Virus record (IMG/VR): IMGVR_UViG_3300020048_000043
Location: 62,001-122,295 of that record
DNA length: 60,295 bases
Direction: 5' to 3' (one strand)
Origin: an uncultured virus (IMG/VR IMGVR_UViG_3300020048_000043)
Lineage: Duplodnaviria > Heunggongvirae > Uroviricota > Caudoviricetes
Shown here: positions 1-60,295 of the stretch, piece after piece
How the letters are laid out: each line of letters opens with the position of its first letter
How positions within the stretch are numbered: position 1 is the stretch's first letter
Notes under the pieces: generated by a model
Database searches by the model: none
The model's input: the letters and a program-made list of their open reading frames with translations, nothing else
Told to the model about the DNA's origin: nothing
Position numbers and translations under genes: made by a program

Positions 1-572
1 TGTTTCAAATAAACCCATTCATCACAAGAAATAAGTTTTTCTTTTCGTTTACCTTCAAATTCTTTGATAAGATGTAATGCAAGTTCTATAATATATTCTG
101 TATCTTTTATTTGTTTTTCATTTGATACAGTATTATTAATTTCTTCAGAAAAGTCTTTTAAATCTGTTGGAAAAATAGTACACATAGACTCTGTATTAAT
201 CATAGAGTCTGTAAGAGAAATTTTTATAATTTCATATGGCACATAATATTGATATTCTATTTTTCTACCGATTCCATATAATCTTTTGTATTTTATGATA
301 TTTGGATAATTTTTAATTATATATCTAAGATAACGTTTAGTATAGGAAGAACTATAAAAATTTGATTCTTGATTACACACAAATTCTTCTGTTATCGGAT
401 TTCTTTTTATGGAAAAAACAAAATTGATAAAATATTTTAAATTCTCACATATTGTTTGTTCTGTAATAACACCATTGAACCAGCATTTTATAAACGGATG
501 TACACTTTCTTTAATTTCTCCATTTTCTGTTTTATAAACAAAACGTATGTCTTTCATAGAATAATCAGCCAT
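1..572 (-). CDS. hypothetical protein, partial (runs off the window start)
   Basis: ATG at 572 after AAGGAG RBS; open frame MADYSMKDIRFVYK... to position 1; absent from the ORF track because it has no stop in the window. Confidence 0.75.
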   Translation of the reverse strand, partial: MADYSMKDIRFVYKTENGEIKESVHPFIKCWFNGVITEQTICENLKYFINFVFSIKRNPITEEFVCNQESNFYSSSYTKRYLRYIIKNYPNIIKYKRLYGIGRKIEYQYYVPYEIIKISLTDSMINTESMCTIFPTDLKDFSEEINNTVSNEKQIKDTEYIIELALHLIKEFEGKRKEKLISCDEWVYLK

Positions 573-602
573 ATAATCACACACTCCTTTATAAATAAAA
601 TA

Positions 603-1514
603 TTAAAGTAACAAAGATAATTGATCTACTGTAAGTTGAAATCCTGCTGCTCCTTGATGTCCACCTCCACCATATTTTTTAGCAATATTACCTACATGAA
701 TATGTTGTTTTGGTGTATATAAACCCACATAGACTTTTTTATCAGAACCAATACTATAAGTAATCATCATATCATGTTCATCTTCATCGAAAATTGGATC
801 CAAACTCAAACTACCTTGTCCCATCTTATTAATGACAAGTGCTTTTTTACCTTCAAACTTAATTACATATGCTGCTTTCTTTGCTTGTTCTGTATTTCTT
901 TTTGTAATATATTGTTTAATAATTTTCCCTTTTATAATAAGAGATTCTACGATTGAATTGGGTTCTTCATTGAAGAATATATCCCAAATATTACTTGGAT
1001 CGTTTAAATCTGTAATTTGACTTTCCATTCCGTATTTAAATGGCATAATAATATTTTCCCACTGTTCTTTATCTTCATTTTTCCAACAATCGAACGTATC
1101 TATATACTTAACCCATATTGGCATATTTTCTGTACTAAAACAATATGTCCAACATAGATATGTAGCAGAATAATCTTTATGTCTTACACCAACAATCATA
1201 TCTTGTTTATCTTTCATCTTTTGAAATGCTGTAACATGATGATCTATCCAAACCATGTTCTTTTCAACAATACTGTATATATAATCCATAATATCTGTAT
1301 CAAAACAAAAATCTACAATATACACAACATCATCTTTTGTAATAGCTGCTTCTTCTATTAACTTTTTTTGATTATCAATATCATAATTACATTCATATGT
1401 ATGAATTTTACTTTCTACTTTTTCTCCATATGTTTTTAACATATAATTTTTAATAATAGCTCCAGATGCTTGCCCATCTAAATCATCGTGATGAAAAATA
1501 ACATACTTAGACAT
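603..1514 (-). CDS. DHH/DHHA1 family phosphoesterase (NrnB/oligoribonuclease-like), copy 1
   Basis: motifs HHDDLDG, IVDF, WIDHH, GGGGHQGAAGF. Confidence 0.9.
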   Translation of the reverse strand: MSKYVIFHHDDLDGQASGAIIKNYMLKTYGEKVESKIHTYECNYDIDNQKKLIEEAAITKDDVVYIVDFCFDTDIMDYIYSIVEKNMVWIDHHVTAFQKMKDKQDMIVGVRHKDYSATYLCWTYCFSTENMPIWVKYIDTFDCWKNEDKEQWENIIMPFKYGMESQITDLNDPSNIWDIFFNEEPNSIVESLIIKGKIIKQYITKRNTEQAKKAAYVIKFEGKKALVINKMGQGSLSLDPIFDEDEHDMMITYSIGSDKKVYVGLYTPKQHIHVGNIAKKYGGGGHQGAAGFQLTVDQLSLLL

Positions 1515-1809
1515 TTGAATCCTCCTTTTTAAAATACAAACCTACTTCTGTAAGTACTTCTCTAGCTGCTTTCCATACATTATCTTTTAACATATCGTGT
1601 TGTACTCTATCTGTTTCTTTAATATCTTTAAGTCTTACAAGTTCATTCAATACAGCATATGCTTCTGGTAATTGTTCTATCATTTTTTTCATAGAATCTG
1701 AAACGCGGATACCATTGATATCCGCGTGTAGAATAACATCGTCGTTTTCATTTACGATATTATAACAAAATTGACTATTTACTTCAGGTTTTTGAAAAAA
1801 CCAAGCCAT
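1507..1809 (-). CDS. hypothetical protein
   Basis: GAGG RBS; tightly packed with its neighbours. Confidence 0.7.
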   Translation of the reverse strand: MAWFFQKPEVNSQFCYNIVNENDDVILHADINGIRVSDSMKKMIEQLPEAYAVLNELVRLKDIKETDRVQHDMLKDNVWKAAREVLTEVGLYFKKEDSNV

Positions 1810-1810
1810 A

Positions 1811-2488
1811 TTACTTTTCCTCTCCTACCCAAACATGAATGCCAAATTTTCTTTTGATATGTTCTACCAACGAAACATACATTTCTTTGTATTCTTTTTT
1901 CTTTTCTTCACAACGTTTATTTTGTATTTTTAGATGTTCTATAGTTTTAAGTAATTCCATATTATCGTTTTGAAGTTGTGTGTTTGTAAGAGATAATGTT
2001 TGAATCTGTTCATTGAGTTTTGAAATAGTATCTTCGCAAGTACAATTTGTTGGAAGTTCAAAATCATGTTTTACTTCTTCTTCAAATTGATCTGTATATG
2101 GTGGAAATTGTGATGTATTCTTTTCATTATATGATAAACTTTCAGACAGTGTTTCTCTAATAACATTTTTAATCATACTTTCAAAATCTTCTGTTTTTTT
2201 TAGTTCCATATTATCAGTATGAGAAAAAGCAACACAACGTTTTTCAAATTCTTCTTTAGACATAGTATAAAAAGAACCATCATTAAATTTTAAGAGATAT
2301 GAATAACAAGGAATTTTAAATGTCTTACCATCTTCAGCAGATATAAGAACTAAACGTTTGTCCGGATGTTTAAATCTCACATGATATTTATTATCACAAA
2401 ATTTATAAATATCATTAGAATTTGCTTTTTCATCATAATAATACACAGAAAAAATTTGATCTTTGAATACATATTTTTTCGTTTCCAT
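1811..2488 (-). CDS. hypothetical protein with C-terminal coiled coil
   Basis: 225-aa ORF with AAGGAG RBS; heptad-rich C-terminus. Confidence 0.75.
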   Translation of the reverse strand: METKKYVFKDQIFSVYYYDEKANSNDIYKFCDNKYHVRFKHPDKRLVLISAEDGKTFKIPCYSYLLKFNDGSFYTMSKEEFEKRCVAFSHTDNMELKKTEDFESMIKNVIRETLSESLSYNEKNTSQFPPYTDQFEEEVKHDFELPTNCTCEDTISKLNEQIQTLSLTNTQLQNDNMELLKTIEHLKIQNKRCEEKKKEYKEMYVSLVEHIKRKFGIHVWVGEEK

Positions 2489-2521
2489 TATAATCGATCT
2501 CCTTTAATATAGAAATAAGAT

Positions 2522-2550
2522 ACGCCCTAAGTTTTTTATACTTAGGGCGT
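2522..2550 (-). terminator. intergenic hairpin, probable intrinsic terminator
   Basis: 10-bp perfect inverted repeat ACGCCCTAAG/CTTAGGGCGT just after the stop at 2558. Confidence 0.65.
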
Positions 2551-2557
2551 TTGTTCC

Positions 2558-3271
2558 TTAATCTAACATATTGTCTAAACTAATAGTTTTATTAGACACA
2601 ATATTAGGTTGTACATTTGTGCTTACTTTACCAAACATATCATCATCTGAAGAATTATGAAACATAGATGTTTTGTTTTCAGATGTTTTATTACTAGTGT
2701 ATTCGTAGGATGTTTCTTCCCAAATTTTAGTAAGTGCCCATTCACAAGCACACGCAAGTTCATATGTTTGATATGATGTTAAATAAATCATTGCGTTTTT
2801 ATAACCTTGACCTTGTTTGAGATACATGGATATAGAAATACCATTAGGGTCTCTTTGATTCCCACCGATTTTTAAACCTGTTGTTGTATTATTTTTTCTA
2901 TTTTGATGAACAAAATCATCTGTATGTGTTACAGCATTTCCTCTTTGATCTGTTTTTTGTCTACCAGCATCATCTACAGCGGGATTTGTATATAACTTTA
3001 AATAATATGGATTTTTTAGTCTAGCAAAAGCAGCAAGTTCATGTGTTTCCATTTTCATTACAATTTTATCATTATAATTAAATAGAGGAACACCGCCTTG
3101 TCTTACTACATCCATAGATATGTTTTTATCAATTGGGGGAGCCATGGTGATAAACACATTAGCTTCTTTTTTAGTTTGATTGTATTGTTCATTTGGTTGA
3201 CGAACAGTTAAATTTACTTGAATTACACTCATTCTTACATTATATGATGAAAATATGTTATAGCTAGACAT
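2558..3271 (-). CDS. putative Whirly/PC4-fold ssDNA-binding protein, copy 1
   Basis: VFITMAPP...FNYNDKIVMKMETHEL pattern and acidic-hydrophobic tail ISLDNMLD; paralogous to 46015-46761; likely start MSSYN at 3271. Confidence 0.45.
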   Translation of the reverse strand: MSSYNIFSSYNVRMSVIQVNLTVRQPNEQYNQTKKEANVFITMAPPIDKNISMDVVRQGGVPLFNYNDKIVMKMETHELAAFARLKNPYYLKLYTNPAVDDAGRQKTDQRGNAVTHTDDFVHQNRKNNTTTGLKIGGNQRDPNGISISMYLKQGQGYKNAMIYLTSYQTYELACACEWALTKIWEETSYEYTSNKTSENKTSMFHNSSDDDMFGKVSTNVQPNIVSNKTISLDNMLD

Positions 3272-3551
3272 TTTTCTTTTCCCCATCTTTCTTTTTGAGT
3301 TTAATAGATACAATAAAATTAATTAATGTTGTAGTAAAATGTAAAACTAATATTCTTTTTAATTCAATCGTCATCGTTTCGAACAATACAATACCACCGA
3401 TTAGAGGAAAAGTTAAATAAAGAATAAAATCAAAAAACGTCTTTGAATGTGTAACAATCAATGTTATAGCTAATAAAAAATGCGTTATAGTATAACCTAT
3501 TTTTGATACCCATTCAAATGTAGGTTCAAATTCTTTACTTTCCTCCAACAT
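3264..3551 (-). CDS. small membrane protein
   Basis: three hydrophobic segments; AAGGAGG RBS. Confidence 0.7.
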   Translation of the reverse strand: MLEESKEFEPTFEWVSKIGYTITHFLLAITLIVTHSKTFFDFILYLTFPLIGGIVLFETMTIELKRILVLHFTTTLINFIVSIKLKKKDGEKKNV

Positions 3552-3563
3552 AAGACCTCCTTT

Positions 3564-6696
<3,133 letters not shown>

Positions 6697-6705
6697 AACA
6701 ATGGA

Positions 6706-9567
6706 TTACCCCCAAACTTTTTCCGGAACTTTACGTTCATCAAATTCAAAGAATAGTAAAGATTTTAAAAATGAAATTTTTGATTCTTGTGCTTTATTAA
6801 ACCCATTTGGAATATAATTCATAATATTTTTTGAAAAACGTTCAAACGCCAATGCTTGTTCCGGTATTAATTCTATTAATTTTTGTAATCCTATTATCTT
6901 ATAAGCAGCATCTGGATTCCATCTATGCGGTTTACTTAAATCTGATAAATCTCTTGTTAAAATGGATAGTATCAATTCAAAATGAATTAAATCCAAAGAA
7001 GCGAAACTTCCGTATATACTAACTAATTGATACAAATAATCTTCTATTGAAACATTTTCATCTGGTCTACTTAATAATGTAGACAATTCAGTAACAGCAC
7101 TTACAACATCTCTAGAAGCAATTGTTATTGTTGCTATTTCTTGTCCTGCTTCAAATTCATATGTTTCTTTATCTTCAAACATAACACATTCTAATGAGTC
7201 AAATAATTCAAATGTATCATAACCACTAAAAACAAATTCATCTTCTTCAAATACAAAAATAATATGTTCATCTTCAAAATAGAAATAACCACTTTCTTTT
7301 GCTGTGATTATTCCTTCTTGTAACTCTAATTTATTCTTTAAATTTTTAAAAATACTTTCTGTAGATCCACTAGTGTGTTTTGTTCTAAGTGTTAACTGTG
7401 TTGCTTTTTCACCTAATGATTGTGCTGCTATAATACCAATCATTTTACTATGATGTATATTATACAAATCACCATAACAATGTTGACAGATTCCATCTTT
7501 ACAAGAACATGTAATAGGTGAATATAATCCTATTGTTTTTCCTATTATGTTCTTATAATTTATTTTATCTATTTTACCATCAACTGTATATCTACCTATT
7601 AAAGATTTTGCTGTTCCATCATCGCGTACAGTAAAATTAAATACATGATTATTTTCTTTTTCAACATGACAACTAGAATATTCACAATCCAAAGTTGTAT
7701 TCAATAATAGATACATTAACTTACGTGTTAAATATCCACTCTTAGCAGTATTATCTGCTGTATCTACTAATCCTTTTCTTCCACCATAACAAGAAGTAAA
7801 ATATTCTTTAGTAGATAATCCTTGTAACAAACTAGATTCAATAGGTGTAGGTAATACTCGACCTGTAACATCACTTATAAATCCTTTTTCAAATGATATT
7901 TGACGTAAATTATCAAAAGACCCACGTGCCCCAGATCTAATAACTTTAGTAACATTATTATCTGGCACATTTTGTAAATCATCTCGAAAACGATCATCAA
8001 ATATAAAATCTTGTAAAGAAATTGTAGCATCTGATGAACTATAAAAACCTAATCTACATAACATATCCATGCTATGTAACCATTCGGTTTTAGATAATAT
8101 AATTTCTAACTGTTCAATAATGTTCGATACTTTTTTCTTATCAAAAACAGTATTAAACAATTGAAACAATTCTATATTGTTGTGATACTTTTCATCAACT
8201 ACTTTTTGAAATAAAGATACTCTATTTTCAAATGTTTCTTGTTCAAGATATGTTGTAGGCTTACTTATATCTGCTGTAATTAAGTGTAAACCTAAAATCA
8301 TATCTTGTGAAAAATTAAATAATATTTCTCCGTTGGATGGTTTTCGATAATTATTATCCACCCACATTTTTGTTCTAGCATCTTCTAATGCTAACGTTTG
8401 TGGTAAATATACTGCCATTTGATCCCCATCAAAATCTGCATTGTAGCTCGAACAAACAAGTGGATGAACAACTATAACATCTTCTAATATAATATCGTAA
8501 ATTTTCATAGATTGAATACCGGGTCTATGAAGTGTAGGTTGTCTATTAAGAATAATGTATGTGCCTATAAAATTACTTTTCAATATTGTTAGAATATGAT
8601 TTTTTAAATTAGGTGTATCATAATCTTCCAATATTTTGAGTGGACTTATTTGTAATTTTTCTGACACTAGCGGTATTACTTGTGGTTTATATATTTCTTT
8701 AGCAATTTTAAAAGGTATTTTACACCAACCTAAAGGCATATCTCCACCATCTACAACAATAACAGCACGCCCAGAATAATCTATTCTTTTTCCTAATACA
8801 TGTGCTCTTAGAAATCCTTGTTTCTTTTCATATTTTGTCATTAATGTTTTGATTAACAATTCATACTGTCTTTGTAAAACAACATGTATTGTATCAAATA
8901 CAAAAGGTGCTTTTCTTGTTGATTTTAATGTTCGAAGAATTTTAATATAACTTTCATTGATGTCTTCTTGATAAACAGCACGACCACACTCAGCCATACA
9001 TAAAGGTCTTACATCTGGTGGAATAACAGGTATAGTAGTAATGAATAATAAATTATAATATTGTTTATCAAATGCTTTTATTAGATCATCTTGTTTCAAT
9101 AAAAATGGATATAATTCTTCTCTAAAAAATACAGGTCCTGTTTGTGCTTTATCATTTTTTTTATTTACTATTTTTATTTCTTCACCTTCTATTATAATCC
9201 ATTCTTTTCCTTGTACTATTTTTTCTATATTTATTTTATTATATTTTGAAGGTAAGTAATATTTCAAAAACATAGATAATACAATTGGATTCACAATACA
9301 ACAAAATTCCGGAATACTTATTTTAGCGAATGTAGTTAATCTAATATTAGATTTTGTAATGGTAACACGACAATTTTCACAAACTTTATTTGCGTATTCT
9401 CTACCGGAGTATCTTCCACATTGACATTTGTAATCTTCTACAGGACCAAAAATTTGTTCACTAAACAAACCTTTATCATGGAATTTATTTCGGAATACAA
9501 TTGTTGGTTCATATATTTCTTGTAAATTACCATATTCTTGTTCTAAATTAATTAATTCTATTTGCAT
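6706..9567 (-). CDS. rpoC: DNA-directed RNA polymerase beta' subunit, set 1 (953 aa)
   Basis: GLFSEQIFGP, Zn finger CQC..CENC, GKRIDYSGRAVI, NRQPTLHR, catalytic YNADFDGDQM, TAKSGYLTRKL, trigger-loop region AQSLGEKATQLTLRTKHTSG. Confidence 0.96.
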   Translation of the reverse strand: MQIELINLEQEYGNLQEIYEPTIVFRNKFHDKGLFSEQIFGPVEDYKCQCGRYSGREYANKVCENCRVTITKSNIRLTTFAKISIPEFCCIVNPIVLSMFLKYYLPSKYNKINIEKIVQGKEWIIIEGEEIKIVNKKNDKAQTGPVFFREELYPFLLKQDDLIKAFDKQYYNLLFITTIPVIPPDVRPLCMAECGRAVYQEDINESYIKILRTLKSTRKAPFVFDTIHVVLQRQYELLIKTLMTKYEKKQGFLRAHVLGKRIDYSGRAVIVVDGGDMPLGWCKIPFKIAKEIYKPQVIPLVSEKLQISPLKILEDYDTPNLKNHILTILKSNFIGTYIILNRQPTLHRPGIQSMKIYDIILEDVIVVHPLVCSSYNADFDGDQMAVYLPQTLALEDARTKMWVDNNYRKPSNGEILFNFSQDMILGLHLITADISKPTTYLEQETFENRVSLFQKVVDEKYHNNIELFQLFNTVFDKKKVSNIIEQLEIILSKTEWLHSMDMLCRLGFYSSSDATISLQDFIFDDRFRDDLQNVPDNNVTKVIRSGARGSFDNLRQISFEKGFISDVTGRVLPTPIESSLLQGLSTKEYFTSCYGGRKGLVDTADNTAKSGYLTRKLMYLLLNTTLDCEYSSCHVEKENNHVFNFTVRDDGTAKSLIGRYTVDGKIDKINYKNIIGKTIGLYSPITCSCKDGICQHCYGDLYNIHHSKMIGIIAAQSLGEKATQLTLRTKHTSGSTESIFKNLKNKLELQEGIITAKESGYFYFEDEHIIFVFEEDEFVFSGYDTFELFDSLECVMFEDKETYEFEAGQEIATITIASRDVVSAVTELSTLLSRPDENVSIEDYLYQLVSIYGSFASLDLIHFELILSILTRDLSDLSKPHRWNPDAAYKIIGLQKLIELIPEQALAFERFSKNIMNYIPNGFNKAQESKISFLKSLLFFEFDERKVPEKVWG

Positions 9568-9578
9568 AAATTCATCTC

Positions 9579-10847
9579 CTACAATTGATCATAATATTGT
9601 AAACAAAAGGTGTCTATATTTGAAATTTTATTTTGAACCTGTTGTAGTAGATTTTTAGTTTCTGATTCCAACAAATGTGCTTTACATACAGTTTCTACAC
9701 TATAGTTTAATAAACGTTTTACTTCTTTTTCATCCCAACCTTCCGCTTTCATTATTTTTTCTGCTGTTTGTAAATTGAGGGGAGTCAAATGTGGTTTCAT
9801 TTTTTGAAGTTTTTCATATGTAGATATTAATGATATGAATTTTTCTTGTTCTTTATTCAATGAAACAAGTACAGCTTCTTTATAGCAATTATAACACGAC
9901 ATAAAAATTTCGTAAACACTATACGCTCTTATTTTTGTATTATCATGAAACAACATATTAAATTTTTGTTTTGAAGATAACATTTTTTCTAAATCATAAT
10001 CACTTGCTCTTTTACCTCTGTCCAATTTTATTAATACATTTGTTGTTTCTTTACTTTTATCTATATATACACCTAACTTACTAAGAACACTTTTGATTTT
10101 AATACCAGGAGAAAATTCTGTAATACAAATTTCTTTATCATCTTTTTCCAATGTATATTTTGAATCAAAAGAAATACTATCAGATCCTGTTTTGAATAAT
10201 TTATCTGTCATAGGTTCTGAAATACTTCTATATACAACATTAAGATCTTTGTTTGATATTTTCTTTTCTTCTACAATTTTTTTAAGAAATTTGATTGCTT
10301 CTTTTACACTAAACATAGGTAATGTAAATGCTAACCCTACACCTATTCCTGTAGTAAAATCAGACGCATTACTGAATTGAATCAAGTTCAATGGAAGCAT
10401 TGTAGGTATATATTCTGGTTCTTCTATACCTAGATCATTTACAAAATATGGAACATGATCTATGTATTCAAAAGCAATCTTTTTAATTAATGGATGTAAT
10501 CTTGCTTCTGTATAACGCGAAGCAGCAGCATCTATTGGATCTACACCTATATTAGATCCAAAGTTACCACGTCCTTCTATTAGTCCAGAATGTACAAGTG
10601 TAACAATGCTTCCATAGCTATCTCCATGTGGATGATATTTGCCCATAACTTCCCCGACAATTCGGGCGCTCTTAATAAAACTTCCATTCTTCGTAAGTAA
10701 GTACGAAGCATATAGAATTCGACGCTGTACCGCCTTTAAAGTGTCTTTAAAGAAAGGTACAGTACGTCCACCCATGTTTATGTATTTCGCATAATCGTAA
10801 TAATAATTTTCTACTAACTCGAAAGCAGGTGTTTGTATTATTTCCAT
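9579..10847 (-). CDS. type IIA topoisomerase cleavage subunit (GyrA/ParC/T4 gp52-like; no C-terminal pinwheel)
   Basis: LKAVQRRILY, KSARIVGEVMGKYHPHGD, GRGNFGS, active-site AAASRYTEARL; only 422 aa. Confidence 0.92.
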   Translation of the reverse strand: MEIIQTPAFELVENYYYDYAKYINMGGRTVPFFKDTLKAVQRRILYASYLLTKNGSFIKSARIVGEVMGKYHPHGDSYGSIVTLVHSGLIEGRGNFGSNIGVDPIDAAASRYTEARLHPLIKKIAFEYIDHVPYFVNDLGIEEPEYIPTMLPLNLIQFSNASDFTTGIGVGLAFTLPMFSVKEAIKFLKKIVEEKKISNKDLNVVYRSISEPMTDKLFKTGSDSISFDSKYTLEKDDKEICITEFSPGIKIKSVLSKLGVYIDKSKETTNVLIKLDRGKRASDYDLEKMLSSKQKFNMLFHDNTKIRAYSVYEIFMSCYNCYKEAVLVSLNKEQEKFISLISTYEKLQKMKPHLTPLNLQTAEKIMKAEGWDEKEVKRLLNYSVETVCKAHLLESETKNLLQQVQNKISNIDTFCLQYYDQL

Positions 10848-11410
10848 TATTCATTTACCTTTTCAATCGTAGGATTATTTAATTCCAAATTCACAATCCA
10901 ATCATTATACAATAAATATTTATATTGAAAAATATCTTCTGTGATATCAAAACCTATTTCAAATATTTTTGGAAAAAATGTTTTCGTTAAACCAAATACT
11001 GCTTCTTTAACTCTATGTATATCAGAAAACCATAATACAAAAACACCGTTTGGATCCGTTGTCATTTGTGTTAATACATATTCTGAAAAACATTGAAATA
11101 ATCTGTCATTATATTTAATAATAACAAATTTATTTCTATTCTTAGTTTTCCAATCATATATAGCTGTATGTTTTTGACATAATAAATTTTTATGTTGATT
11201 ATTCTTATATTTCTTTTTTCTAGCTTGACAGTGTATACAATTTTCAATATTAATGATATTCTTTTTTGCTTTTTCTTGAACCATTTTTTGTGTTTGTAGT
11301 CTATTAAAATCTGTTAAAAGTTTCATAATAACATATGGATACACAAGTAACTTTTTTTGTTTTAAATAATTATCTAAATTTAACAAAGTTTTTTGACTCA
11401 CAACCAACAC
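10847..11410 (-). CDS. hypothetical protein, possible Zn-binding, between the topoisomerase genes
   Basis: CIHC...CQKH; translationally coupled to the A subunit gene. Confidence 0.65.
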   Translation of the reverse strand: MLVVSQKTLLNLDNYLKQKKLLVYPYVIMKLLTDFNRLQTQKMVQEKAKKNIINIENCIHCQARKKKYKNNQHKNLLCQKHTAIYDWKTKNRNKFVIIKYNDRLFQCFSEYVLTQMTTDPNGVFVLWFSDIHRVKEAVFGLTKTFFPKIFEIGFDITEDIFQYKYLLYNDWIVNLELNNPTIEKVNE

Positions 11411-11421
11411 ACTCCTTCAAA

Positions 11422-14415
11422 TTAATCTCCTGCGAAATATTCATTTATCAACGATGATCTATTATTCCATACATCATTAACTGTTATTTGTCCATCTGCT
11501 CTAATAACTTGAATAATTTTTCTATGCTTTATATCTAACGCACAAACAGCAAGTTCGTTAGGTTCCATTTCTCCTAATCCTTTATATCTAAATATTTGTA
11601 CATTTGTTTTTCTTATTTCTTCTACTTTACTTTCATCATATATTGGTGTAAATTGTTTTTTATTATAATATCCAAACAATGGTGTTTCTATTACATGTAA
11701 ATATCCTTCATCTATAAGAGAAGGTAAACAATAATCAAACATAGATATTAGAAGGGCTGCTATATGCCTTCCATCCGGATCAAAGTCACAATTTTGTACT
11801 ACAATTGCATTTTGTTTTACAATTCCTTCTTTTTCTACATCATATACTATAGCATAATTATGATATTTATCTACAGTAATATTATAGACCGGAATCAATA
11901 CATCTAATTTTTTTCGTTCAACGCATGTCACTTTATGATTATATGTTTTTGCATATTCAATCATTTCATCAATAGAGTCATAATAATTCAATACATTTTC
12001 CCATTTCGGATCTGATCTTGATGTTCTATATTCTTCATAATATGGACCAATAACAGGTTCATTATTATCAAGAATCTTTTTAACTATTCTAGCAATACTA
12101 TTTCTTGCTTTCTTTGTTTTATCATATGAAACACAAACTTTATAATCATTCAAATTGTATTTATCTTTATTTTGTATTGCTGTTTTTAAAATTTCGTCAT
12201 ATGAATCAAAATATTGTAACAAATTTTCATAAAAAGAAGTACCATTACTACGCCAATTATTAAAATTCGTTTCATTAAATTCAAGATTTTCAGATAATAG
12301 TTTACATACGCATTTTAATATTTTTCCTTTTTTTTGTAATATTTTAACATCTTCTCTTTGATTTAGTTGACGTGTAGATTCTTTATTTTTTTCTGAATAA
12401 TTATATTCTGTTAAATGTATACATATATTTTGATATGTATCTGTTTCACGGTGTAAATAAGATATTCTTTCACCATGTATATTTAATGCGTTATACGCAT
12501 TAATGTGATATGAATTATGATCTTTTTGTGTTAACCATTCTAAATTACAAAGTTCATTGTTTAAAGTATTTGAATCTTTGTGATGACAAACTAAATTTGA
12601 AAACAATTCATCCGTTTTATTTGCCATTATTCTATGTGTTCTATAATATTTAGATTCATCTACATTTCGTTTCATGTATTCATATTGTAATCCGTGTTGT
12701 TGAAACATATGAAAATATAATGGCATTAAACTCATACCTGATTGTAAATCTTTAGCTTCTATTTTAGTTCCATCTCTTAAAATAAATTTATGTGTAGGTG
12801 TAACTTTTACTACATGATCATTATCGATAGTAACATATATTAATTCATCTACATAACTTGTAATTCTTGGAGCATATGCTTTACCAGGAACATAATTACC
12901 ATGATCATCAATAGAGTATACCCAATAATCTCTACCAGGTTTTTCTTTTTCCATTTGAACAAGTTCTTCAAATGTTTTATCTTGACCATTTAACATTTTT
13001 ACCTTTGTATCACCTGTAAAACACATAACATTGATTTTTCCATATCTTATATCTGATAAATCTGTTGTGAATGGTTTTACATTGATAGCTGTAAAAATAT
13101 TCATCAGTGTTTTACTATTCAAAATCTTTTTCTTATCCGCATTGAGTACATTCAATACTTTTCCACGTAAGGGGAGTAACGCATGTATATTTATATCACG
13201 TGCTAGTTGTAACGTACCACCAGCAGATTGTCCTTCTAATAGAAATAGTTCTCTTTCATCCACATTAGCAGAAGTACAATCTTTTAAATCTTCTACCATA
13301 ACAACGTTTCTACTTTTACGTGTTTTGGTTTGTTTCTTTGTGTCCAATTCTATTCTATATTCTTGAGCTAATGCTAACCAATTCATAACAAACGTTTGAT
13401 CATTTTCTAAAAACTTTATAATACTGTTTTTATTAATGATATGTTCTATATCACTTTCTCTCATGTTCAATGAATACTTTGTTTGTCCAGCAAAAGCAGG
13501 ATTTGTTATTTTTAAAATTGTCATAAGACGTCCACCTATTAAGACATCTTCTTTATTAACATGTAACTTTGCTTTGACTGCTTTTTCATAAAGATAATCT
13601 TTCACAATTGTTTCAATCATCTTTTGATGTGTTCCTTGATCTACGTTCAATGTATTTATAACACCTTTGAATTTCTTATATTTACTACCTTCATTTGTGT
13701 AACCTACATACAAACGTAACTCATCTTTTTTATTTTGAATTGTAGTTGTAAGATACTTAGAACATTCTGTTTCAAATTCTTTCACTATTGTATTTGTAAT
13801 TTTTTTAGATATGACATTGTTGTCTTTCATAACGATAAGAAGCATTTCTATTTTATCTTCATTATCATATACAAGAATAGATTTAAGTCTATTCTCTATA
13901 AGTTCTGGATCTATGAAAACTGTTTCAAAATGTTTTTCATTTGGAGTAAAAGATACACTTGTACTGAATTGTTTTTTATCTACATCTTTTTTAGTTACAT
14001 CTGTTCCATTGAATATGTAATGTCTATGTTGATTACCATTCTTTGTAATTATTTCAAATGAAGTACTTAACGCATTTACAATTACAAGACCTTCACCATG
14101 TAACCCACTTCTATGTTGGTAAAGATCATTATCAAACTTACCTCCAGTGAATAATTTTGTTGCTATTACAACTGGAGCATCTTCTTTAAAATCCGGTGAT
14201 TTGATTGGAATACCTCTACCTTTATCTACTACTGTATATTTATTATTATCCAAATCCATTATGACAGCTAAAAAGTTACTATTGCCTGTAAGACATTCAT
14301 CTGCTGAATTATCTATTAACTCATACAATAGATGCGTTGGATTTTCTGTAGAGCCCATGTAATTCCCTGGACATAGTTGTATGTGTTCAAATTCAGATAA
14401 GCCTCTTATAGCCAT
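11422..14415 (-). CDS. type IIA topoisomerase ATPase/TOPRIM subunit (GyrB/ParE-like) with intein; about 586 aa after splicing
   Basis: ELIDNSADE, DKGRGIP, GGKF, GLHGEG, LLEGQSAGG, PLRGKVLN, DFDPDGRHI, RYKGLGEM. Confidence 0.95.
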   Translation of the reverse strand: MAIRGLSEFEHIQLCPGNYMGSTENPTHLLYELIDNSADECLTGNSNFLAVIMDLDNNKYTVVDKGRGIPIKSPDFKEDAPVVIATKLFTGGKFDNDLYQHRSGLHGEGLVIVNALSTSFEIITKNGNQHRHYIFNGTDVTKKDVDKKQFSTSVSFTPNEKHFETVFIDPELIENRLKSILVYDNEDKIEMLLIVMKDNNVISKKITNTIVKEFETECSKYLTTTIQNKKDELRLYVGYTNEGSKYKKFKGVINTLNVDQGTHQKMIETIVKDYLYEKAVKAKLHVNKEDVLIGGRLMTILKITNPAFAGQTKYSLNMRESDIEHIINKNSIIKFLENDQTFVMNWLALAQEYRIELDTKKQTKTRKSRNVVMVEDLKDCTSANVDERELFLLEGQSAGGTLQLARDINIHALLPLRGKVLNVLNADKKKILNSKTLMNIFTAINVKPFTTDLSDIRYGKINVMCFTGDTKVKMLNGQDKTFEELVQMEKEKPGRDYWVYSIDDHGNYVPGKAYAPRITSYVDELIYVTIDNDHVVKVTPTHKFILRDGTKIEAKDLQSGMSLMPLYFHMFQQHGLQYEYMKRNVDESKYYRTHRIMANKTDELFSNLVCHHKDSNTLNNELCNLEWLTQKDHNSYHINAYNALNIHGERISYLHRETDTYQNICIHLTEYNYSEKNKESTRQLNQREDVKILQKKGKILKCVCKLLSENLEFNETNFNNWRSNGTSFYENLLQYFDSYDEILKTAIQNKDKYNLNDYKVCVSYDKTKKARNSIARIVKKILDNNEPVIGPYYEEYRTSRSDPKWENVLNYYDSIDEMIEYAKTYNHKVTCVERKKLDVLIPVYNITVDKYHNYAIVYDVEKEGIVKQNAIVVQNCDFDPDGRHIAALLISMFDYCLPSLIDEGYLHVIETPLFGYYNKKQFTPIYDESKVEEIRKTNVQIFRYKGLGEMEPNELAVCALDIKHRKIIQVIRADGQITVNDVWNNRSSLINEYFAGD
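11791..13023 (-). mobile_element. intein (411 aa) with HNH endonuclease
   Basis: block A CFTGDTKV, block B VTPTHKF, block F VYNITVDKYHNY, end VQN followed by Cys+1; internal HR..HHKDSNTLNN..NLEWL..H. Confidence 0.93.
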
Positions 14416-14438
14416 TGTGTCACCTCAAATATAAAAAT

Positions 14439-14469
14439 TAGAGGTGGGTTATTTTTAGACCCACCTCTA
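14439..14469 (-). terminator. intrinsic terminator-like hairpin after queD
   Basis: 11-bp inverted repeat TAGAGGTGGGT/ACCCACCTCTA followed by ATTTTT on the minus strand. Confidence 0.7.
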
Positions 14470-14476
14470 TTTGTTT

Positions 14477-14896
14477 TTAGTACGGACTGTAACAAGCGTA
14501 ATTTGTTTCTGTTTCTTTTACAATGACTTTTATAAGTGTACAATATTCATTTGACATTTCTTCCTCTAATAGATTGAAGAAGAATTGTGCTATATTTTCT
14601 GCTGTAGGATTGAATTGAATGTTTATTACACCTGGTATATCTTTAAATCGTTCATGCCATTTAGGAGGAATGATTGTAGCATGATCAAACTTATTTTCTA
14701 CAATACGTTTGAACACTTCTTTGATGTGTGTGTAGTCTGCCAGCATCCCGTCACTATTAAGTTTATCTCCACCCAATTCTACTACGACTGTATATGTATG
14801 GCCATGTAGATTACAACACTTCTTTGTATATGCGTCTTCAAGTATGTGACCCATAGCAACGCTGAATGACTTTTGAACTGTATATTGAAAAGACAT
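14477..14896 (-). CDS. queD: 6-carboxytetrahydropterin synthase
   Basis: GH...CCNLHGHTY, GMLADY, FDH, NPTAENIA, VKET. Confidence 0.92.
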   Translation of the reverse strand: MSFQYTVQKSFSVAMGHILEDAYTKKCCNLHGHTYTVVVELGGDKLNSDGMLADYTHIKEVFKRIVENKFDHATIIPPKWHERFKDIPGVINIQFNPTAENIAQFFFNLLEEEMSNEYCTLIKVIVKETETNYACYSPY

Positions 14897-14997
14897 TTTA
14901 TTCCTCCTTCATATCTTAAAATCCAGTCCGGTGCCCTGGCCCGACGCTCCGCATTATTTGTTCTACTTCTTTTTAAACATTCAGAAAAAAGATATGA

Positions 14998-15249
14998 TTA
15001 TCTTAAAACGACATCTGCTCGAAGCAAGAAACAATTATCTATTCTTGTTAATTTAGACCAACCTAGATATTTCATTTCTCGGATAAAAAATTCAATATCT
15101 CTTTCAATTGAAAAATCAATATCAACAGCATATATTAAATTAGATCTATCTGTTTCCATTAATGGGATATGCTGTAAATATTCTATAGCATATTTATCTT
15201 CTATGACAATATGTGGATTATTTACAGTTCTATTTTTTGGATCCAACAT
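14998..15249 (-). CDS. hypothetical protein; possibly the 3' part of a gene split by the TnpB element
   Basis: frame stays open back to the tnpB stop; no clear RBS. Confidence 0.5.
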   Translation of the reverse strand: MLDPKNRTVNNPHIVIEDKYAIEYLQHIPLMETDRSNLIYAVDIDFSIERDIEFFIREMKYLGWSKLTRIDNCFLLRADVVLR

Positions 15250-15288
15250 TTCTTTAACTTTATCTGATATTTTAGTAGTTATAGTTAC

Positions 15289-16416
15289 TCAACCAATAGT
15301 ATTTAATAGTATTGGTCCAGCTTCGTAACCAGCACCATATGGTCCGGTGAAGAATCGATTTAAGATATTTTTGCCCGCATTGATGTCTGCGTTGTCACGA
15401 TGGCCACACGATTGACACAAAAATATCTCGCCGTTCCGATTCTTCTTATCGACATAGCCGCATTGACGACACGTTATGCTGGTGTTCTCAGGCCAAACTC
15501 GTCTAAAGGAAACACGGTTTTCTTCACAGAGCATTTCCAACCTGGTCAGCCAATAACGCACGTTCCAACTGCCGATAACAGAGCGTATATTTTTACTCAA
15601 GCGCCCTTTGAGTTTGGTACCATGTGTAATGTCTTTTAATCGCTCAACTACTATCAAGCTGATATCAGACATCACAATCCTTTTCGCGTTTAAAGCTATA
15701 TAATCTTTCAACGTCTTAATGGCTCTCGCTTTACCCTTCGAACCTTTCTTACGACGTCTGACTATATTGATTAAGGTTTTCAATTCTAAACCAATTTGCT
15801 CGCCTGTTGATAACGAAGCTAATGCGTTGACTCCAGTGTCAATACCAACACAATTTGTAATAGGTTTCTTTTCACCAGTTTGAATTTCAAATGTAACTTG
15901 AACACAATTACGGAATATGACAAATGATCCCATCAAACGACCGCGTGCGTTCCATTTGTGAAACATGCGATGAAGTTTAATAGGAATATCGATTTTAATT
16001 TTATCACCAATAGATCGTAAAGACAACCAACGGTCGAACGTTTTACTTTGCTTGGCTTCAGTGAATGAACAAATTGCTGTTGATAACGCCATTCGATTTC
16101 CATAATGCGTTGGTTTAACTGCCGCTACTTCGCGTTCCAATTCTTTGGAAGCAGCTTTCGCTTGTTCGATAGCCGCGTTTACCATGCTTAGGGCTTCGCG
16201 AGCAGCCTGTTGTTTTAATCTTTGTGTGAAATAAGGGTGTTGAACACGATCTAGCAATTCTTTCTTAAGGTCTGCTTCTCTACATCGTTCAACCCAGAAG
16301 ATATCTATATATGAATTCACTACATGTTTATATTCGTCCATAATAGCGTGGATTTGTTGAAATTTTTTCTTCGTAGCTGAAGTGAAATGTAACTTCACAG
16401 ACCTTAAGATTTTCAT
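15289..16416 (-). CDS. tnpB: TnpB RNA-guided endonuclease (IS200/IS605/IS607 type)
   Basis: RuvC I VGIDTGV, RuvC II VVERL, Zn ribbon TSITCRQCG..CQSCG, RuvC III NADINAGKNI; visibly higher GC than its flanks. Confidence 0.93.
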   Translation of the reverse strand: MKILRSVKLHFTSATKKKFQQIHAIMDEYKHVVNSYIDIFWVERCREADLKKELLDRVQHPYFTQRLKQQAAREALSMVNAAIEQAKAASKELEREVAAVKPTHYGNRMALSTAICSFTEAKQSKTFDRWLSLRSIGDKIKIDIPIKLHRMFHKWNARGRLMGSFVIFRNCVQVTFEIQTGEKKPITNCVGIDTGVNALASLSTGEQIGLELKTLINIVRRRKKGSKGKARAIKTLKDYIALNAKRIVMSDISLIVVERLKDITHGTKLKGRLSKNIRSVIGSWNVRYWLTRLEMLCEENRVSFRRVWPENTSITCRQCGYVDKKNRNGEIFLCQSCGHRDNADINAGKNILNRFFTGPYGAGYEAGPILLNTIG

Positions 16417-16438
16417 TGTGTTTCACCACCTTTAACAT

Positions 16439-16467
16439 ATTATATATTAAAAACAATATTTCGTCAA
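16439..16467 (-). promoter_or_regulatory. sigma70/sigmaA-type promoter of tnpB
   Basis: TTGACG-N17-TATAAT just upstream of the RBS. Confidence 0.7.
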
Positions 16468-16578
16468 TTGTTTATTAATTGTAATGAAATACTATTGACT
16501 AACATGAAATACTATGAAAACGGTCAATAAAAGCTATACATTTTGTTTCAAATCTCAATTTTAACAACACCCTTTCAT

Positions 16579-16608
16579 AAAAAATGACACTCAAAAAAGA
16601 GTGTCATT
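16579..16608 (-). terminator. intrinsic terminator closing the coiled-coil gene/ncRNA unit
   Basis: AATGACACTC/GAGTGTCATT stem followed by a T run. Confidence 0.75.
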
Positions 16609-16618
16609 ATAAAAATTA

Positions 16619-16883
16619 TACGGATTATATAGCAGCCGGTCGTGTAATCAACGCTGGAAAGATAAGCAAACACGGGAAGCCGGATTTTTAAGACATCCTT
16701 CAAGAAACCTTACACATTAGACTTAAGACCCAGTTATCGTCTGGGCCGGACTTATACTTGAACCTTAAACCTTAAGCCTTGAAAATATGTAATATCCACC
16801 CAAGGATTTTTTATAAGTAATATCAATAACCCATGATATTAACGGGTCTTTCCTATTCTGTTCTTTACACTATACAATCCGTA
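16619..16883 (-). ncRNA. putative structured ncRNA (265 nt) with 7-nt TYAAG repeats
   Basis: 15-bp closing stem with G-U pairs only on the minus strand; internal hairpins; no ORF. Confidence 0.65.
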
Positions 16884-16922
16884 TGATACACCTTTATTTA
16901 ATTGTCAATGTTCTTATCTTCT

Positions 16923-17444
16923 TTATTCTTCTTCTGTTAATAGAAGTGGTGTTGTTGCGTTTACTACTTCCATTTTACCATCAATGGCGTCAAAGAAATC
17001 CATCCACTTACGTAGCTGATTATTCTTTTCTTCTTCATCGTAGTAACGCACCACTTGAATATCTACATTTTCTGGAACACGTGCTGAACGCATTTTAGCA
17101 TCTGCTTCACGTGTATTCAACGCATTGAATGTATTTGTAATAGGTAAATTCATTCTTCTTCGGATAGCAAGAAGTTCTGTTAAATTGAACTCACCAATAT
17201 CTGGAAAAAGTATAGTCGTGTTAATGTTTGTTCTTTCAATAGCAGTCTTAAGCTGTAAATATCTTTTGAAAAGATCCATGTTAGCTTGAATAAGACTACT
17301 AACTTCTTGACGCTGTTTCTTTTCACTACCAAATACTTCTTTTTCTGTTGAGAGACCACTAGAATATTTTGCTACTTTTTCTGTATTATCTCTCATACGT
17401 TTTTCGAGGAGTTTAAGTTCTTTCATGGCTTCAATTAGCATCAT
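16923..17444 (-). CDS. helical coiled-coil protein (DIP1984/DUF6847-like by recollection)
   Basis: LIEAMKELKLLEKRM..LKTAIERTN..LTELLAIRR..IDGKMEVVNATT pattern; own promoter and RBS. Confidence 0.6.
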   Translation of the reverse strand: MMLIEAMKELKLLEKRMRDNTEKVAKYSSGLSTEKEVFGSEKKQRQEVSSLIQANMDLFKRYLQLKTAIERTNINTTILFPDIGEFNLTELLAIRRRMNLPITNTFNALNTREADAKMRSARVPENVDIQVVRYYDEEEKNNQLRKWMDFFDAIDGKMEVVNATTPLLLTEEE

Positions 17445-17480
17445 GATATTGTTTATCCCCTTTCAATTATTCTAATATGT

Positions 17481-17509
17481 ATTGTATATTACATAGAAAG
17501 AAAAGTCAA
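17481..17509 (-). promoter_or_regulatory. sigma70/sigmaA-type promoter
   Basis: TTGACT-N17-TACAAT about 37 nt upstream of the ATG at 17444. Confidence 0.7.
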
Positions 17510-17519
17510 TAGATGAATT

Positions 17520-17705
17520 TTAAGAAAAATGTCTTTCTTTTAGTTTGACAATATATTCTTTTATTTTTATCATCCATGGTATTCGATTTGAAAACAGTCC
17601 TATAAGAAATCCAATAACAGCAAATGTAATAAAACCTAAAATAGGTGTTGTTACAAAAATTACACCAACCATTGCGGATACAATAATAATAAAAATCATT
17701 CTCAT
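17520..17705 (-). CDS. small membrane protein
   Basis: two hydrophobic helices; likely start MRMIF right after the upstream stop. Confidence 0.6.
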   Translation of the reverse strand: MRMIFIIIVSAMVGVIFVTTPILGFITFAVIGFLIGLFSNRIPWMIKIKEYIVKLKERHFS

Positions 17706-17706
17706 A

Positions 17707-17958
17707 TTACTCATCATCATATTCATCCTCCTCGTTTTCAATATCATCAAATTCACTTTCATTGATTTCTTTAATTGGATCTACATATTGTAGTAAAACA
17801 TTCAATGCTTCTGTATATGATTCACTCTTGGTTGCTTTTTCTACCATTTCTTTTGCTTCTTCTTTCATATTATGCTTAATAAGCGCACGCCTAGCAATAG
17901 CCATTAGATTAAAAATATTACCATCTGTGCCTAAAAGTTCTACTTTTGGTTTACTCAA
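17707..17958 (-). CDS. conserved small phage/ICE protein
   Basis: GTDGNIFNLM..A.RAL..SESYTEAL motif; acidic tail. Confidence 0.7.
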   Translation of the reverse strand: MSKPKVELLGTDGNIFNLMAIARRALIKHNMKEEAKEMVEKATKSESYTEALNVLLQYVDPIKEINESEFDDIENEEDEYDDE

Positions 17959-18074
17959 TTACCATCGCCTCTTTCTTTTAAAAATGTTCACATCTCTAGG
18001 CATTAAGAAAATATGTTTAAACAACAAAACAAACACAACTAATGAAAGAATAATCAAAATAAAATAGAAAATAA

Positions 18075-18542
18075 TTATTCCTCCTCCTGAATGATAAAAC
18101 AACTAGGTTTTATCATTGTTGTTTTTTCTATTTCTTCAAATATTTCATCTTTATCTGCTCGTTCTTTTACTCTTTTTAAAAATGTAGTGAACATATGAAA
18201 ATCTGGTTCAAAAATAGAATAATTGTCTTGAAAAGAATATACTGGATAATATATTAAAATATATCTTCCTCCAATTTCTACACCCTTTACAATTGCTTGT
18301 GTTTTATTTTCTTTTTGAAATAGATCAAATAATTTTATCAAGTGTCTTTGAATATTCAAATATTCGTCATAATCAACATATTTATTGTTTGTATATTCTA
18401 TACCATATTTTGTTTCCATGTGAAATGTATAGTTTATAGTCAAATTAAATAATTTAACTAGTTTTTGAAATGACAACAAATTAGCATCTACTTTAAAACA
18501 CCAACCATAACATATTTTCGCTTCACTTACAAATTCAATCAA
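18075..18542 (-). CDS. hypothetical protein (GW-motif paralogue family)
   Basis: ORF track; ICYGWCF. Confidence 0.65.
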   Translation of the reverse strand: MIEFVSEAKICYGWCFKVDANLLSFQKLVKLFNLTINYTFHMETKYGIEYTNNKYVDYDEYLNIQRHLIKLFDLFQKENKTQAIVKGVEIGGRYILIYYPVYSFQDNYSIFEPDFHMFTTFLKRVKERADKDEIFEEIEKTTMIKPSCFIIQEEE

Positions 18543-18548
18543 ATGTCA

Positions 18549-18959
18549 TCAATCCTTTCTATATTTCTCTATCACATTAATTACTTTCTCTTGTATTTCG
18601 CATAACATTTTTTCTGTTATATCTGTTTTAGTATCAACCAAATAATGAAGTAGATCAATCCAAACAACATGTCCATCTTCAAAGTGTGGATTAAAATACA
18701 AATCCATTTGTGTTTGGTGTTGTTTAAGAAATTCTACACCGCTTCTTGTAAGAATCCATCCAAAAGGTTCTAAGTATATATATTCTTTTAAATCATACAT
18801 CAACTTTTTTATTTCTATATCATCTACTTCTGGATAAAACTCTTTGACTTTTTTTATTAATGCTAACGTATGAATTGGACTTTCATTATTATCTATACTA
18901 ACAAGAATATGCCAACTTAGTTGATCTTTTTGAGTTAACATTATTTTTTCCACACCCAT
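18549..18959 (-). CDS. hypothetical protein, possible winged helix
   Basis: GWILTRSGVEFL resembles a winged-helix wing. Confidence 0.6.
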   Translation of the reverse strand: MGVEKIMLTQKDQLSWHILVSIDNNESPIHTLALIKKVKEFYPEVDDIEIKKLMYDLKEYIYLEPFGWILTRSGVEFLKQHQTQMDLYFNPHFEDGHVVWIDLLHYLVDTKTDITEKMLCEIQEKVINVIEKYRKD

Positions 18960-19013
18960 TCACACCAAATATGATATGGATAATGCGCACATTTTTTAAT
19001 TTTATATTTCATT

Positions 19014-19397
19014 TTAAATATACCTCGTTACTGGATATACAATTTCTTTTCTTAATTCATCTACGGATTTACTATTACCCCAAAAAAATTCACCAGAACT
19101 AACAATATAGCAATCTATTCTTCCTTCATTGTTTCCATACTCTGTTTTTAAACATAATGTGTTTTCAGATACAAATAAACCTATCGGACAATCTTCTAAT
19201 GTTGTAGAATATTTACTGATATGAAAATAAACACTATCTTTTGGTACATATTTTCTTTTAAATTTTTCACGGAATTTATCTATGATTACGTCAAATACAA
19301 TTAATATTTTGTCACAACAAAATATCCACAACATAATATAAATAGGTACACCGAAAATAAAATAAATAACTATAAACCAAATAGGAAATTCAATCAT
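19014..19397 (-). CDS. membrane-anchored hypothetical protein
   Basis: N-terminal TM segment; AAGGAG RBS. Confidence 0.7.
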   Translation of the reverse strand: MIEFPIWFIVIYFIFGVPIYIMLWIFCCDKILIVFDVIIDKFREKFKRKYVPKDSVYFHISKYSTTLEDCPIGLFVSENTLCLKTEYGNNEGRIDCYIVSSGEFFWGNSKSVDELRKEIVYPVTRYI

Positions 19398-19414
19398 TGT
19401 TTTTTCTCCTTTTC

Positions 19415-19621
19415 TTATAATAGCGGTTTAAGTTCTCCCCAAGGTTTCAATATGAAATTAGAAGGTGTGCTTCTCCATTTCATAACAATGACGTGAATAT
19501 CATCCTCTTGTTTCCATGCTAATTCCTTAGCTTTTGTCAATGTCTTTTTTTCTCCAATAATTTCTCTTGTACCATCTTTATAAATATTATGAACAATATA
19601 ACCCGTTTGATTTCTACTCAT
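19415..19621 (-). CDS. hypothetical protein
   Basis: GGAGG RBS; overlaps the upstream stop. Confidence 0.7.
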   Translation of the reverse strand: MSRNQTGYIVHNIYKDGTREIIGEKKTLTKAKELAWKQEDDIHVIVMKWRSTPSNFILKPWGELKPLL

Positions 19622-19973
19622 TCTTTTCTACCTCCAATTTTTCTATCGCTTTATATAAATCAAAATCTTTCCATGTGATCCAACCTTTATTCATATCATA
19701 TTCAGAAATGTATACAATTCCATTTTTAATACTAACAAGTCTAATTTCGTTCAACATAAACGTTTGAATATTTTCTTTTCTTTCTATTGGCTTATTTTTT
19801 TGTTGTTTATTAATGATTTCGAGACAATTAAAACAAATAGCATTTTCATTCACTGTAATATATTTATTTTCTTCCGAATTTATTATCACTTCCTCACAAA
19901 GACTACATATAGGAACACGTTCATATTTAAAACTATTATTCGGAAATGTTTTTAAAATACAAACAGTTTTCAA
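19614..19973 (-). CDS. Zn-finger hypothetical protein (ClpX C4-like)
   Basis: CSLC...ICFNC. Confidence 0.6.
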   Translation of the reverse strand: MKTVCILKTFPNNSFKYERVPICSLCEEVIINSEENKYITVNENAICFNCLEIINKQQKNKPIERKENIQTFMLNEIRLVSIKNGIVYISEYDMNKGWITWKDFDLYKAIEKLEVEKNE

Positions 19974-20239
19974 AACATCACGTCCTTCACAGAAAGTGGT
20001 TTTACATCAACCAGTGGATCTTCAATTTCTTGTTGAACATCAATACAATATACATTCGCACATAATATAAGCCCATGGACTTTATGATCTTCTACAACAT
20101 ACGCGATTGACTGAACAATATACGTTTTTGAATTAATATACACAATTTCACTCACTCTAGGGACAAATGTACAATTCAGTAATGGCTCAATAATCCTCTC
20201 ATTTCGTAATGTAATAAATTGAATAACGGATGTATTCAT
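19970..20239 (-). CDS. hypothetical protein
   Basis: coupled ORF in the gene array. Confidence 0.65.
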   Translation of the reverse strand: MNTSVIQFITLRNERIIEPLLNCTFVPRVSEIVYINSKTYIVQSIAYVVEDHKVHGLILCANVYCIDVQQEIEDPLVDVKPLSVKDVMF

Positions 20240-20487
20240 TCTTCTACTTCCTTTGCTTTTTGATGTAAAAATTCTTTCGTAATAGGAATATATATTGGAA
20301 TACTAATAACTTGACCAACATATATTCCGTTTTTACTGATTTTATTATTCATCATAATATCATAAACAATTTTTCCAACATCTATAACATTTCCCATGTC
20401 TTTAAGAGTTATGTTATTAACAATATCCCACAATGAATCGCCCACACGTACTTTATAGTCTTCAAATTTAATAACCCAATCAAACAT
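20236..20487 (-). CDS. LysM domain protein
   Basis: YKVRVGDSLWDIV...N...IYVGQVISIP. Confidence 0.8.
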   Translation of the reverse strand: MFDWVIKFEDYKVRVGDSLWDIVNNITLKDMGNVIDVGKIVYDIMMNNKISKNGIYVGQVISIPIYIPITKEFLHQKAKEVEE

Positions 20488-20490
20488 TTC

Positions 20491-20685
20491 TTATACCTCC
20501 TTATTCCACAGATCAACAATACGATAAGCATTTTTTAGAGCTTCTTGATAACTATTTTTATCAAATATTGTATATTCACCAACATATTCACAATCAACTT
20601 CCATAGAACAAATGATTTTATTATCATCTACAGTTTTTATAAATATTTCCCAACATCCATCTTCTTGATCGACATATATTTTCAT
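20491..20685 (-). CDS. hypothetical protein
   Basis: ORF track. Confidence 0.65.
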   Translation of the reverse strand: MKIYVDQEDGCWEIFIKTVDDNKIICSMEVDCEYVGEYTIFDKNSYQEALKNAYRIVDLWNKEV

Positions 20686-20698
20686 GATTTTTTCACTT

Positions 20699-20818
20699 TT
20701 AGAGCTTCATGATACATATAATTACACAATCTATGTCCATAGAACATGTGAATCCATCTCTAACCGTTTCTATAAATGTTTTCCAACCTTCATCTTCTTG
20801 ATCAATATAGAGTATCAT
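20699..20818 (-). pseudogene. truncated tandem paralogue of 20491-20685
   Basis: MILYIDQEDEGWKTFIETV..CSMDIDC versus MKIYVDQEDGCWEIFIKTV..CSMEVDC; YHEALK continues in another frame. Confidence 0.55.
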
Positions 20819-21093
20819 TCAACAATATCTCCTTTCCACATTGGAGGAATTACACTATATCTATGTTTAGGTGTTGCCTCCCAATATGTTCCACATTCAA
20901 CACACCAAAACCTATATGTTTTATCTTCGAGTTTATATTTTAAAATCTTTTCTTTTTCATAATGTTCTTTTTGACATTTTGGACACATTAGATCACAATC
21001 TTTAAAAGTTAAAAATACTTCCACATGATATCCTTGATTTCGAAGACATTGAAGTTCTTCAAATGTCATATTAAAATTAAGATCAGAAATCAT
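20815..21093 (-). CDS. Zn-ribbon protein
   Basis: CPKC...CVECG. Confidence 0.7.
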   Translation of the reverse strand: MISDLNFNMTFEELQCLRNQGYHVEVFLTFKDCDLMCPKCQKEHYEKEKILKYKLEDKTYRFWCVECGTYWEATPKHRYSVIPPMWKGDIVE

Positions 21094-21695
21094 TTAACCA
21101 CCTCTCTTTCTTCAAAATAAGAAATAGATAATGTTCGTTTTTCATTTCTAAATGGATATGTTTCGTCTTCAATTTTTTGTTCATCTATATTATTTGAAAA
21201 ATATAACAAATCATCAATAGATTGGGGTTGATAATTCCACACATCAACCCCAACATTAATAATTACTGTATTTGACGCAGTTCTTAATTTTTTGAACATA
21301 TTGTGAACATGCCCACAAAACCATAATGTATTTGGAATTTGAGCCCATGCGGGATCGTGCGCAATATAAATTTCTTGTTCTTTGTATTTTAATTTCAAAT
21401 GCCCATGAACAGAACTAAACCCAAGTTCATAATATTCTAATACGGAAAATCTATCATGGTTTCCAGCAATTAGAATCTTGATTCCATTCAATTTTTGAAT
21501 TAATGGAATCAATTCTTGTTTAGTAGCAGACATAGCTATATCTCCAAGAATATAACAAGTATCTTCTTTTCCAACAATTTTATTATATTGTTTAATAATA
21601 TGATTGTTCATCACATCTTTATTTTTGAATTGACGACCGCAATATTCCATTATGTTAGTATGTGAAAAATGTAGATCTGAAGTGAAATAAATTAT
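21090..21695 (-). CDS. calcineurin-like metallophosphoesterase; probable ATA start
   Basis: FTSDLHF lies upstream of the first ATG; also LGDI, GNHD, HDP, CGHVH, NVGVD. Confidence 0.88.
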   Translation of the reverse strand: MIYFTSDLHFSHTNIMEYCGRQFKNKDVMNNHIIKQYNKIVGKEDTCYILGDIAMSATKQELIPLIQKLNGIKILIAGNHDRFSVLEYYELGFSSVHGHLKLKYKEQEIYIAHDPAWAQIPNTLWFCGHVHNMFKKLRTASNTVIINVGVDVWNYQPQSIDDLLYFSNNIDEQKIEDETYPFRNEKRTLSISYFEEREVVK

Positions 21696-21698
21696 ATT

Positions 21699-21893
21699 TT
21701 ATTCCTCCTTTTCATGACAATAGAATTCAACAAACTGATTCATCAAATGCGTCACTTTTAATGTTGTTCGATCTGGTTCTGTTGATTCTACAGACATATA
21801 TTGATCTTTCTTAAAAAGTTTATTAAAATCTTCTTTTGTCAACTCTATAGAAACAGAATTTTCTTCTTCGTTAATTTCTATGTTCACACACAT
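21699..21893 (-). CDS. hypothetical protein
   Basis: AAGGAGG RBS. Confidence 0.65.
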   Translation of the reverse strand: MCVNIEINEEENSVSIELTKEDFNKLFKKDQYMSVESTEPDRTTLKVTHLMNQFVEFYCHEKEE

Positions 21894-22057
21894 ATTGATT
21901 CCTCCTTTTGAATACTTTTAATTAACGCATATCCTTCTTCGTAACTATCTACAGAACATAATATTCCATTTCCTACAACATATAATCCATCAGGTCTATT
22001 TTCAATTCTACACTTACCAGATGTATTAAAAGTAACACCATCAGAAAATTTAATCAT
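21884..22057 (-). CDS. small hypothetical protein (57 aa)
   Basis: GGAGG RBS; MIKFSDGVTFNTSG..DGLYVVG; below the ORF-track cut-off. Confidence 0.6.
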   Translation of the reverse strand: MIKFSDGVTFNTSGKCRIENRPDGLYVVGNGILCSVDSYEEGYALIKSIQKEESICV

Positions 22058-22070
22058 AATTATTCCTCCT

Positions 22071-22625
22071 TTAACAAAATTCTTGTCCTACAGAATGGAA
22101 ATACTTTAGTCCACAATTTTGTAACATTTCTTTAAATTGTTCCTTACTTAGTTCTTCTCCATATTCATTTTTAATAATAATATTTTTATTCTTCATTGTT
22201 TCAGATAGTACATATGGAGATACAGCAAAAGAGAAACTACATGTGGTATTATGCTTCTTTCCAGGTTGTTTACTAAAACCTAGTTCAGCATAAGCGGAAT
22301 TTACTTCTCCCAATTCTTCCTCCTTAGGTTTCCCACAAATTGGGCAACAATCTAAGATTTCAGGTTCACCATTAATAAGTTTATTATCCTGTCTTGTCAT
22401 ATGAACAGCATCATTACCATACAGATAAGATGTTTCATTGTATTCTGTAGGTCTATGATATGCTGTCATAGAATACAATCTGGATGTATATGTTTCTGCT
22501 ATGTTTGTATAACTAACACCACAATTCCAGCAGAAATGACCAGCAGCAGAACGTTTACCGATATGATACAGCTCTTCCTTTGTTGTTTTATCACAAGCAT
22601 AATAATTAGTTCCCATATTCATCAT
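22071..22625 (-). CDS. phage hypothetical protein with Zn-binding motifs
   Basis: MGTNYY..HIGKRSAAG, CWNC, CPICG. Confidence 0.75.
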   Translation of the reverse strand: MMNMGTNYYACDKTTKEELYHIGKRSAAGHFCWNCGVSYTNIAETYTSRLYSMTAYHRPTEYNETSYLYGNDAVHMTRQDNKLINGEPEILDCCPICGKPKEEELGEVNSAYAELGFSKQPGKKHNTTCSFSFAVSPYVLSETMKNKNIIIKNEYGEELSKEQFKEMLQNCGLKYFHSVGQEFC

Positions 22626-22736
22626 CCTCTTCTTCGTTAAATTCTCTTTCTTTTGCTTCTTGGACTTTATTACGCCATTCTTCCAATGCTAATTTATCAC
22701 GAAGTTCTTCTAAAATTTCTGGAGGTAACATTTTGA

Positions 22737-23105
22737 TCACCCATTCCAACCAAGATATTTCCATTTAAAATCTTCTGTTTCTCCATTTTCTTTTAACATG
22801 AGTCCAATGATAAAACCCACCAAATTCATAGAACCGTCTTCAGTAGAAAATTCTACTTCGTGTGTTTTACCAGGACCCCAAGACATAGGAATACACTGAT
22901 TTGCGGTTCTAAGCATTTCTTCTTTTGAATAACTTTTATTTTTCTTTTTATCTTTAATATATTCTGGAAATGCTTCTACAAAAGAATCATATACAAAAGA
23001 AATCTGTTTTACAAAATCTTTCATATTCTTACTTTTATTTGATTTGTTCGTAATTAAAAATGAACTAGAACTACTATTACTTACAAAACCCAATCGAAGT
23101 TTCAT
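22737..23105 (-). CDS. phage protein of the GFVSNSSSSSF family
   Basis: N-terminal MKLRLGFVSNSSSSSF. Confidence 0.75.
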   Translation of the reverse strand: MKLRLGFVSNSSSSSFLITNKSNKSKNMKDFVKQISFVYDSFVEAFPEYIKDKKKNKSYSKEEMLRTANQCIPMSWGPGKTHEVEFSTEDGSMNLVGFIIGLMLKENGETEDFKWKYLGWNG

Positions 23106-23117
23106 AAAAACCCTCCT

Positions 23118-23309
23118 TCACATTTCATAAAAATCTCTCTCTAAAACACATTCAAATTCCATTTCATTATAAGGTTCTTCTTCTTGTTCTATAGATTCAA
23201 TTATTTCAGAATTACACGCAGGACACCTTTTTAAATCATCTTCAATAAATTTAAAATTATCACGAATAGGTGACCCACAAAGAATACATTTTCTTTTTTC
23301 CATAATCAA
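23118..23309 (-). CDS. Zn-ribbon protein
   Basis: CILCG..CPACNS. Confidence 0.65.
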   Translation of the reverse strand: MIMEKRKCILCGSPIRDNFKFIEDDLKRCPACNSEIIESIEQEEEPYNEMEFECVLERDFYEM

Positions 23310-23524
23310 AACACCCCATATCTAATATTTTTCATATGAGAAATCGCTCTATTCAATTCTGTAGACATTCTGTTATTATTTTCTCTAACAAAAGAAGTGA
23401 CTTTAGCAAAATCAAATTTAGACATCTTCGTTAAAGCAGCTATCATTCTATTAGTACTTTCTCGAGAAGAAGCAATACTATATGAGAGTGATTTGTCAAA
23501 TTCTAATTTTTCTAAAGCAGTCAT
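23306..23524 (-). CDS. hypothetical protein
   Basis: AGGAG RBS. Confidence 0.65.
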   Translation of the reverse strand: MTALEKLEFDKSLSYSIASSRESTNRMIAALTKMSKFDFAKVTSFVRENNNRMSTELNRAISHMKNIRYGVF

Positions 23525-23551
23525 ATCAAAACTCCTCTCAAATTATAAAAA

Positions 23552-23582
23552 TTGGGTGTAGCCCTATTAAGACTACACCCAA
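23552..23582 (-). terminator. intrinsic terminator-like hairpin
   Basis: TTGGGTGTAG/CTACACCCAA stem followed by a T run on the minus strand. Confidence 0.7.
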
Positions 23583-23600
23583 ATATTTTAATTAGTTATT

Positions 23601-23753
23601 CTATGCTTCCTTTGGTTTATCTTTGCTAGCACCACAAACTGTACATTTACCAGATTTCGTTCCCATGTTGAAAACCCTATTTCCACTTCCATGAATCTTA
23701 TCTTGTCCCTCGTGTTTACAATTACATTTCGCTACAAATGAATTCATCGCCAT
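23601..23753 (-). CDS. small Cys/His protein (50 aa)
   Basis: GGAGG RBS; CNCKHEGQDKIHGSGNRVFN..CTVCG. Confidence 0.65.
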   Translation of the reverse strand: MAMNSFVAKCNCKHEGQDKIHGSGNRVFNMGTKSGKCTVCGASKDKPKEA

Positions 23754-23755
23754 TG

Positions 23756-24226
23756 TTATTCACTAACCTCCTCTTTACCTTCTGCTGTAGGTGTTTCTGT
23801 TGTTGCTTCAATAGTTTCTACTACCTGTCTTACAAAGAAACTTGGAAGCATATGCTGTTCAAAGAGTTTAGCAATCTTATCTTTCTTCATAGCTTTCTTT
23901 AGTTCACGTAGATTAATACACATATTATCAAGATCCTGATACGCATCCATATCATCATTATATAGATTTTCAAAATTTAGAGTCACATAAAAACCAATTA
24001 CATATTTATCAAAAGAACATTTAAGCATAGTAATTTCATTGTGGTGTAGAAAATCCATAAAACTTTTCATAGTAGTGAGATATTCTACATCAGACTTAAA
24101 CTTACGCGGAAGTTCAAATACTCCTTTTACTTTTTCATGATTACGATATTTCTTTTTAACTACATCCAAAATCATTTTCATATTCTCGTAAGTATCTGCT
24201 GTGAAAACCCATCCGTAATAAAGCAT
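23756..24226 (-). CDS. hypothetical protein (GW-motif paralogue family)
   Basis: MLYYGWVF; AAGGAGG RBS. Confidence 0.75.
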   Translation of the reverse strand: MLYYGWVFTADTYENMKMILDVVKKKYRNHEKVKGVFELPRKFKSDVEYLTTMKSFMDFLHHNEITMLKCSFDKYVIGFYVTLNFENLYNDDMDAYQDLDNMCINLRELKKAMKKDKIAKLFEQHMLPSFFVRQVVETIEATTETPTAEGKEEVSE

Positions 24227-24242
24227 AATAATTATAACCTCC

Positions 24243-25247
24243 TTAGATTTGAACTACAAATGTTTTATTCTTTGTTTCTACTTCATTGACTTTCTTACGT
24301 ATATCCATAAATCTTTCACCTATTTCTTTCATTGTATATATTAAAACATTAAATTTCTCTTTTGTAAATAGAGAATTTACATTAAGTATATATCTTCCAC
24401 TATATTTTGGATGAATAATAACACATTCATTATCACAACGATACATATAATTACCATTTGTATATATTCTATAAAACTCACTACCAAGTTCTTTAAGTTC
24501 TTTTAAATTTAACATATTTCTTACTTCTTTTATTCTAACCTTATCATCAGCAAGTTCTTCACACTCTATTTCAATCATAGGTAAACTTTTCATTTTATTT
24601 TCTTCCTCCTCATTATTTTGTTTTTTACCCCAAGCACAAAATTTTAATGTATATTTAGATGGCATGTCTATACAATTTTGTTTATCAATATAATTTATTA
24701 AACATTTTTCAAAAACAACATCATCTATTTTAATATCAACATATACTCCGTGAGCGATTTTATCTTCTAGTGATGTTGATATTATTTTAGCACCCCTCGC
24801 ATACCCCAAATCATTAAAATATGTTGTCATGTTTATAAAATCACTTTCCTTTCTATTCATTTCTCCTTCTGTACTAATAGGAATACAATTTGTGAATAAT
24901 ATATCTTGACCTATTTGTGTTTTCTCCTTTAGTATTTTTAAAGCATCTTGATATGATTGTTCATATGAAAAATTATCAGGTAAATTTTTATAATAAATAG
25001 AACAGTCATACGTATCTTCAATAGTCATATCTTTTTTATAATACACAATGATATGAATTGGTTCATTAGAAGTAGCAAAACACGCATCGACAAAATCTAA
25101 TTTATTATTCATATAACAAATCATTTTATTTGCTATAACACCTATTTTTGTAAAAACGTGTACATAATCAATTTCTTCTTTATGTCTAATATCAGAAATT
25201 ATTTTTGCGCATTTAACCCAATCAAAAATATATAGTTTATGTTTCAT
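24243..25247 (-). CDS. multi-domain hypothetical protein
   Basis: N-terminal FDWVKCAKII shared with 26601-26981. Confidence 0.75.
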   Translation of the reverse strand: MKHKLYIFDWVKCAKIISDIRHKEEIDYVHVFTKIGVIANKMICYMNNKLDFVDACFATSNEPIHIIVYYKKDMTIEDTYDCSIYYKNLPDNFSYEQSYQDALKILKEKTQIGQDILFTNCIPISTEGEMNRKESDFINMTTYFNDLGYARGAKIISTSLEDKIAHGVYVDIKIDDVVFEKCLINYIDKQNCIDMPSKYTLKFCAWGKKQNNEEEENKMKSLPMIEIECEELADDKVRIKEVRNMLNLKELKELGSEFYRIYTNGNYMYRCDNECVIIHPKYSGRYILNVNSLFTKEKFNVLIYTMKEIGERFMDIRKKVNEVETKNKTFVVQI

Positions 25248-26047
25248 TTTTTTTTCTCCTTAATTAAATTATACAAAATAGTCATGTTATAAAAATTTAA
25301 AACATATTCTATAACAGAATAATAATCGTTTTTAGTATATTCTTTTTCGATTTTTGCTTCTTTTTCAAATAACTTTCCTTCAAAATATCCTAAAGAAAAA
25401 TTCATATTTTTCAAAAGATTTAAAAAATCTTCTTCATATGATGAAACATTGACAGAATGTATAGGTACCCATTCACAATCAGAATAATTATTAGAATATC
25501 TTTTTTCTTCTACAATTGTAGATGTTTCTTGAAAAAGAAAATAATCACTAATGTGGTTTTGTCTTTTCCATTCAAGATAATCCAAATTCGTATAAATTGG
25601 ATTAAATTTATTATCTTTATCTATCAGAAAATTATGAAAATATATTTTATTTGTTATATTTTGAAAATATTTTTCCATAGTAGAAAATATAGAAATTCTA
25701 CTTTCTTCAATAGTTTCAAAAATATGAACTTCAATATCTAAACATTTTGAAAAAACAGTTATTAATTCTTTAGGAAATTTATTAAGAATAGTATAAATAA
25801 TATCTTCTGTGATAGAATATTCCAAACACAATGTAAAATCTTCAAGTTCATATTGTTTAAAATATTTTAAAAACAATTCTATATTTTCTTTTATTTTTTT
25901 ATTATTTGTTAAATATGCTCCTTTTATTTTTTCTTTCATATCATAATGTTTATAATTTATTATTGTTTTTTTTCTTTGTGTAAACCATAAAGATTTTCCA
26001 GTGTTTGGTTCACCAAACAATAATATTAATTTCAAATCAATACACAC
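25244..26047 (-). CDS. P-loop NTPase/kinase-like protein
   Basis: Walker A LILLFGEPNTGKS. Confidence 0.55.
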   Translation of the reverse strand: MCIDLKLILLFGEPNTGKSLWFTQRKKTIINYKHYDMKEKIKGAYLTNNKKIKENIELFLKYFKQYELEDFTLCLEYSITEDIIYTILNKFPKELITVFSKCLDIEVHIFETIEESRISIFSTMEKYFQNITNKIYFHNFLIDKDNKFNPIYTNLDYLEWKRQNHISDYFLFQETSTIVEEKRYSNNYSDCEWVPIHSVNVSSYEEDFLNLLKNMNFSLGYFEGKLFEKEAKIEKEYTKNDYYSVIEYVLNFYNMTILYNLIKEKKK

Positions 26048-26264
26048 CTCTTTTCTTTTCTTCTAGAAAATATGAATTAATTTCTTCTTGTGTAAATTGT
26101 TTTGTAGGTTCTATACGTTCTTCTTGTTTAAATTGAAAATCACACATTAAACATTTTGTTTCATATTTTACTGGAACTGGAAATATTGTATGAAGAAATA
26201 AATTAGCACTACATTGTGGACATATTAAATCACAATCCATCCATTCTGGTGTATGACTAATCAT
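26037..26264 (-). CDS. Zn-ribbon protein
   Basis: CPQC..CLMC; DCDLICP resembles 20815-21093. Confidence 0.65.
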   Translation of the reverse strand: MISHTPEWMDCDLICPQCSANLFLHTIFPVPVKYETKCLMCDFQFKQEERIEPTKQFTQEEINSYFLEEKKRGVY

Positions 26265-26599
26265 TCTCCCACCTCCTCACATTCTTCTTCAATTTTTTCT
26301 GGTAAGCATTCAAGTACTTGAATGCTAGTTAAAATTTTACTTGGAACAATACGGCCTTTTTCATCTTTATGATAAATTAATTTCTGTGTTCCTGCTCTGG
26401 TTTGTGAATATTGAAGCATTTCTGGATCACTATCAAGCAATCCTAAATATTCCGCAGCTACAGCAAGTGAAGAACTTTTCAAAACCATGTCTGGTTTAAA
26501 ATCTCGTTGAATATCTATATCTTTATCATTTAACTTTTCTTCTTCAATAAGAAATTCATAAACAATTGATTCCGCAAATTCTCTTTTTGTGATATACAT
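26261..26599 (-). CDS. hypothetical protein
   Basis: AAGGAGG RBS. Confidence 0.7.
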   Translation of the reverse strand: MYITKREFAESIVYEFLIEEEKLNDKDIDIQRDFKPDMVLKSSSLAVAAEYLGLLDSDPEMLQYSQTRAGTQKLIYHKDEKGRIVPSKILTSIQVLECLPEKIEEECEEVGE

Positions 26600-26600
26600 A

Positions 26601-26981
26601 TTAATTATCCTCCTTCAAAATAGTTAATGCTACTTCGGGCCAATATGCTTTTACATCATATGTAATTTCATTCTCCATGATATAACAAGACATTTCTTCT
26701 TCTGTTCCATCTTTATATTGAATTACCATTGTAGGTGTAGCCCATGTAGAAGACAGCCACACATATGTCTTTTCTTCAGGTATAATATCACCATTATTAT
26801 AAATCAAACCTCCAGTATATCCCCAGTCTTCTGTTAGTCCTGCTGCTATAGAAGAAATCTGTTCTTTATTTTCTTTAATAAATTTCGCACATCGTTCCCA
26901 ATCAAATACACGCATATTTTCTACATTACTGTTTGCTTCACCCATAGCAAATGCGTCTATTGTTGACATGTGTTGTACCAT
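26601..26981 (-). CDS. conserved phage hypothetical protein
   Basis: RVFDWERCA..AGLTEDWGYTGG..LSSTWATP. Confidence 0.75.
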   Translation of the reverse strand: MVQHMSTIDAFAMGEANSNVENMRVFDWERCAKFIKENKEQISSIAAGLTEDWGYTGGLIYNNGDIIPEEKTYVWLSSTWATPTMVIQYKDGTEEEMSCYIMENEITYDVKAYWPEVALTILKEDN

Positions 26982-27238
26982 TATACATTACCTCCTTTGT
27001 CATTAAAAAATACATTCAAAAGATTTGAAAGTTCTTTAAGTTCTTCCATAGACATCGTAATTCCTTTTCCAAAAATAGTTTCTTTATTTGTTTTTTTCAT
27101 TTTTCTCAAATCAAAATACTGATTAGAACTTTTGTCTGTGATAGCTTCCATCAACCTAAGACTAGTTACCCAATCAGATTCTTTTTCACCTACTACTATA
27201 TCTCCAATATGTTCTAATTCTTTAAATTCAACACCCAT
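26981..27238 (-). CDS. YdbC/PC4-family ssDNA-binding protein
   Basis: YFDLRKM....GKGITMSMEELKEL. Confidence 0.75.
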   Translation of the reverse strand: MGVEFKELEHIGDIVVGEKESDWVTSLRLMEAITDKSSNQYFDLRKMKKTNKETIFGKGITMSMEELKELSNLLNVFFNDKGGNV

Positions 27239-27252
27239 GTTATATTCCTCCC

Positions 27253-27600
27253 TTAAAAATCGTTACTAACACATTGAACAATCAATCTAGGTTCGTCAAA
27301 CATTTTTTTCAAAGAATAGCATATGTGCTTTTCATTTTCGCAACACATTTCTATTTGTGTTATTTTATTTTTAATATCTGTTAGACTTTTTTCTTCAACA
27401 TCTAAACCGATTATTATATCACCAAACATATCAAACAAATTGATATTAAAATTCTTTTCAAGATTATCTGCTAACAACAAATTTTCAAAAGAAATATCTT
27501 GTTCACTTATATTTTTACAACAACCATATTTTTGAAGAAGTTCCATTAATTTATTAGTTTGATCTTGTGTAATAATCCAACCTATAACTTTATAGAACAT
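27253..27600 (-). CDS. hypothetical protein (GW-motif paralogue family)
   Basis: YKVIGWII..IIIGLDV. Confidence 0.7.
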   Translation of the reverse strand: MFYKVIGWIITQDQTNKLMELLQKYGCCKNISEQDISFENLLLADNLEKNFNINLFDMFGDIIIGLDVEEKSLTDIKNKITQIEMCCENEKHICYSLKKMFDEPRLIVQCVSNDF

Positions 27601-27616
27601 ATATATTCATCCTCCT

Positions 27617-27964
27617 TTAATAATTATACAGTTTCAATTCTTCTTCTGTCCAAAATGTTTTTTTGATCCATTCCCCATAAATATTTTCTAAAGCTAAGAA
27701 ATACATTGGGCCACTAGACCAAATTACTTCTTGTATTTTTTCAAATACCCAAGTTCCATCTTTCAGAAGATATTTTTTAAATTGAATTTTTCCATAACCT
27801 AAATTATCTTCTATCGCATTTCTTTCAGATATTTCACTAGAAACTACTTCTTTTGTTTCTATGACTTCGCCATTTCTTGTTCTTGTAATAATATCTTTTT
27901 GACCTTCTTCTCTTAAATACGCTATAGCTTTTTCATTCAATCCAATAATTTGATTTGTACGCAT
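27617..27964 (-). CDS. conserved phage hypothetical protein
   Basis: MRTNQIIGLN..WSSGPMYFLAL. Confidence 0.75.
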   Translation of the reverse strand: MRTNQIIGLNEKAIAYLREEGQKDIITRTRNGEVIETKEVVSSEISERNAIEDNLGYGKIQFKKYLLKDGTWVFEKIQEVIWSSGPMYFLALENIYGEWIKKTFWTEEELKLYNY

Positions 27965-27965
27965 T

Positions 27966-28337
27966 TCAATTACCTCCTCTTCTCAACATATACATAATTT
28001 CTTTAAACGCATACGCTTCTGGATCTATAAGCCAATTTACACTGTCTATGAATGAGAAAATAAACAAACCAAATAGGAATACACTAGGAATGAAACAAAA
28101 TAATGTTACCATTAGAAAAAATTCTCTTTTATTTGATTCCCATGATTCTATTTTTTGATACTTTTTATAGAATATATACGCTGAAAACAATAGAATTACA
28201 CCAATTGAAAATGTAATGACAGAATATGCTATAGTAAATTTACCTTGTCTGATTAACATCGATAAAATATATTCTGTGGGTACTGCTAACTTGGCAGCTA
28301 AAGAATCCACTATAGCATTGATATTTTCAACATTCAT
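27966..28337 (-). CDS. membrane protein
   Basis: two TM segments; AAGGAGG RBS. Confidence 0.75.
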   Translation of the reverse strand: MNVENINAIVDSLAAKLAVPTEYILSMLIRQGKFTIAYSVITFSIGVILLFSAYIFYKKYQKIESWESNKREFFLMVTLFCFIPSVFLFGLFIFSFIDSVNWLIDPEAYAFKEIMYMLRRGGN

Positions 28338-28362
28338 TTTTATTCCTCCTTAAAATAAAAGT

Positions 28363-28392
28363 AAACGCATACCTATTTCTAGATATGCGTTT
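28363..28392 (-). terminator. terminator after the tRNA cluster
   Basis: AAACGCATATCTA-GAAA-TAGGTATGCGTTT followed by ACTTTT. Confidence 0.7.
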
Positions 28393-28401
28393 AATATTTT
28401 T

Positions 28402-28478
28402 TGGTGGACCCATTTGGAATTGAACCAAAAACCTGTCCCTTATAAGGAGACTGCTCTTACCGATTGAGCTATGAGTCC
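28402..28478 (-). tRNA. tRNA-Ile(UAU)
   Basis: cloverleaf; anticodon arm GTCTC-CTTATAA-GGGAC; T loop TTCAATT; encoded CCA. Confidence 0.9.
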
Positions 28479-28489
28479 ATATTTTATTT

Positions 28490-28566
28490 TGGTGCCCCTG
28501 GACAGATTTGAACTGTCACTTTATTGTTTTTGGGACAACTTCCTCTACCGATTGGGATACAGGGGC
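28490..28566 (-). tRNA. atypical tRNA, anticodon CAA (Leu), short variable arm, C33
   Basis: acceptor stem GCCCCTG/CAGGGGC; arm GTTGT-CCCAAAA-ACAAT; T arm GACAG-TTCAAAT-CTGTC; CCA. Confidence 0.75.
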
Positions 28567-28610
28567 AGAAAAAAGGAAATCTACAATGACTTCCTAAATT
28601 TGTTTTAAAT

Positions 28611-28697
28611 TGGTGCCGGACACGGGACTCGAACCCGCAAGCCCCACTGGGCGGGGGATTTTAAATCCCCAGAGTTTACCAATTTCTCCAATCCGGC
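28611..28697 (-). tRNA. tRNA-Leu(UAA)
   Basis: arm GGGGA-TTTAAAA-TCCCC; long variable arm; GGTTCGAGTCC; CCA. Confidence 0.93.
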
Positions 28698-28716
28698 ACT
28701 TCTTTGTAACACGAGT

Positions 28717-28745
28717 ATATTACTACAAATCCTCTATGTTGTCAA
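28717..28745 (-). promoter_or_regulatory. sigma70/sigmaA-type promoter of the tRNA cluster
   Basis: TTGACA-N17-TAATAT, 20 nt before tRNA-Leu. Confidence 0.65.
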
Positions 28746-28754
28746 GCGAGAAAT

Positions 28755-29237
28755 TTATTTTTTGTTGTTTCTCTCTTCGTATTCTTTCCAACACTGTTCT
28801 TTAAATCTATATAATTTACAATCCGTGATTTTACAAATTCCTCGTAAATTTTCCGCACATTTTTCTAGAGGTTCATTTCCTATGCCTCTATTTCTCCAGA
28901 CATACGGACAATATAATTCCTTAACAGGCTTAGGTTCTGCTCCATTAAGCCACTCTTCATAAGTACAGCCAGCTTCAGAAAATTTAATTAATCTACCATC
29001 TTCTGTAGTAACATCTTCAGACGAAAGCATGTATTCACATCTTTCATAAACACGTTTGACATCTTGTCTTATTTTTCTTCCTTCGAATTCTTTATATTCA
29101 AATTCTTTTGAACCGCGCCCATTACATGTTTGACACACCACAGCAGCACCATCTCTTTCTGCCATACCCATGTATAGACCAGTTCCTCCACAAGATTGAC
29201 ATTGAATAATTATTTTAGGCATAATCACACCTCCCAA
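28755..29237 (-). CDS. DnaJ-type Zn-finger protein
   Basis: CQSCGGTG..CQTCNGRG; likely start MPKII at 29222. Confidence 0.75.
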   Translation of the reverse strand: MGGVIMPKIIIQCQSCGGTGLYMGMAERDGAAVVCQTCNGRGSKEFEYKEFEGRKIRQDVKRVYERCEYMLSSEDVTTEDGRLIKFSEAGCTYEEWLNGAEPKPVKELYCPYVWRNRGIGNEPLEKCAENLRGICKITDCKLYRFKEQCWKEYEERNNKK

Positions 29238-29515
29238 TCAATATATTCAAAATCTTCTACAACTTCTTTTAACAGTTTTCTATCAACTGTGAAAAAAGAT
29301 TTAGGTCTTGTATCTGTTATATAAGTGAATGCTCTAAATTCATCTTCACTGTACGCAACACCACAAGCAGTGAACAATCCATTATCTATTAAAATTAAAA
29401 CAGCATTTTCTTCATTCGATACTTCTTGAAAAGCATCTTCTTTCGAAACTTTTTTAGCATTTTTAATTATCCATTCTTCCTTAGACATATCTGGAGGATT
29501 CACATAATATCCCAT
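29225..29515 (-). CDS. conserved phage hypothetical protein
   Basis: MGYYVNPP..IDNGLFTACGVAYS..DTRP. Confidence 0.75.
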   Translation of the reverse strand: MGYYVNPPDMSKEEWIIKNAKKVSKEDAFQEVSNEENAVLILIDNGLFTACGVAYSEDEFRAFTYITDTRPKSFFTVDRKLLKEVVEDFEYIDWEV

Positions 29516-29763
29516 TATTCACACTCTCCTTCATAATTATTTTGTATATCTTTCATTTGATCTTTTGACAATTCAAAACAAATAGACAACATATCCAATC
29601 CTTTAATAATTTGATCGTCTTCCATATAGAAAATATCATCGATACGATCTTCTGTTACATTATTTACATTTGACAAAATTTGACCCAGTCTTTGATCTGG
29701 GTATTTTTTCCAATACATTTCAATCGCATTAATAATTTGTGGAATTCTATTTGGATCACGCAT
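29515..29763 (-). CDS. conserved small protein (YihD/DUF1040-like)
   Basis: MRDPNRI..WKKYPDQRLGQIL..FYMED. Confidence 0.7.
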   Translation of the reverse strand: MRDPNRIPQIINAIEMYWKKYPDQRLGQILSNVNNVTEDRIDDIFYMEDDQIIKGLDMLSICFELSKDQMKDIQNNYEGECE

Positions 29764-29765
29764 AA

Positions 29766-30896
29766 TTATACACTTTCCTCCATTAAAGATTGACAAAACT
29801 TATACATCTGTGTAAGTCTGTTATGATAATCTCCTTTTACTATCATCATTCTTGGATGACTATAAAAATCTCTAATATTGAAATTCTTGTAGTGATCTAG
29901 TAAAACAACATCTAATTCATCTCTAGCTTCTTCATGTCTTCTCAATCCATCACTTACCCAAGGAACACCCTCAGATGATAAAAAGAATTTAAAATTATAC
30001 AAGTCTTGATAATGTGCGTCATATATAGAACTAAAAAGTTGAAATTCTGTATCAGATATTTCATAAATACCGTTTTCATGTTTGTACAACATATAATAAT
30101 AATATGTAACTACAATATCTGTATCAAAGAAACATATTTTATTACATGTTTTCAACGCATGATCATTTGCTTCTATCTGTAGACGAATAATATTAAAATA
30201 ATCTTCGTCTGTAATAAATCTTTCATCATGAACATTTTGTTCTACGTATGTTCTTCCTATTTCTTCTGCCCATGATGTATGGAATATTTTAGCTAGCATT
30301 TTAACAAGTGTAGTTTTTCCTGTAGACTCTGTTCCTGTAATAAGAATCTTTTTAGCAAAATGCTTACGTGCGCAACCACAAATATAATCCCAATATTTTA
30401 AAGGATTATTTCTTATTTGTGTAGCAGATATTGGATATCTTGTCATAGAATAATCAAAATACTTAACATCATATTCTGGAAAATAAGATTTATATGCTTC
30501 TATATCTTGTTGTTCACCTGTAAAAATAGTAAATTTATTATCTATTGTAAAAGGTGTACAATTATAGAAAATAAAATCTTCCAAACATTTACTCCATTGT
30601 GGCCAACCATATGGATATTCTGCTATATCTGTAGGTTCATCCATGATATGAATCTTAATATTAGCAAAACCTTTTAATTCTGTTTTCAACCAACGTGATC
30701 TCAAATCTGCTGGTATATATTTGATTTTTACTTCTTCGCATAGTTTTGTATCTAATGTTATGTTATTACAAATGATAATGTGTAATTGATCACATTGTGA
30801 ATACGTATTAAAAATATGAGTCAAATGGCCTCTATGTAAGGGAAGAAACTTACCAACTAATATCCCATTATGTAACACTCCAAAATCCATAGACAT
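29766..30896 (-). CDS. nadR: NadR-type NMN adenylyltransferase / ribosylnicotinamide kinase (no HTH)
   Basis: GKFLPLHRGH, ISATQIR, Walker A GTESTGKTT, FFDTD, WVSDGLR. Confidence 0.9.
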   Translation of the reverse strand: MSMDFGVLHNGILVGKFLPLHRGHLTHIFNTYSQCDQLHIIICNNITLDTKLCEEVKIKYIPADLRSRWLKTELKGFANIKIHIMDEPTDIAEYPYGWPQWSKCLEDFIFYNCTPFTIDNKFTIFTGEQQDIEAYKSYFPEYDVKYFDYSMTRYPISATQIRNNPLKYWDYICGCARKHFAKKILITGTESTGKTTLVKMLAKIFHTSWAEEIGRTYVEQNVHDERFITDEDYFNIIRLQIEANDHALKTCNKICFFDTDIVVTYYYYMLYKHENGIYEISDTEFQLFSSIYDAHYQDLYNFKFFLSSEGVPWVSDGLRRHEEARDELDVVLLDHYKNFNIRDFYSHPRMMIVKGDYHNRLTQMYKFCQSLMEESV

Positions 30897-31750
30897 TAAT
30901 TATTCCTCCATTTTTTCAAAATAGACCATTCTCTTTTTTCTTTAGCATCTTCTGTCCATTTATAATACCCATAGAAACTATTAATAAGAAAACCAAACCA
31001 CATGAATATAATTGGAAGCACCCATGTAATTGTAGTTTTATCGTTCATTATAACTAGAATCCACATACTGATTGTAATTACATTTGTTAGAATCCAAAAT
31101 ATCCACTGCTGTGAATATGCCAATGTCATTAGGATTTGTCCAATAATCTGTAATACTTCCGTAGATGAATCCAGAATTGGACCAAGTAAAGAAATACCTG
31201 TTATTGCTGTTATATTTGTATATATTGATTCGTTTCTTTTCATTACTTGAACAAACCAATGATCTACCATTGAAAGAAACAAACCAAAACCAATTAAAGA
31301 TATGATAGAAATTATTGTAATTATTCTAATACCTTGTTTTGTTAGTTTTCTAGGTTTGATATATACTTTAGAAAACTTATCCATGTGATATTTTTTCCAT
31401 ACAACCCAACCAATAAATTGGAAGGGTAGAAAGAAAAACCAATTTAAAATCCAATCACCATAATATCCGCTATACCAAGATATTGCTCCATACATAATAG
31501 CATTAATTATACCCCAGTAGTAATTAGTAATATTTTCTTTTGCTACTAATACAACACACACAATACCTGTTATAGCAGCTACTGGTGATATAATCCAATT
31601 TAATATAACATCAAAAAATGTTTCGTATGGTGTTATATATGAAAAGTAAAATGTAGAACCCATAATGATAGTAGTAATAAAACCTACTAATATTTTTTCA
31701 AACATGTTCCATGACGCAAAGTCTAGAGATTTTTGAATATACTTTATCAT
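30896..31750 (-). CDS. pnuC: nicotinamide riboside transporter
   Basis: multi-TM; GIVCVVLVAK..NYYWG, LDS, QWIFWILTN, NSFYGYYKW; coupled to nadR. Confidence 0.88.
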   Translation of the reverse strand: MIKYIQKSLDFASWNMFEKILVGFITTIIMGSTFYFSYITPYETFFDVILNWIISPVAAITGIVCVVLVAKENITNYYWGIINAIMYGAISWYSGYYGDWILNWFFFLPFQFIGWVVWKKYHMDKFSKVYIKPRKLTKQGIRIITIISIISLIGFGLFLSMVDHWFVQVMKRNESIYTNITAITGISLLGPILDSSTEVLQIIGQILMTLAYSQQWIFWILTNVITISMWILVIMNDKTTITWVLPIIFMWFGFLINSFYGYYKWTEDAKEKREWSILKKWRNN

Positions 31751-31752
31751 TA

Positions 31753-31983
31753 TTACTCATTCTCCTTATTCACTGTCATTTCAAAAACAACAGTTATGTT
31801 TGCGTTGTCTTGATCTTCACATAATTTTACAAACATTCTTCTAAAACAGTCTTTAATTTTTTCCGCATTATCTGTAATTTCAAATCTAACATATGAAGAA
31901 TCGTTCGTAGCAACGAGTTTAATATTATCTGGAAAATGACTAGACAAATCAATGAGATCTTCTTTGTTATTCATTAGAATCAT
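31753..31983 (-). CDS. hypothetical protein
   Basis: coupled ORF. Confidence 0.6.
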   Translation of the reverse strand: MILMNNKEDLIDLSSHFPDNIKLVATNDSSYVRFEITDNAEKIKDCFRRMFVKLCEDQDNANITVVFEMTVNKENE

Positions 31984-32335
31984 CCTGTTCTTCTTTATAT
32001 GTTTTATAATATTTTTTCAGGTCTTCTTCACAAATTATAGTAACATGTTTCGTATAATGTCGTTTGAATATACATTCTTCATTAACTAAAATATATTTAT
32101 TAATGTCAACTAAATCAACACATTTATCTTCTGAATTCAAAATCATATAAAAAGCAGGTCCTTCTTCTCTTTCAAATTTTACCGCACGAAAATATAGGGG
32201 TTCCAAAAACGTATTGAGTTGTTTTAAACAATTAGTAGTAACTTTCATTGTTCTGAACACATCCACATTTTTTAAAGTGACTCTTTCAAAAACAGGATTA
32301 TTTGTTTTTTTCATCATCACATTCCTCCTCCACAT
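31967..32335 (-). CDS. hypothetical protein
   Basis: coupled ORF; likely start near 32317 after GGAGG. Confidence 0.65.
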   Translation of the reverse strand: MWRRNVMMKKTNNPVFERVTLKNVDVFRTMKVTTNCLKQLNTFLEPLYFRAVKFEREEGPAFYMILNSEDKCVDLVDINKYILVNEECIFKRHYTKHVTIICEEDLKKYYKTYKEEQDDSNE

Positions 32336-32670
32336 TCTATGAAATTAAATGTCTTTTTAAATGTTTCTTCATCAAACAAATCAAATATTTCTAAATTAGA
32401 ACCAATATATTTAGAAAACACAAGATACGATTTTTCTTTCACTGTCATAGAAAAACCTCTTACATCAGATATAATAAAGAAAGAATGAATTTCCTTATCT
32501 TCTTCCTCTTCATTATCATTCTCAATAAAAGTTATTTTTTCATCCAAATAATAGGATGTGTTGAAATGATCAACAAATACTTCAATATCTTTTATTGTAT
32601 CTTCGTCCAAAATATCTACATACATATAACTACAAGTCACATCTTTTTTAAAGCAAAGTCCGTTTTTCAT
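32317..32670 (-). CDS. hypothetical protein
   Basis: AAGGAGG RBS. Confidence 0.7.
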   Translation of the reverse strand: MKNGLCFKKDVTCSYMYVDILDEDTIKDIEVFVDHFNTSYYLDEKITFIENDNEEEEDKEIHSFFIISDVRGFSMTVKEKSYLVFSKYIGSNLEIFDLFDEETFKKTFNFIECGGGM

Positions 32671-33416
32671 TATAATTCCTCCTTTTCATAAATAGCAAAT
32701 ATTGTAGAATACAACCCCATAAAATATCCATCGTTCGGTGGAACCTTAAACATCAATGTATCAAGATGATAATGTCCAAAGAACCAATATTTGAATTTCA
32801 ATTGCTCCAAAATAACACTCAAATATTTGGATACAGGATCATTAAACCTATCCCTATCAAAAACATAGGAATCTTTGAAATAATTCTTTTCAAGATCTTC
32901 TATTATTTCTTTAGGAGCAGCATGTGTAAATACATAATCCACATCCCAATCTACACCATCTAGAGAATTAAAACCTCTTTCTGTTTCTTCTCTAGATGGT
33001 AACTCTCTAGGCCACCAACTTATATATTCTATTCTACGTTGTTTATCTGTACTATCCGCTCCTCCAAACACAAAACATTTTTTATTATTTATTGTATACA
33101 CATAACCTCTTTTAAGATGATACACATTTGGACATATAATACCTACAGGATTACCAAACATACTAGTTTCATCTAAGTTATCCATTAAATCAAAGTTTTC
33201 ATGATTACCATCTACTACTAGAGTAGTCCATGATTTATTTGATAACCATTCTAACCATTTTAATTCATTTTCATCTGGTGGGTTATTCCAAAGTAAACCA
33301 AAATCCCCAGTTATTACAACATAATCTGTTCTAGTTAAATTTCTACCTTCTGGAAAATTCTGATCACTTAGTTCATTAATACCTACTTTATGTTTATCTC
33401 CCGTAACATATATCAA
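32670..33416 (-). CDS. calcineurin-like metallophosphoesterase
   Basis: TGDKH, GDFG, DGNHEN, FTH, FGHYH; TTG start. Confidence 0.9.
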   Translation of the reverse strand: MIYVTGDKHKVGINELSDQNFPEGRNLTRTDYVVITGDFGLLWNNPPDENELKWLEWLSNKSWTTLVVDGNHENFDLMDNLDETSMFGNPVGIICPNVYHLKRGYVYTINNKKCFVFGGADSTDKQRRIEYISWWPRELPSREETERGFNSLDGVDWDVDYVFTHAAPKEIIEDLEKNYFKDSYVFDRDRFNDPVSKYLSVILEQLKFKYWFFGHYHLDTLMFKVPPNDGYFMGLYSTIFAIYEKEEL

Positions 33417-33428
33417 AAGAATACCTCC

Positions 33429-33887
33429 TTAATCGTTCAAATAATAATCTTTAGTTCCATCTGGATGAAATTCCTTACACAAAGTAAATTTCAAACAAGC
33501 ATTATGTAAATAACTAAACCAAGAACCCCAAGAAATATTTCTCTTATCAAAATACACATATTCTGTGATTTGTCTATATTCTTCAAAATCTGGATGTTTA
33601 TCAATAATGATTGAAGGATCTACTGTTAACAAATATTTTGTATCTTCTGGTTCTAAAATTAAATTATCGTGATGAAATTCAATATCTCTACCCATAAGAA
33701 TCCAATACAATATTCTTCTTAAAAACCCAAAAGGTTTAGGATTATTATAAGTAGAATGACTATGAAATATTGGATAGAAAATATATGTTGTATTTGTATC
33801 TAGATCTTTTTTAACAATAATATGACAATTCGGATGTCCACACAGACAATTAATTACTTTTGTTTCAAACTTAGTTTGTACATTCAC
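33429..33887 (-). CDS. hypothetical protein
   Basis: AAGGAGG RBS; GTG start; CLCGHPNCH. Confidence 0.7.
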   Translation of the reverse strand: MNVQTKFETKVINCLCGHPNCHIIVKKDLDTNTTYIFYPIFHSHSTYNNPKPFGFLRRILYWILMGRDIEFHHDNLILEPEDTKYLLTVDPSIIIDKHPDFEEYRQITEYVYFDKRNISWGSWFSYLHNACLKFTLCKEFHPDGTKDYYLND

Positions 33888-33927
33888 AACAAATTCCTCC
33901 TTATATAATTTTTATAATTTATCCAGA

Positions 33928-33967
33928 AAACTATCTATGCCCCTATTTCTAGAGGCATAGATAGTTT
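33928..33967 (-). terminator. terminator after RNAP set 2
   Basis: 18-bp stem AAACTATCTATGCCTCTA-GAAA-TAGGGGCATAGATAGTTT. Confidence 0.75.
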
Positions 33968-33970
33968 AAT

Positions 33971-36900
33971 TTACCCTTTCGGATCAACACCCATACATAG
34001 TAGAATAGAATCAAAGAATTGACCAGCTCCACTACGATTTACATCGAAATTAATATCTGCTTTACCGTTCTTATATATTTCAGATATTACTTGTTTTTTT
34101 GCTTCTGGATTATCTGCGTTCACTAACCAGAAATCCGAAAGAACTGTATGTGCATCATAAGATAATAAACACCATGTGTCCATCTCACCCATACGTTGTC
34201 CTCCCGCACGTGCTTTACCTCGTGTGGGTTCTAGTGTGGTTTTAATATATGGTCCCAAATTTCTAACATTTTGTTTTACTGCAGAAATGTGTTCCAATTT
34301 CTGTATATACATTATCCCCCAACAAACAGGATATTGTGTTTTTGAATTTATTTCTGGTAATAACATTGTATCTGATAATGTTGTTCCTACAAATTTTAAT
34401 GCTTCGTATATTTTTTCATTTGTTGGAGATCTGAATGGAGGAACAACTAAATGTATTTTATTATTTGCTATACCAAAAATAAATTTTTTAAAATCGGAAT
34501 CTGCTAACATTTGTATATTTTTAGAAACTTGTGAACTATAACTTTTATCTGTTGTGCCATCTAATAATTCATATAATTTAATAAGAAATTCTTCGATCTT
34601 TTGTCTTGTTTCATTTTTCTTTAACATTTCTGCTACACGTTTACATGTATAATATAAAATTTTACCTACAATGACTTCATACATTTGTCCTAAATTCATT
34701 CTACTAACTACAGAAAGAACGTTAATTAAAATATCCATACGTTCTCCACTTTCTGTAGTAGGCATCAAATGATCTGGAACTATATGTGATACAACTCCTT
34801 TAGCAGCATGTCTATTTGTTAACTTATCACCTAATGAAACAGGCATATAACGAAGCATTTTAATAATGATTAATGTTTTTGGAATTTTTTCACCATGCGC
34901 TGTATATTTTCCTACGTTATTTATAATTTTTTTCTTATCAAATATTGGTGGTAAACCTTGTTCTTTTAATCTAGCATTTGTTTCGCTATATGCTATTTCT
35001 ATTTGATTTAGAATTGGTCCAACAAGTTGTAAACTTTGTGGATACACATTAATATCTACCACTTTAATTTTAGCTGGAGCTATTATTTCATAATCTTCTG
35101 TTAATGCCATATCTCCAACTAAGTTTCTTTTGATATTAGCAATGGTTTCACCTTTTTCAAATACTTGACCTATTGCTGGAAATAACGCTAATTTATCTCT
35201 ATCTGTAAGTTCTATTTCAACCGTATCATAATGTAATGATGTTAATTTTTTAGCTAAACTTTCACTTAATACAATACCGTCTTCGTAATTATAACCAAGA
35301 TATGATAAGTATCCACATTTTACATTTACACCTTGTGAAAGTATAGGTTTTAAAAATTCATTTCTTGTAAGCATACGATTTTGTCTAACACTATCTCCAA
35401 CACGAACAGATGGTGTATGTGTAATTGCGCTATCTATTCCCGATCCACTTTTAAGTTGTGTAGGTCTAATATCTATAGCTTCTTTTGTACCATCTGTATA
35501 TTCAAGAATAATAACATTTTCATCTATATATTTTACAACACCATCTTTTTTAGCACGTTTAGTAAATGTCGAAGAAGTTAATGCTGGTATTGTAGATTCT
35601 GTTCCTGTTAATAATATAGGTTCTTCTCCATCAACAATAGGAACAGTTTGTCTGGCTTGATTACAAAACATGTTTAAACGAGCTTGGTCATTCTTATCAA
35701 CAAAAGGTGATAATGAAGTTGTAAGTCCTAGTATATCTGTGTTTTCATCATTAAAAGACATAGGCATAAAACTATGTTTATCGTCATCATAAACATGTCC
35801 TGTTGTTAAAAATAATCTTATACCAGGATCCCCTTCAGATGTATCTATTGGATCTAAATTACCAAAATGTGAAGGTCTCATTGCTCTATCTTTAGGTTGA
35901 ACAGCATCTCTATTTGGTAACCCACCAGGACCCACTGTTTTAACACTAGCATATCCAGATATTTCTTCAACTGGATTTTGTTGTTCTAACATTTGTAATA
36001 CGCCATGTTCTCTAAAGTAATTAATAACATGTCCAATATTAACCTTCAATGGGGCATCAGGTGTATAAATTCTTTGTTTTTTATAAATAGAAACACCCGC
36101 ATGAATACCTTGTTCTACACCAGATACAATAATATCCGTTGTACGCAAATATGTATTATGTATAGCTAATTTATCATCTGATTCACCTGATATGGAAAGT
36201 TCAGAACAATGCTTAATAATATCTACTAATTCTGTTGGTAACTTATGTTCTTTTAATACATCATATGTTTGTACGTCTACAATATATTTTGTGGTCTGTC
36301 TAATATTGTATTCTGCTTTATTTTGCTTAGTATATTGTTTTAATGATTCTAATGCTTCTTTCACCTGATTAATATTTTTTGGTTTATATTTAAACCACAT
36401 TTGTTCTAAACCCGAAATAATAACTTTACTCATTGTATCCATTTTCTTTTCAATAACTAAAAATGTTCCATCTCCCATAGGAAGTGAAATAAAATTATTA
36501 TCTTTCTTTTTCTTTTCATAAAAAGCAAAATTAAATTTATATGCTCTTAACAATCCTTCTACACTTAACAAACAAGAAAGTAACATAGCTACAGGTATTT
36601 TAAATCCACCTAAATAACATCGTATATCTTCTCGACGATTGAACAAACCATATGTAAAACTGATGGCAGAATAATTTGATCTAAATTGTACATATCCAGG
36701 TTTGACTATGAAAATAGGTAATGTTGATAATACTGTAGGATAATACCATTTCAATCCACCAGATACAACATAACGATCTTCTGTCAATTTAGGTACTTTA
36801 AATTTCAATGTTATTTTTTGTCCATCTGGTTGTTTTACTTTAATATTAATATGTTCTATTTGTGTTTCAAATAATTCTGTATCTGATGTATTTACATCTG

Positions 36901-38218
36901 TGAATGTTATATTTAATAATTCATATCCAATTTCACTTAAAATGGGAGGTAATGATTTTTTCAAAATGTCGATTAATTTTTGTTGATATCCATGTCTTCT
37001 AGCAATAGCATGTGAAATATGATTTTTAGTTAAATCTTTTTGTATATCCGGTTTATGTATTGCATCGATAGGTAATGTTTGTGTTAAACCTAATTTTTTA
37101 GCTTCTTGTTCTTGTTTACTAACAGTTTGTAAATCTTGTTTAGTTGGAGTATCTATTAATGCAGATTCGGGATTATCTGATTGGTTTAATGCTGCTTTCA
37201 TTATTTGTTTTTGAGCAAAATCATCATCTAATGCATATGCTTTAACAACTGTTTTTGAAATTTCCGGTGACGATTTAGCAAATGCTTGAACTCTTGTTAA
37301 TGCAGTATCTATATTTATTTTTAATGATTGTAAATCTTTATAATTATTACGAATAATATCTTTAGATGCTAATATAATATCCCTTTGTGTGATAACTGGT
37401 TTTTGAATTTGTCGTTCTGGAGGTTTTTCTTTTATTTCTATATCATCTGTTTTACTTATTTTTTCTTGAGGTATTTTTTTATCTTGTATTATTTTTTCTG
37501 GTTCTATTAAATCTATAAGTTCGTTTTGTTCTTCTTTTTCAAATGTTTCAAAATCTTCTTCAACAGAAATAATTTTTTTATTTTTACAAGATTGATAAAT
37601 CCATTTAAGAAAAATAGCAAACCTATTATCCGTAGAACGAGATTTTTCATAAATTAATCTAGCGGAATCGTTTGTAACTAAAAATATTTTATCAATACCT
37701 AAATCTATAATATTTTTACGTAAATTAAATGAAAACATAAATGAATACAATTCTTTTTCACGAATACGTGCAGGTAATACAGATTCATCTATATAATATA
37801 AAAGAATTGTTTCTTTATTTGCTTCTTTGACGGTAGACACAATATTTGAAAAAAACTTCAATCCTTCTTTAGCAAAACGAATAGGTGATAATCTTTGATT
37901 CAACGAATGTATAAAAGGTGTAATATCAAAATAAAAACTTCTACCTTCTAATGCTTTTGGATTAAATAATACTGTTATATTTTTTCCATATTGTTGTCTT
38001 ACATTTGCTGGATTGATTGTCATTATTCTATTAAATACTCTTTGTATTCTGGGAGTATACGCAAAATAAAGACGTCTACTTAATGGTAGTTTAGGTACAA
38101 ACGGCGCACCTTGTTCTGCTCCTTCTACCAACAATATTACATTATGATCTTGTAAAGGAACATACATTCCACTAGATCTATTAACATATAACCTAAATTT
38201 TTCTACACGTAATGCCAT
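33971..38218 (-). CDS. rpoB: DNA-directed RNA polymerase beta subunit, set 2 (1415 aa, with about 400-aa N-terminal extension)
   Basis: GPGGL, DPIDTSEG, FCNQARQ, GYNYEDGI, GDKLTNRHAAKGVVS, SRMNLGQ, KLEH, GGQRMGEMD. Confidence 0.95.
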   Translation of the reverse strand: MALRVEKFRLYVNRSSGMYVPLQDHNVILLVEGAEQGAPFVPKLPLSRRLYFAYTPRIQRVFNRIMTINPANVRQQYGKNITVLFNPKALEGRSFYFDITPFIHSLNQRLSPIRFAKEGLKFFSNIVSTVKEANKETILLYYIDESVLPARIREKELYSFMFSFNLRKNIIDLGIDKIFLVTNDSARLIYEKSRSTDNRFAIFLKWIYQSCKNKKIISVEEDFETFEKEEQNELIDLIEPEKIIQDKKIPQEKISKTDDIEIKEKPPERQIQKPVITQRDIILASKDIIRNNYKDLQSLKINIDTALTRVQAFAKSSPEISKTVVKAYALDDDFAQKQIMKAALNQSDNPESALIDTPTKQDLQTVSKQEQEAKKLGLTQTLPIDAIHKPDIQKDLTKNHISHAIARRHGYQQKLIDILKKSLPPILSEIGYELLNITFTDVNTSDTELFETQIEHINIKVKQPDGQKITLKFKVPKLTEDRYVVSGGLKWYYPTVLSTLPIFIVKPGYVQFRSNYSAISFTYGLFNRREDIRCYLGGFKIPVAMLLSCLLSVEGLLRAYKFNFAFYEKKKKDNNFISLPMGDGTFLVIEKKMDTMSKVIISGLEQMWFKYKPKNINQVKEALESLKQYTKQNKAEYNIRQTTKYIVDVQTYDVLKEHKLPTELVDIIKHCSELSISGESDDKLAIHNTYLRTTDIIVSGVEQGIHAGVSIYKKQRIYTPDAPLKVNIGHVINYFREHGVLQMLEQQNPVEEISGYASVKTVGPGGLPNRDAVQPKDRAMRPSHFGNLDPIDTSEGDPGIRLFLTTGHVYDDDKHSFMPMSFNDENTDILGLTTSLSPFVDKNDQARLNMFCNQARQTVPIVDGEEPILLTGTESTIPALTSSTFTKRAKKDGVVKYIDENVIILEYTDGTKEAIDIRPTQLKSGSGIDSAITHTPSVRVGDSVRQNRMLTRNEFLKPILSQGVNVKCGYLSYLGYNYEDGIVLSESLAKKLTSLHYDTVEIELTDRDKLALFPAIGQVFEKGETIANIKRNLVGDMALTEDYEIIAPAKIKVVDINVYPQSLQLVGPILNQIEIAYSETNARLKEQGLPPIFDKKKIINNVGKYTAHGEKIPKTLIIIKMLRYMPVSLGDKLTNRHAAKGVVSHIVPDHLMPTTESGERMDILINVLSVVSRMNLGQMYEVIVGKILYYTCKRVAEMLKKNETRQKIEEFLIKLYELLDGTTDKSYSSQVSKNIQMLADSDFKKFIFGIANNKIHLVVPPFRSPTNEKIYEALKFVGTTLSDTMLLPEINSKTQYPVCWGIMYIQKLEHISAVKQNVRNLGPYIKTTLEPTRGKARAGGQRMGEMDTWCLLSYDAHTVLSDFWLVNADNPEAKKQVISEIYKNGKADINFDVNRSGAGQFFDSILLCMGVDPKG

Positions 38219-38237
38219 TTATAAAACACCTTCTTTA

Positions 38238-41200
38238 TCACAGATCTAATAAATTATCTAGATCTGAAGGTATCAACTGTTGATCTGTATTATTCAATAT
38301 TGCGCTATGTAAAGCATTAGATACATTTTCAAACGCAGCACCACGTTTCCAATTTTCTAACAATGCTACTTGTTTTAATGCTACTCGCAAAGGTCTATCT
38401 TTCATCCCACTTAATCTATATGGAAATTGTGGTCGTTTGGGATCTCTGCATAATTGAGATACTACTAATTCCAAAGACCAAAAAGGTATTATTGTTTGAG
38501 TAGCAAATAATTCATACATCTTAATAGCTAAGATATCATTAAACATTAATCTACTATTAAGAAGTTTACTAATTTCTTGTATAACACCTGTTATGGATTG
38601 TGAACTATTTTTCATACTTCCAAAAATTACATTTTCTTCTATATATACAATATGTTCAAAACCATCTATTACTAAACTATCTCTTGTTGGAACTACAATA
38701 GTGAAATTATAATTTAATACAAAATCAAATGTTTCATTTTCTGTTTCAATAGTAAATATTTGTACAATATATTCGTTCGCACTTCTTCCACGAATATCAT
38801 CTTCATTAAAAATAATTTTTAATTTTTGTTTAGACATTATTTCATTACCATCTTGTGTAACATAATTCTTTAAATTTGAATCTGGCTCTATGAAATTCTT
38901 AATAGTCCCAGCTCCACCAGTATGATAGCAATAGGTAAGTATTTGATATTATCTCTAACTTTTCCCCTGCTCCACACCGTGCTTGCGACTTTCACCGCAC
39001 ACGGCGTTCCATCGATATAATTATACTATCGACTAAGGGCTATTCCTCAACTCTCATTACAAGAGTTTCATAGGTCATTCCCTCGCTCTCACTATAGAAT
39101 AAATTATCTATAGCTTTCCACGTTCCAATCGACTTAGCTTTACATATACCCTTAGGTGCTTGCTCTACATTAAATAAATTATATCTTCATTGTTAGATAT
39201 CTCGACTTTCTTAACATCCAGCATACTCATCGATATTTATTTAATGCTTCATAACAAGTTCGTGTTCCTCACCATAGGTATTTTATAGCTCCCCAGTATA
39301 TTCTACTGACTTTACCTAGCTTCATACGTTATTAACGCATGTAGGAGTATTAGGAAGATTGTTTTAGCTAACATGATAGCCTCATTCCAATCTTCAGTCG
39401 ATTAGTTGTAACTCGTATATACGAGTCCTCTCTTTTCGTATTTTTATACTTATAGAGAAACGTGTCGCACGAATGTCTGCATGGTCATCTGGGATCCTCT
39501 TTCACCTATTATTTGTGCTGCTACCATTCCTATATTTGTAGAACGTATTTTAGTAACAGCATCATCGCCTAAACATTTATGACAAATTTCTGGTGATGTA
39601 CAATACATAGGTGAACGAATTTGAATAGTTTTATCAATATATTCTTCTGGATTAATAATCATGGTTCCATTGGATAAATATCTAGTATTTAAACCTTTTG
39701 CTATATCTTTTGTTACTTTTAACTCGAAATAATTTTTTGTTCCACAATCTTTTGTTCTAGCACTCATTTTAACACTTACTGTTGCATAAGCTAATTGTCT
39801 TGCTAAATATCCAGATACAGCAGTCATTTGTGATCTATCTACAATACCCTTACGACCACCTATACCTACTGCCATAAATTCTGAAGGTTTTAATCCATCA
39901 CTTAAAGAAGAAACAACAGGTTTTTCAATAACAGAACCATCTACATCTTCTACAAACCCTTTTGCTACTATTTGTGTTTGTATATTTTCTGTTTTACCTC
40001 GTCCTCCACTATTTACTAAATCATAAATAATGGAATTACTTTGATTTAATGCTTCTAATACATCTTTAGTAATAGCACTAAGTTCTTTTGATGGGTTTTC
40101 TGCTTTGAATGCTTCTTCCTTACGTTTTTCAAATTCTTTAGGTAAAGCAAATTGAGAAATATCCATACTTTTACCTATTAATGTTGGAGCAATCATACAT
40201 ACTTTCATTGTTTCATTCATTTTTTCCATAACAATATTTGCTTCTTCTTTTTCTGCTAATTTTAAAAACAAATCTGTAACATCTTTTTTCTTATATTGTT
40301 TTTCTATAGGTAAACCAATTATTTCTTCTAATATTGCTCTACCTATTGTTATTTCTTTCTTTTTAAAATTAACCAATAACGTTGGATCTGAATATTTTAA
40401 TAATACTCTATGTAAATCTTGAATACTATACACAGCATCTTTTAAAACTTTTTCAGATTTTGGATTTGCTGTTAACATATAAAAACCGTATACAGCATCA
40501 TTTTTAAAAGTTAATGCTAAACTTGTTCCATTAGGACCCCAAATATTTTTATCCATCATCATCTTTTCTTTGGCTTCTTTTTGTGCTGCTTCCGTTAATG
40601 GTAAATATATTCCCATCTGATCGCCGTCAAACATCTATATTCAAGTGTATTCGCTAAATACACCTCGCCTATTTAGGCTGCTATACGTCACCGTATAGAT
40701 TAGACTATATCTTCACCTTCATTACTGAAGGGCTCCCCGTTTCCACTCGCTTGAGTGTACTCTACTCCGTCATATAACGTTTCGATAGTCGTTGAACTTT
40801 CTGTTCTTGGCCGAACTTATAGATTTTGTTTTATAACCAACAACAAATATTCTAAACAATTTTTAGATAAATATTCAGTATAAAATTTTTGTGTTTCATC
40901 TAATAATGTATATTCTTGAAATTGTAACAATAATTCACATTCTAAATTTATTATATCATGTGCGTTTCCTTTAAATGAATGATGTATAAAATTTTTTGCT
41001 TTTAATTCTGTTAAACGTCTTTTGAAATCTGAACTACTTCCTAATTTTATTTTATCATCAAATTCAATCACATAAAGATATCTATCATCTTCTTTATTTG
41101 TTCTTTTCAAAAGATTATCTCTATTACGAATACGATCTGAATATTCACTATTAAAACCTTTTGATGTTTTATTTAATGCTCTAGCTTTAGATAATTCTGA

Positions 41201-42739
41201 TAATAATTTTTTATGTTCTTCACCATGCTCATCATAAAAATGATAAAAATATGATGTTCCTTCATATATTCCTTCTTTATGTAATTCTTTTATTTTTAAT
41301 GAATGACCTTTTCTTGAACATTCTTGTGAACAAAAATCTGATAAACGGCCAGATGATATCCTATCCGACCAAAATGTAGTAATTTCTTTATTACATATAG
41401 GACATAATTTTTGATATGTTTCATCTTGTAAAATATATTTTTTGTAATATGTTAATAACTCTATATTATGAACTTTTTGTAAATGTATTTTTAATAGAAA
41501 AAATTCTTTATTACATATTAAACATAACATGTTAAATTCTCCCTTGTTCGGCCAAGAACAGTTTAGCTGCTGATTATCTCTTTTGAGACTTTCCAGCAAT
41601 TAGAGGAGTTGTTTTTATGCTGTCACCAGCATAGCAGACAGTGACGGTAGTTTATCTGCATTATAACCGTCTGTTATAAGTGGGTTGATATGAAAACTAT
41701 CACTCCAAACTATAACTGGATAAAATGCTCTTAAATTTAAACGATGTAATGCAGGATCTCTTTTCAATACAACAACTTTTTCTGTACATAATTCATTGAG
41801 AATTTTTAAAAATAATGAAATAATTGTTGGATCTAATAAATCTTTTTTTCCTTCTTGAATCATATTAATCATATTACCTATATTAAGAATAGATGGTCTA
41901 ACAATACCCAATTTTTTCCAATCTTCCGCATATTTTGTTGTAGACTTATGAATAACAAATGGTTTAAAAATAGCAAGAGCAATTTTAAAAGGAACACCTA
42001 CTTTATTAGGTGGTATTTCAGGATCACCAATAATAACTGCCCTAGCTGAGAAATCCATTGATTTTCCTAATAATGATTTACGTTGTACTCCTGCTTTTCC
42101 TTTTATCAAATCTTTTAAAAGTTGGTATGCTTCAAAAACATGCTGTTGCATTTTTTGCAACAAATCTTTATAACTTCTAGATTTTATATCTGTAGTATTG
42201 ATAACTTGAGATTCATTCAACATATTAATATATTTTTCGTTAATAGGATCCATATTAATACGTGAATTTTCTATTCGTATAGGTCTAAACTGTGGAGGTA
42301 ATACAAGTATCTGTGAAATGAATGCTTTTTCTTTATGTTTGATAATGTAATTTATTAATGTTTTACTAGCTTCTGTAATATCTTTTTGTTTCAAAAATAT
42401 TTTTTGACAATATTTTATTTCCTCTACAAAATAATCTATACCCCAAGCTCCACTATTACCATCTACTAATTTATCATCTATAATAGACATTTTGCCTGTA
42501 AAAAATTTTTGTATTGTACTACATCTTCTATCTGCTATTTCATATAATAATGGGTGTAATACTTTACATTTTAAATCAATAGAACCATATACGGTTCTCC
42601 ATTTAGAAGAACCGTATAGGCCAAATACAACATTTGAAAATAAACCATTTGGATCAAATTTATCACCAATCATAATATTAGATGTAGTGATAAATTTGAT
42701 TTCATTATCTTCAATATATTTTGCTATATCAAGTAACAT
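38238..42739 (-). CDS. rpoC: DNA-directed RNA polymerase beta' subunit, set 2, spliced: exons 42739-41654, 40631-39471, 38924-38238 (977 aa)
   Basis: joins restore YNAD|FDGDQM and QMTMQTF|HTGG in frame; also GKSMDFSARAVI, KRDPALHR, TAVSGYLARQL. Confidence 0.93.
38925..39470 (-). mobile_element. ORF-less group II intron (546 nt)
   Basis: 5' GTGCG, 3' AT; domain V GAACGCCGTGTGCGGTGAAAGTCGCAAGCACGGTGT with CGC triad; domain VI; domain IV reduced to a short hairpin. Confidence 0.93.
40632..41653 (-). mobile_element. group I intron (1022 nt, IA-like) carrying a homing endonuclease
   Basis: exon ends in U, intron ends in G; P1 GCAGAU/GUCUGC; P10 CCGUCA/UGACGG; P AATTGCTGGAAA, Q AATCAGCAGC, R GTTCAACGACTA, S AAGATATAGTCTA. 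Confidence 0.95.
40817..41530 (-). CDS. intron-encoded homing endonuclease (N-terminal Zn fingers, C-terminal GIY-YIG/T5orf172-like domain)
   Basis: AGGGAG RBS then ATG at 41530; CLIC..HL..H, CPIC..FCSQEC, YLYVIE..IKLGSS..RRL..LE. Confidence 0.8.
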   Translation of the reverse strand: MLCLICNKEFFLLKIHLQKVHNIELLTYYKKYILQDETYQKLCPICNKEITTFWSDRISSGRLSDFCSQECSRKGHSLKIKELHKEGIYEGTSYFYHFYDEHGEEHKKLLSELSKARALNKTSKGFNSEYSDRIRNRDNLLKRTNKEDDRYLYVIEFDDKIKLGSSSDFKRRLTELKAKNFIHHSFKGNAHDIINLECELLLQFQEYTLLDETQKFYTEYLSKNCLEYLLLVIKQNL

Positions 42740-43238
42740 TGTTTAACACCGCCTTAGGTTCCTCTTCTTGTTGTTTCATAATTTTTTCAAACTCCAAATC
42801 AGATACAAGTTTATTTATAAATTCATCTATTTCAATAAAATTGTTTTGTAATGATTCTTCCAAATCTTTTTTTACTAAATTTCTATTTCTTTTTATTATT
42901 CTACATGTATAGCTCATAGGTTTATTTGCTATGTTTGCTTTATATTTAGACCAAACTTTTTCAATGGATGCAGTAACATATGTATAAATAATGATATATG
43001 AATTTTGTTGTGTGTCTTCTTTTTGTTGTTTATCTTCGTATGTTTCTATCATTTTATTTTTTAATTGTTCACAACGATATTCTATTTGATTATAATAATA
43101 TTCATCCAGTTCAATTGAATGTTTTTTTAAAAACACACGTAATTTATTAATATTCGGAGATAGAAGTAATTGAATCATTTTTTTGAAACCTGTATTTTTA
43201 TTAATAGCAATATCATTATTCATCATAATTATCCCCAA
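42729..43238 (-). CDS. hypothetical protein in the RNAP set 2 operon
   Basis: overlaps both neighbours. Confidence 0.7.
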   Translation of the reverse strand: MGIIMMNNDIAINKNTGFKKMIQLLLSPNINKLRVFLKKHSIELDEYYYNQIEYRCEQLKNKMIETYEDKQQKEDTQQNSYIIIYTYVTASIEKVWSKYKANIANKPMSYTCRIIKRNRNLVKKDLEESLQNNFIEIDEFINKLVSDLEFEKIMKQQEEEPKAVLNNVT

Positions 43239-43846
43239 TCGTCAAAATTAGCATATTCTAATGAAACAACATATTTTTTAACTATAATATCATACACTGT
43301 AGGAATGGATATTGGAGCAAACGTATAACCAAACACACTACCCCAATATTGTTCTTTTGTATATAATTGAATATTTTCTTCTTTCAAATCATATAACATA
43401 TTTATTAACATTTCTACAGGCATATGACCTTCTTCATTGAATAATGTTAACGTATCAAGAATAGTAGATTTTGTAATAAATTTTTCACTTGCAGATAAAA
43501 TATTTATTTGTATCTTTTCAATAACTTTCAAATTCAATGTATTTGCTAAATATTGAAAAGCGGCTTCTATAAAAGGAGTTTTAAATACAGTTACAAAGGA
43601 TGGAGCATCATTTTCTTTCATATCAAATAGTTGTTCTTCTTGTTCTTCATCCTCTTTTACTAACATCAAATTTGTATATGGAATTACAGGTCCTTTATAT
43701 TTATCTTGCCAAAACACTACATCCGTACCACAACTTTGAATTTTTAATATTTCTTCTGCTATGTCGATCGTATCTATCATTGCTATACATTTTGTTAAAG
43801 GTTGAACAAAATTATATGAAGTATAAGGAAACAATAACGATAACAT
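43229..43846 (-). CDS. hypothetical acidic protein in the RNAP set 2 operon
   Basis: AAGGAGG RBS. Confidence 0.75.
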   Translation of the reverse strand: MLSLLFPYTSYNFVQPLTKCIAMIDTIDIAEEILKIQSCGTDVVFWQDKYKGPVIPYTNLMLVKEDEEQEEQLFDMKENDAPSFVTVFKTPFIEAAFQYLANTLNLKVIEKIQINILSASEKFITKSTILDTLTLFNEEGHMPVEMLINMLYDLKEENIQLYTKEQYWGSVFGYTFAPISIPTVYDIIVKKYVVSLEYANFDDWG

Positions 43847-43858
43847 AGCATTCCCTCC

Positions 43859-45316
43859 TTAGTAGTCATATAAAGATTTTTTAATTTTTTCTATCTCCAT
43901 ATTATATCCGCCTGTTGTTAATGTAATTGTAAAATATATTAATTCCTCAATCAATTCAAGCCAATTGATTGTTACATATTTGTTTTGAATCGTATCAAAA
44001 TATTTATTTTTGTATAAATTAAAAATTGTATTAATATAATATTTTTTAATAGTATTTAAAGAAAGATGATTGATTTTTTTATTAAGAAAATATGGTCGCA
44101 ACGTATTTGTAATCTTTATATTTAAATTTTCAGGTAGTCTAACAATTGTTTTTGTTTCCATATTAGGCATAGGTGCTGTTAATAATATTGTTTCCATATT
44201 TATGAACCGCATATTCAATATAACCATTTTTAAAAATTTATGTGTAAAAAAATTCAATAGATGAACATTTGAAATATTGAATGCTTTAATTGGAAGATTG
44301 AAGATAGCAATAATTAGAGGTTGTGTAATATTATTCAACACAGTATATACATTGTAATGATATAATGAAGAATATTCTTTATATTCTTCCGCAATATCGA
44401 ATAATATTTTTTGCACAATAACTCTATAAAATATTTCAGATTCTAAAATATCATTACGAGGTTTGATCATAGATACTGTATCTATAGTACTAGGTAAAAA
44501 TAAATTAGACATAGCTGTTTGCAACAACCAGTTCAATTCATTTTTTGCTATACTGATAAGATATGCTATTGGATTTTCTGTAGGTTTAATACTTGGTAAT
44601 GCTTTTTGATATACACTTGTGATCAATTCTAAAATATGATTATCATATGTATATCCTTTTCCTCTAGAAAGAAACCCCCAAAGTTTTTTACTTGTTGTTT
44701 CTGGATTTGTCGCCATAATCATACTCATAATAATATTAAAAAGTTTTTGAAGAATACCTTTTTCTATCATTTCTTGAGATATCATATTATAAATTACTTT
44801 TTGTTGATATTCATCTACAGCAAGATTTCCTATCAAACATGGAATAAAAAACCTCATTCGAATAGATGTTAACAAAATAAAAACAGTTTCTTCCAATGAT
44901 ATGTTTAATTTATATGCACTATTTTGTTTCACAATTAAATCTTTTGACAAATCTAATTTATAAAACAAATCATCTATATGTGTTAATAAAATAGGTCCAT
45001 ATTCAAAAAATACCCCTAACCTGTCTTCTGGATCTGTTTGAACATATTCGAAAAGAAAATTTTCATATTCTTTATACAAAACAGAATCTTGTTGGAGCAT
45101 ATCATTAACCAAATTAAAAATATCTTCAAATTTATTAATAATAGCAATTACATCTGGTTTAATATATATCTCATTGATGTCTAAAAAAATAACTTCGTGA
45201 TTCTCATTAAAATATTTTTTAATTTCATAATTCTTTTTATATTGCGGAATAAAACTAATATATTGTTTAGTTTCGACATCGTCAAGATTCAATGTTTTTA
45301 AAACAAACAAATTCAA
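43859..45316 (-). CDS. candidate sigma-like promoter-specificity subunit (485 aa)
   Basis: ELITSVYQKALPSIKPTENPIAYLISIAKNELNWLL resembles sigma region 2.2-2.4; lies upstream of beta'/beta. Confidence 0.4.
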   Translation of the reverse strand: MNLFVLKTLNLDDVETKQYISFIPQYKKNYEIKKYFNENHEVIFLDINEIYIKPDVIAIINKFEDIFNLVNDMLQQDSVLYKEYENFLFEYVQTDPEDRLGVFFEYGPILLTHIDDLFYKLDLSKDLIVKQNSAYKLNISLEETVFILLTSIRMRFFIPCLIGNLAVDEYQQKVIYNMISQEMIEKGILQKLFNIIMSMIMATNPETTSKKLWGFLSRGKGYTYDNHILELITSVYQKALPSIKPTENPIAYLISIAKNELNWLLQTAMSNLFLPSTIDTVSMIKPRNDILESEIFYRVIVQKILFDIAEEYKEYSSLYHYNVYTVLNNITQPLIIAIFNLPIKAFNISNVHLLNFFTHKFLKMVILNMRFINMETILLTAPMPNMETKTIVRLPENLNIKITNTLRPYFLNKKINHLSLNTIKKYYINTIFNLYKNKYFDTIQNKYVTINWLELIEELIYFTITLTTGGYNMEIEKIKKSLYDY

Positions 45317-45326
45317 AAGCCTCCCT

Positions 45327-45941
45327 TCAAGATTGTATAGTTTTTAAAAATCCAAATCCAGATACTGTATTAGTTGGAAATAAATATTGACTCCATAAAG
45401 TATGCCATTTTTGTTTTGCATAAATTTCTGAAGGAATTCTATTTTTCATTTTTTGAATAGATACTGTATTTAATTCTACAACAGGAATTATTGTTTGTCC
45501 GTCTTTATAACTACCTAATCTAAAAATAGGGACATCCCTACAAGATGCTGAAACATCTAATGTAGAATAAGAAAAAGACCTTTTAACTTCTTCTCTATAT
45601 CTTTCAACATCGATACCATATATTGCAATCAATAGTACTAAATGTAATCCATCTGGAGTTACTTCAAAATAACTTGGATATTTTTCTAATTTTTGTTTCA
45701 TGTCTTTTGCTTCTGTATATGCTTTTAATATTCCGCCGCCGCGACGCCCATCAAAATCAAAAATAGGTTGTATAAAAATAGATTCTTCTCTTCGATAAAT
45801 AGGAGAAATAAGCAATTGAGCTTTTCCTTGAATAATTGCTGTAGAATGTTTTTTAAATAACTTATCTTTGAATTCGGATATAGAACTTAATTGAGGTGGC
45901 ATAGCTACTGTATATTTATAAGAACATTTTAAATCTTCCAT
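45327..45941 (-). CDS. archaeo-eukaryotic primase (AEP) catalytic domain
   Basis: motif I IFDFD, motif II TPDGLHLV, motif III LDVS, and FRLGS. Confidence 0.65.
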   Translation of the reverse strand: MEDLKCSYKYTVAMPPQLSSISEFKDKLFKKHSTAIIQGKAQLLISPIYRREESIFIQPIFDFDGRRGGGILKAYTEAKDMKQKLEKYPSYFEVTPDGLHLVLLIAIYGIDVERYREEVKRSFSYSTLDVSASCRDVPIFRLGSYKDGQTIIPVVELNTVSIQKMKNRIPSEIYAKQKWHTLWSQYLFPTNTVSGFGFLKTIQS

Positions 45942-45956
45942 GATATAACCTCCAAA

Positions 45957-45994
45957 AATTACATGGGTAGGTGTTTGAACCTACCCATGTAATT
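45957..45994 (-). terminator. intrinsic terminator-like hairpin
   Basis: 16-bp perfect inverted repeat AATTACATGGGTAGGT/ACCTACCCATGTAATT. Confidence 0.75.
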
Positions 45995-46014
45995 ATTTTA
46001 AAATTAAATTACTA

Positions 46015-46761
46015 TTACATTAGATCATCAATATTCATATTATTTTGTTTTGGACTTTTTGGAGTAGATGTATTTCCCCCAAGATCGCCTAGAATATTAT
46101 CAACCATTTGATTTACATTTTGTGTATTTTGCACTGGAGGTTGATTATTAAACCCTCCATTAGATTCTTCAAACATATTATTAAAAGACTGAGGTGCATT
46201 GTTATATGATTTCTGATAACCTGCAGATCCACCACGAGTTGTTTCTGTTTTTGCTTGTTTATACTGTTCTGCTTTCCAACCATTCAATACAGAATTTACA
46301 ATAAACTCACACATTATCATATTTGGAGATGCTAGAAATATAAAAAAGTTTACAAATCTTTTTACGTCTTCAATATTATCAAATACAAATGAAGATCTAA
46401 CTTGACTTTGATCTTTCAATGTATTCATAATTGCTATTTTAAAATTATGATCTGTAGCACTTTTTCCAAATGCAATTGCCTTGGAGTTATTATCATAAGA
46501 TCTCATAGTGTTAGCTTCTTTTGATGTTCCATTAACAATAGCAAACATTTCATCAGCAAAGTTTTTTGTTTCTAAGAAACTCAAAGAATAAACTAGATTA
46601 TTTTGCCAATCCCACGATGTGGCTTTTCCGTTATTAACAGCCTTAGGTGGAACAAGTTTAATATATGTTGTTTTACGAACCAAATCTACTTGGATCTGCA
46701 TAGCCGTTGTTTGCGCTGTTACAGGTACATTATTACCAGGAAAATAAAAATCAGTATACAT
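46015..46761 (-). CDS. putative Whirly/PC4-fold ssDNA-binding protein, copy 2
   Basis: YIKLVPP..SWDWQNNLVYSLSFLE; N/Q/G-rich linker and tail NIDDLM as in SSBs; next to the primase. Confidence 0.5.
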   Translation of the reverse strand: MYTDFYFPGNNVPVTAQTTAMQIQVDLVRKTTYIKLVPPKAVNNGKATSWDWQNNLVYSLSFLETKNFADEMFAIVNGTSKEANTMRSYDNNSKAIAFGKSATDHNFKIAIMNTLKDQSQVRSSFVFDNIEDVKRFVNFFIFLASPNMIMCEFIVNSVLNGWKAEQYKQAKTETTRGGSAGYQKSYNNAPQSFNNMFEESNGGFNNQPPVQNTQNVNQMVDNILGDLGGNTSTPKSPKQNNMNIDDLM

Positions 46762-46775
46762 ATAATACCCTCCTT

Positions 46776-47174
46776 TTAATATGTTTCTACTATTTGTTTA
46801 GCAATAACACCTAATACATCCGTATGTGCATCATCCGAATATATTTTCCAAAAATGAGTAACCGTTGTTCCGTCTGTAATAATTTTACAAATCGCACTAA
46901 CACCATTCAGATTAGTGTTATTAACAACAAATATTTTACTTATTTCTGTTAAAGCTAAATCTTTTTTCCCACATACAGAAAACGTATATGTTTTTGCTGG
47001 GTTAGAAATATATCCTCCAAACACTTGTTTATCTAACAACGTTTTTGTTGATTTATTATTTACAAACACTTTTGATATATTACCTTGTGTACTATTACTC
47101 TTCATTTCTTTAAACTTATTATATACAACAACACCCACAAAAACAATACTCATTAGACCTAATAGATCTAACAT
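46776..47174 (-). CDS. membrane-anchored hypothetical protein
   Basis: N-terminal TM segment. Confidence 0.7.
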   Translation of the reverse strand: MLDLLGLMSIVFVGVVVYNKFKEMKSNSTQGNISKVFVNNKSTKTLLDKQVFGGYISNPAKTYTFSVCGKKDLALTEISKIFVVNNTNLNGVSAICKIITDGTTVTHFWKIYSDDAHTDVLGVIAKQIVETY

Positions 47175-47177
47175 AGT

Positions 47178-48137
47178 TTACCCCCTATAGAATTCCACTA
47201 TTTCCGACAATGTGTTTTTTAATATTGTTTCATTCATAGGAATTCTAAAAGAAGCCGCAGACGCATGACCTCCACCATTTTTCTTAAGAGCAAATTCATT
47301 ACACTTTATATTACTATTATTTGTTCTTAATGATACAGTGAGAGTATTATCGTCTTGAAATAACAAAATGAAGTGTTCTATATTTTTTTCATTTGTCAGA
47401 ACACTTACTTCAAACGCAGGACAATTACTTCCTTTTTCAAATACAAATAATGGAATTCCTTGAATGACCTTTTTATTATCAAATACATCTCGGACCAAAA
47501 CACTTGTTTGCGCTGTATATTCTTCGAGATATTTTGTATACCATTTTGGTATAAACCCATCATTATACGGTGGTTCGTTTTGTAACAATGTTACGTAATT
47601 ATTTAACTTTTGTGGAAATTTAGTATATTTCATTTCTTCATTCATAAACATATGATAATGAAATGTACGTTGTAAATTTAAAGCCATTGGTGATTTATCT
47701 AATTGCCATGTATCAAAAAAATCAATAGCATTTAAAACATCTTCATATAAACTTAAATCTATTTTCTTATCAAGAAGATTTTCCATAATTTTAGTAGCAG
47801 ATAATTCTTTGTTATGATGAATAGTCCAACGAGTATGACATGGAATAGAATCTTCATGATGATCCACACTAGTTACCCAAACATTATGTGGAATAACTTT
47901 TTCCATTATTTCAACAAACTGAGAAGTAAGATTAATATCTGTAATAATAATATTATCATACTTTTCTGGAGAAAATGTTTCTTGTAACACTTTTGGGAAA
48001 TAATACTTAGACGTTTCGTTATATGCTACATATACACAATCTGTGATGTTCATTAAACGTCCAAGTAACGCGCAACCGCAACCATCAAGATCATTATGTG
48101 TAATTTGTAATGTAGTTGCCATTTGTTTCCTCCTCAT
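47178..48137 (-). CDS. DHH/DHHA1 family phosphoesterase, copy 2
   Basis: THNDLDG, ITDI, VDHH, SLRT, GGGHASAASF; likely start MATTL at 48122. Confidence 0.9.
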   Translation of the reverse strand: MRRKQMATTLQITHNDLDGCGCALLGRLMNITDCVYVAYNETSKYYFPKVLQETFSPEKYDNIIITDINLTSQFVEIMEKVIPHNVWVTSVDHHEDSIPCHTRWTIHHNKELSATKIMENLLDKKIDLSLYEDVLNAIDFFDTWQLDKSPMALNLQRTFHYHMFMNEEMKYTKFPQKLNNYVTLLQNEPPYNDGFIPKWYTKYLEEYTAQTSVLVRDVFDNKKVIQGIPLFVFEKGSNCPAFEVSVLTNEKNIEHFILLFQDDNTLTVSLRTNNSNIKCNEFALKKNGGGHASAASFRIPMNETILKNTLSEIVEFYRG

Positions 48138-48147
48138 ACTTTAGCCT

Positions 48148-48567
48148 TTAGAAAATCTTTTCATGACCTATCAACATAGAAGAATGTGTAATAGACACAC
48201 CTATTTCTGTCATATACACAACTTTAATAGATAAGTTTTTAATCCAACTACTACAATAAATACAGGGGCAAGATGGTAGATTAGCATCATATCCCCTATA
48301 GATCAACATAGTATCATATTTCTTATTATTCTTTTCTGCATCCATCCAAGCAGATAATTCTGCGTGCATGGGATACTTACGTCGATCTATTTGGTATCCG
48401 AGTTTTTTAATCATAGGATGTGTTTTAGAACTATTCAATCCTATAGATATTATACGTTGTCTGTATAACATAAAACAAACACAACGTAGATTACTCGGAT
48501 TTATTTCTGGGCGATCTTGATTAATATTTCTAGCAAGATCACTATGACGCAAATACACATCTACCAA
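48148..48567 (-). CDS. cytidine/dCMP deaminase-like Zn enzyme
   Basis: IISIGLN, MHAE, PCIYC. Confidence 0.82.
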   Translation of the reverse strand: MVDVYLRHSDLARNINQDRPEINPSNLRCVCFMLYRQRIISIGLNSSKTHPMIKKLGYQIDRRKYPMHAELSAWMDAEKNNKKYDTMLIYRGYDANLPSCPCIYCSSWIKNLSIKVVYMTEIGVSITHSSMLIGHEKIF

Positions 48568-48613
48568 ACTTGCCCCAATTTATCATCAATCCCTTTCTTT
48601 ATTATTAATTTAA

Positions 48614-49029
48614 TTACGAAACAAAAGGAATTACACGAAGCGTATTTAGACTACTATCACAAAGATGAAAATCTAGTTTTTTAACACCGAGTGCTTTTGC
48701 TGTTCGTTCTGCCATCATTTCAAGTAGCATGATGTAACGCATATCAGATTCAATTCCTTTNNNNNNNNNNTAACAATTTTAATAATATACACACCATCTT
48801 CTTTATCAAACATAATACTCTTTTTTGTATTGTCGAACATCTGTTCCTTTACAAAGAAATTACCAAGTTTATCTACTTCAGACATAGTAACATTCTTTGT
48901 ATAGTACAGTTCTCCTGCCATAAACATCTTTTTTTCCGCATTCGCTACAGGATTTGTAGCCACTGAAAAAAAACTAAAACCTACAAGCGCGAGAATAATA
49001 AGCCCAACAGCTTTAAAAAACTTTTTCAT
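48614..49029 (-). CDS. secreted/membrane protein; frame broken by the N gap at 48761-48770
   Basis: signal peptide; after the gap another frame reads KGIESDMRY..DFHLCDSSLNTLRVIPFVS to TAA at 48614. Confidence 0.65.
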
Positions 49030-49058
49030 TATAAAATTCCTCCTTAATATGATTATAA

Positions 49059-50126
49059 TTAAAATAGATCTTTCAGAAGAGAATCCACTTGTTGCTTTGT
49101 TTCTTCTTCAATAACTTCTTCAGAAACAACTGTTTCACCAATATCTGCTACTTGTACAGTATTATCATTTACAACAGTTTGTTTTGTTTCTGTACTTTTA
49201 TTTTCTTTTGCTTGTTTTCTTTCTTCCTTCTTTAGTTCTTTATCTTCCCAATCAAATAATTGTACATTTTTAATTCTTGCTTTAAGAGATTCCATATCAC
49301 AATTAAAATATTCATCATTTTTCATGATGCGAATAAATTTTACCATTTGCGTCAAAGAATTAAATCCAGATTCACTCATTTTATTCTCATTTAGCATATA
49401 TTCGCAAATGATTTTATACATATTAAAACGACTTCCGCCTTGTGCCATTCGACTAATAATTTCTTCGCCCAATCTATAATTAAAAAGTTGAGCTAAAATA
49501 TATAGTCTAGGATACTCCAATATTTGTTGATCCCAACTATTCCAACAATTAATTGTATTATTAATCATTGTAGGAATGTTCTGAACAAGACGTTGAAGCT
49601 GAACAGGATCTAGAGTTCCTTTTCTATGAAGCATAGACTCATATGTATATACAGCTTTTCCTGCGCTTGTTGGAAGATATGTAGTTCCGTCTTCCCCACG
49701 AATTGTAACGTGTACACCGTATTTTGTAAATCTGTTATGACTATTAACAGCAATAATGGTTCCAAAAAGTTTTGTATTACCTACATGAAATTCTGTTTCT
49801 GTTTCAAACTCATAAAACATTACTGCATCGTCCATCCACAAATTACGTTTTGTTTTTTTAACTGTCCAACCAAGAGCAGGAAGAATATCATCCCGAACAG
49901 ATTGTATAATATTCTCATGCGAAACACCTTCCCATACACCAGAAACAACATCAAACATTTTAGCTGGGTTACTTTCATTGTATACAACATATCTAGGTTT
50001 ATCTAAAATCTTAACAGGCTTAAATTTTTGTTTTATATCTTCTGGGATAGAACCCATATCATCAATAACATACGCTTGTTTAAGACCTACACTAAAATTA
50101 TGATCCGCTTCATTGATAATAGACAT
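49059..50126 (-). CDS. DUF932/DUF945-like phage protein
   Basis: FDVVSGVWEGVSHE..IIAVNSHN..H pattern; acidic tail. Confidence 0.55.
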   Translation of the reverse strand: MSIINEADHNFSVGLKQAYVIDDMGSIPEDIKQKFKPVKILDKPRYVVYNESNPAKMFDVVSGVWEGVSHENIIQSVRDDILPALGWTVKKTKRNLWMDDAVMFYEFETETEFHVGNTKLFGTIIAVNSHNRFTKYGVHVTIRGEDGTTYLPTSAGKAVYTYESMLHRKGTLDPVQLQRLVQNIPTMINNTINCWNSWDQQILEYPRLYILAQLFNYRLGEEIISRMAQGGSRFNMYKIICEYMLNENKMSESGFNSLTQMVKFIRIMKNDEYFNCDMESLKARIKNVQLFDWEDKELKKEERKQAKENKSTETKQTVVNDNTVQVADIGETVVSEEVIEEETKQQVDSLLKDLF

Positions 50127-50147
50127 TATGATAATCCTCCTTAAAAA

Positions 50148-50984
50148 TTATAATGTTTTTGTATCTACAACATCACTAACAACAATTTCACTTTGTTCTA
50201 TTATTGGTTTTTTAACAATATGTTCTTCTATAATTTCTCCATTATCACCTACCTTTAATATTTTTTCTCTAGGTTCTTTTTGCATAATTACTCGAAATAA
50301 TCTTTGTGTAAGAAGATTGTATTCTGTCATTAAATTTAATAAATAAGTCCTATGTGCTGCATCACTTTGACTATTTCCAAAATATGAACGTACTGCTTTT
50401 TGATAATTTCCATTACTATTAATAAAATAATTTTCAAACACAATATACTGCGCATCAATAGATCCACGTATATTAGTTGAAAGCATCTCTCTTGTAATTG
50501 GGATATTATCTCTCCATTCATATTCTTTACTCAATTTATCAGAATGCCAACGCCATATAACTTGTCCTAATCCAGAAGCAGATGAGGTTGATGGACTTGC
50601 TTTAATATCAAAATGACTTTCTCTTTTTGCTTTTGCTACATTTAAAAAAATTAATTCAGGTTTAGGAACATAAAATAATTGATCTTTGTATGCACACGCA
50701 ACATCTGTAATATATTTTTCTGTTGCATGTTTTCTATACCCATATATTGTTTCATGAATAAATTTATAAAACACATTAAAAATATCTTCTTCTGTTAGTT
50801 CAAAATACCTTATTGTTTTTTCTTCAATTATAGGTACAACAACATCAGATTCCGTTTGTTGTTCTACTATTGGATAATATAATTGGGTTAGAATATTATA
50901 TTTCAATTCAATACTCATACCTAAAAACAAAAGTAATATATATCCAAAAAAACGAAGAAAAAATAATCGATACTTAGCTAACAT
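50148..50984 (-). CDS. membrane-anchored lytic transglycosylase (SLT-like)
   Basis: RESHF..ASGLGQV..AVRSY; N-terminal TM segment. Confidence 0.75.
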   Translation of the reverse strand: MLAKYRLFFLRFFGYILLLFLGMSIELKYNILTQLYYPIVEQQTESDVVVPIIEEKTIRYFELTEEDIFNVFYKFIHETIYGYRKHATEKYITDVACAYKDQLFYVPKPELIFLNVAKAKRESHFDIKASPSTSSASGLGQVIWRWHSDKLSKEYEWRDNIPITREMLSTNIRGSIDAQYIVFENYFINSNGNYQKAVRSYFGNSQSDAAHRTYLLNLMTEYNLLTQRLFRVIMQKEPREKILKVGDNGEIIEEHIVKKPIIEQSEIVVSDVVDTKTL

Positions 50985-51002
50985 GTATATTCCTCCTAAA
51001 AT

Positions 51003-51042
51003 AAATAAAACGGGTGAGTAAAAATACCCACCCGTTTTATTT
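51003..51042 (-). terminator. intrinsic terminator-like hairpin
   Basis: AAATAAAACGGGTG/CACCCGTTTTATTT. Confidence 0.7.
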
Positions 51043-51052
51043 TTATATTATT

Positions 51053-51538
51053 TTAACCTTTATCTGCAGGTTTCGCTGTAAGAATATAAACTCCTTCCTT
51101 GTTAAGTTCCATTTTATAACCAAGTCGCTCAGAATACTTTACAATCATATCATGTGTCATGTTTGGATAGATACCTGAAACCCCATTAATGCAAAGAACA
51201 CGGTTTTTTGCCACATCCGGATCTTCCGGTTCTTTACGCTCGTTATTAATATCCGCAGTAAGCATCTCTGCATTCTTAACATTTACAGTGCCAGGAACAG
51301 CATTCCATGCAGGCTGTCCAGATGTTACTGTTGTTGTAGGTGCTGTTACAGGTGCAGCAGCAACATTAACATTCGTTGAAGATACTGTATTTGCCGTTCC
51401 ATCAAATTCAGCAAGAGGTACTGTATTTGTTTTTCCGCAGGACTTACATACAAGCCTCTTCATTGTCCTATTAGCATTAAAACCCTTCTGAGTATACGTT
51501 GTTCCACCACAATGTGCACATTTGAATATAAAAGTCAT
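51053..51538 (-). CDS. Zn ribbon + T/A/P linker + small C-terminal domain ending in KG
   Basis: CAHCG..CKSCGK; C-terminus YILTAKPADKG. Confidence 0.75.
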   Translation of the reverse strand: MTFIFKCAHCGGTTYTQKGFNANRTMKRLVCKSCGKTNTVPLAEFDGTANTVSSTNVNVAAAPVTAPTTTVTSGQPAWNAVPGTVNVKNAEMLTADINNERKEPEDPDVAKNRVLCINGVSGIYPNMTHDMIVKYSERLGYKMELNKEGVYILTAKPADKG

Positions 51539-51601
51539 TTTTGTTTCCTCCTTAGAATTATAAAATATGATAATATGTTTTACAACAAGAACACACGCTA
51601 T

Positions 51602-51907
51602 TTATTTAAAATAACGTGAAACATCATCTACATCTCTTCGTTTACCTGTAGGATTATATTTTGGATGTTTCCATCCGTACAATCGACTATCACGATATTG
51701 CTGTTCTTGTAATTCTCTACTCCATATTTGTTCTTGTGTTAATTGCTTTTTTCTATTTTTATTACGATATGGTTCTAGTGCAGAATCTATTTTAATAAGC
51801 ATATTAATACAACCAAACAAACCTTCTAAAATACAAATAAAAATTATTTTTATTGCTTTCACAACTTCTTTACACAACATAAAAACAACAGATCGAAATT
51901 TTTTCAC
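51602..51907 (-). CDS. hypothetical protein
   Basis: AAGGAGG RBS; GTG start. Confidence 0.65.
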   Translation of the reverse strand: MKKFRSVVFMLCKEVVKAIKIIFICILEGLFGCINMLIKIDSALEPYRNKNRKKQLTQEQIWSRELQEQQYRDSRLYGWKHPKYNPTGKRRDVDDVSRYFK

Positions 51908-51922
51908 AATCCAATCCTCCTT

Positions 51923-51973
51923 TTAAATAATATAACACATCCCTTCTAATACTACAACAATATTTGTTCTCAT
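51923..51973 (-). CDS. 16-aa hydrophobic peptide MRTNIVVVLEGMCYII
   Basis: AAAGGAGG RBS 4 nt before the ATG; stop abuts the next RBS. Confidence 0.5.
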   Translation of the reverse strand: MRTNIVVVLEGMCYII

Positions 51974-52024
51974 ATATCCTCCTTTCGTATGAATGGCCAA
52001 TAAACAAAAAATTCGCCAATAAAT

Positions 52025-52166
52025 AAACAGAACGCGGTACACGCTAATATACTACATTCAATTGAGTTTTTACACTCAAAAGAATGCAGTATACTAGCGT
52101 ATACCGAACATTCTGTTTTCAAGCTATTGTTTTCTACTCAAAAAGCAAGTAGGTAAAACAGATAGC
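52025..52166 (-). ncRNA. structured RNA or leader with two long hairpins
   Basis: 25-bp continuous helix whose three non-Watson-Crick pairs are all G-U on the minus strand, plus a second stem. Confidence 0.55.
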
Positions 52167-52203
52167 ATTATAATAATATATATACAAATTTCTTCGATAT
52201 ATA

Positions 52204-52851
52204 TTATTTTTTTAATTTTTCTTCTCTAATTTCAATATTTTCATCAATAGAAACAAGCATATCTACTACTAATCCACATCTATGTGGATTAATAAGACAT
52301 TTATCTACATTCTCTTTTAATACACATAATGCTCGTTGAAATAGTTCTGGTCTTGTATATAATCCTAATTCTGACCACAATCTACACACACAATATCCCA
52401 TACCAACTAAAAGTTTCTTTTTCTTTGTATCATTAAGTTTTGTCTTACGTGTTCTTTTTTCACAATATCTATTTGTATAATGTAATCTACCATTATATTC
52501 AATAACAAGTTTAAAATTATCAAAAACAAAATCTAATTCATACGGTTCTATAATATCTGTTACATTATGTCTAATTTCATAATTTGAATAATTTTGAGTT
52601 AAAAAATTATATATCACTTCTTCTGTAATAGAACTAAAACTGTCTTTAACAGGTTTATTTTCTTTTTTAGATAATATATAACATTTTTTATCACAAAATT
52701 TTCTTTCTTGGTCATATTGTTTAACATAATCTTTAAATATTAATGGTTTTCCACAATATGAACAAATTACTGGCTTTTTTTGATATTTATGAAGAAGTTC
52801 CTCAAAATATTCAATATCTGAAATAAATTTAGACACAAGGGAACACCCCAA
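52204..52851 (-). CDS. free-standing homing-endonuclease-like protein (Zn finger + Vsr/DUF559-like nuclease)
   Basis: CSYCG..FCDKKC; SITEE..YELDF..VIEYNGRLHY..D..K. Confidence 0.75.
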   Translation of the reverse strand: MGCSLVSKFISDIEYFEELLHKYQKKPVICSYCGKPLIFKDYVKQYDQERKFCDKKCYILSKKENKPVKDSFSSITEEVIYNFLTQNYSNYEIRHNVTDIIEPYELDFVFDNFKLVIEYNGRLHYTNRYCEKRTRKTKLNDTKKKKLLVGMGYCVCRLWSELGLYTRPELFQRALCVLKENVDKCLINPHRCGLVVDMLVSIDENIEIREEKLKK

Positions 52852-52860
52852 TCTAAAGAT

Positions 52861-53346
52861 TTAAATATCAAACCCTTTTTGTTTTAATATAGAAACTATT
52901 TTATTAACAATAGGTATTCCTAATAGATTAGCTATTAGACCAGATACAAACACATATGTTACTCCTAAATGATATGGAAAACTAGCACCTACATATAGAA
53001 TTAAACCAACACCTAAAGCAATAATAAAAGCAAATGCTATCATACCAATATATTGTGAAAATTTATTTGTTAATGTTTTCGAAACAGTATATGCTGTAAA
53101 ACCAGCAATTAAACTTACAAATGGCATTCCACCCCAATCTATAATACCGAAAGGACTATTAAGATTAGCTAAAAATGTACCTAACGCAATAGCAATATTC
53201 ATATTTTTTCCCATTAATACAAACGGTTGAAGAATATCTGCCATTCTAAATTGAATTGGACCATATGCTAAAGGTGCTAATATTAACGTCATAATACAAT
53301 ATAAACTAGCAACTACACCGATGTGTGTTAAATCTCTAATTTTCAT
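52861..53346 (-). CDS. queT: queuosine-precursor transporter (ECF S component)
   Basis: ASLYCIMT..PLAYGPIQFRMAD..GTFLANL.SPFGIID. Confidence 0.85.
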   Translation of the reverse strand: MKIRDLTHIGVVASLYCIMTLILAPLAYGPIQFRMADILQPFVLMGKNMNIAIALGTFLANLNSPFGIIDWGGMPFVSLIAGFTAYTVSKTLTNKFSQYIGMIAFAFIIALGVGLILYVGASFPYHLGVTYVFVSGLIANLLGIPIVNKIVSILKQKGFDI

Positions 53347-53362
53347 AACATTTTACCTCCAA

Positions 53363-53911
53363 TTATAATAATTTATTATTTGGATGTTCTTTTTGAATAC
53401 GCCAAATACAATCGCCTATCATATTAGCAGAAATCATTAAAACATATAATTCAAAATCAGACCATTTTCTACCTAAAATACAATCATCAAATCCTATATA
53501 TCCCCATAAATTATACGAAGAAACATATATTGGAAATAAACATAATGATTTAATACCTTGTTCTTCTAATAATTCATAATGTTTTTCGGTAGAATACCAA
53601 ATATAAGGTTCTTCGTTGATAAAACAATCTAAAATATTTTGTCTTTCTGGATTATATGGTAAATTTTGTAATTTAGTATTATAAAATTCAGAAACAATAC
53701 CATGATTACACCATTCTAATACTTGCGACATACATAATTCTTCATTTACATATGTATTTTGAAATAAATAAATTCTATCTATACATAATAAAGAACCTAA
53801 TTCTGTCATAAAATCATAAACCAATGATTTAAATTTCAAACCATTTCTAAGAAATAATGATGACGCTTTAGCAATAATGCTTAATAACTGAATACATGGC
53901 AAAAAAAACAC
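53363..53911 (-). CDS. stand-alone GAF domain protein
   Basis: DRIYLFQN..SQVLEWC..LQNLPY..QGIKSLCLFPI..WGYIGFDDC...RKW. Confidence 0.8.
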   Translation of the reverse strand: MFFLPCIQLLSIIAKASSLFLRNGLKFKSLVYDFMTELGSLLCIDRIYLFQNTYVNEELCMSQVLEWCNHGIVSEFYNTKLQNLPYNPERQNILDCFINEEPYIWYSTEKHYELLEEQGIKSLCLFPIYVSSYNLWGYIGFDDCILGRKWSDFELYVLMISANMIGDCIWRIQKEHPNNKLL

Positions 53912-53923
53912 ATCCGAATTAAT

Positions 53924-54307
53924 TTATAATGATTTAACTATATTTGATACAGGTTTTCTTACATCTACATGTAAAAAATTACGTCCTGGATATATTAATA
54001 TAAAACCTAATTCAGGTATTTTCCCATCTTTATACATTTTTACTATAAAATTATAAAAAGTTTGAATATTTCCTGGTGTTGTTATATCAGCAGCAGTTCC
54101 TTCCATATGTTGACTCTTTGGAGATCCACCAATTCTTGTATTATGATTTTTACATCTTAAACCAGATGTTACAGAAATAGATTTCCCCCATTCATCTCTA
54201 ATTTTTTGTAACATATATATAAGACGCATATTTATATTACTTTTCCCACAACCACATTTACAAATAAATTCATCTAATTTAAAATTTTTAGATAATTGAG
54301 TCGACAT
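53924..54307 (-). CDS. peptidase M15A-family endolysin-like protein
   Basis: SKNFKLDEF.CKCGCG, TSGLRC..HN..IGG...SQHMEGTAADI, FLHVDVR. Confidence 0.88.
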   Translation of the reverse strand: MSTQLSKNFKLDEFICKCGCGKSNINMRLIYMLQKIRDEWGKSISVTSGLRCKNHNTRIGGSPKSQHMEGTAADITTPGNIQTFYNFIVKMYKDGKIPELGFILIYPGRNFLHVDVRKPVSNIVKSL

Positions 54308-55419
54308 TAATAAACATCCTTTCTATTTTTATTTCTATCTTTAAACGTAGAACTATCATCTATATAACCATCATCTAATCCTTTGTTTTTAAGTAATTTT
54401 TTACAACTATCTGCATATTTATCTGCCATCTCATTTAAAAATTCAATCATTAAATCACAATGATCATTTGTCAAATTAAATTTAACATCACCATTTACAA
54501 GATCACTTACTTTTTTCATATGTTTTTGTAATTCCATTGTAGCAACAATAGGATGAATACCAATCTGACGCATATAAATAAGATCACCTTTATCTATACT
54601 TCCACCTCTAGAACAAACATCTTCTAATGCCTGTGCAAATGCTGTAGTAACATGATATCTTGCTTCTTCTCTCTCATAATCTAGTTCATCCCAACCTTCC
54701 AGATTATGATTTTTAAGAATAGTATTATATGCTTTTTGATGTTGAAGCATAGTTTTTAAAGCACCTTCTACATACAATCTGCTATCTGCTAAATTAGCTT
54801 GTGCTTCTTCTATTTCTACACGTAGTTTAGGAATATCATATTTAAGTTCATCGAATTTTTCTTTTAATATAGCATTCTTTCTTTGTTCTTTTGTTGTCAC
54901 ACTACCCAATTTAATAGTATAATCTTCTTCATTGAGTGTAACAAGATAATCTTCAATATCTTTATATTCTTTTAGAAGTTTATTAAATTTTTCTTCTTTC
55001 TGTTTTAGCTCAATGACTTGTTTCTTCTGTTTGAATATATTTTCTCTTAGTGCAGAACGTCTTGATTCTATTTCACAAAGCAATTGATGAAGATTTCTAA
55101 TAGGTGTAAACGCACTCACTGTCATTAGATAATTCATATAACTAGATTGACTTCTACCTAATGCAGTGGTAGCACGATCTATTTCTTCATTATTCTTTGC
55201 AATCTCTACAAGCTGTTCCTGATTGAGAATCTTTAATTCACCCATCTTTTCATGTGTTCCCCTGGTAATGATGGAATTGATCGTGTCAGAGGATCCGTAG
55301 AGCAGGATTTGAGAGTCCTCCAGAAACTGCTCAAGTTGAGGTAAATTGGATGATAGATAATTGTTATTTGAATTGATTGTAGAGATTGTATTATTCTCAG
55401 ACATTTGTGTAACCTCCAT
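54307..55419 (-). CDS. coiled-coil protein
   Basis: long heptad region; located in the propeller cluster. Confidence 0.75.
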   Translation of the reverse strand: MEVTQMSENNTISTINSNNNYLSSNLPQLEQFLEDSQILLYGSSDTINSIITRGTHEKMGELKILNQEQLVEIAKNNEEIDRATTALGRSQSSYMNYLMTVSAFTPIRNLHQLLCEIESRRSALRENIFKQKKQVIELKQKEEKFNKLLKEYKDIEDYLVTLNEEDYTIKLGSVTTKEQRKNAILKEKFDELKYDIPKLRVEIEEAQANLADSRLYVEGALKTMLQHQKAYNTILKNHNLEGWDELDYEREEARYHVTTAFAQALEDVCSRGGSIDKGDLIYMRQIGIHPIVATMELQKHMKKVSDLVNGDVKFNLTNDHCDLMIEFLNEMADKYADSCKKLLKNKGLDDGYIDDSSTFKDRNKNRKDVY

Positions 55420-55437
55420 TATATTATTATAATTATT

Positions 55438-56430
55438 TTAGTTGCCGGAACATGCAGCTAAGTCTATTCTAGCAGTAGTTAAATTTCCGAATATTGTAGC
55501 AGTACCACTTGTTGTTATTGTTATATAATCTATTTGAGAAGCATAGTATGTAGTCCAGCCACCTCCAAATATACCTCTAGTTCCATTACTACAAGCAGAT
55601 AAATCACGTCTAGCACTAGATAAATTGCCAAAAGTTATAGCATTGCTTGTTGTAGCTATTATTACATAATCTACTAGAGACATACTAGCACCTTGACGAC
55701 CTCCACCAAATACTCCTCTTGTTTTATCTCCACAGGCAGTTACTCCGTACCTCTGGGCTGTTAGGTTGCCAAAAGTTATAGCATTACCTGTGGTGGCTAT
55801 TGTTATATAATCTATTAAAGAATGAATATCTGAACCGTAACCCCCACCAAATACTCCTTTTATTCCATCACTGCTAGAGGCTAAATAGCCCCTATAATCT
55901 GTTAAATTACCAAAGTTTAAAGCATCTCCTGTAGTAGCTATTGTTATATAATCTATTAGAGAAATATAAATTTCACTATGGCCACCACCAAATACACCTC
56001 TGGTTCCATTACTACATGCAGCACACCATAGGTTAGTTCTTTGTAAATTTCCAAAAAATATAGCATCCCCAGCAGTAGCTATTGTTATATAATCTAATAA
56101 AGAACCAGAAATATTACCTCCACCAAAGATCCCTTTTGTTTCATTGCTACATGCAGCTATAGCAGACCTGGCAACTGTTAGACCGCCAAAATTTATAGCA
56201 TTTCCAATAGTAGCTATTGTTATATAATTTATTATAGAAGAACTACCTCCCACAGCCAGACCACCACCAAATACACCTCTATCACCCCAAGGCATAGGAA
56301 GAGGCGGAACATATTCAGTTACATTTAAAGGATTAGGATCCCCGTCCTTGTAGGAGAAACGGAATTTTTCATCTGTGAACTGATTGATCTGGCCTTTACC
56401 ACTACCAGTTTGAAAAGGTTTCCAAGGCAT
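55438..56430 (-). CDS. Kelch-like beta-propeller repeat protein (6 repeats), probable virion/adhesion protein
   Basis: six ~46-aa repeats RGVFGGG..IDYITIATTGNA..FGNLT..R..AACS. Confidence 0.8.
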   Translation of the reverse strand: MPWKPFQTGSGKGQINQFTDEKFRFSYKDGDPNPLNVTEYVPPLPMPWGDRGVFGGGLAVGGSSSIINYITIATIGNAINFGGLTVARSAIAACSNETKGIFGGGNISGSLLDYITIATAGDAIFFGNLQRTNLWCAACSNGTRGVFGGGHSEIYISLIDYITIATTGDALNFGNLTDYRGYLASSSDGIKGVFGGGYGSDIHSLIDYITIATTGNAITFGNLTAQRYGVTACGDKTRGVFGGGRQGASMSLVDYVIIATTSNAITFGNLSSARRDLSACSNGTRGIFGGGWTTYYASQIDYITITTSGTATIFGNLTTARIDLAACSGN

Positions 56431-56454
56431 TGTAATAGCCCCCTTTTAGTCTGT

Positions 56455-57168
56455 TTACCCTTCGAAGGTAAAAGTACCGCTATGTTTTGTGCGTATGGTT
56501 TTGTCCACATAAATATTGTAGTCCAGTTCTCTGAGCGAGTGACACACATACCAGTCTTCAGCCAGGTATTGTCCGTCGCGTACACAGGCTTTGAAAACAT
56601 CGTAGTGCTGAATTTGATTCATTGATTCACCGCGAGATAGAGAATTGCCTCCATATACATCTCCATTTTTCTTTGCTTTCTCAACTAAAGCGTTTACAGC
56701 GTCGTTGGACAACAGCATAGCGGCTGTTCCTACTTTTTCCACTGTTACTAAATTAGGAAAATCTGGAACATTTGCAGAAATAACGCCGTTGATATTGTAA
56801 GCAGGGGATCCATCCGGATTGTAGCCTTTCATAGGAACCGGAGCAGCTATTACATCTTTGTCCGATGTAATCAGCTTGGCTAAATCCTGTGCGCTTATGT
56901 AAATGTCCGCGTCCATAAAAAACAGGTGCGTGAACTTATCCATATTTGTATAGTAGAAAGAAATGATTGTATTCCTGCCTCGTGTAATAAGAGATTCATT
57001 GCCAATATGCATGTACGTAATAGGAATCCCCATTTGATTAAATTCAATCAAGGCTTTCACATAATCCTGGTGAAGCATTCCTCCGTAGCAAGGTGTTCCT
57101 ATGAGAAGTTTTGGTAGATTGTTTTCGTTGTACTTACTCTGATGTGCTGTCATTTGTATTTCCTCCAT
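56455..57168 (-). CDS. GT-A fold glycosyltransferase
   Basis: IGTPCYGG, ESLITRGRN, THLFFMDADI (DxD), YLAEDW. Confidence 0.8.
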   Translation of the reverse strand: MEEIQMTAHQSKYNENNLPKLLIGTPCYGGMLHQDYVKALIEFNQMGIPITYMHIGNESLITRGRNTIISFYYTNMDKFTHLFFMDADIYISAQDLAKLITSDKDVIAAPVPMKGYNPDGSPAYNINGVISANVPDFPNLVTVEKVGTAAMLLSNDAVNALVEKAKKNGDVYGGNSLSRGESMNQIQHYDVFKACVRDGQYLAEDWYVCHSLRELDYNIYVDKTIRTKHSGTFTFEG

Positions 57169-57183
57169 TTATTATGATTATTT

Positions 57184-58092
57184 TTAATTTCCTGAACAGG
57201 ATGCTGAATAAAATAAAACGGATGTTAAATCACCAAAATATATTGCGTTACTGTTTGTTCCAATTGTTATATAATCTATTAAAGAAATAGTAGAATAACC
57301 ACCAGCAAATACACCTAATGTTCCATTACTACAAGAAGCTAAACCAAAACGAGCTAATGTCAAATATCCAAAAGCAACAGTATTCCCTGTAGTTGAAAAT
57401 GTAACATATTCTATAACAGATGTAGAAGTCCAACCGCCACCACCAAAAATACCTCTTGTTTCATTACTACATGCAACTAAACATGATCTATCTGATGATA
57501 AATTACCAAATATAGAAGCATTAGATAGTTCTGATAATGTTATATATTCTATAATAGCATAACCACCACCACTACATACGCCACATGTTTCATTACTACA
57601 CGCAGCAGCATAAGTACGCTCATAATTCAAATAACCAAAAATAGAAGCATTTCCTAATGTTGCTATTGTTATATAATCTAGTAATCTTGTGCTTCCAGCG
57701 ATAAATAAACCTTTTGTAGAATTACTAGATGCTGTTAAGCCAAGTCTTGGTGTTATTAAACTTCCAAAAAATATAGCATTTCCGGTTGTAGATATTGTAA
57801 TATATTCCATTATAGAATTATTACTACTTTCGCCACCACCAAATACACCTCTACTATTATTACTACATGCGGCTAAATGATTATTACCTAGAGACAAAGA
57901 CCCAAATATTGTAGCGTTACTTGTTGTAGATATTGTTATATATTCTATTTTTGAATCTCTTTCTGGTGTTTTACCACCACCAAATACACCTCTATCACCC
58001 CAGGGCATAGGGGGAGAAGGCGGAACATATTCTGTCACATTTGTTTCCCAGTAATTTTTAGGATTATTTATTACTTTATTTGTAAAAGGCAT
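57184..58092 (-). CDS. Kelch-like beta-propeller repeat protein, copy 2
   Basis: same six-repeat pattern; ends CSGN. Confidence 0.8.
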   Translation of the reverse strand: MPFTNKVINNPKNYWETNVTEYVPPSPPMPWGDRGVFGGGKTPERDSKIEYITISTTSNATIFGSLSLGNNHLAACSNNSRGVFGGGESSNNSIMEYITISTTGNAIFFGSLITPRLGLTASSNSTKGLFIAGSTRLLDYITIATLGNASIFGYLNYERTYAAACSNETCGVCSGGGYAIIEYITLSELSNASIFGNLSSDRSCLVACSNETRGIFGGGGWTSTSVIEYVTFSTTGNTVAFGYLTLARFGLASCSNGTLGVFAGGYSTISLIDYITIGTNSNAIYFGDLTSVLFYSASCSGN

Positions 58093-58164
58093 GATATTAT
58101 CGCCTCGCTTTCAAAAATAGCTCTTCCCTATTTTAACCTAAATCAGTAAAATAAGGAAGAGCAA
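58043..58164. repeat. 122-bp perfect direct repeat, copy A
   Basis: identical to 59720-59841 (period 1677 nt); covers a hairpin, the RBS and the first codons of the propeller gene. Confidence 0.9.
58120..58162 (-). terminator. hairpin upstream of the propeller gene (repeated at 59797-59839)
   Basis: GCTCTTCCTTATTTTA/TAAAATAGGGAAGAGC followed by TATTTTT. Confidence 0.6.
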
Positions 58165-58194
58165 AAATATTATCAGACAAACAGTTATTTCTAG

Positions 58195-58857
58195 CTACTC
58201 TGCTTGTCCACCCATTGCAGCGGCATAGTATGCAGCAAGTTCATTCGTCAGGGTATTTCCTCGTTCTTTTAAAATATTATAAACACTCATGTATCCATCC
58301 GGACGAATATCTATAGGATCTTTCAAAGTACCAGCTACAAAGTCGGCATGAGCTGTAGTCAAGACGGTATGCCAGGGTTCCGGAATGGCAGACATAACTT
58401 CCTCACTCTGTAAAACGGCATACATCATCAGTACGCCGCGTTCCAGTAAAGCAACACGTTTGGCAAGATCACTCATCTGATCATCTTGATCACCAACAAA
58501 AGCCGCTACTCTGGGACGAAGCTGCAACTTGGCAATGAATGCTTCTCCCACCTGCTGCAAAGTAAGCTCTTCCGTAGTCAGTTCTCTCATACTAGAAGGA
58601 TCTATCTGATTAGCAGGATCAACAGGAAGTTGAGTTACGTCAAGCAGTTGAAAACCCTGCGCCTCAAGTTCAGAGCAAGGATTGATGTTGAATTCCTTGG
58701 CCGTCTGGAACCAATTCAGCTCGGAAGAATCAATAACTCCCAGAAACCAGCCCCGTTTCATTGAAATACCTAAATGTCCTGTAGTAGGTTGAGCTGGAGT
58801 AATTCCACCGATATTTGTTATATGATTTGTTTTATATACGAAATACTGATTACTCAT
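58195..58857 (-). CDS. hypothetical protein, duplicated; possible tail-fibre partner or chaperone
   Basis: nearly identical protein to 59872-60295; higher GC than flanks. Confidence 0.75.
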   Translation of the reverse strand: MSNQYFVYKTNHITNIGGITPAQPTTGHLGISMKRGWFLGVIDSSELNWFQTAKEFNINPCSELEAQGFQLLDVTQLPVDPANQIDPSSMRELTTEELTLQQVGEAFIAKLQLRPRVAAFVGDQDDQMSDLAKRVALLERGVLMMYAVLQSEEVMSAIPEPWHTVLTTAHADFVAGTLKDPIDIRPDGYMSVYNILKERGNTLTNELAAYYAAAMGGQAE

Positions 58858-58875
58858 CTGTAATTATCCTCCTTT

Positions 58876-59769
58876 TTAATTTCCAGAACAAGCAGCACCA
58901 TATGCTGCAGATGTAGGTAAAGATCCAAAGGTAGAAGCATTTCCCAAAGTAGAAATAGTTACATATTCTATTAACGTATCTGCTTGGTCTCCACCAAAAA
59001 TTAAACATCTAAGTGTATTTGAACAAGAGGCAGACATATATCTATAAGTAAGATTTCCAAAGATATTACTATTCCCTAGTGTGGCTATAGTAATGTACTC
59101 CATTGTAGACCGGGTTGGATTTCCAGTAGAAAAAATACCTCTTACAGTATTCCCACTACCTGAGTGTCCATGTCTATTAGCGGTTAAAGAACCAAATAAA
59201 GTAGCATTACTAAATGAAGAGACAGTTATATATTGCATTAGCGATTGAACACAACCTCCCGCAAATATTGCTCTTTCATTATTACCTACAGCAGCTATAG
59301 TGTCTACAGCTAACATAAGATAACCAAAGAGTTGAGCATTTCCCAATGTAGAAAAAGTAATATATTCTATAGAAGAATTAGTGGAACTTCCTCCTCCTAA
59401 AATTCCAATATTGTGACTTCCGGTTGCAGCTAAATACATTTTTTTTAATGCTAAATATCCAAATAAGTTTGCGTTACCTAATGTAGATATTGTAATATAC
59501 TCTATACTAGTATCAGAAGTGCCGTTACCAACAGCAAAAATACCTCTAGAACTATCACTAGCTGCTGCTCCACCTTGTCTTGATTTTGTTAAATTTCCAA
59601 AAAAACTAGCATTACTTAAATTAGAAATATTAACATATTGTATTGTTACCCTAGCACCAAATACACCTCTATCACCGAAAGGATCTGGGGGTAGCGGCGG
59701 AACATATTCTGTTATGCCCGTTTCCCAGTAATTTTTAGGATTATTTATTACTTTATTTGTAAAAGGCAT
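58876..59769 (-). CDS. Kelch-like beta-propeller repeat protein, copy 3
   Basis: same repeat pattern; N-terminus identical to copy 2. Confidence 0.8.
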   Translation of the reverse strand: MPFTNKVINNPKNYWETGITEYVPPLPPDPFGDRGVFGARVTIQYVNISNLSNASFFGNLTKSRQGGAAASDSSRGIFAVGNGTSDTSIEYITISTLGNANLFGYLALKKMYLAATGSHNIGILGGGSSTNSSIEYITFSTLGNAQLFGYLMLAVDTIAAVGNNERAIFAGGCVQSLMQYITVSSFSNATLFGSLTANRHGHSGSGNTVRGIFSTGNPTRSTMEYITIATLGNSNIFGNLTYRYMSASCSNTLRCLIFGGDQADTLIEYVTISTLGNASTFGSLPTSAAYGAACSGN

Positions 59770-59841
59770 GATATTATCGCCTCGCTTTCAAAAATAGCTC
59801 TTCCCTATTTTAACCTAAATCAGTAAAATAAGGAAGAGCAA
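59720..59841. repeat. 122-bp perfect direct repeat, copy B
   Basis: identical to 58043-58164. Confidence 0.9.
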
Positions 59842-59871
59842 GAATATTATTAAACAAGCAGTTATCTTTAG

Positions 59872-60295
59872 CTATTCAGCTTGTCCACCCATTGCAGCTG
59901 CATAGTAGGCAGCAAGTTCATTTGTTAGAGTGTTTCCACGCTCTTTCAGGATATTGTAAACGCTCGTATATCCATCAGGACGAATATCAATGGGATCTTT
60001 CAGAGTACCAGCTACAAAATCCGTATGAGCAGTGGTCAATATAGTATGCCAGGGTTCCGGAATAGCCGACATGACGGATTCATTCTGTAGTACAGCATAC
60101 ATCATCAGTACTCCACGTTCTAGCAGGGCAACACGTTTAGCCAGATCGCTCATCTGATCATCCTGATCACCAACAAAAGCCGCTACTCTGGGTCGAAGTT
60201 GTAATTTGGCAATGAAAGCTTCTCCCACCTGCTGTAAAGCAAGCTCTTCCGTAGTCAGTTCTCTCATACTAGAAGGATCTATCTGATTAGCAGGA
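59872..60295 (-). CDS. paralogue of 58195-58857, partial (start lies beyond the window)
   Basis: frame open to the window end, reading PANQIDPSSMRELTTEEL. Confidence 0.8.
   Translation of the reverse strand, partial: PANQIDPSSMRELTTEELALQQVGEAFIAKLQLRPRVAAFVGDQDDQMSDLAKRVALLERGVLMMYAVLQNESVMSAIPEPWHTILTTAHTDFVAGTLKDPIDIRPDGYTSVYNILKERGNTLTNELAAYYAAAMGGQAE

What the first reader, a model, noticed from the sequence alone, without database searches (positions are those of the whole stretch)
16579..17509. Self-contained unit: coiled-coil protein + 265-nt structured RNA with 7-nt repeats (candidate undescribed ribonucleoprotein system)
Seen on the minus strand: promoter (17509-17481), 173-aa helical gene, non-coding 16883-16619, terminator. 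The RNA is closed by a 15-bp stem (UACGGAUUGUAUAGU/GCUAUAUAAUCCGUA). It has a possible 5' pseudoknot (GACCCG/UGGGUU with AAUAUCA/UGAUAUU), a central tract UCAAGGC UUAAGGU UUAAGGU UCAAGUA UAAG, a hairpin GGCCCAG/CUGGGUC, further UAAG units, and a 3' CCGG+CGUGU/ACACG+CCGG domain. Inference: periodic single-stranded AAG units could be binding sites for an oligomer or filament of the adjacent protein, as a scaffold, sponge or type III TA-like pair. I cannot match it to a named RNA family.
Basis: partly seen in the sequence, partly recalled or inferred. Interest (0 to 1): 0.85.

Follow-up and report, generated by a model that had tools for sequence, protein, structure and literature searches.

The report
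New phage RNA with partner protein
A 265-base, intricately folded RNA and the small helical protein gene beside it form a conserved pair in many uncultured phages, often among or even enclosing tRNA genes, and it matches no described RNA family.

Summary
The 265-nt RNA (window 16883→16619, minus strand) scores 145 bits against a covariance model built from relatives. Homologous RNAs lie beside the homologous 170-aa protein gene in 78 of 80 viral loci and 13 of 14 MAG loci, always on the gene's strand, usually downstream and in 10 cases upstream.

Covariation supports these elements:
- the 15-bp closing stem
- a hairpin
- the 3' hairpin

Two single-stranded tracts carry U-N-A-A-G-N-Y units with a 7-nt period.

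Relatives sit in phage tRNA islands. At one fixed site they carry a hairpin, a whole tRNA, or a circularly permuted tRNA-like domain.

The protein has the DIP1984/DUF6847 fold (function unknown) and is predicted to dimerise.

There is no Rfam hit, and I found nothing in print. The neighbouring TnpB is unrelated to the RNA.

Best reading: a new phage RNA–protein module tied to tRNA biology. Protein–RNA binding and the function are inferred, not shown. The closest analogues are GOLLD and ROOL.

The parts
17481..17509 (-). sigma-70-like promoter of the unit
   Evidence: TTGACT-17-TACAAT, 10 of 12 matches. This is a consensus match only.
16923..17444 (-). 173-aa DIP1984/DUF6847-fold helical protein gene
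   Evidence: ORF. 35 homologues. 1359 cluster representatives at E<=1e-3. AF2 pLDDT 92.6. Best PDB match 3kdq. Sub-threshold DIP1984_fam and DUF6847 HMM hits.
16619..16883 (-). 265-nt structured non-coding RNA (new family)
   Evidence: R1 covariance model hit at 16618-16883, 145 bits. Covariation statistics. No ORF of 60 aa or more. No Rfam hit.
16869..16883 (-). P1 closing stem, 5' strand
   Evidence: Pairs with 16619-16633. 14 pairs; 12 to 14 of them show changes on both sides.
16864..16868 (-). conserved joint GUAAA after P1
   Evidence: Invariant or nearly invariant columns in A2. Present in 28 of 30 rows of A4 by eye.
16847..16853 (-). long-range pseudoknot, 5' strand (GGAAAGA)
   Evidence: Pairs with 16656-16662. 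A homologous pairing is found in 30 of 30 relatives; cognate score 16.5 against 12.8 for non-cognate.
16818..16848 (-). H-type pseudoknot PK1 (GACCCG/UGGGUU and UAAUAUCA/UGAUAUUA)
   Evidence: Per-sequence search: mean score 24.6 against 18.9 for shuffled sequences. Stem 2 differs in sequence but stays complementary in most of the 30 relatives.
16794..16807 (-). hairpin P3 (AUCC/GGAU), at the variable insertion site
   Evidence: All 5 pairs show changes on both sides. In relatives this site holds a tRNA or a permuted tRNA-like domain.
16750..16783 (-). tract 1: five UNAAG units, spacing 7,7,7,6
16728..16746 (-). hairpin GCCCAG/CUGGGU (stem of PK2 in relatives)
   Evidence: All 5 pairs show changes on both sides. 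The second PK2 stem and a GUAAA-type loop seen in relatives are reduced in the window.
16696..16727 (-). tract 2: further AAG units (UUAAGU, GUAAGG, UGAAGG)
   Evidence: Less regular in the window than in relatives.
16636..16683 (-). 3' hairpin (CCGG/CCGG and CGUGU/ACACG); its loop holds the 3' strand of the long-range pseudoknot
   Evidence: 10 pairs; 7 to 9 of them show changes on both sides.
16619..16633 (-). P1 closing stem, 3' strand, preceded by the conserved GGCU
16583..16608 (-). intrinsic terminator-like hairpin with U tract
   Evidence: 10-bp stem followed by a T run.

Best explanation
Window 16578-17509 (minus strand) is a single unit of an uncultured large phage: promoter, a 173-aa DIP1984-fold protein gene, a 265-nt non-coding RNA, and a terminator.

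SHOWN
- The RNA belongs to a large RNA family that I could not find described. This family is almost always encoded right beside this protein family.
- It folds into a closed core made of:
  - a 15-bp P1 stem
  - a conserved GUAAA joint
  - an H-type pseudoknot (PK1)
  - a long-range pseudoknot between the purine run just 5' of PK1 and the loop of the 3' hairpin
- The core displays two single-stranded tracts of 4-5 U-N-A-A-G-N-Y units with a 7-nt period.
- Relatives lie in phage tRNA islands. At one fixed site they carry a hairpin, a whole tRNA gene, or a circularly permuted tRNA-like domain.

INFERRED
- The protein is predicted to be a symmetric dimer. Its most conserved polar residues probably lie at the two free poles.
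- The protein binds this RNA to form a ribonucleoprotein, most likely on the periodic tracts and/or the conserved core.
- The particle acts on the phage's tRNA supply. It could be a carrier or maturation platform for tRNAs, or a decoy for host factors that recognise tRNA. GOLLD and ROOL RNAs are suspected of similar roles.
For: Linkage from the protein side
- R1 hits all 18 loci L005-L022.
- R2 hits 60 of the 62 loci L023-L084. Together that is 78 of 80 viral loci.
- 13 of 14 MAG loci are hit.
- Every hit is on the gene's strand. Ten have the RNA upstream of the gene rather than downstream. Adjacency therefore survives changes of order.

Linkage from the RNA side
- 160 loci were picked by RNA-like patterns alone. 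The only strong R2 hits were L105, L240 and L267, plus a weak one in L155.
- Those four are exactly the loci that encode the protein.

Structure
- 41 sequences: 86.1% of cells paired against 57.0% shuffled. 38 of 39 pairs have a change on both sides. Covariation is 0.425 against 0.126, with 0 of 500 shuffles as high. Slid controls give 0.036-0.088.
- 30 sequences, of which 10 are MAG loci not used in the seed: 87.5% against 63.9%, and 0.574 against 0.200.
- An independent MAFFT/RNAalifold run also recovers P1 and the 3' hairpin.
- PK1 is supported, and the long-range pseudoknot.

Periodic tracts
- Spacing is 7 nt in 140 cases, 8 nt in 53 and 6 nt in 6.
- U occurs at position -2 in 74% of units.

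tRNA link
- 49 of 80 loci have tRNA genes within 3 kb, all on the same strand.
- In at least 11 loci a tRNA lies between the paired P1 strands.
- L061, L069 and L080 hold permuted cloverleaves.

Protein
- The homodimer model scores ipSAE 0.75 against a best control of 0.00.
- The tool's calibration: this mark was reached by 20 of 30 proteins solved as pairs and by 1 of 23 solved as single chains.
- The runs share at least 94% of their contacts, and the partner pLDDT is at least 84.
- Four copies were given, which differs from the calibration. The result may also echo the solved relative 3kdq.

Expression
- Contigs in RNA libraries from four studies cover the RNA and bridge the gene-RNA junction.
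- In one of them the RNA part shows 1 difference in 249 nt, against 16 in 399 nt of the gene.
Against: - There is no direct evidence that the protein binds the RNA.
- The protein has no known RNA-binding domain.
- It is not basic: 27 K+R against 29 D+E.
- L077 keeps the protein and the RNA core but lacks the AAG tracts. The tracts therefore cannot be the only binding site, if they are one at all.
- The window's own RNA has no tRNA inside it or next to it. The nearest tRNAs are about 11 kb away.
- The RNA-library evidence consists of assembled contigs. These cannot show transcript ends, strand or level, and do not exclude contaminating DNA.
- The covariation counts on A3 and A4 lean towards the model the alignments were fitted to.
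- The function of the closest analogues, GOLLD and ROOL, is itself unknown.
Confidence: 0.45

Rival explanations
1. RNA-only machine. The RNA works on its own, for example by self-assembling as GOLLD and ROOL do. The protein is only a co-expressed neighbour, or acts on another target.
For: GOLLD and ROOL are phage RNAs near tRNA islands with no known protein partner, and tRNAs sometimes sit in the GOLLD linker (passages read). The protein is not basic and has no RNA-binding domain. The RNA has a rich tertiary design with three pseudoknots.
Against: The gene and the RNA stay adjacent in 91 of 94 loci across proteins as low as 26% identical, and in either order. No confident RNA without the gene turned up in 160 pattern-picked loci.
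Confidence: 0.2
2. Cis-regulatory element. The RNA is a UTR through which the protein, or a ligand or tRNA, controls expression or stability of the protein's own mRNA.
For: The RNA is always on the same strand and directly abuts the gene. In 10 loci it sits just upstream of the start codon, as a leader would. RNA-library contigs bridge the gene and the RNA.
Against: In most loci it is downstream of the stop codon and is closed by its own stem. In the window a terminator follows it. An element of 265-400 nt with three pseudoknots, and in relatives a tRNA inside it, is far more than a small gene would need for autoregulation. The same structure occurs in both the 5' and the 3' position.
Confidence: 0.12
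3. Sponge or antidote. The periodic UNAAG tracts titrate a host RNA-binding protein or RNase, or neutralise a toxic partner protein as in a type III toxin-antitoxin pair.
For: Eight to nine exposed repeats of one short motif resemble sponge RNAs and the triplet arrays bound by ring proteins (recalled: TRAP, HutP, CsrB). The module's neighbours vary, as they do for accessory or counter-defence genes.
Against: There is no tandem array of long repeats and no PADLOC match. The protein fold is not that of the known type III toxins (recalled). L077 lacks the tracts yet keeps the rest. A sponge does not need the conserved core.
Confidence: 0.08
4. tRNA-directed ribozyme. The conserved core is a much reduced RNase P-like or other catalytic RNA, and the protein is its subunit.
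For: The core has a closing stem plus two crossing helices just inside it. It also has purine-rich joints and a bulged U in the helix next to P1 in the tRNA-bearing clade. From memory this recalls the P1/P2/P4 layout and the CR-I/CR-V strands of RNase P. The RNA is linked to tRNAs, and in relatives it holds a pre-tRNA in cis.
Against: No RNase P model, and no other ribozyme model, of Rfam matches. This holds even at E<=10 on short stretches of the window, of L055 and of the minimal L077. The resemblance is short and recalled, not measured. The bulged-U helix is not kept in the window's own clade.
Confidence: 0.06
5. Part of the neighbouring TnpB element, as its guide RNA or a transposon end.
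For: A TnpB gene (15289-16416, minus strand) starts about 200 nt after the RNA.
Against: The closest TnpB relative (68% identical, L004) has an IS607-type serine recombinase gene upstream and no such RNA. The RNA follows the 173-aa gene in 91 of 94 loci. In 15 of those loci the neighbours were scanned and none was a transposase. A terminator and a separate promoter-like site lie between the RNA and tnpB.
Confidence: 0.02

Closest known systems
GOLLD and ROOL RNAs (large ornate phage/prophage RNAs)
   Same: [quoted passage not shown] Here tRNAs cluster around the module, and in relatives they sit inside it.
   Different: No match to their Rfam models. This RNA is much smaller (265-400 nt), and its structure is unrelated to theirs. 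It has a dedicated neighbouring protein gene, whereas no protein partner is known for GOLLD or ROOL. It also has periodic UNAAG tracts.
tmRNA with SmpB, including circularly permuted two-piece tmRNA genes
   Same: A small protein gene lies next to an RNA closed by a terminal stem, with pseudoknots strung along single-stranded stretches. Three relatives have a permuted tRNA-like domain in which the T arm and acceptor 3' strand come before the acceptor 5' strand. From memory, this is the gene order of permuted tmRNA genes.
   Different: Neither ARAGORN nor Rfam calls a tmRNA here. The 7-nt period leaves no conserved reading frame in the tracts. The window's RNA has no tRNA-like domain. The protein is a helical bundle rather than an SmpB fold (the SmpB fold is recalled).
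Periodic-triplet RNA targets of ring proteins (TRAP, HutP; recalled)
   Same: Short trinucleotide cores repeated at a fixed spacing in single-stranded RNA. Here it is AAG every 7 nt, 4-5 times, in two tracts.
   Different: The protein shows no sequence or fold relation to those proteins. The tracts are part of a large folded RNA and not a leader. Binding has not been tested.
Type III toxin-antitoxin systems (ToxIN and relatives)
   Same: A roughly 170-aa protein gene co-transcribed with a repeat-bearing non-coding RNA on mobile DNA.
   Different: The units are 7 nt, not about 36 nt, and are embedded in one folded RNA. There is no PADLOC match. Toxicity is unknown.
DIP1984 / DUF6847 ('septicolysin') proteins, PDB 3kdq
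   Same: The fold is the same. Foldseek gives E 2.2e-3, probability 1.00, TM 0.55-0.62. VIA-align gives Z 12.1, rmsd 7.2 A, 150 residues aligned. Atlas neighbours carry DUF6847.
   Different: HMM scores fall far below the curated cut-offs: 18.5 against 70 bits and 15.6 against 27 bits. The phage clade has its own conserved N- and C-terminal motifs. 3kdq itself is deposited as functionally unknown. In the search listing, 'septicolysin' appeared only as an annotation label. No RNA partner has been described for the bacterial family.

Membership tests
Any Rfam 15 family (including GOLLD, ROOL, tmRNA, RNase P, ribozymes, riboswitches) | Match to the family's covariance model at its gathering score | tested here: not met
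   No hit on the RNA at gathering score in the window. No credible hit at E<=10 on 15000-17600, on eight relatives' loci at E<=1, on L055 3740-4100 apart from its tRNA, or on L077 2870-3000.
GOLLD/ROOL kind (phage ornate RNAs of tRNA islands) | Phage-encoded and located near tRNA genes, with tRNAs sometimes inside the RNA | tested here: met
   49 of 80 related loci have same-strand tRNA genes within 3 kb. A tRNA lies between the P1 strands in at least 11 loci. In the window itself the nearest tRNAs are about 11 kb away. The feature is as stated in the passages.
tmRNA | tRNA-like acceptor/T-arm domain plus a tag reading frame, detectable by ARAGORN or Rfam | tested here: not met
   No tmRNA is called on the RNA by Rfam. 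ARAGORN calls none on the homologous RNAs of 94 loci; its only tmRNA, in L027, lies elsewhere. The 7-nt period rules out a conserved frame.
RNase P RNA | Covariance-model match; P4 pseudoknot with the conserved CR-I and CR-V strands | tested here: inconclusive
   No RNase P model matched at E<=10. A resemblance in topology and short motifs is recalled from memory and was not measured. It is absent from the window's own clade.
RNase P RNA | Cleaves pre-tRNA 5' leaders | not testable with these tools
   Needs a biochemical assay.
Type III toxin-antitoxin | Tandem array of about 30-40-nt RNA repeats next to an endoribonuclease toxin gene | tested here: not met
   TRF finds only a 7-nt period with 3.4 copies. 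The RNA is one closed fold. No PADLOC model matches the protein.
TnpB guide RNA / IS200-IS605-IS607 end | The RNA travels with tnpB | tested here: not met
   The TnpB relative L004 has a serine recombinase gene upstream and no such RNA. The RNA travels with the 173-aa gene instead.
DIP1984 / DUF6847 protein family | HMM score above the curated cut-off | tested here: not met
   NF038048 scores 18.5 bits against a cut-off of 70. PF20935 scores 15.6 bits against 27. Some relatives score 27-30 bits.
DIP1984 / DUF6847 protein family | Same three-dimensional fold as PDB 3kdq | tested here: met
   Foldseek probability 1.00, E 2.2e-3. VIA-align Z 12.1 over 150 residues, clear of the next row at Z 8.7. 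The comparison uses a predicted model, not a solved structure.

The most novel reading that the evidence does not exclude
The RNA core, with the DIP1984-fold dimer as its protein subunit, is a phage-built machine that acts directly on tRNA-shaped molecules. One possibility is a drastically reduced RNase P-like catalyst. Another is a two-piece, tRNA-domain-bearing particle that engages the translation apparatus as tmRNA does. In either case the embedded or permuted tRNA modules of relatives would be its built-in substrate or handle, and the UNAAG tracts its protein- or ribosome-binding arms.
Probability: 0.08. Interest if true: 0.97.

Novelty: categorically new. Interest (0 to 1): 0.86.

Why it matters
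Phage tRNA islands already hold two enigmatic giant RNAs, GOLLD and ROOL, whose function is still unknown after more than a decade. This is a third, smaller class in the same niche. It comes with something the other two lack: a dedicated, conserved partner protein gene. That gives an experimental handle through pull-downs, co-structures and genetics.

It also gives a first functional lead for the DIP1984/DUF6847 fold, whose bacterial members have a crystal structure but no known role. The family is large (1359 representatives at 50% identity).

The fixed insertion site accepts a hairpin, a whole tRNA, or a permuted tRNA-like domain. Natural permuted tRNA-like modules are rare. Their presence suggests that the tRNA shape itself is used by the particle.

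Tried and rejected
Searches that found nothing
- GenBank phages: no DNA match to the unit or the RNA. No tblastn match with the window protein or the L039 protein. No cultured phage carrying the module was found.
- Genome contigs returned only MAG contigs.
- The single-protein scan of viral contigs found nothing. The alignment-based scan worked.
- PDB sequence search with the protein profile: no hit at E<=10.
- PADLOC: no credible hit.
- Literature: four searches found no description of this RNA or of an RNA partner for DIP1984-like proteins.
- Earlier findings of this scan: nothing. One search was a malformed query.

Uninformative scans
Only 2 of 80 loci in each encoded the protein. They served only as a small RNA-side control.

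Catalogue that could not be checked
- Fremin et al. 2023 (PMC10690425) list 10,006 candidate phage RNAs. The passages I read do not describe this one. The alignment archives could not be searched: files 1, 2 and 4 were not read. A partial overlap with that catalogue cannot be excluded.

Ideas rejected or left open
- RNase P: see the rivals. Not supported by any model.
- Column-wise pair counting of the pseudoknot stems failed because of register shifts in the alignment. It was replaced by per-sequence searches.
- Protein-RNA co-variation: L018 and L019 have ACG/AUG units instead of AAG and differ at one conserved residue (D57S). That is too little to interpret.

RNA libraries
- No contig lay on 16331-16591 or 17375-17800. 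Three contigs stop at 16634-16637, just short of the P1 3' strand. No DNA run was laid alongside, so these gaps and ends prove nothing.

Fold search
- Apart from 3kdq, only generic helical hairpins were returned.
Full report
**What is at the coordinates**

On the minus strand the window reads, in order:
- a sigma-70-like promoter at 17509-17481 (10 of 12 matches)
- a 173-aa ORF at 17444-16923
- 39 nt of spacer
- a 265-nt stretch without a long ORF at 16883-16619
- a strong terminator-like hairpin at 16608-16583

The 265 nt fold with z = -2.65, and 0 of 200 shuffles fold as well. AAG-N4-AAG-N4-AAG-N4-AAG occurs once in the 60-kb window against 0.02 expected, and TRF reports a 7-nt period there.

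The window is part of a 122-kb IMG/VR virus record that is estimated to be 44% complete.

**The downstream gene is a red herring**

The next gene (15289-16416, minus strand) is a TnpB, with Cas12f1-like TNB domain and transposase PHROG matches. It has its own promoter-like site. Its closest relative, 68% identical, is preceded by an IS607-type serine recombinase gene and not by this RNA. The RNA is therefore not a TnpB guide RNA or a transposon end.

**The protein**

- It has 35 homologues in the word-indexed search.
- An exhaustive profile search gives 1359 cluster representatives at E<=1e-3, 773 at E<=1e-10 and 201 at E<=1e-30.
- Pfam and NCBIfam give only sub-threshold hits, to DUF6847 (15.6 against 27 bits) and DIP1984_fam (18.5 against 70 bits).
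- PHROGs places it in phrog_1491, which carries the label 'tail fiber protein'. Nothing in the gene neighbourhoods supports that label.
- The AF2 model is confident (pLDDT 92.6) and almost all helical, with one beta hairpin.
- Its only clear structural relative is 3kdq, the C. diphtheriae DIP1984 protein of unknown function. Foldseek gives probability 1.00 and E 2.2e-3. VIA-align gives Z 12.1 over 150 residues, with the next row at Z 8.7. The protein atlas agrees.
- Four copies fold as symmetric dimers: ipSAE 0.75, best control 0.00. The tool's calibration is 20 of 30 true pairs against 1 of 23 single chains. At least 94% of contacts are shared between runs, and the partner pLDDT is at least 84. 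The set-up differs from the calibration, and the solved relative may be remembered.
- The most conserved residues are K2, E5, K8, T72, N73, E159, N162, A163 and T165. They lie mostly outside the predicted interface, at the chain ends. I infer from the secondary structure that the chain ends meet.
- The protein is not basic: 27 K+R against 29 D+E.

**The RNA is conserved with the protein**

An alignment-based scan fetched 80 viral loci that encode relatives. A plain nhmmer search with the window RNA already hit the stretch just downstream of the gene, on the gene's strand, in several loci. Iteration widened this.

A covariance model from 13 full-length RNAs (A2 and R1) gave these results:
- It finds the window RNA at 16618-16883 (145 bits).
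- It gives 41 hits at E<=1 across 81 sources, all on the gene's strand.
- It hits 11 of 14 MAG loci that were not used to build it.

A second model (A5 and R2) was built from the 3' halves of the more distant clade. It hits 60 of the 62 loci L023-L084.

Together, 78 of 80 viral loci and 13 of 14 MAG loci carry the RNA. The exceptions are:
- two contigs that end right after the gene (L084, L338)
- L077, which by eye has a roughly 110-nt core-only version without AAG tracts

In ten loci the RNA lies immediately upstream of the gene instead of downstream.

From the RNA side, I looked at 160 loci picked by RNA-like patterns regardless of the protein. The only strong R2 hits (L105, L240, L267, and weakly L155) are exactly the four loci that encode the protein. 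This sample is small.

**Structure**

RNAalifold on the MAFFT alignment recovers the closing stem, one stem of the central hairpin and the 3' hairpin. Twenty of its 27 pairs show compensatory changes.

On model-fitted alignments, which lean towards the model:

| Set | Paired cells | Shuffled | Pairs with changes on both sides | Covariation | Shuffled covariation | Slid controls |
|---|---|---|---|---|---|---|
| 41 sequences | 86.1% | 57.0% | 38 of 39 | 0.425 | 0.126 (0 of 500 as high) | 0.036-0.088 |
| 30 sequences | 87.5% | 63.9% | 34 of 39 | 0.574 | 0.200 | 0.085-0.133 |

A per-sequence search finds an H-type pseudoknot at the same place in nearly all 30 RNAs. Its second stem changes sequence freely while staying complementary (mean score 24.6 against 18.9 for shuffled sequences).

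A further long-range pseudoknot joins the 6-9 purine-rich bases just 5' of that pseudoknot to the loop of the 3' hairpin. It is found in 30 of 30 RNAs. In the window it is GGAAAGA/UCUUUCC. Cognate pairs score 16.5 against 12.8 for non-cognate pairs.

Relatives also have a second pseudoknot between the two tracts, followed by a GUAAA-like loop. The window keeps only one of its stems.

In the distant clade the closing stem is bipartite and covaries. Cognate pairs score 14.6 against 10.5 for non-cognate pairs, across 210-400 nt.

**The tracts**

Across 51 RNAs the unit is U-N-A-A-G-N-Y:
- Spacing is 7 nt in 140 cases, 8 nt in 53 and 6 nt in 6.
- The usual layout is one tract of 4-5 units and a second of 4.
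- Some lineages use ACG or AUG in place of AAG.

No covarying partner for the tracts turned up, so they are most simply read as exposed single strands. This is an inference.

**The tRNA connection**

ARAGORN finds same-strand tRNA genes within 3 kb of the module in 49 of 80 loci, often in arrays of 4-17.

- In the window's clade a tRNA often follows the RNA within 10-60 nt.
- In the distant clade a complete tRNA lies inside the RNA, between the 5' pseudoknot and tract 1. In at least 11 loci this is bracketed by the paired P1 strands. The anticodons vary.
- In L061, L069 and L080 that site holds a circularly permuted cloverleaf: T arm, acceptor 3' strand, a short capping loop, acceptor 5' strand, D arm. 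It joins the rest of the RNA through the anticodon stem.
- ARAGORN calls a tRNA across the origin when these segments are treated as circles, in 138, 138 and 75 of 196 windows respectively. It calls none when the loci are read as linear.
- In the window the same site is a plain hairpin (16807-16794), and the nearest tRNAs are about 11 kb away.

**Expression**

The stretch occurs in wastewater, sludge, digester and landfill metagenomes from 11 studies and in six RNA libraries. Contigs from four RNA libraries of four different studies cover the following:
- 16637-17319
- 16635-17321
- 16634-17064
- 16649-16999

Each covers the RNA and bridges the gene-RNA junction. Contigs cannot show transcript ends, strand or level, and do not exclude DNA. 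In one contig the RNA part differs from the window at 1 of 249 positions, against 16 of 399 in the gene part. The RNA is thus at least as constrained as the coding sequence.

**What it is most likely to be**

The tight linkage, independent of gene order, across proteins down to 26% identity argues that the RNA and the protein work together. The simplest form is a ribonucleoprotein. A dimer with two conserved polar poles, and an RNA that offers two tracts of repeated units plus a conserved core, fit each other. That fit is an inference and has not been tested. L077 shows that the tracts are dispensable in at least one lineage.

The genomic niche, and the repeated capture of tRNAs or tRNA-shaped domains at one structural site, point to tRNA biology. 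Passages of Kretsch et al. describe GOLLD and ROOL as phage RNAs 'often near tRNA islands', with tRNAs sometimes in the GOLLD linker. These are the nearest analogues, but they are unrelated in sequence and structure and have no known protein partner.

**What it is not**

- No Rfam 15 family matches at any threshold tried.
- It is not a tmRNA.
- It is not a type III TA array.
- It is not TnpB RNA.
- A resemblance of the core to the RNase P P1/P2/P4 layout is recalled from memory and is not supported by any model. I keep it only as a low-probability reading.

**Novelty**

Four literature searches and the read passages of a 10,006-candidate phage RNA catalogue show no description of this RNA. The catalogue's alignment archives could not be searched, so an unnamed partial prediction there cannot be excluded. 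No cultured phage or isolate genome with the module was found.

Noticed in passing
window 15289-16416 (-), promoter-like 16467-16439: Solo TnpB gene (375 aa, Cas12f1-like TNB domain) inserted just after the RNA's terminator. Its 68%-identical relative L004 sits behind an IS607-type serine recombinase gene. The region 14897-15288 downstream of it, where a guide RNA would be expected, was not examined.
   Followed up: partly
window 38925-39410 (-): Group II intron: Rfam hits to domains D1-D4 and to the catalytic domain, both above gathering score.
   Followed up: no
window 28405-28697 (-): Three tRNA genes in a row, about 11 kb from the module.
   Followed up: no
window 11422-14415 (-): A 997-aa ORF that by eye looks like a type II topoisomerase subunit interrupted by an intein-like insert. 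Not tested with any tool.
   Followed up: no
window 14477-14896 (-): QueD-like 6-pyruvoyl-tetrahydropterin synthase gene (Pfam PTPS, E 5.6e-29). It hints at a queuosine-type base-modification pathway in this phage.
   Followed up: no
L061 ~3621-3700; L069 ~2729-2812; L080 ~2742-2823: Circularly permuted tRNA-like cloverleaves inside the RNA, with the acceptor stem capped by a 5-7-nt loop. In L061 and L069 that loop starts with CC(A)-like letters. Whether they are cut open and charged is unknown.
   Followed up: partly
L077 ~2890-2990: Minimal version of the RNA, about 110 nt. It has the closing stem, the conserved A-rich joint and the 3' hairpin, but no AAG tracts. It lies just upstream of an otherwise typical copy of the protein gene.
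   Followed up: partly
L047, L054-L058, L060, L063 (embedded or adjacent tRNAs): Several module-associated tRNAs have unusual A34 anticodons (Ile-AAU, Asn-AUU, Ser-ACU, Pro-AGG). ARAGORN also reports odd 'tRNA-???' calls in L036, L044, L062, L070 and L079.
   Followed up: no
L027 2306-2661; L076 3918-3993: A phage-borne tmRNA gene lies about 350 nt upstream of the module in L027. A suppressor tRNA (anticodon UUA) lies just after the module in L076.
   Followed up: no
L018/L019 and the Synergistaceae-binned MAG loci L337-L345: Here the tract units read ACG or AUG in place of AAG, so the middle base of the core is not fixed across the family.
   Followed up: partly

Follow-up and report, generated by a model that had tools for sequence, protein, structure and literature searches.

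The window, by which we mean the whole 60,295-nt stretch of DNA that was analysed, comes from a 122-kb record (CheckV 44% complete) of a large uncultured phage that also encodes a second set of RNA polymerase (RNAP) genes. An earlier note on this DNA had described an RNAP beta-prime-like gene interrupted at its Mg-binding motif (NAD/FDGD; the slash marks the insertion point) by a group I intron and at its trigger loop (TF/HTGG) by a group II intron, both in phase 0. We confirmed this layout, with exons and introns all on the minus strand, as follows:

41654..42739, minus strand: exon 1, 1086 nt, 362 codons, ending ...GYNAD
40632..41653, minus strand: group I intron, 1,022 nt
40817..41530, minus strand: putative intron-encoded endonuclease gene, a 714-nt ORF in the P6 loop, 237 aa from the ATG at 41530
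39471..40631, minus strand: exon 2, 1161 nt, 387 codons, FDGDQM...QMTMQTF
38925..39470, minus strand: group II intron, ORF-less, 546 nt
39214..39219, minus strand: candidate EBS1, GGAUGU, which pairs with the last six exon-2 bases, ACAUUC (6/6, one G-U)
38238..38924, minus strand: exon 3, 687 nt, 228 codons plus stop, HTGGAG...
33971..38218, minus strand: downstream beta-like subunit gene, 1415 aa, Pfam Rpb2_6 (E 3.1e-42), plus Rpb2_7 and Rpb2_3
6709-9567: second beta-prime gene
11425-14415: intein in a GyrB-like gene
15292-16416: TnpB
52207-52851: DUF559 endonuclease

The beta-like subunit gene is the partner of the interrupted beta-prime gene. The last three entries are the further selfish elements that had been proposed for the window (an intein, a TnpB and a free endonuclease), and each had Pfam-level support.

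Exon 1 covered positions 1-140 of the 166 positions in the Pfam RNA_pol_Rpb1_2 profile (E 3.2e-19), and exon 2 resumed the same profile at positions 141-165, making it continuous over junction 1. Exon 2 also matched positions 1-94 of Rpb1_5 (E 1.9e-16), and exon 3 matched phrog_2926, named 'virion structural protein' (E 6.3e-7). Aligned with the solved beta-prime chain 7xya_D, exon 2 ran from residue 461 (FDGDQM) to residue 935 (..TMRTF), so that junction 1 falls ahead of residue 461 and junction 2 follows residue 935. At the nucleotide level, exon 1 ends with GCAGAT (NAD) at 41654 and exon 2 starts with TTTGAC (FDGD) at 40631; exon 2 ends with ACATTC (TF) at 39471 and exon 3 starts with CATACT (HT) at 38924. 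Because all three exon lengths are divisible by 3, both introns are in phase 0.

Joining the exons in silico gave a beta-prime protein of 977 aa with 0 internal stops, which carries both GYNAD/FDGDQMG (Mg-binding) and MQTF/HTGGAG (trigger loop). This product was collinear with the contiguous 977-aa database protein P0028, with 970 of 977 residues identical in an ungapped alignment; exon 1 corresponds to P0028 residues 1-362 and exon 3 to residues 750-977. The unspliced reading frames stop where the earlier note had said: the exon-1 ORF of 374 aa consists of 362 exon codons and 12 intron codons, and the exon-2 ORF reads through to VRHVSL and a stop, 6 codons inside intron 2. ORF callers do split such genes, as had been anticipated, since the database proteins P0001, P0002 and P0029 start or end exactly at the intron borders. 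A contiguous beta-prime active site is indeed possible only with both the group I intron and the group II intron removed. Removal of both from the transcript would restore the 977-aa reading frame, and the ribozyme signatures described below, together with this restoration of the frame, predict that both introns splice. We put the probability at roughly 90% that this is one RNAP beta-prime gene that was invaded independently by two unrelated selfish self-splicing introns.

The two ribozymes and the putative intron-1 endonuclease

Rfam scans of the whole window and of 5 kb gave no group I intron match, because the 714-nt ORF in the P6 loop splits the model; only scans of the ORF flanks matched. 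The two halves of the intron aligned with RF00028 at positions 1-140 (26.7 bits, E 2.4e-5) and 117-253 (39.4 bits, E 5e-9), and in the 122-kb record the RF00028 halves scored 40.4 and 24.3 bits, so that each half alone falls below the gathering score of 50 bits. All helices of the intron were fully paired (P1 6/6, P2 7/7, P3 6/6, P4 6/6, P5 5/5, P6 16/16, P7 5/5, P8 6/6, P9 7/7 and P10 6/6), and the conserved catalytic core, P3-P9 with the P4, P6-side and P7 sequence elements, was present. Extra stems lie between P7 and P3', which we take to be those of subgroup IA. P1 is formed by GCAGAU:GUCUGC, with the U at the 5' splice site wobble-paired to a G in the guide sequence (41634-41639); the intron ends in G, and P10 pairs CCGUCA with UGACGG of the 3' exon. 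The 5' splice site of intron 1 would accordingly be set by the 6-bp P1 with its U-G wobble and the 3' splice site by the terminal G and the 6-bp P10.

The P6 loop that holds the endonuclease gene is closed by a 16-bp stem (41546-41561 with 40801-40816). The encoded protein has N-terminal zinc-finger modules (DUF4428, E 4.3e-5; ROS_MUCR, E 0.0027). The protein itself scored under the cut-off of 20 against T5orf172 (15 bits, E 0.037), and 3 of its 24 aligned homologues matched T5orf172 or MUG113 at 5e-10 or better. Across the homologue alignment Y153, K162 and G164 are invariant, and R172, E197 and E219 are at least 90% conserved. An AlphaFold2 model (pLDDT 90.4) had no match at E <= 0.001 in a Foldseek search of the PDB. 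With VIA-align, the top three matches to residues 142-237 were At-HIGLE and two Slx1-Slx4 entries (Z 5.1, 5.0 and 5.0; 73-79 residues aligned, rmsd 2.5-3.1), where a Z of about 5 is in the range that the tool calls common. We tentatively describe the intron-1 protein as a zinc-finger and putative GIY-YIG-superfamily (T5orf172-like) homing endonuclease, the family assignment being weak. Such an enzyme would cut intron-less alleles and thereby allow intron 1 to be copied in by recombination.

The Rfam models taken to define group II introns were RF00029 and clan CL00102. In the group II intron, RF02004 (group-II-D1D4-5) matched at 39282-39410 with 89.4 bits against a cut-off of 34.5 (model positions 1-201), which identifies the D1-D4 scaffold. 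RF00029 (D5/D6) matched at 38925-39009 with 61.9 bits against a cut-off of 40, ending exactly at the last intron base, 38925. The D5 triad is CGC where the model has AGC, the sequence places a bulged A in D6 8 nt from the 3' end of the intron, and the ends, GUGCG...AU, fit the boundary consensus of 5' GUGYG and 3' AY. Splicing of intron 2 would probably proceed by branching at this bulged A. The place of the candidate EBS1 is occupied, within one alignment column, by GGUACU in the related intron of phage AR9, which is complementary to the AR9 exon end AGUAUC; this covariation is a compensatory change in a single intron pair, and by our estimate the 6-mer match alone is at about chance level. 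We rejected an EBS2 candidate at intron 2 positions 195-200, since AR9 conserves this block although its own exon sequence does not match it.

Besides the read-through tails of the exon ORFs, the group II intron holds no ORF of at least 40 aa that could encode a reverse transcriptase or maturase, and there was no RVT_1 match in the 122-kb record, which is 44% complete. Since intron 2 has no protein of its own, any mobility must rely on a reverse transcriptase or nuclease acting in trans. A related group II intron in another viral contig (L086) encodes an RT-HNH protein.

Alleles, relatives and competing explanations

We counted site occupancy among the 11 database proteins that share 44% or more identity with exon 2. 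Site 1 was interrupted in 2 of the 11 (P0001 and P0002) and contiguous in the other 9. Site 2 showed a group II read-through end in 3 (P0001, P0002 and P0029, whose introns were deduced from their protein ends only), an intein in 4 (P0030, P0031, P0032 and P0034) and nothing in 4 (P0028, P0033, P0035 and P0036). Six relatives have a C...HN intein between the H and the T or S of TFH/TGG, one codon downstream of the group II site.

Contigs from public-run DNA (none of the runs listed with the sequence is recorded as RNA, and two that are labelled RNA-Seq were flagged 'probably DNA') supplied every intermediate allele. DNA contigs from run X2 join 40631 directly to the end of exon 1 and bridge both group II junctions, and thus represent an allele without intron 1 but with intron 2. 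In run X17, intron 1 is present and 40802-41584 is replaced by 35 letters, leaving an intron without the endonuclease ORF. Run X18 bridges the group II 5' junction. Both introns are absent from P0028. The alleles that lack one or both introns have about 99% protein identity to the gene in the window, and alleles of all three states (empty, occupied, lacking the endonuclease) are found together in metagenomes from wastewater, sludge and landfill. Such a patchy distribution of intron-plus and intron-minus alleles at conserved sites indicates that the introns are optional mobile parasites.

Megablast against phage records returned only matches of about 90 nt to intron cores and no close relative, and a search for related loci by exon 2 alone gave no match. 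A search by alignment A1 retained 80 IMG/VR loci, all 34% identical or less; its patterns demanded a contiguous NADFDGD, so this set is biased against intron-1 carriers. Among the 10 best of the 80 loci, 0 had an Rfam intron match at the gathering score, and tblastn showed gaps near residue 750 in three loci (L002, L007 and L008).

The position of the introns in catalytic motifs is explained by these DNA sequences being the most conserved homing targets, not by splicing regulating the enzyme. The earlier note had suggested that a need for double splicing could gate polymerase timing, so that two chemically different splicing reactions would form a checkpoint that delays or conditions its production. 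Both introns do lie in motifs essential to the enzyme, and unspliced RNA would hence give no activity; moreover, group I splicing depends on guanosine, and group II splicing depends on Mg and possibly on a trans factor. However, the natural near-identical alleles that lack one or both introns (P0028 and the X2 contigs) weaken this suggestion, as does the patchy occupancy across relatives. At the neighbouring codon, six relatives have an intein, an element that does not act at the RNA level. Insertion at active-site codons is also the expected signature of homing elements according to a review passage, and inteins are known to occupy conserved codons of active sites (Swithers et al. 2009, PMC2814812). 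We therefore regard a regulatory gate as very improbable. We consider it extremely unlikely that the two reactions act as an AND-gate combining guanosine-dependent group I splicing with a separate group II reaction, one of them perhaps needing a trans-acting maturase; were this true, the polymerase, probably packaged in the virion, would be confined to particular conditions inside the cell or to late infection.

A reading without any splicing, in which the three ORFs would be translated separately and assembled as a split beta-prime, is scarcely credible. It can draw on the natural splitting of beta and beta-prime in jumbo phages (Sokolova et al. 2020, PMC7598289) and on an in-frame AUG at the start of exon 2, made by the last three bases of the intron, such that the exon-2 ORF begins MFDGD in the window, P0001, P0002 and P0037. 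By contrast, exon 3 lacks a start codon at its border and its first ATG lies 29 codons in, foreign stretches of 12 and 6 residues would be left on the pieces, each intervening sequence is an intact ribozyme, and a collinear one-piece allele exists in P0028. The breaks, moreover, fall inside the Asp triad and the trigger loop rather than behind the DPBB domain, where the known split lies (PMC7598289). A possible but doubtful addition, compatible with selfish introns as the main explanation, is that the intron-1 endonuclease serves as a weapon, and that by cutting the NADFDGD-coding DNA in the RNAP genes of co-infecting relatives it would give the phage an advantage. In its favour, conservation of the target codons is extreme, runs from wastewater and sludge contain intron-less alongside ORF-less alleles, and PhiPA3 gp210, the endonuclease of a group I intron in a virion RNAP gene, nicks the PhiKZ homologue with a competitive advantage (PMC11620839). 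Against this, the two nucleases belong to different families (GIY-YIG-like in the window, HNH in PhiPA3), and the phage's own second beta-prime gene has not been invaded, although it shares an identical 14-nt core over the homing site (38 of 54 positions overall); the specificity of the endonuclease must therefore reach into the diverged flanks.

With invasion by two selfish introns as the preferred reading, the locus shows cleanly, in nature, how conserved catalytic codons serve unrelated selfish elements as landing pads: within a single uncultured large-phage lineage, the same few codons of the RNAP active centre are the target of a group I intron, of a group II intron and of an intein. It also bears on annotation, as gene callers report such genes as three fragments, and on detection, as an ORF can hide a group I intron from a routine Rfam scan. 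The split RNAP subunits of jumbo phages have been proposed to arise by intron invasion followed by intron loss (review, PMC7598289). An unsplit, intron-laden beta-prime gene with an in-frame AUG at the start of exon 2 is an intermediate of the kind that this idea needs, and the intron sites in the window differ from the known subunit split site.

Comparison with known systems

The novelty implied by the earlier note was overstated. AR9 g145 was reportedly found to contain a group II and a group I intron by Lavysh et al. 2016. This gene of the Bacillus phages AR9 and PBS1, which encodes the N-terminal part of the virion RNAP beta-prime, combines both classes (Merk et al. 2025, PMC12350094). Our locus thus opens no new mechanism and is a further case of the known AR9/PBS1-type arrangement, with a single phage RNAP beta-prime gene holding both ribozyme classes. 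In AR9 the group II intron matches RF02004 (80.7 bits), as the intron in the window does, and the two can be aligned; the AR9 intron has a CGC triad and belongs to subtype IIB (PMC12350094, Table S1). A GUGYG search for its 5' splice site gave no match; the intron starts with GTATG (Merk et al. 2025, PMC12350094, Table S1). By our reconstruction of its borders, the AR9 group I intron splits the catalytic motif GGDYD/GDT, two codons from the NAD/FDGD site in the window.

The two genes differ in several respects. In AR9 the group II intron precedes the group I intron, both introns have endonuclease genes (g147 and g146) of a different family from that of the intron-1 endonuclease in the window, and the interrupted gene encodes the N-terminal half of a split beta-prime, whereas the beta-prime encoded in the window is unsplit and 977 aa long. 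The group II intron of AR9 interrupts the RYPIEQY/Q region; that in the window lies in the trigger loop and is ORF-less. A survey of phage group II introns gave 20 in cultured phages and matches in 9,229 IMG/VR contigs (Merk et al. 2025, PMC12350094), and 6 of the 20 are ORF-less, including three in the Listeria jumbo phage LPJP1 (PMC12350094). The detection logic of that study was the same as ours, namely Rfam D1-D4 and D5/D6 matches plus an intron-less homologue. The trigger-loop F/H insertion site is not among the sites mentioned in its Results (Merk et al. 2025, PMC12350094), and searches of one open-access library, judged by titles and abstracts, yielded no intein or group II intron at an RNAP trigger loop. 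The intein that relatives carry next to the group II site is a protein-level element and is absent from the beta-prime gene in the window.

Intron 1 resembles T4-type group I introns in its core, its extra post-P7 stems, the looping of an endonuclease ORF from a peripheral helix and its insertion in conserved codons of an essential enzyme. T4-type introns carry GIY-YIG endonucleases, as in td/I-TevI. In the window the nuclease-like, T5orf172-like domain is C-terminal and the zinc fingers are N-terminal, the opposite of the domain order in I-TevI. PhiPA3 gp210 is the endonuclease of a group I intron that interrupts the beta-subunit gene of the virion RNAP (Birkholz et al. 2024, PMC11620839). 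As in the window, a group I intron and a homing endonuclease there sit beside conserved aspartates of the catalytic region in a jumbo-phage RNAP gene. The PhiPA3 case differs in that it involves the beta subunit, an HNH nickase and a single intron, and in that its function was tested experimentally, whereas the arrangement in the window is known from sequence.

The interrupted beta-prime gene and its two introns

In the RNA polymerase (RNAP) beta-prime region 42739-38238, the minus strand has three ORFs (374, 394 and 199 aa), with non-coding stretches and a 260-aa ORF between them. Pfam searches placed positions 1-140 of the RNA_pol_Rpb1 domain 2 profile on the first ORF and positions 141-165 on the second, on which Rpb1 domain 5 also begins. 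Exons of 1086, 1161 and 687 nt, joined by script, gave a 977-aa product with 0 internal stops that reads ..GYNAD/FDGDQMG.. and ..QMTMQTF/HTGGAG.. at its junctions (sites 1 and 2, respectively). The earlier note had placed both introns in phase 0, with unspliced RNA stopping 12 and 6 codons into them, and had given the junctions as GCAGAT-TTTGAC and ACATTC-CATACT; each of these details was confirmed in the sequence. A search for longer homologues retrieved P0028, which a 5,209-nt contig encodes in one piece; it too is 977 aa long and shares 970 residues with the spliced product in an ungapped alignment. Other one-piece collinear homologues were P0033 (56% identity), P0035 (45%) and P0036 (45%). 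Aligned with the solved bacterial beta-prime 7xya_D, exon 2 starts at residue 461 (FDGDQM) and ends at residue 935 (..TMRTF). We take the junctions to correspond to E. coli D460/F461 and F935/H936, where H936 is the trigger-loop histidine.

Introns of the beta-prime gene
41653-40632, minus strand: group I intron, 1,022 nt (RF00028 in two halves, plus helix check)
39470 (GUGCG) to 38925 (..AU), minus strand: group II intron, 546 nt, no ORF (Rfam, gathering threshold)

The group I intron gave no match in whole-window or 5-kb Rfam scans. When only the flanks of its internal ORF were scanned, RF00028 matched over positions 1-140 (26.7 bits, E 2.4e-5) and 117-253 (39.4 bits, E 5e-9); in a whole-record search the halves scored 40.4 and 24.3 bits. 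Scripted pairing checks showed a fully paired P1, formed by exon GCAGAU and guide GUCUGC with U-G at the splice site. Helices P2, P3, P4, P5, P7, P8 and P9 were each fully paired, as were P6, a 16-bp stem at the base of the ORF loop, and P10, in which CCGUCA pairs over 6 bp with exon-2 bases 3-8. The final base of the intron is G. Outside the window, at the very start of the record, RF00028 gave a further match resembling a group I intron (G000:C1:5-335, plus strand; locus L084), which at 38.4 bits (E 1.4e-9) falls short of the gathering score.

Within the group II intron, RF02004 (group-II-D1D4-5) matched at 39282-39410 (89.4 bits) and RF00029 (D5/D6) at 38925-39009 (61.9 bits), the latter alignment giving CGC as the D5 triad. 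As a candidate EBS1, intron positions 252-257 (window 39219-39214) can form 6/6 pairs with the six bases that end the exon. The intron aligns at its 5' end, D1 core and D5/D6 with that of AR9 g145, the virion RNAP beta-prime N-terminal gene of Bacillus phage AR9/PBS1. In that alignment, no more than one column away from the candidate EBS1, the AR9 intron has six bases complementary to the end of its own exon (splice start per Merk Table S1, PMC12350094); this compensatory change is a single comparison, AR9 versus the window, and carries no statistic. RVT_1 had no match anywhere in the 122-kb record. The first 21 nt of the intron had one copy in IMG/VR outside its own record, in the 13,113-b contig L086.

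Relative of the group II intron in L086
885-3521, minus strand: group II intron in the Rfam class of the window intron, about 2.6 kb (RF02004, 108.5 bits)

The L086 intron codes for a 614-aa RT-HNH protein and is flanked by a BppU_N ORF and a collagen-repeat ORF, with a Prophage_tail ORF upstream. As the L086 intron bears an RT, the AR9 intron an endonuclease and the window intron no ORF, the family has all three forms.

Occupancy of the two sites among alleles

We scored both sites in the 11 database proteins that share 44% identity or more with exon 2 (P0001, P0002 and P0028-P0036), in which introns were deduced from protein ends only.

Site occupancy among 11 database proteins
Site 1 interrupted, protein starts MFDGD: P0001, P0002 (2/11)
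Site 1 contiguous, NADFDGD: P0028-P0036 (9/11)
Site 2 ends ..QTF with VRHVSL read-through as in the window: P0001, P0002, P0029 (3/11)
Site 2 with a C...HN intein separating H from T in TFH/TGG: P0030, P0031, P0032, P0034 (4/11)
Site 2 uninterrupted: P0028, P0033, P0035, P0036 (4/11)

The more distant P0037 and P0038 likewise carry the intein, and P0037 starts MFDGD.

Logan contigs from four public sequencing runs gave support at the DNA level for the introns being optional. Run X1 matched the window without differences and may be the source sample. In run X2, a contig continued past the 40631 edge of exon 2 into 11 letters that match the exon-1 end in reverse complement except for one synonymous change; a second contig began exactly at 41654, and intron 1 was almost uncovered. 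Contigs from X2 spanned both group II junctions (38447-39015 and 39427-39865), and one from X18 spanned the 5' junction (39000-39899). A contig from X17 crossed the intron-1 5' junction (41585-41794) and resumed at 40801, with 35 other letters replacing 783; it is an intron-1 allele without the endonuclease ORF. Although labelled RNA-Seq, runs X17 and X18 were flagged as probably DNA, so the run contigs do not demonstrate splicing.

Separately, group I core-like contigs at 40672-40838 and 41507-41673 reached very high summed depths (X17, 1722 and 869; X18, 225), and a short-sided joint (21 letters) skipping the ORF region reached a depth of 6867 in these runs. The probable source of these high-depth contigs is other, abundant organisms in the samples that carry related group I introns without an ORF. 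With the spliced product as tblastn query, three IMG/VR relatives at most 34% identical (L002, L007 and L008) showed gaps of 0.8-2.6 kb near beta-prime residue 750-860. No Rfam intron match was found in these gaps, which may be inteins or some other kind of insertion around the trigger loop.

The intron-1 protein and the genome setting

The intron-1 ORF encodes 237 aa from an ATG at 41530. Its Pfam matches were DUF4428 (E 4.3e-5), ROS_MUCR (E 0.0027) and, below threshold, T5orf172 (E 0.037, residues 151-180). Exhaustive phmmer searching returned 43 relatives at E <= 0.001, and we aligned 24 of the 43 from the top of the list, omitting one 1572-aa protein. T5orf172 or MUG113 matched 3 of the 24 at 5e-10 or better, and ROS_MUCR matched 8. 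An AlphaFold2 model (pLDDT 90.4) yielded 0 Foldseek matches at E <= 0.001. In a wide VIA-align search, the top three rows, over residues 142-237, were At-HIGLE and two Slx1-Slx4 entries (Z 5.1, 5.0 and 5.0, a range that the tool calls common), which we take to be GIY-YIG nucleases. Profiles and model together suggest that the protein is probably a zinc-finger and GIY-YIG-superfamily homing endonuclease.

The parent IMG/VR virus record has 122,295 bases, of which 62001-122295 make up the window, and is 44% complete according to CheckV. The window has a G+C content of about 28%, and its minus strand carries nearly all genes.

Other features of the window
38218-33971, minus strand: beta-like subunit gene, 1415 aa, next downstream of the beta-prime gene
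6709-9567, minus strand: contiguous beta-prime-like gene, 953 aa (Rpb1_5, Rpb1_2, Rpb1_1)
3567-5681, minus strand: beta-like C-terminal part, 705 aa, in the second RNAP gene set (3567-9567)
5731-6696, minus strand: ORF, 322 aa, without family match, just upstream of the 705-aa part
11425-14415, minus strand: GyrB/topoisomerase-like gene (HATPase_c, DNA_gyraseB, Toprim, GyrB_C) with intein (Intein_splicing E 6.8e-12, residues 474-855)
9582-10847: topoisomerase IV subunit A-like gene, adjoining the GyrB-like gene
15292-16416, minus strand: TnpB-like ORF, 375 aa (Cas12f1-like TNB domain, E 4.9e-14)
52207-52851, minus strand: free-standing DUF559 ORF (E 1.1e-5), the earlier note's free endonuclease
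28405-28697, minus strand: three tandem tRNA genes (Rfam tRNA, 67, 55.7 and 48.1 bits)
14480-14896, minus strand: 6-pyruvoyl-tetrahydropterin synthase-like gene (PTPS)
52864-53346, minus strand: QueT transporter gene
48151-48567, minus strand: dCMP/cytidine deaminase gene
29769-31750, minus strand: NMN transporter gene adjoining an AAA_28 protein gene

DUF559 is presumably a Vsr-like endonuclease domain. The surroundings of the TnpB-like ORF are locally richer in G+C (0.34-0.36 at 14-17 kb). The last four entries, auxiliary metabolic genes, point tentatively to NAD-related and to queuosine or deazaguanine-type functions. The gene set at 3567-9567 encodes a second multisubunit RNAP, so this phage has two RNAPs. 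Across the group I homing site (41654/40631), the second beta-prime gene is identical over a 14-nt core and matches at 38/54 positions overall, yet it has no intron. Because this intron-free paralogue shares the core, any endonuclease specificity must read the flanks.

Interpretation and comparison with known phages

The best reading is that two selfish introns have independently entered an essential gene by homing at its most conserved DNA, and that splicing is needed for beta-prime function and is not used for control. The earlier note had proposed that double splicing gates the timing of the polymerase; this is unlikely, because intron occupancy is optional among near-identical alleles. A weapon role for the predicted intron-1 endonuclease is plausible by analogy: Birkholz et al. 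2024 (PMC11620839) showed that PhiPA3 has such a weapon against PhiKZ in the endonuclease of a group I intron in its virion RNAP beta gene.

In the open-access literature searched, we found no earlier report of the exact insertion sites of both introns, of a group II intron in an RNAP trigger loop, of an intein and an intron one codon apart or of an unsplit beta-prime as host gene. Jumbo phages of the phiKZ/AR9 type likewise have two RNAPs, but the beta-prime genes of the window phage are unsplit. In GenBank, the AR9 g145 CDS for the virion RNAP beta-prime N-terminal subunit is annotated in three pieces and encloses two endonuclease genes. Its introns reportedly self-splice, as shown experimentally by Lavysh and colleagues in 2016. 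Rfam matches in AR9 g145 run in the order RF02004 and RF00029, then RF00028 (86.7 bits). With group II borders from Merk (PMC12350094) and group I borders inferred from the U at the 5' splice site and the terminal G, its exons join into a 503-aa frame free of internal stops, and the group I intron divides this frame at GGDYD/GDTVSL. Merk et al. (PMC12350094) report group II matches in 9,229 IMG/VR contigs. This kind of arrangement is already in print.

Follow-up and report, generated by a model that had tools for sequence, protein, structure and literature searches.

The beta' gene of an RNA polymerase of an uncultured jumbo phage is interrupted in its trigger-loop codons by an intron of 546 nt (39470..38925, minus strand), which splits MQTF/HTGG between the F and H codons. 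It is a six-domain group IIB-type intron (Rfam D1D4-5) that encodes no protein and is very probably excised from the pre-mRNA. An earlier sequence-only reading of the window, i.e., of the whole stretch of 60,295 nt that was analysed, had proposed a compact phage group II intron lacking an ORF at this place, and this identification is borne out. The gene is organised as follows:

41654..42739, minus strand: RNA polymerase beta' exon 1, 362 codons, ending ...GYNAD (Pfam RNA_pol_Rpb1_2 positions 1-140)
40632..41653, minus strand: second intervening sequence, a probable group I intron splitting NAD/FDGDQM (sub-threshold RF00028, ends)
40817..41530: ORF of the group I intron
39471..40631, minus strand: beta' exon 2, 387 codons, FDGDQM...MQTF (Pfam RNA_pol_Rpb1_2 and Rpb1_5)
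38925..39470, minus strand: group II intron, ORF-less, IIB-like (Rfam D1D4-5 type, ends, exon junction, folding z = -7.25)
38238..38924, minus strand: beta' exon 3, 228 codons, HTGGAG... to the stop codon

The RNA_pol_Rpb1_2 match of exon 1 resumes in exon 2 at model positions 141-165. Removal of the group II intron joins ...GERGSQMTMQTF to HTGGAG..., which is the trigger-loop motif of beta'. The corresponding ...TF/H-x-G-G stretch is uninterrupted in 6 out of 12 homologous loci (L040, L051, L052, L089, L050, and L042). Exon 2 is 59% identical to residues 362-750 of the beta' encoded by the metagenome contig L046, and exon 3 is 58% identical to its residues 1049-1276. Excision would restore the host reading frame, with a predicted junction collinear with the intron-free homologues. 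The unspliced beta' message hits a stop seven codons into the intron, so the polymerase could not be produced without splicing.

The beta' itself is not split, and its identity to phage records does not exceed 34%. A tblastn search with exon 3 gave no match among phage records, and a single-protein scan of IMG/VR gave no close beta' relatives, while an alignment scan of IMG/VR located six loci with 27-33% identity. Near-identical DNA is present in landfill, wastewater and aquatic metagenome runs.

Domain layout and a fold under purifying selection

The Rfam covariance check suggested along with the sequence-only reading was run, and both models match above the gathering threshold. RF02004 (group-II-D1D4-5) matches at 39410..39282 (89.4 bits, E 8e-18, gathering 34.5). 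RF00029 (Intron_gpII, D5/D6) matches at 39009..38925 (61.9 bits, E 8.8e-10, gathering 40) over the full model (1-77), and its structure leaves a UA unpaired in the 3' strand of D6. The minimum free energy of the intron is -153.7 kcal/mol as compared to -115.8 +/- 5.2 for 100 shuffles (z = -7.25). There is no ORF of 40 aa or more on either strand of the intron. Its parts are:

39466..39470, minus strand: 5' splice-site consensus GUGCG (the first letters of the intron)
39119..39464, minus strand: domain I, intron positions 7-352, closing stem CACGUU/AACGUG (covarying consensus structure)
39272..39276, minus strand: 5' half of the tetraloop receptor (zeta), UAUGG (invariant in 7/7 aligned relatives)
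39151..39156, minus strand: 3' half of the tetraloop receptor (zeta), CCUAAG (alignment)
39091..39114, minus strand: domain II, reduced to a 24-nt hairpin (consensus helix 18)
39036..39083, minus strand: domain III (consensus helices 19-21)
39012..39032, minus strand: domain IV, a 21-nt hairpin, no ORF (fold)
38976..39005, minus strand: domain V with the CGC triad and GAAA tetraloop (RF00029 alignment)
38928..38970, minus strand: domain VI (RF00029 structure line)

The ends agree with the GUGCG start and AU end that had been read from the sequence: GUGCG occupies 39470..39466, the 3' end is ...GCUAU, and columns 1 and 3-12 of the intron alignment are invariant among the seven relatives aligned. 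Domain V, AACGCCGUGUGCGGUGAAAGUCGCAAGCACGGUGU, carries the CGC triad and GAAA loop ascribed to it earlier. The reduction of domain IV was also read correctly: the domain is the hairpin TCGATAGTATAATTATATCGA (39032..39012), a stem-loop in both the MFE and the centroid structures. The gap between the strands of domain II is about 13 nt in the alignment, versus about 27-130 nt in the relatives. The UAUGG/CCUAAG pair in domain I is a GAAA tetraloop receptor of the 11-nt type. The unpaired A38932, the eighth base from the 3' end, is a candidate branch point if the usual group II geometry applies here.

The consensus structure of D1-D3, built on seven sequences, includes 114 pairs, with 94.3% of cells paired versus 74.7% in shuffles. 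Both sides change in 73/114 pairs as compared to 35.1 +/- 3.7 in shuffles (0/500 shuffles reach this count), but this consensus was predicted by RNAalifold from the very alignment that was later counted, so the counts lean toward it. A control with sliding partners, which gave only 12-23 double-changed pairs, is a partial answer to this bias. The 7-10 relatives behind the covariation and the EBS1 counts given below are phylogenetically non-independent. D4-D6 rest on the fold and on Rfam, with D5/D6 covariation assessed over only three aligned sequences.

A natural variant of the intron is available in a 540 nt contig of run X15, which is about 94% alike and spans 39028..39549. Among its 18 substitutions, four make up two compensatory double changes, three keep or create a pair, 11 fall on unpaired positions and none breaks a pair. 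The intron fold is under purifying selection. Two proteins, P0002 (98% identical) and P0003 (63% identical), end in ...MQTFVRHVSL, which corresponds to read-through into the same intron start. Judging from these ends, the intron has been kept at the same site in at least two further lineages.

Pairing with the exons

Two segments are relevant for the recognition of the 5' exon:

39471..39476, minus strand: IBS1, ACAUUC, the final six nucleotides of the 5' exon (sequence, EBS1 pairing)
39214..39219, minus strand: EBS1, GGAUGU, intron positions 252-257, terminal loop of a domain I hairpin (AUCGA...UCGAG)

The GGAUGU at 39219..39214, proposed as EBS1 by the sequence-only reading, is confirmed by its complementarity to the exon end and by covariation across relatives. 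GGATGT pairs with the exon end ACATTC at 6/6 positions (one G-U) and is the sole fully complementary 6-mer within the first 480 nt of the intron. The RT-encoding relatives share with it the loop context ..AGUAAGAAU[EBS1]UAUGAAA... In the EBS1 set of 10 related introns, which leaves MarsHill (L003) outside, the homologous loop pairs with its own exon at 6/6 positions in nine introns and at 5/6 in L013. None of the 90 cross-combinations of an intron with the exon of another is fully complementary.

EBS2 is located directly after GGGUCUAAA in L017, L026, L011, and L036, and this segment is deleted in the present intron. A search of the homologous place for 5-6 nt complementary to IBS2 (exon positions -7 to -14) found none. 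The alignment gaps and the failed complement searches point to a loss of EBS2, although a non-homologous EBS2 of less than 5 bp would escape such a search. One candidate for EBS2, GUAUG at intron positions 245-249, could pair with exon positions -13 to -9; it was rejected, since it is not collinear and falls within the conserved 5' portion of the EBS1 loop.

The delta-delta' pairing of the IIA type is ruled out: the nucleotide just 5' of EBS1 is a U, the 3' exon begins with C, and these do not pair. In a search for EBS3-IBS3 or delta-delta', restricted to the six introns with known 3' exons, two alignment columns (positions 165 and 249) fit the first 3'-exon base in 6/6 introns, corresponding to only about 2-3 independent events.

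As for the subgroup, the intron has AAAC after the Ic2 hairpin (Rfam alignment), which fits the 4-nt AARC bulge in the epsilon'-lambda region used as a IIB criterion by Merk, Jones and Eddy (NAR 2025, PMC12350094). Since the EBS2-IBS2 pairing is missing, the element is a reduced IIB derivative and not a textbook IIB intron.

Splicing and mobility

We propose that the ribozyme would be excised from the beta' pre-mRNA, probably through a branching reaction at the adenosine left unpaired in D6, while the 5' exon would be held by the EBS1-IBS1 pairing. The product would be a 977-codon beta' reading frame. As the intron has neither its own protein nor an EBS2-bearing arm, it would splice either autonomously or with the help of a trans-acting factor, and it has probably lost its retromobility or depends on another element for it. 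Efficient self-splicing or a maturase borrowed in trans had likewise been supposed in the sequence-only reading.

The sequence-only reading noted that there is no reverse transcriptase in the window, and this can be extended to the whole record of 122,295 nt (about 44% complete), in which neither RVT_1 (PF00078) nor GIIM (PF08388) has a match. Mobile group II retroelements are recognised by an RT/maturase in domain IV; here D4 is 21 nt long and ORF-less. A homing-endonuclease ORF of the AR9 type is likewise absent from the intron. Since the record lacks an RT/maturase and the intron lacks an EBS2 arm, it is probably a splicing-only element.

Alternatively, the intron could still be retromobile, relying both for splicing and for retrohoming on the RT/maturase of another group II intron in trans, with the helper located in the host or in the unsampled part (roughly 56%) of the phage genome. 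Such an arrangement was suggested for Listeria phage LPJP1, whose three ORF-less introns are listed next to one that bears an RT (Merk et al., NAR 2025, PMC12350094). The incompleteness of the record leaves room for a helper, EBS1 is intact and matches its site, and the closest relative by D1 (L026) bears a group II-type RT ORF in D4. However, the 122 kb available contain no RT or GIIM and a single RF00029 match, and the EBS2 arm used by the RT-bearing relatives is deleted here. The intron was also found at no other site: the junction pattern ACNTTYGTGCGACACGTT matched one locus in IMG/VR (L126), a chance match without an intron. We consider retained retromobility to be unlikely.

The second intervening sequence, 1.16 kb upstream of the group II intron and within the same gene, matches RF00028 in both of its halves (40.4 and 24.3 bits, below the gathering threshold of 50). 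The exon on its NAD side ends in U, which is able to pair with the G in GUCUGC, and the sequence ends in G; the NADFDGDQM motif is intact in L046. Its ORF has no PHROG assignment, sub-cut-off Pfam matches (DUF4428, 23.7 bits; T5orf172, 15 bits), one weak tblastn match among phages and no BLASTP similarity to AR9 g147.

The beta' of L046, a sister phage, itself carries an intein-like insert that separates H from T in the trigger-loop motif (298 residues, C752..N1049), with sub-threshold Pfam matches to intein and LAGLIDADG (19 and 17 bits). Like the intron described here, it is a mobile-type insertion into this conserved motif, in an orthologue with 59% identity, but it is a protein-level element located one codon downstream of the intron site, and L046 has no intron there. 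The HCN... continuation in L046 was considered as an intron and rejected, as the insert is in frame and intein-like and Rfam gives no match. Rfam at the gathering threshold gave no intron in L043, L044, and L046-L049.

Another possibility is spread at the DNA level instead of by reverse splicing, with the group II intron carried along in gene-conversion tracts after the endonuclease-like ORF of the group I intron cuts an intron-free allele. Both intervening sequences are indeed present in one gene, and both are absent from L046. P0002 and P0003 start with MFDGDQM, and their ends are read-through of the group II intron; the two elements have thus been kept together even in a lineage only 63% identical. 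On the other hand, the co-occurrence in three related sequences is equally well explained by common descent, the group I ORF belongs to no supported nuclease family and is unlike AR9 g147, and a conversion tract of more than 1.1 kb has to be assumed. We find this route improbable. The same degree of doubt applies to the broader speculation that TF/H/TGG might be, in this clade of phage polymerases, a shared landing site of unrelated selfish elements (the group II intron here, the intein in the sister phage), at which an ORF-less and EBS2-less intron, immobile as RNA, is co-converted with the group I intron; if true, a ribozyme retroelement would have turned into a passenger of a homing-endonuclease element.

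Twenty-four sequencing runs are listed, 20 of which contain part of the stretch, and four were compared over 38000-42900: X1 (DNA), X7 and X11 (labelled "RNA? probably DNA"), and X15 (RNA). Their contigs cross both splice sites unspliced and none joins 38924 to 39471, but as assembled contigs they have no bearing on splicing; the sole metatranscriptome-labelled contig over the 5' splice site is unspliced and may be DNA. It is highly improbable that the intron is a decaying, non-splicing remnant, with beta' broken or made as two separate polypeptides: this would agree with the missing intron-encoded protein, the reduction of D2, D4 and part of D1 and the absence of the spliced joint from these assembled contigs, but the catalytic and docking elements are all intact, the natural variant has compensatory changes and no broken pair, the break lies inside the invariant TF/HTGG motif and is exactly restored, a second, complete exon set stays in frame, and the beta gene downstream is intact (1415 aa).

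Comparison with known phage introns

The sequence-only reading relied on the view that reports of group II introns in phages are rare, which is out of date: Merk et al. (NAR 2025, PMC12350094) list 20 such introns in cultured phages, 6 of which are ORF-less and several of which reside in genes for RNAP beta or beta' of jumbo phages. Using the Rfam models applied here, Merk, Jones and Eddy report matches in 9,229 IMG/VR contigs (PMC12350094). The scores of 89.4 and 61.9 bits obtained here would pass their E < 0.01 cut, as rows of 41.6 and 44.8 bits are listed in the tabulated part of that paper.

Going by this 2025 publication (Merk et al., PMC12350094), the present intron is of a kind already known, the ORF-less IIB introns of jumbo-phage RNAP genes. 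What is new is the trigger-loop site, the intein of a sister phage one codon away, and the group I intron in NAD/FDGDQM of the same gene. Group II intron biology as understood is unchanged by the present case. It is a well-documented addition to the protein-less group II introns of phage RNAP genes, with verified boundaries and EBS1 and a covarying fold, and it extends this class to a divergent jumbo-phage lineage and to a new site. The intron, the nearby intein and the NADFDGD group I intron illustrate how selfish elements gather in the best-conserved catalytic motifs of an essential enzyme. The intron, 546 nt long, lacking EBS2 and having minimal D2 and D4, is also a candidate small natural ribozyme for splicing studies.

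Sequence relatives were collected by a scan for the D1 motif TAATACTCCNACATGC, which returned 35 loci. Ten are group II introns according to nhmmer and their 5' ends (L011, L013, L016, L017, L018, L019, L026, L032, L034, and L036) and the rest are chance matches; L016 and L018 (duplicates of L034) and L019 (a duplicate of L002) were dropped from the counts. The D1-D3 part of L026 and L017 aligns with that of the present intron for some 360-440 nt (nhmmer E-values of 7e-23 to 7e-29). In RT-encoding relatives such as L026, EBS2 is retained and both the Ic/Id region and D2 are longer than in the present intron.

The ORF-less IIB introns in RNAP genes of AR9-like jumbo phages are those of vB_BspM_Internexus (594 nt, a Bacillus phage), PALS_2 (580 nt, a Staphylococcus phage) and LPJP1 (625-690 nt, a Listeria phage), as given in Table S1 of PMC12350094. 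They share with the present intron the D1D4-5 and RF00029 matches, subtype B features, a CGC triad (in several of them), GTGCG/GTATG...AT ends, the lack of an ORF and the location in a gene for a subunit of a phage multisubunit RNAP. In D5/D6, the identity with AR9, PBS1, Internexus, and c-st is 79-84%, and the D1 and D5/D6 sequences of AR9 are related to those found here. The introns of AR9, LPJP1 and Internexus and the present one are members of a single RNA family. In comparison with the AR9-like ORF-less introns the present intron is shorter, its EBS2 arm is deleted, D2 and D4 are minimal, and the host lineage is a different, divergent, non-AR9-like jumbo phage.

The insertion site also differs, being the trigger loop MQTF/HTGG here and PIExYQ/xIYPS in AR9 and L034. 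Introns of both groups, II and I, also occur together in the virion RNAP beta' gene of AR9/PBS1 (Merk et al. 2025, Fig. 5A legend; KU878088 g145-g147). There, the group II intron, upstream of the group I intron, contains an ORF for a Vsr-like endonuclease, whereas the present one is ORF-less and lies downstream. The place of domain IV is taken by an RT ORF in L026, by a homing-endonuclease ORF in AR9 and by a bare hairpin in the intron described here.

Location of the intron in the RNA polymerase beta' gene

The ORFs on either side of the intron are fragments of one RNA polymerase beta' gene, which is also split by a second intervening sequence. The locus is organised as follows.

42739..41654, minus strand: exon 1 (Pfam RNA_pol_Rpb1_2 positions 1-140)
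40632-41653, minus strand: second intervening sequence, splitting the catalytic NAD|FDGDQM motif
40631..39471, minus strand: exon 2 (RNA_pol_Rpb1_2 positions 141-165, then Rpb1_5)
39470..38925, minus strand: group II intron, 546 nt
39032..39012, minus strand: 21-nt hairpin, labelled domain IV in the sequence-only reading
38924..38238, minus strand: exon 3, first residues HTGGAG
33971..38218: beta subunit gene, directly after beta' (1415 aa; Pfam Rpb2_6, Rpb2_7, Rpb2_3)

The intron starts with GUGCGACACG and ends with ...CCUAUUGCUAU; its domain V (D5) carries a CGC triad and a GAAA loop. Scanning of the whole window at Rfam gathering thresholds matched RF02004 (group-II-D1D4-5) at 39410..39282 (minus; 89.4 bits, E 8e-18), RF00029 (Intron_gpII, domains V/VI) at 39009..38925 (minus; 61.9 bits, E 8.8e-10) and, besides these, only three tRNAs. 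The intron contains no ORF of at least 40 aa on either strand. The minimum free energy of the 546-nt RNA is -153.7 kcal/mol vs -115.8 +/- 5.2 in shuffles (z = -7.25). The sequence-only reading had described a compact ORF-less group II intron in a phage. All its sequence statements, on the ends, the D5 triad and loop, the D4 hairpin and the place of GGATGT, proved correct. We regard the observation as confirmed and its interpretation as supported.

Exon 2 ends with ...GERGSQMTMQTF, and read-through into the intron terminates after VRHVSL. At 12 homologous loci in viral and metagenome contigs, the junction is an uninterrupted ...TF|H-x-G-G in six (L040, L051, L052, L089, L050, L042) and continues as H-C-N... 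in three (L046, L047, L048); L043, L044 and L049 were counted in neither class. At the sequence level, removal of the intron restores this motif exactly. The closest full-length homologue, the sister-phage contig L046, has a single ORF of 1276 codons, whose residues 362-750 align with exon 2 (59% identity) and 1049-1276 with exon 3 (58%). The predicted spliced beta' has 362 + 387 + 228 = 977 residues, and the L046 protein minus its insert has 978.

The phage apparently has genes for a second multisubunit RNA polymerase, as do AR9/phiKZ-type jumbo phages: two further large ORFs of 705 and 953 aa (3564-5681 and 6706-9567, minus) have matches in PHROG families that carry the name RNA polymerase beta subunit. 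The tRNA genes stand in tandem at 28405-28697 (minus; 67, 55.7 and 48.1 bits), the third with a long variable arm. Adjoining ORFs at 29766-31750 (minus) match NMN adenylyltransferase and a PnuC-like nicotinamide mononucleotide transporter and are NAD-salvage auxiliary genes.

Exon recognition and conservation of the RNA fold

GGATGT at 39219..39214 had been proposed as EBS1. Related introns came from two sources. Scanning IMG/VR for a D1 motif gave 35 loci, of which 10 proved to be group II introns, and the phage records AR9 and LPJP1 were added; the comparison set comprises 10 non-redundant introns. In all 10 the 6-mer lies between AGUAAGAAU and UAUGAAA, with a short closing stem, and in nine every base can pair (Watson-Crick or G-U) with the six bases that close the 5' exon of the same intron. 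The 5' exon ends differ among all 10, and none of the 90 cross-combinations gives 6/6 pairing. By our own arithmetic, a fixed position would show full complementarity by chance with a probability of about (6/16)^6 = 0.003. The only exception, L013, pairs at five of six positions (CUGACG against its own exon end); its 5' exon contains the full complement CGTCGG 22-28 nt upstream. Extra complementary 6-mers occur elsewhere in L011 (five), AR9 (three), L017 (two) and L034 (two); the count takes only the 6-mer at the homologous place. For AR9 and for the LPJP1 terminase gene, the 5' intron boundaries set here coincide with those in Table S1 of Merk et al. (PMC12350094). Since full complementarity is found at the homologous loop and in no cross pair, EBS1 is verified.

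A MAFFT alignment of the window intron, its relatives L017 and L036 and the 5' parts of L026, L013, L011 and L032 yielded an RNAalifold consensus of 114 pairs over D1 to D3. Cells are paired in 94.3% of cases, vs 74.7% in shuffled alignments and 36-42% with slid partners; 73 pairs are changed on both sides, vs 35.1 +/- 3.7 (none of 500 as high) and 12-23, respectively, counts which lean towards the consensus because that structure was itself derived from this alignment. UAUGG (39276..39272) and CCUAAG (39156..39151) are invariant in all seven sequences. We take them to be the halves of an 11-nt GAAA-tetraloop receptor, which would dock the D5 loop.

Selection on the fold is also visible within the intron's own lineage. 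A 540-nt contig from run X15 (library labelled metatranscriptomic), ~94% alike, covers 39028..39549, i.e., most of the intron and 79 nt of exon 2, unspliced. When its 18 intron substitutions are placed on the family consensus structure, four form two compensatory double changes (72/340 G-C to A-U and 116/181 U-A to C-G), three are single changes that keep or create a pair, 11 are unpaired, and no pair is disrupted. The pattern shows that the RNA fold is under selection; the contig does not itself show transcription or splicing.

Compared with its relatives, the intron is reduced: it lacks the extension after the CAGUAGA hairpin, as well as one hairpin and the GUACGGGUCUAAA segment of Id, while D2 is a 24-nt and D4 a 21-nt hairpin. 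L017, L026, L011 and L036 carry a 5-6-nt complement to IBS2 directly after GGGUCUAAA. At the homologous place of the window intron both the segment and an IBS2 complement are absent, and EBS2 therefore appears, judging from the sequence, to have been lost.

Neighbouring mobile elements and mobility

Querying ~5.8 billion proteins with exon 2 retrieved P0002, at 98% identity, and P0003, at 63% identity and with 15 member sequences. Each begins at MFDGDQM and runs to ...MQTFVRHVSL, so both carry the two intervening sequences at the positions they occupy in the window. L046 has neither intron. Its in-frame insert of 298 residues (C752..N1049, C...HN; contig 5171-6064) lies between H and T of TFH|TGG and matches Intein_splicing (19 bits) and LAGLIDADG_3 (17 bits), both below the Pfam threshold. 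This insert, probably an intein that includes a LAGLIDADG-like part, sits one codon downstream from where the intron interrupts the window gene. L047 and L048 begin in the same way (H-C-N).

The second intervening sequence has RF00028 group I matches in both halves, below threshold (40.4 and 24.3 bits), a possible P1-like pairing GCAGAU/GUCUGC and G as its last base. A 16-bp stem surrounds a 237-codon ORF (40817..41530) with two CxxC-type motifs and no supported family (DUF4428, 23.7 bits; T5orf172, 15 bits; both below threshold). Contig depth summed over metagenome runs peaks at 38820-39147 (group II D5/D6; up to ~270) and 40624-40787 (group I core; ~120-220), vs ~2-20 elsewhere; conserved D5/D6 and group I cores are common to introns of many other organisms. 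In the Listeria phage LPJP1 locus L004, positions ~3413-3485, just upstream of the 5' end of the terminase group II intron, contain both AAGATATAGTC, reminiscent of a group I core, and a segment similar to D3 of the window intron; these elements may be adjacent or nested. Elsewhere in the window, residues 593-651 of a 997-aa topoisomerase II large-subunit ORF (11422-14415, minus) match a PHROG HNH endonuclease and could represent a further mobile insertion or an intein, and a 375-aa ORF (15289-16416, minus) matches the PHROG transposase families phrog_12300 and phrog_506.

The sequence-only reading had found no reverse transcriptase (RT) in the window. This holds across the whole 122,295-nt source record (estimated 44% complete, one RF00029 match), where neither RVT_1 nor GIIM is matched. 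L026, the closest D1 relative, encodes a group II-type RT in D4; AR9 and L034 have an endonuclease ORF there. Synthesis of beta' would obligatorily need ribozyme-catalysed excision of the intron, which may be autonomous or helped in trans. Lacking an RT and, apparently, EBS2, the intron has probably lost retromobility. Alternatively, an unsampled RT may mobilise it in trans, or it may be co-converted at the DNA level with the group I intron next to it.

Comparison with published phage introns

Among cultured phages, Merk, Jones and Eddy (NAR 2025; PMC12350094) counted 20 group II introns, of which six lack an ORF; the same Rfam models matched 9,229 IMG/VR contigs. The ORF-less introns are all of subtype B, have CGC or AGC triads and lengths of 580-690 nt, and in five of six cases match D1D4-5 (c-st has no D1-D4 match); four of the six interrupt an RNAP beta or beta' gene in AR9-like phages. 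The window intron is a further member of this class. It is set apart from the introns described there by its trigger-loop site, its somewhat smaller size (546 nt) and its divergent phage lineage, whose beta' is at most 34% identical to any beta' of the phage records.
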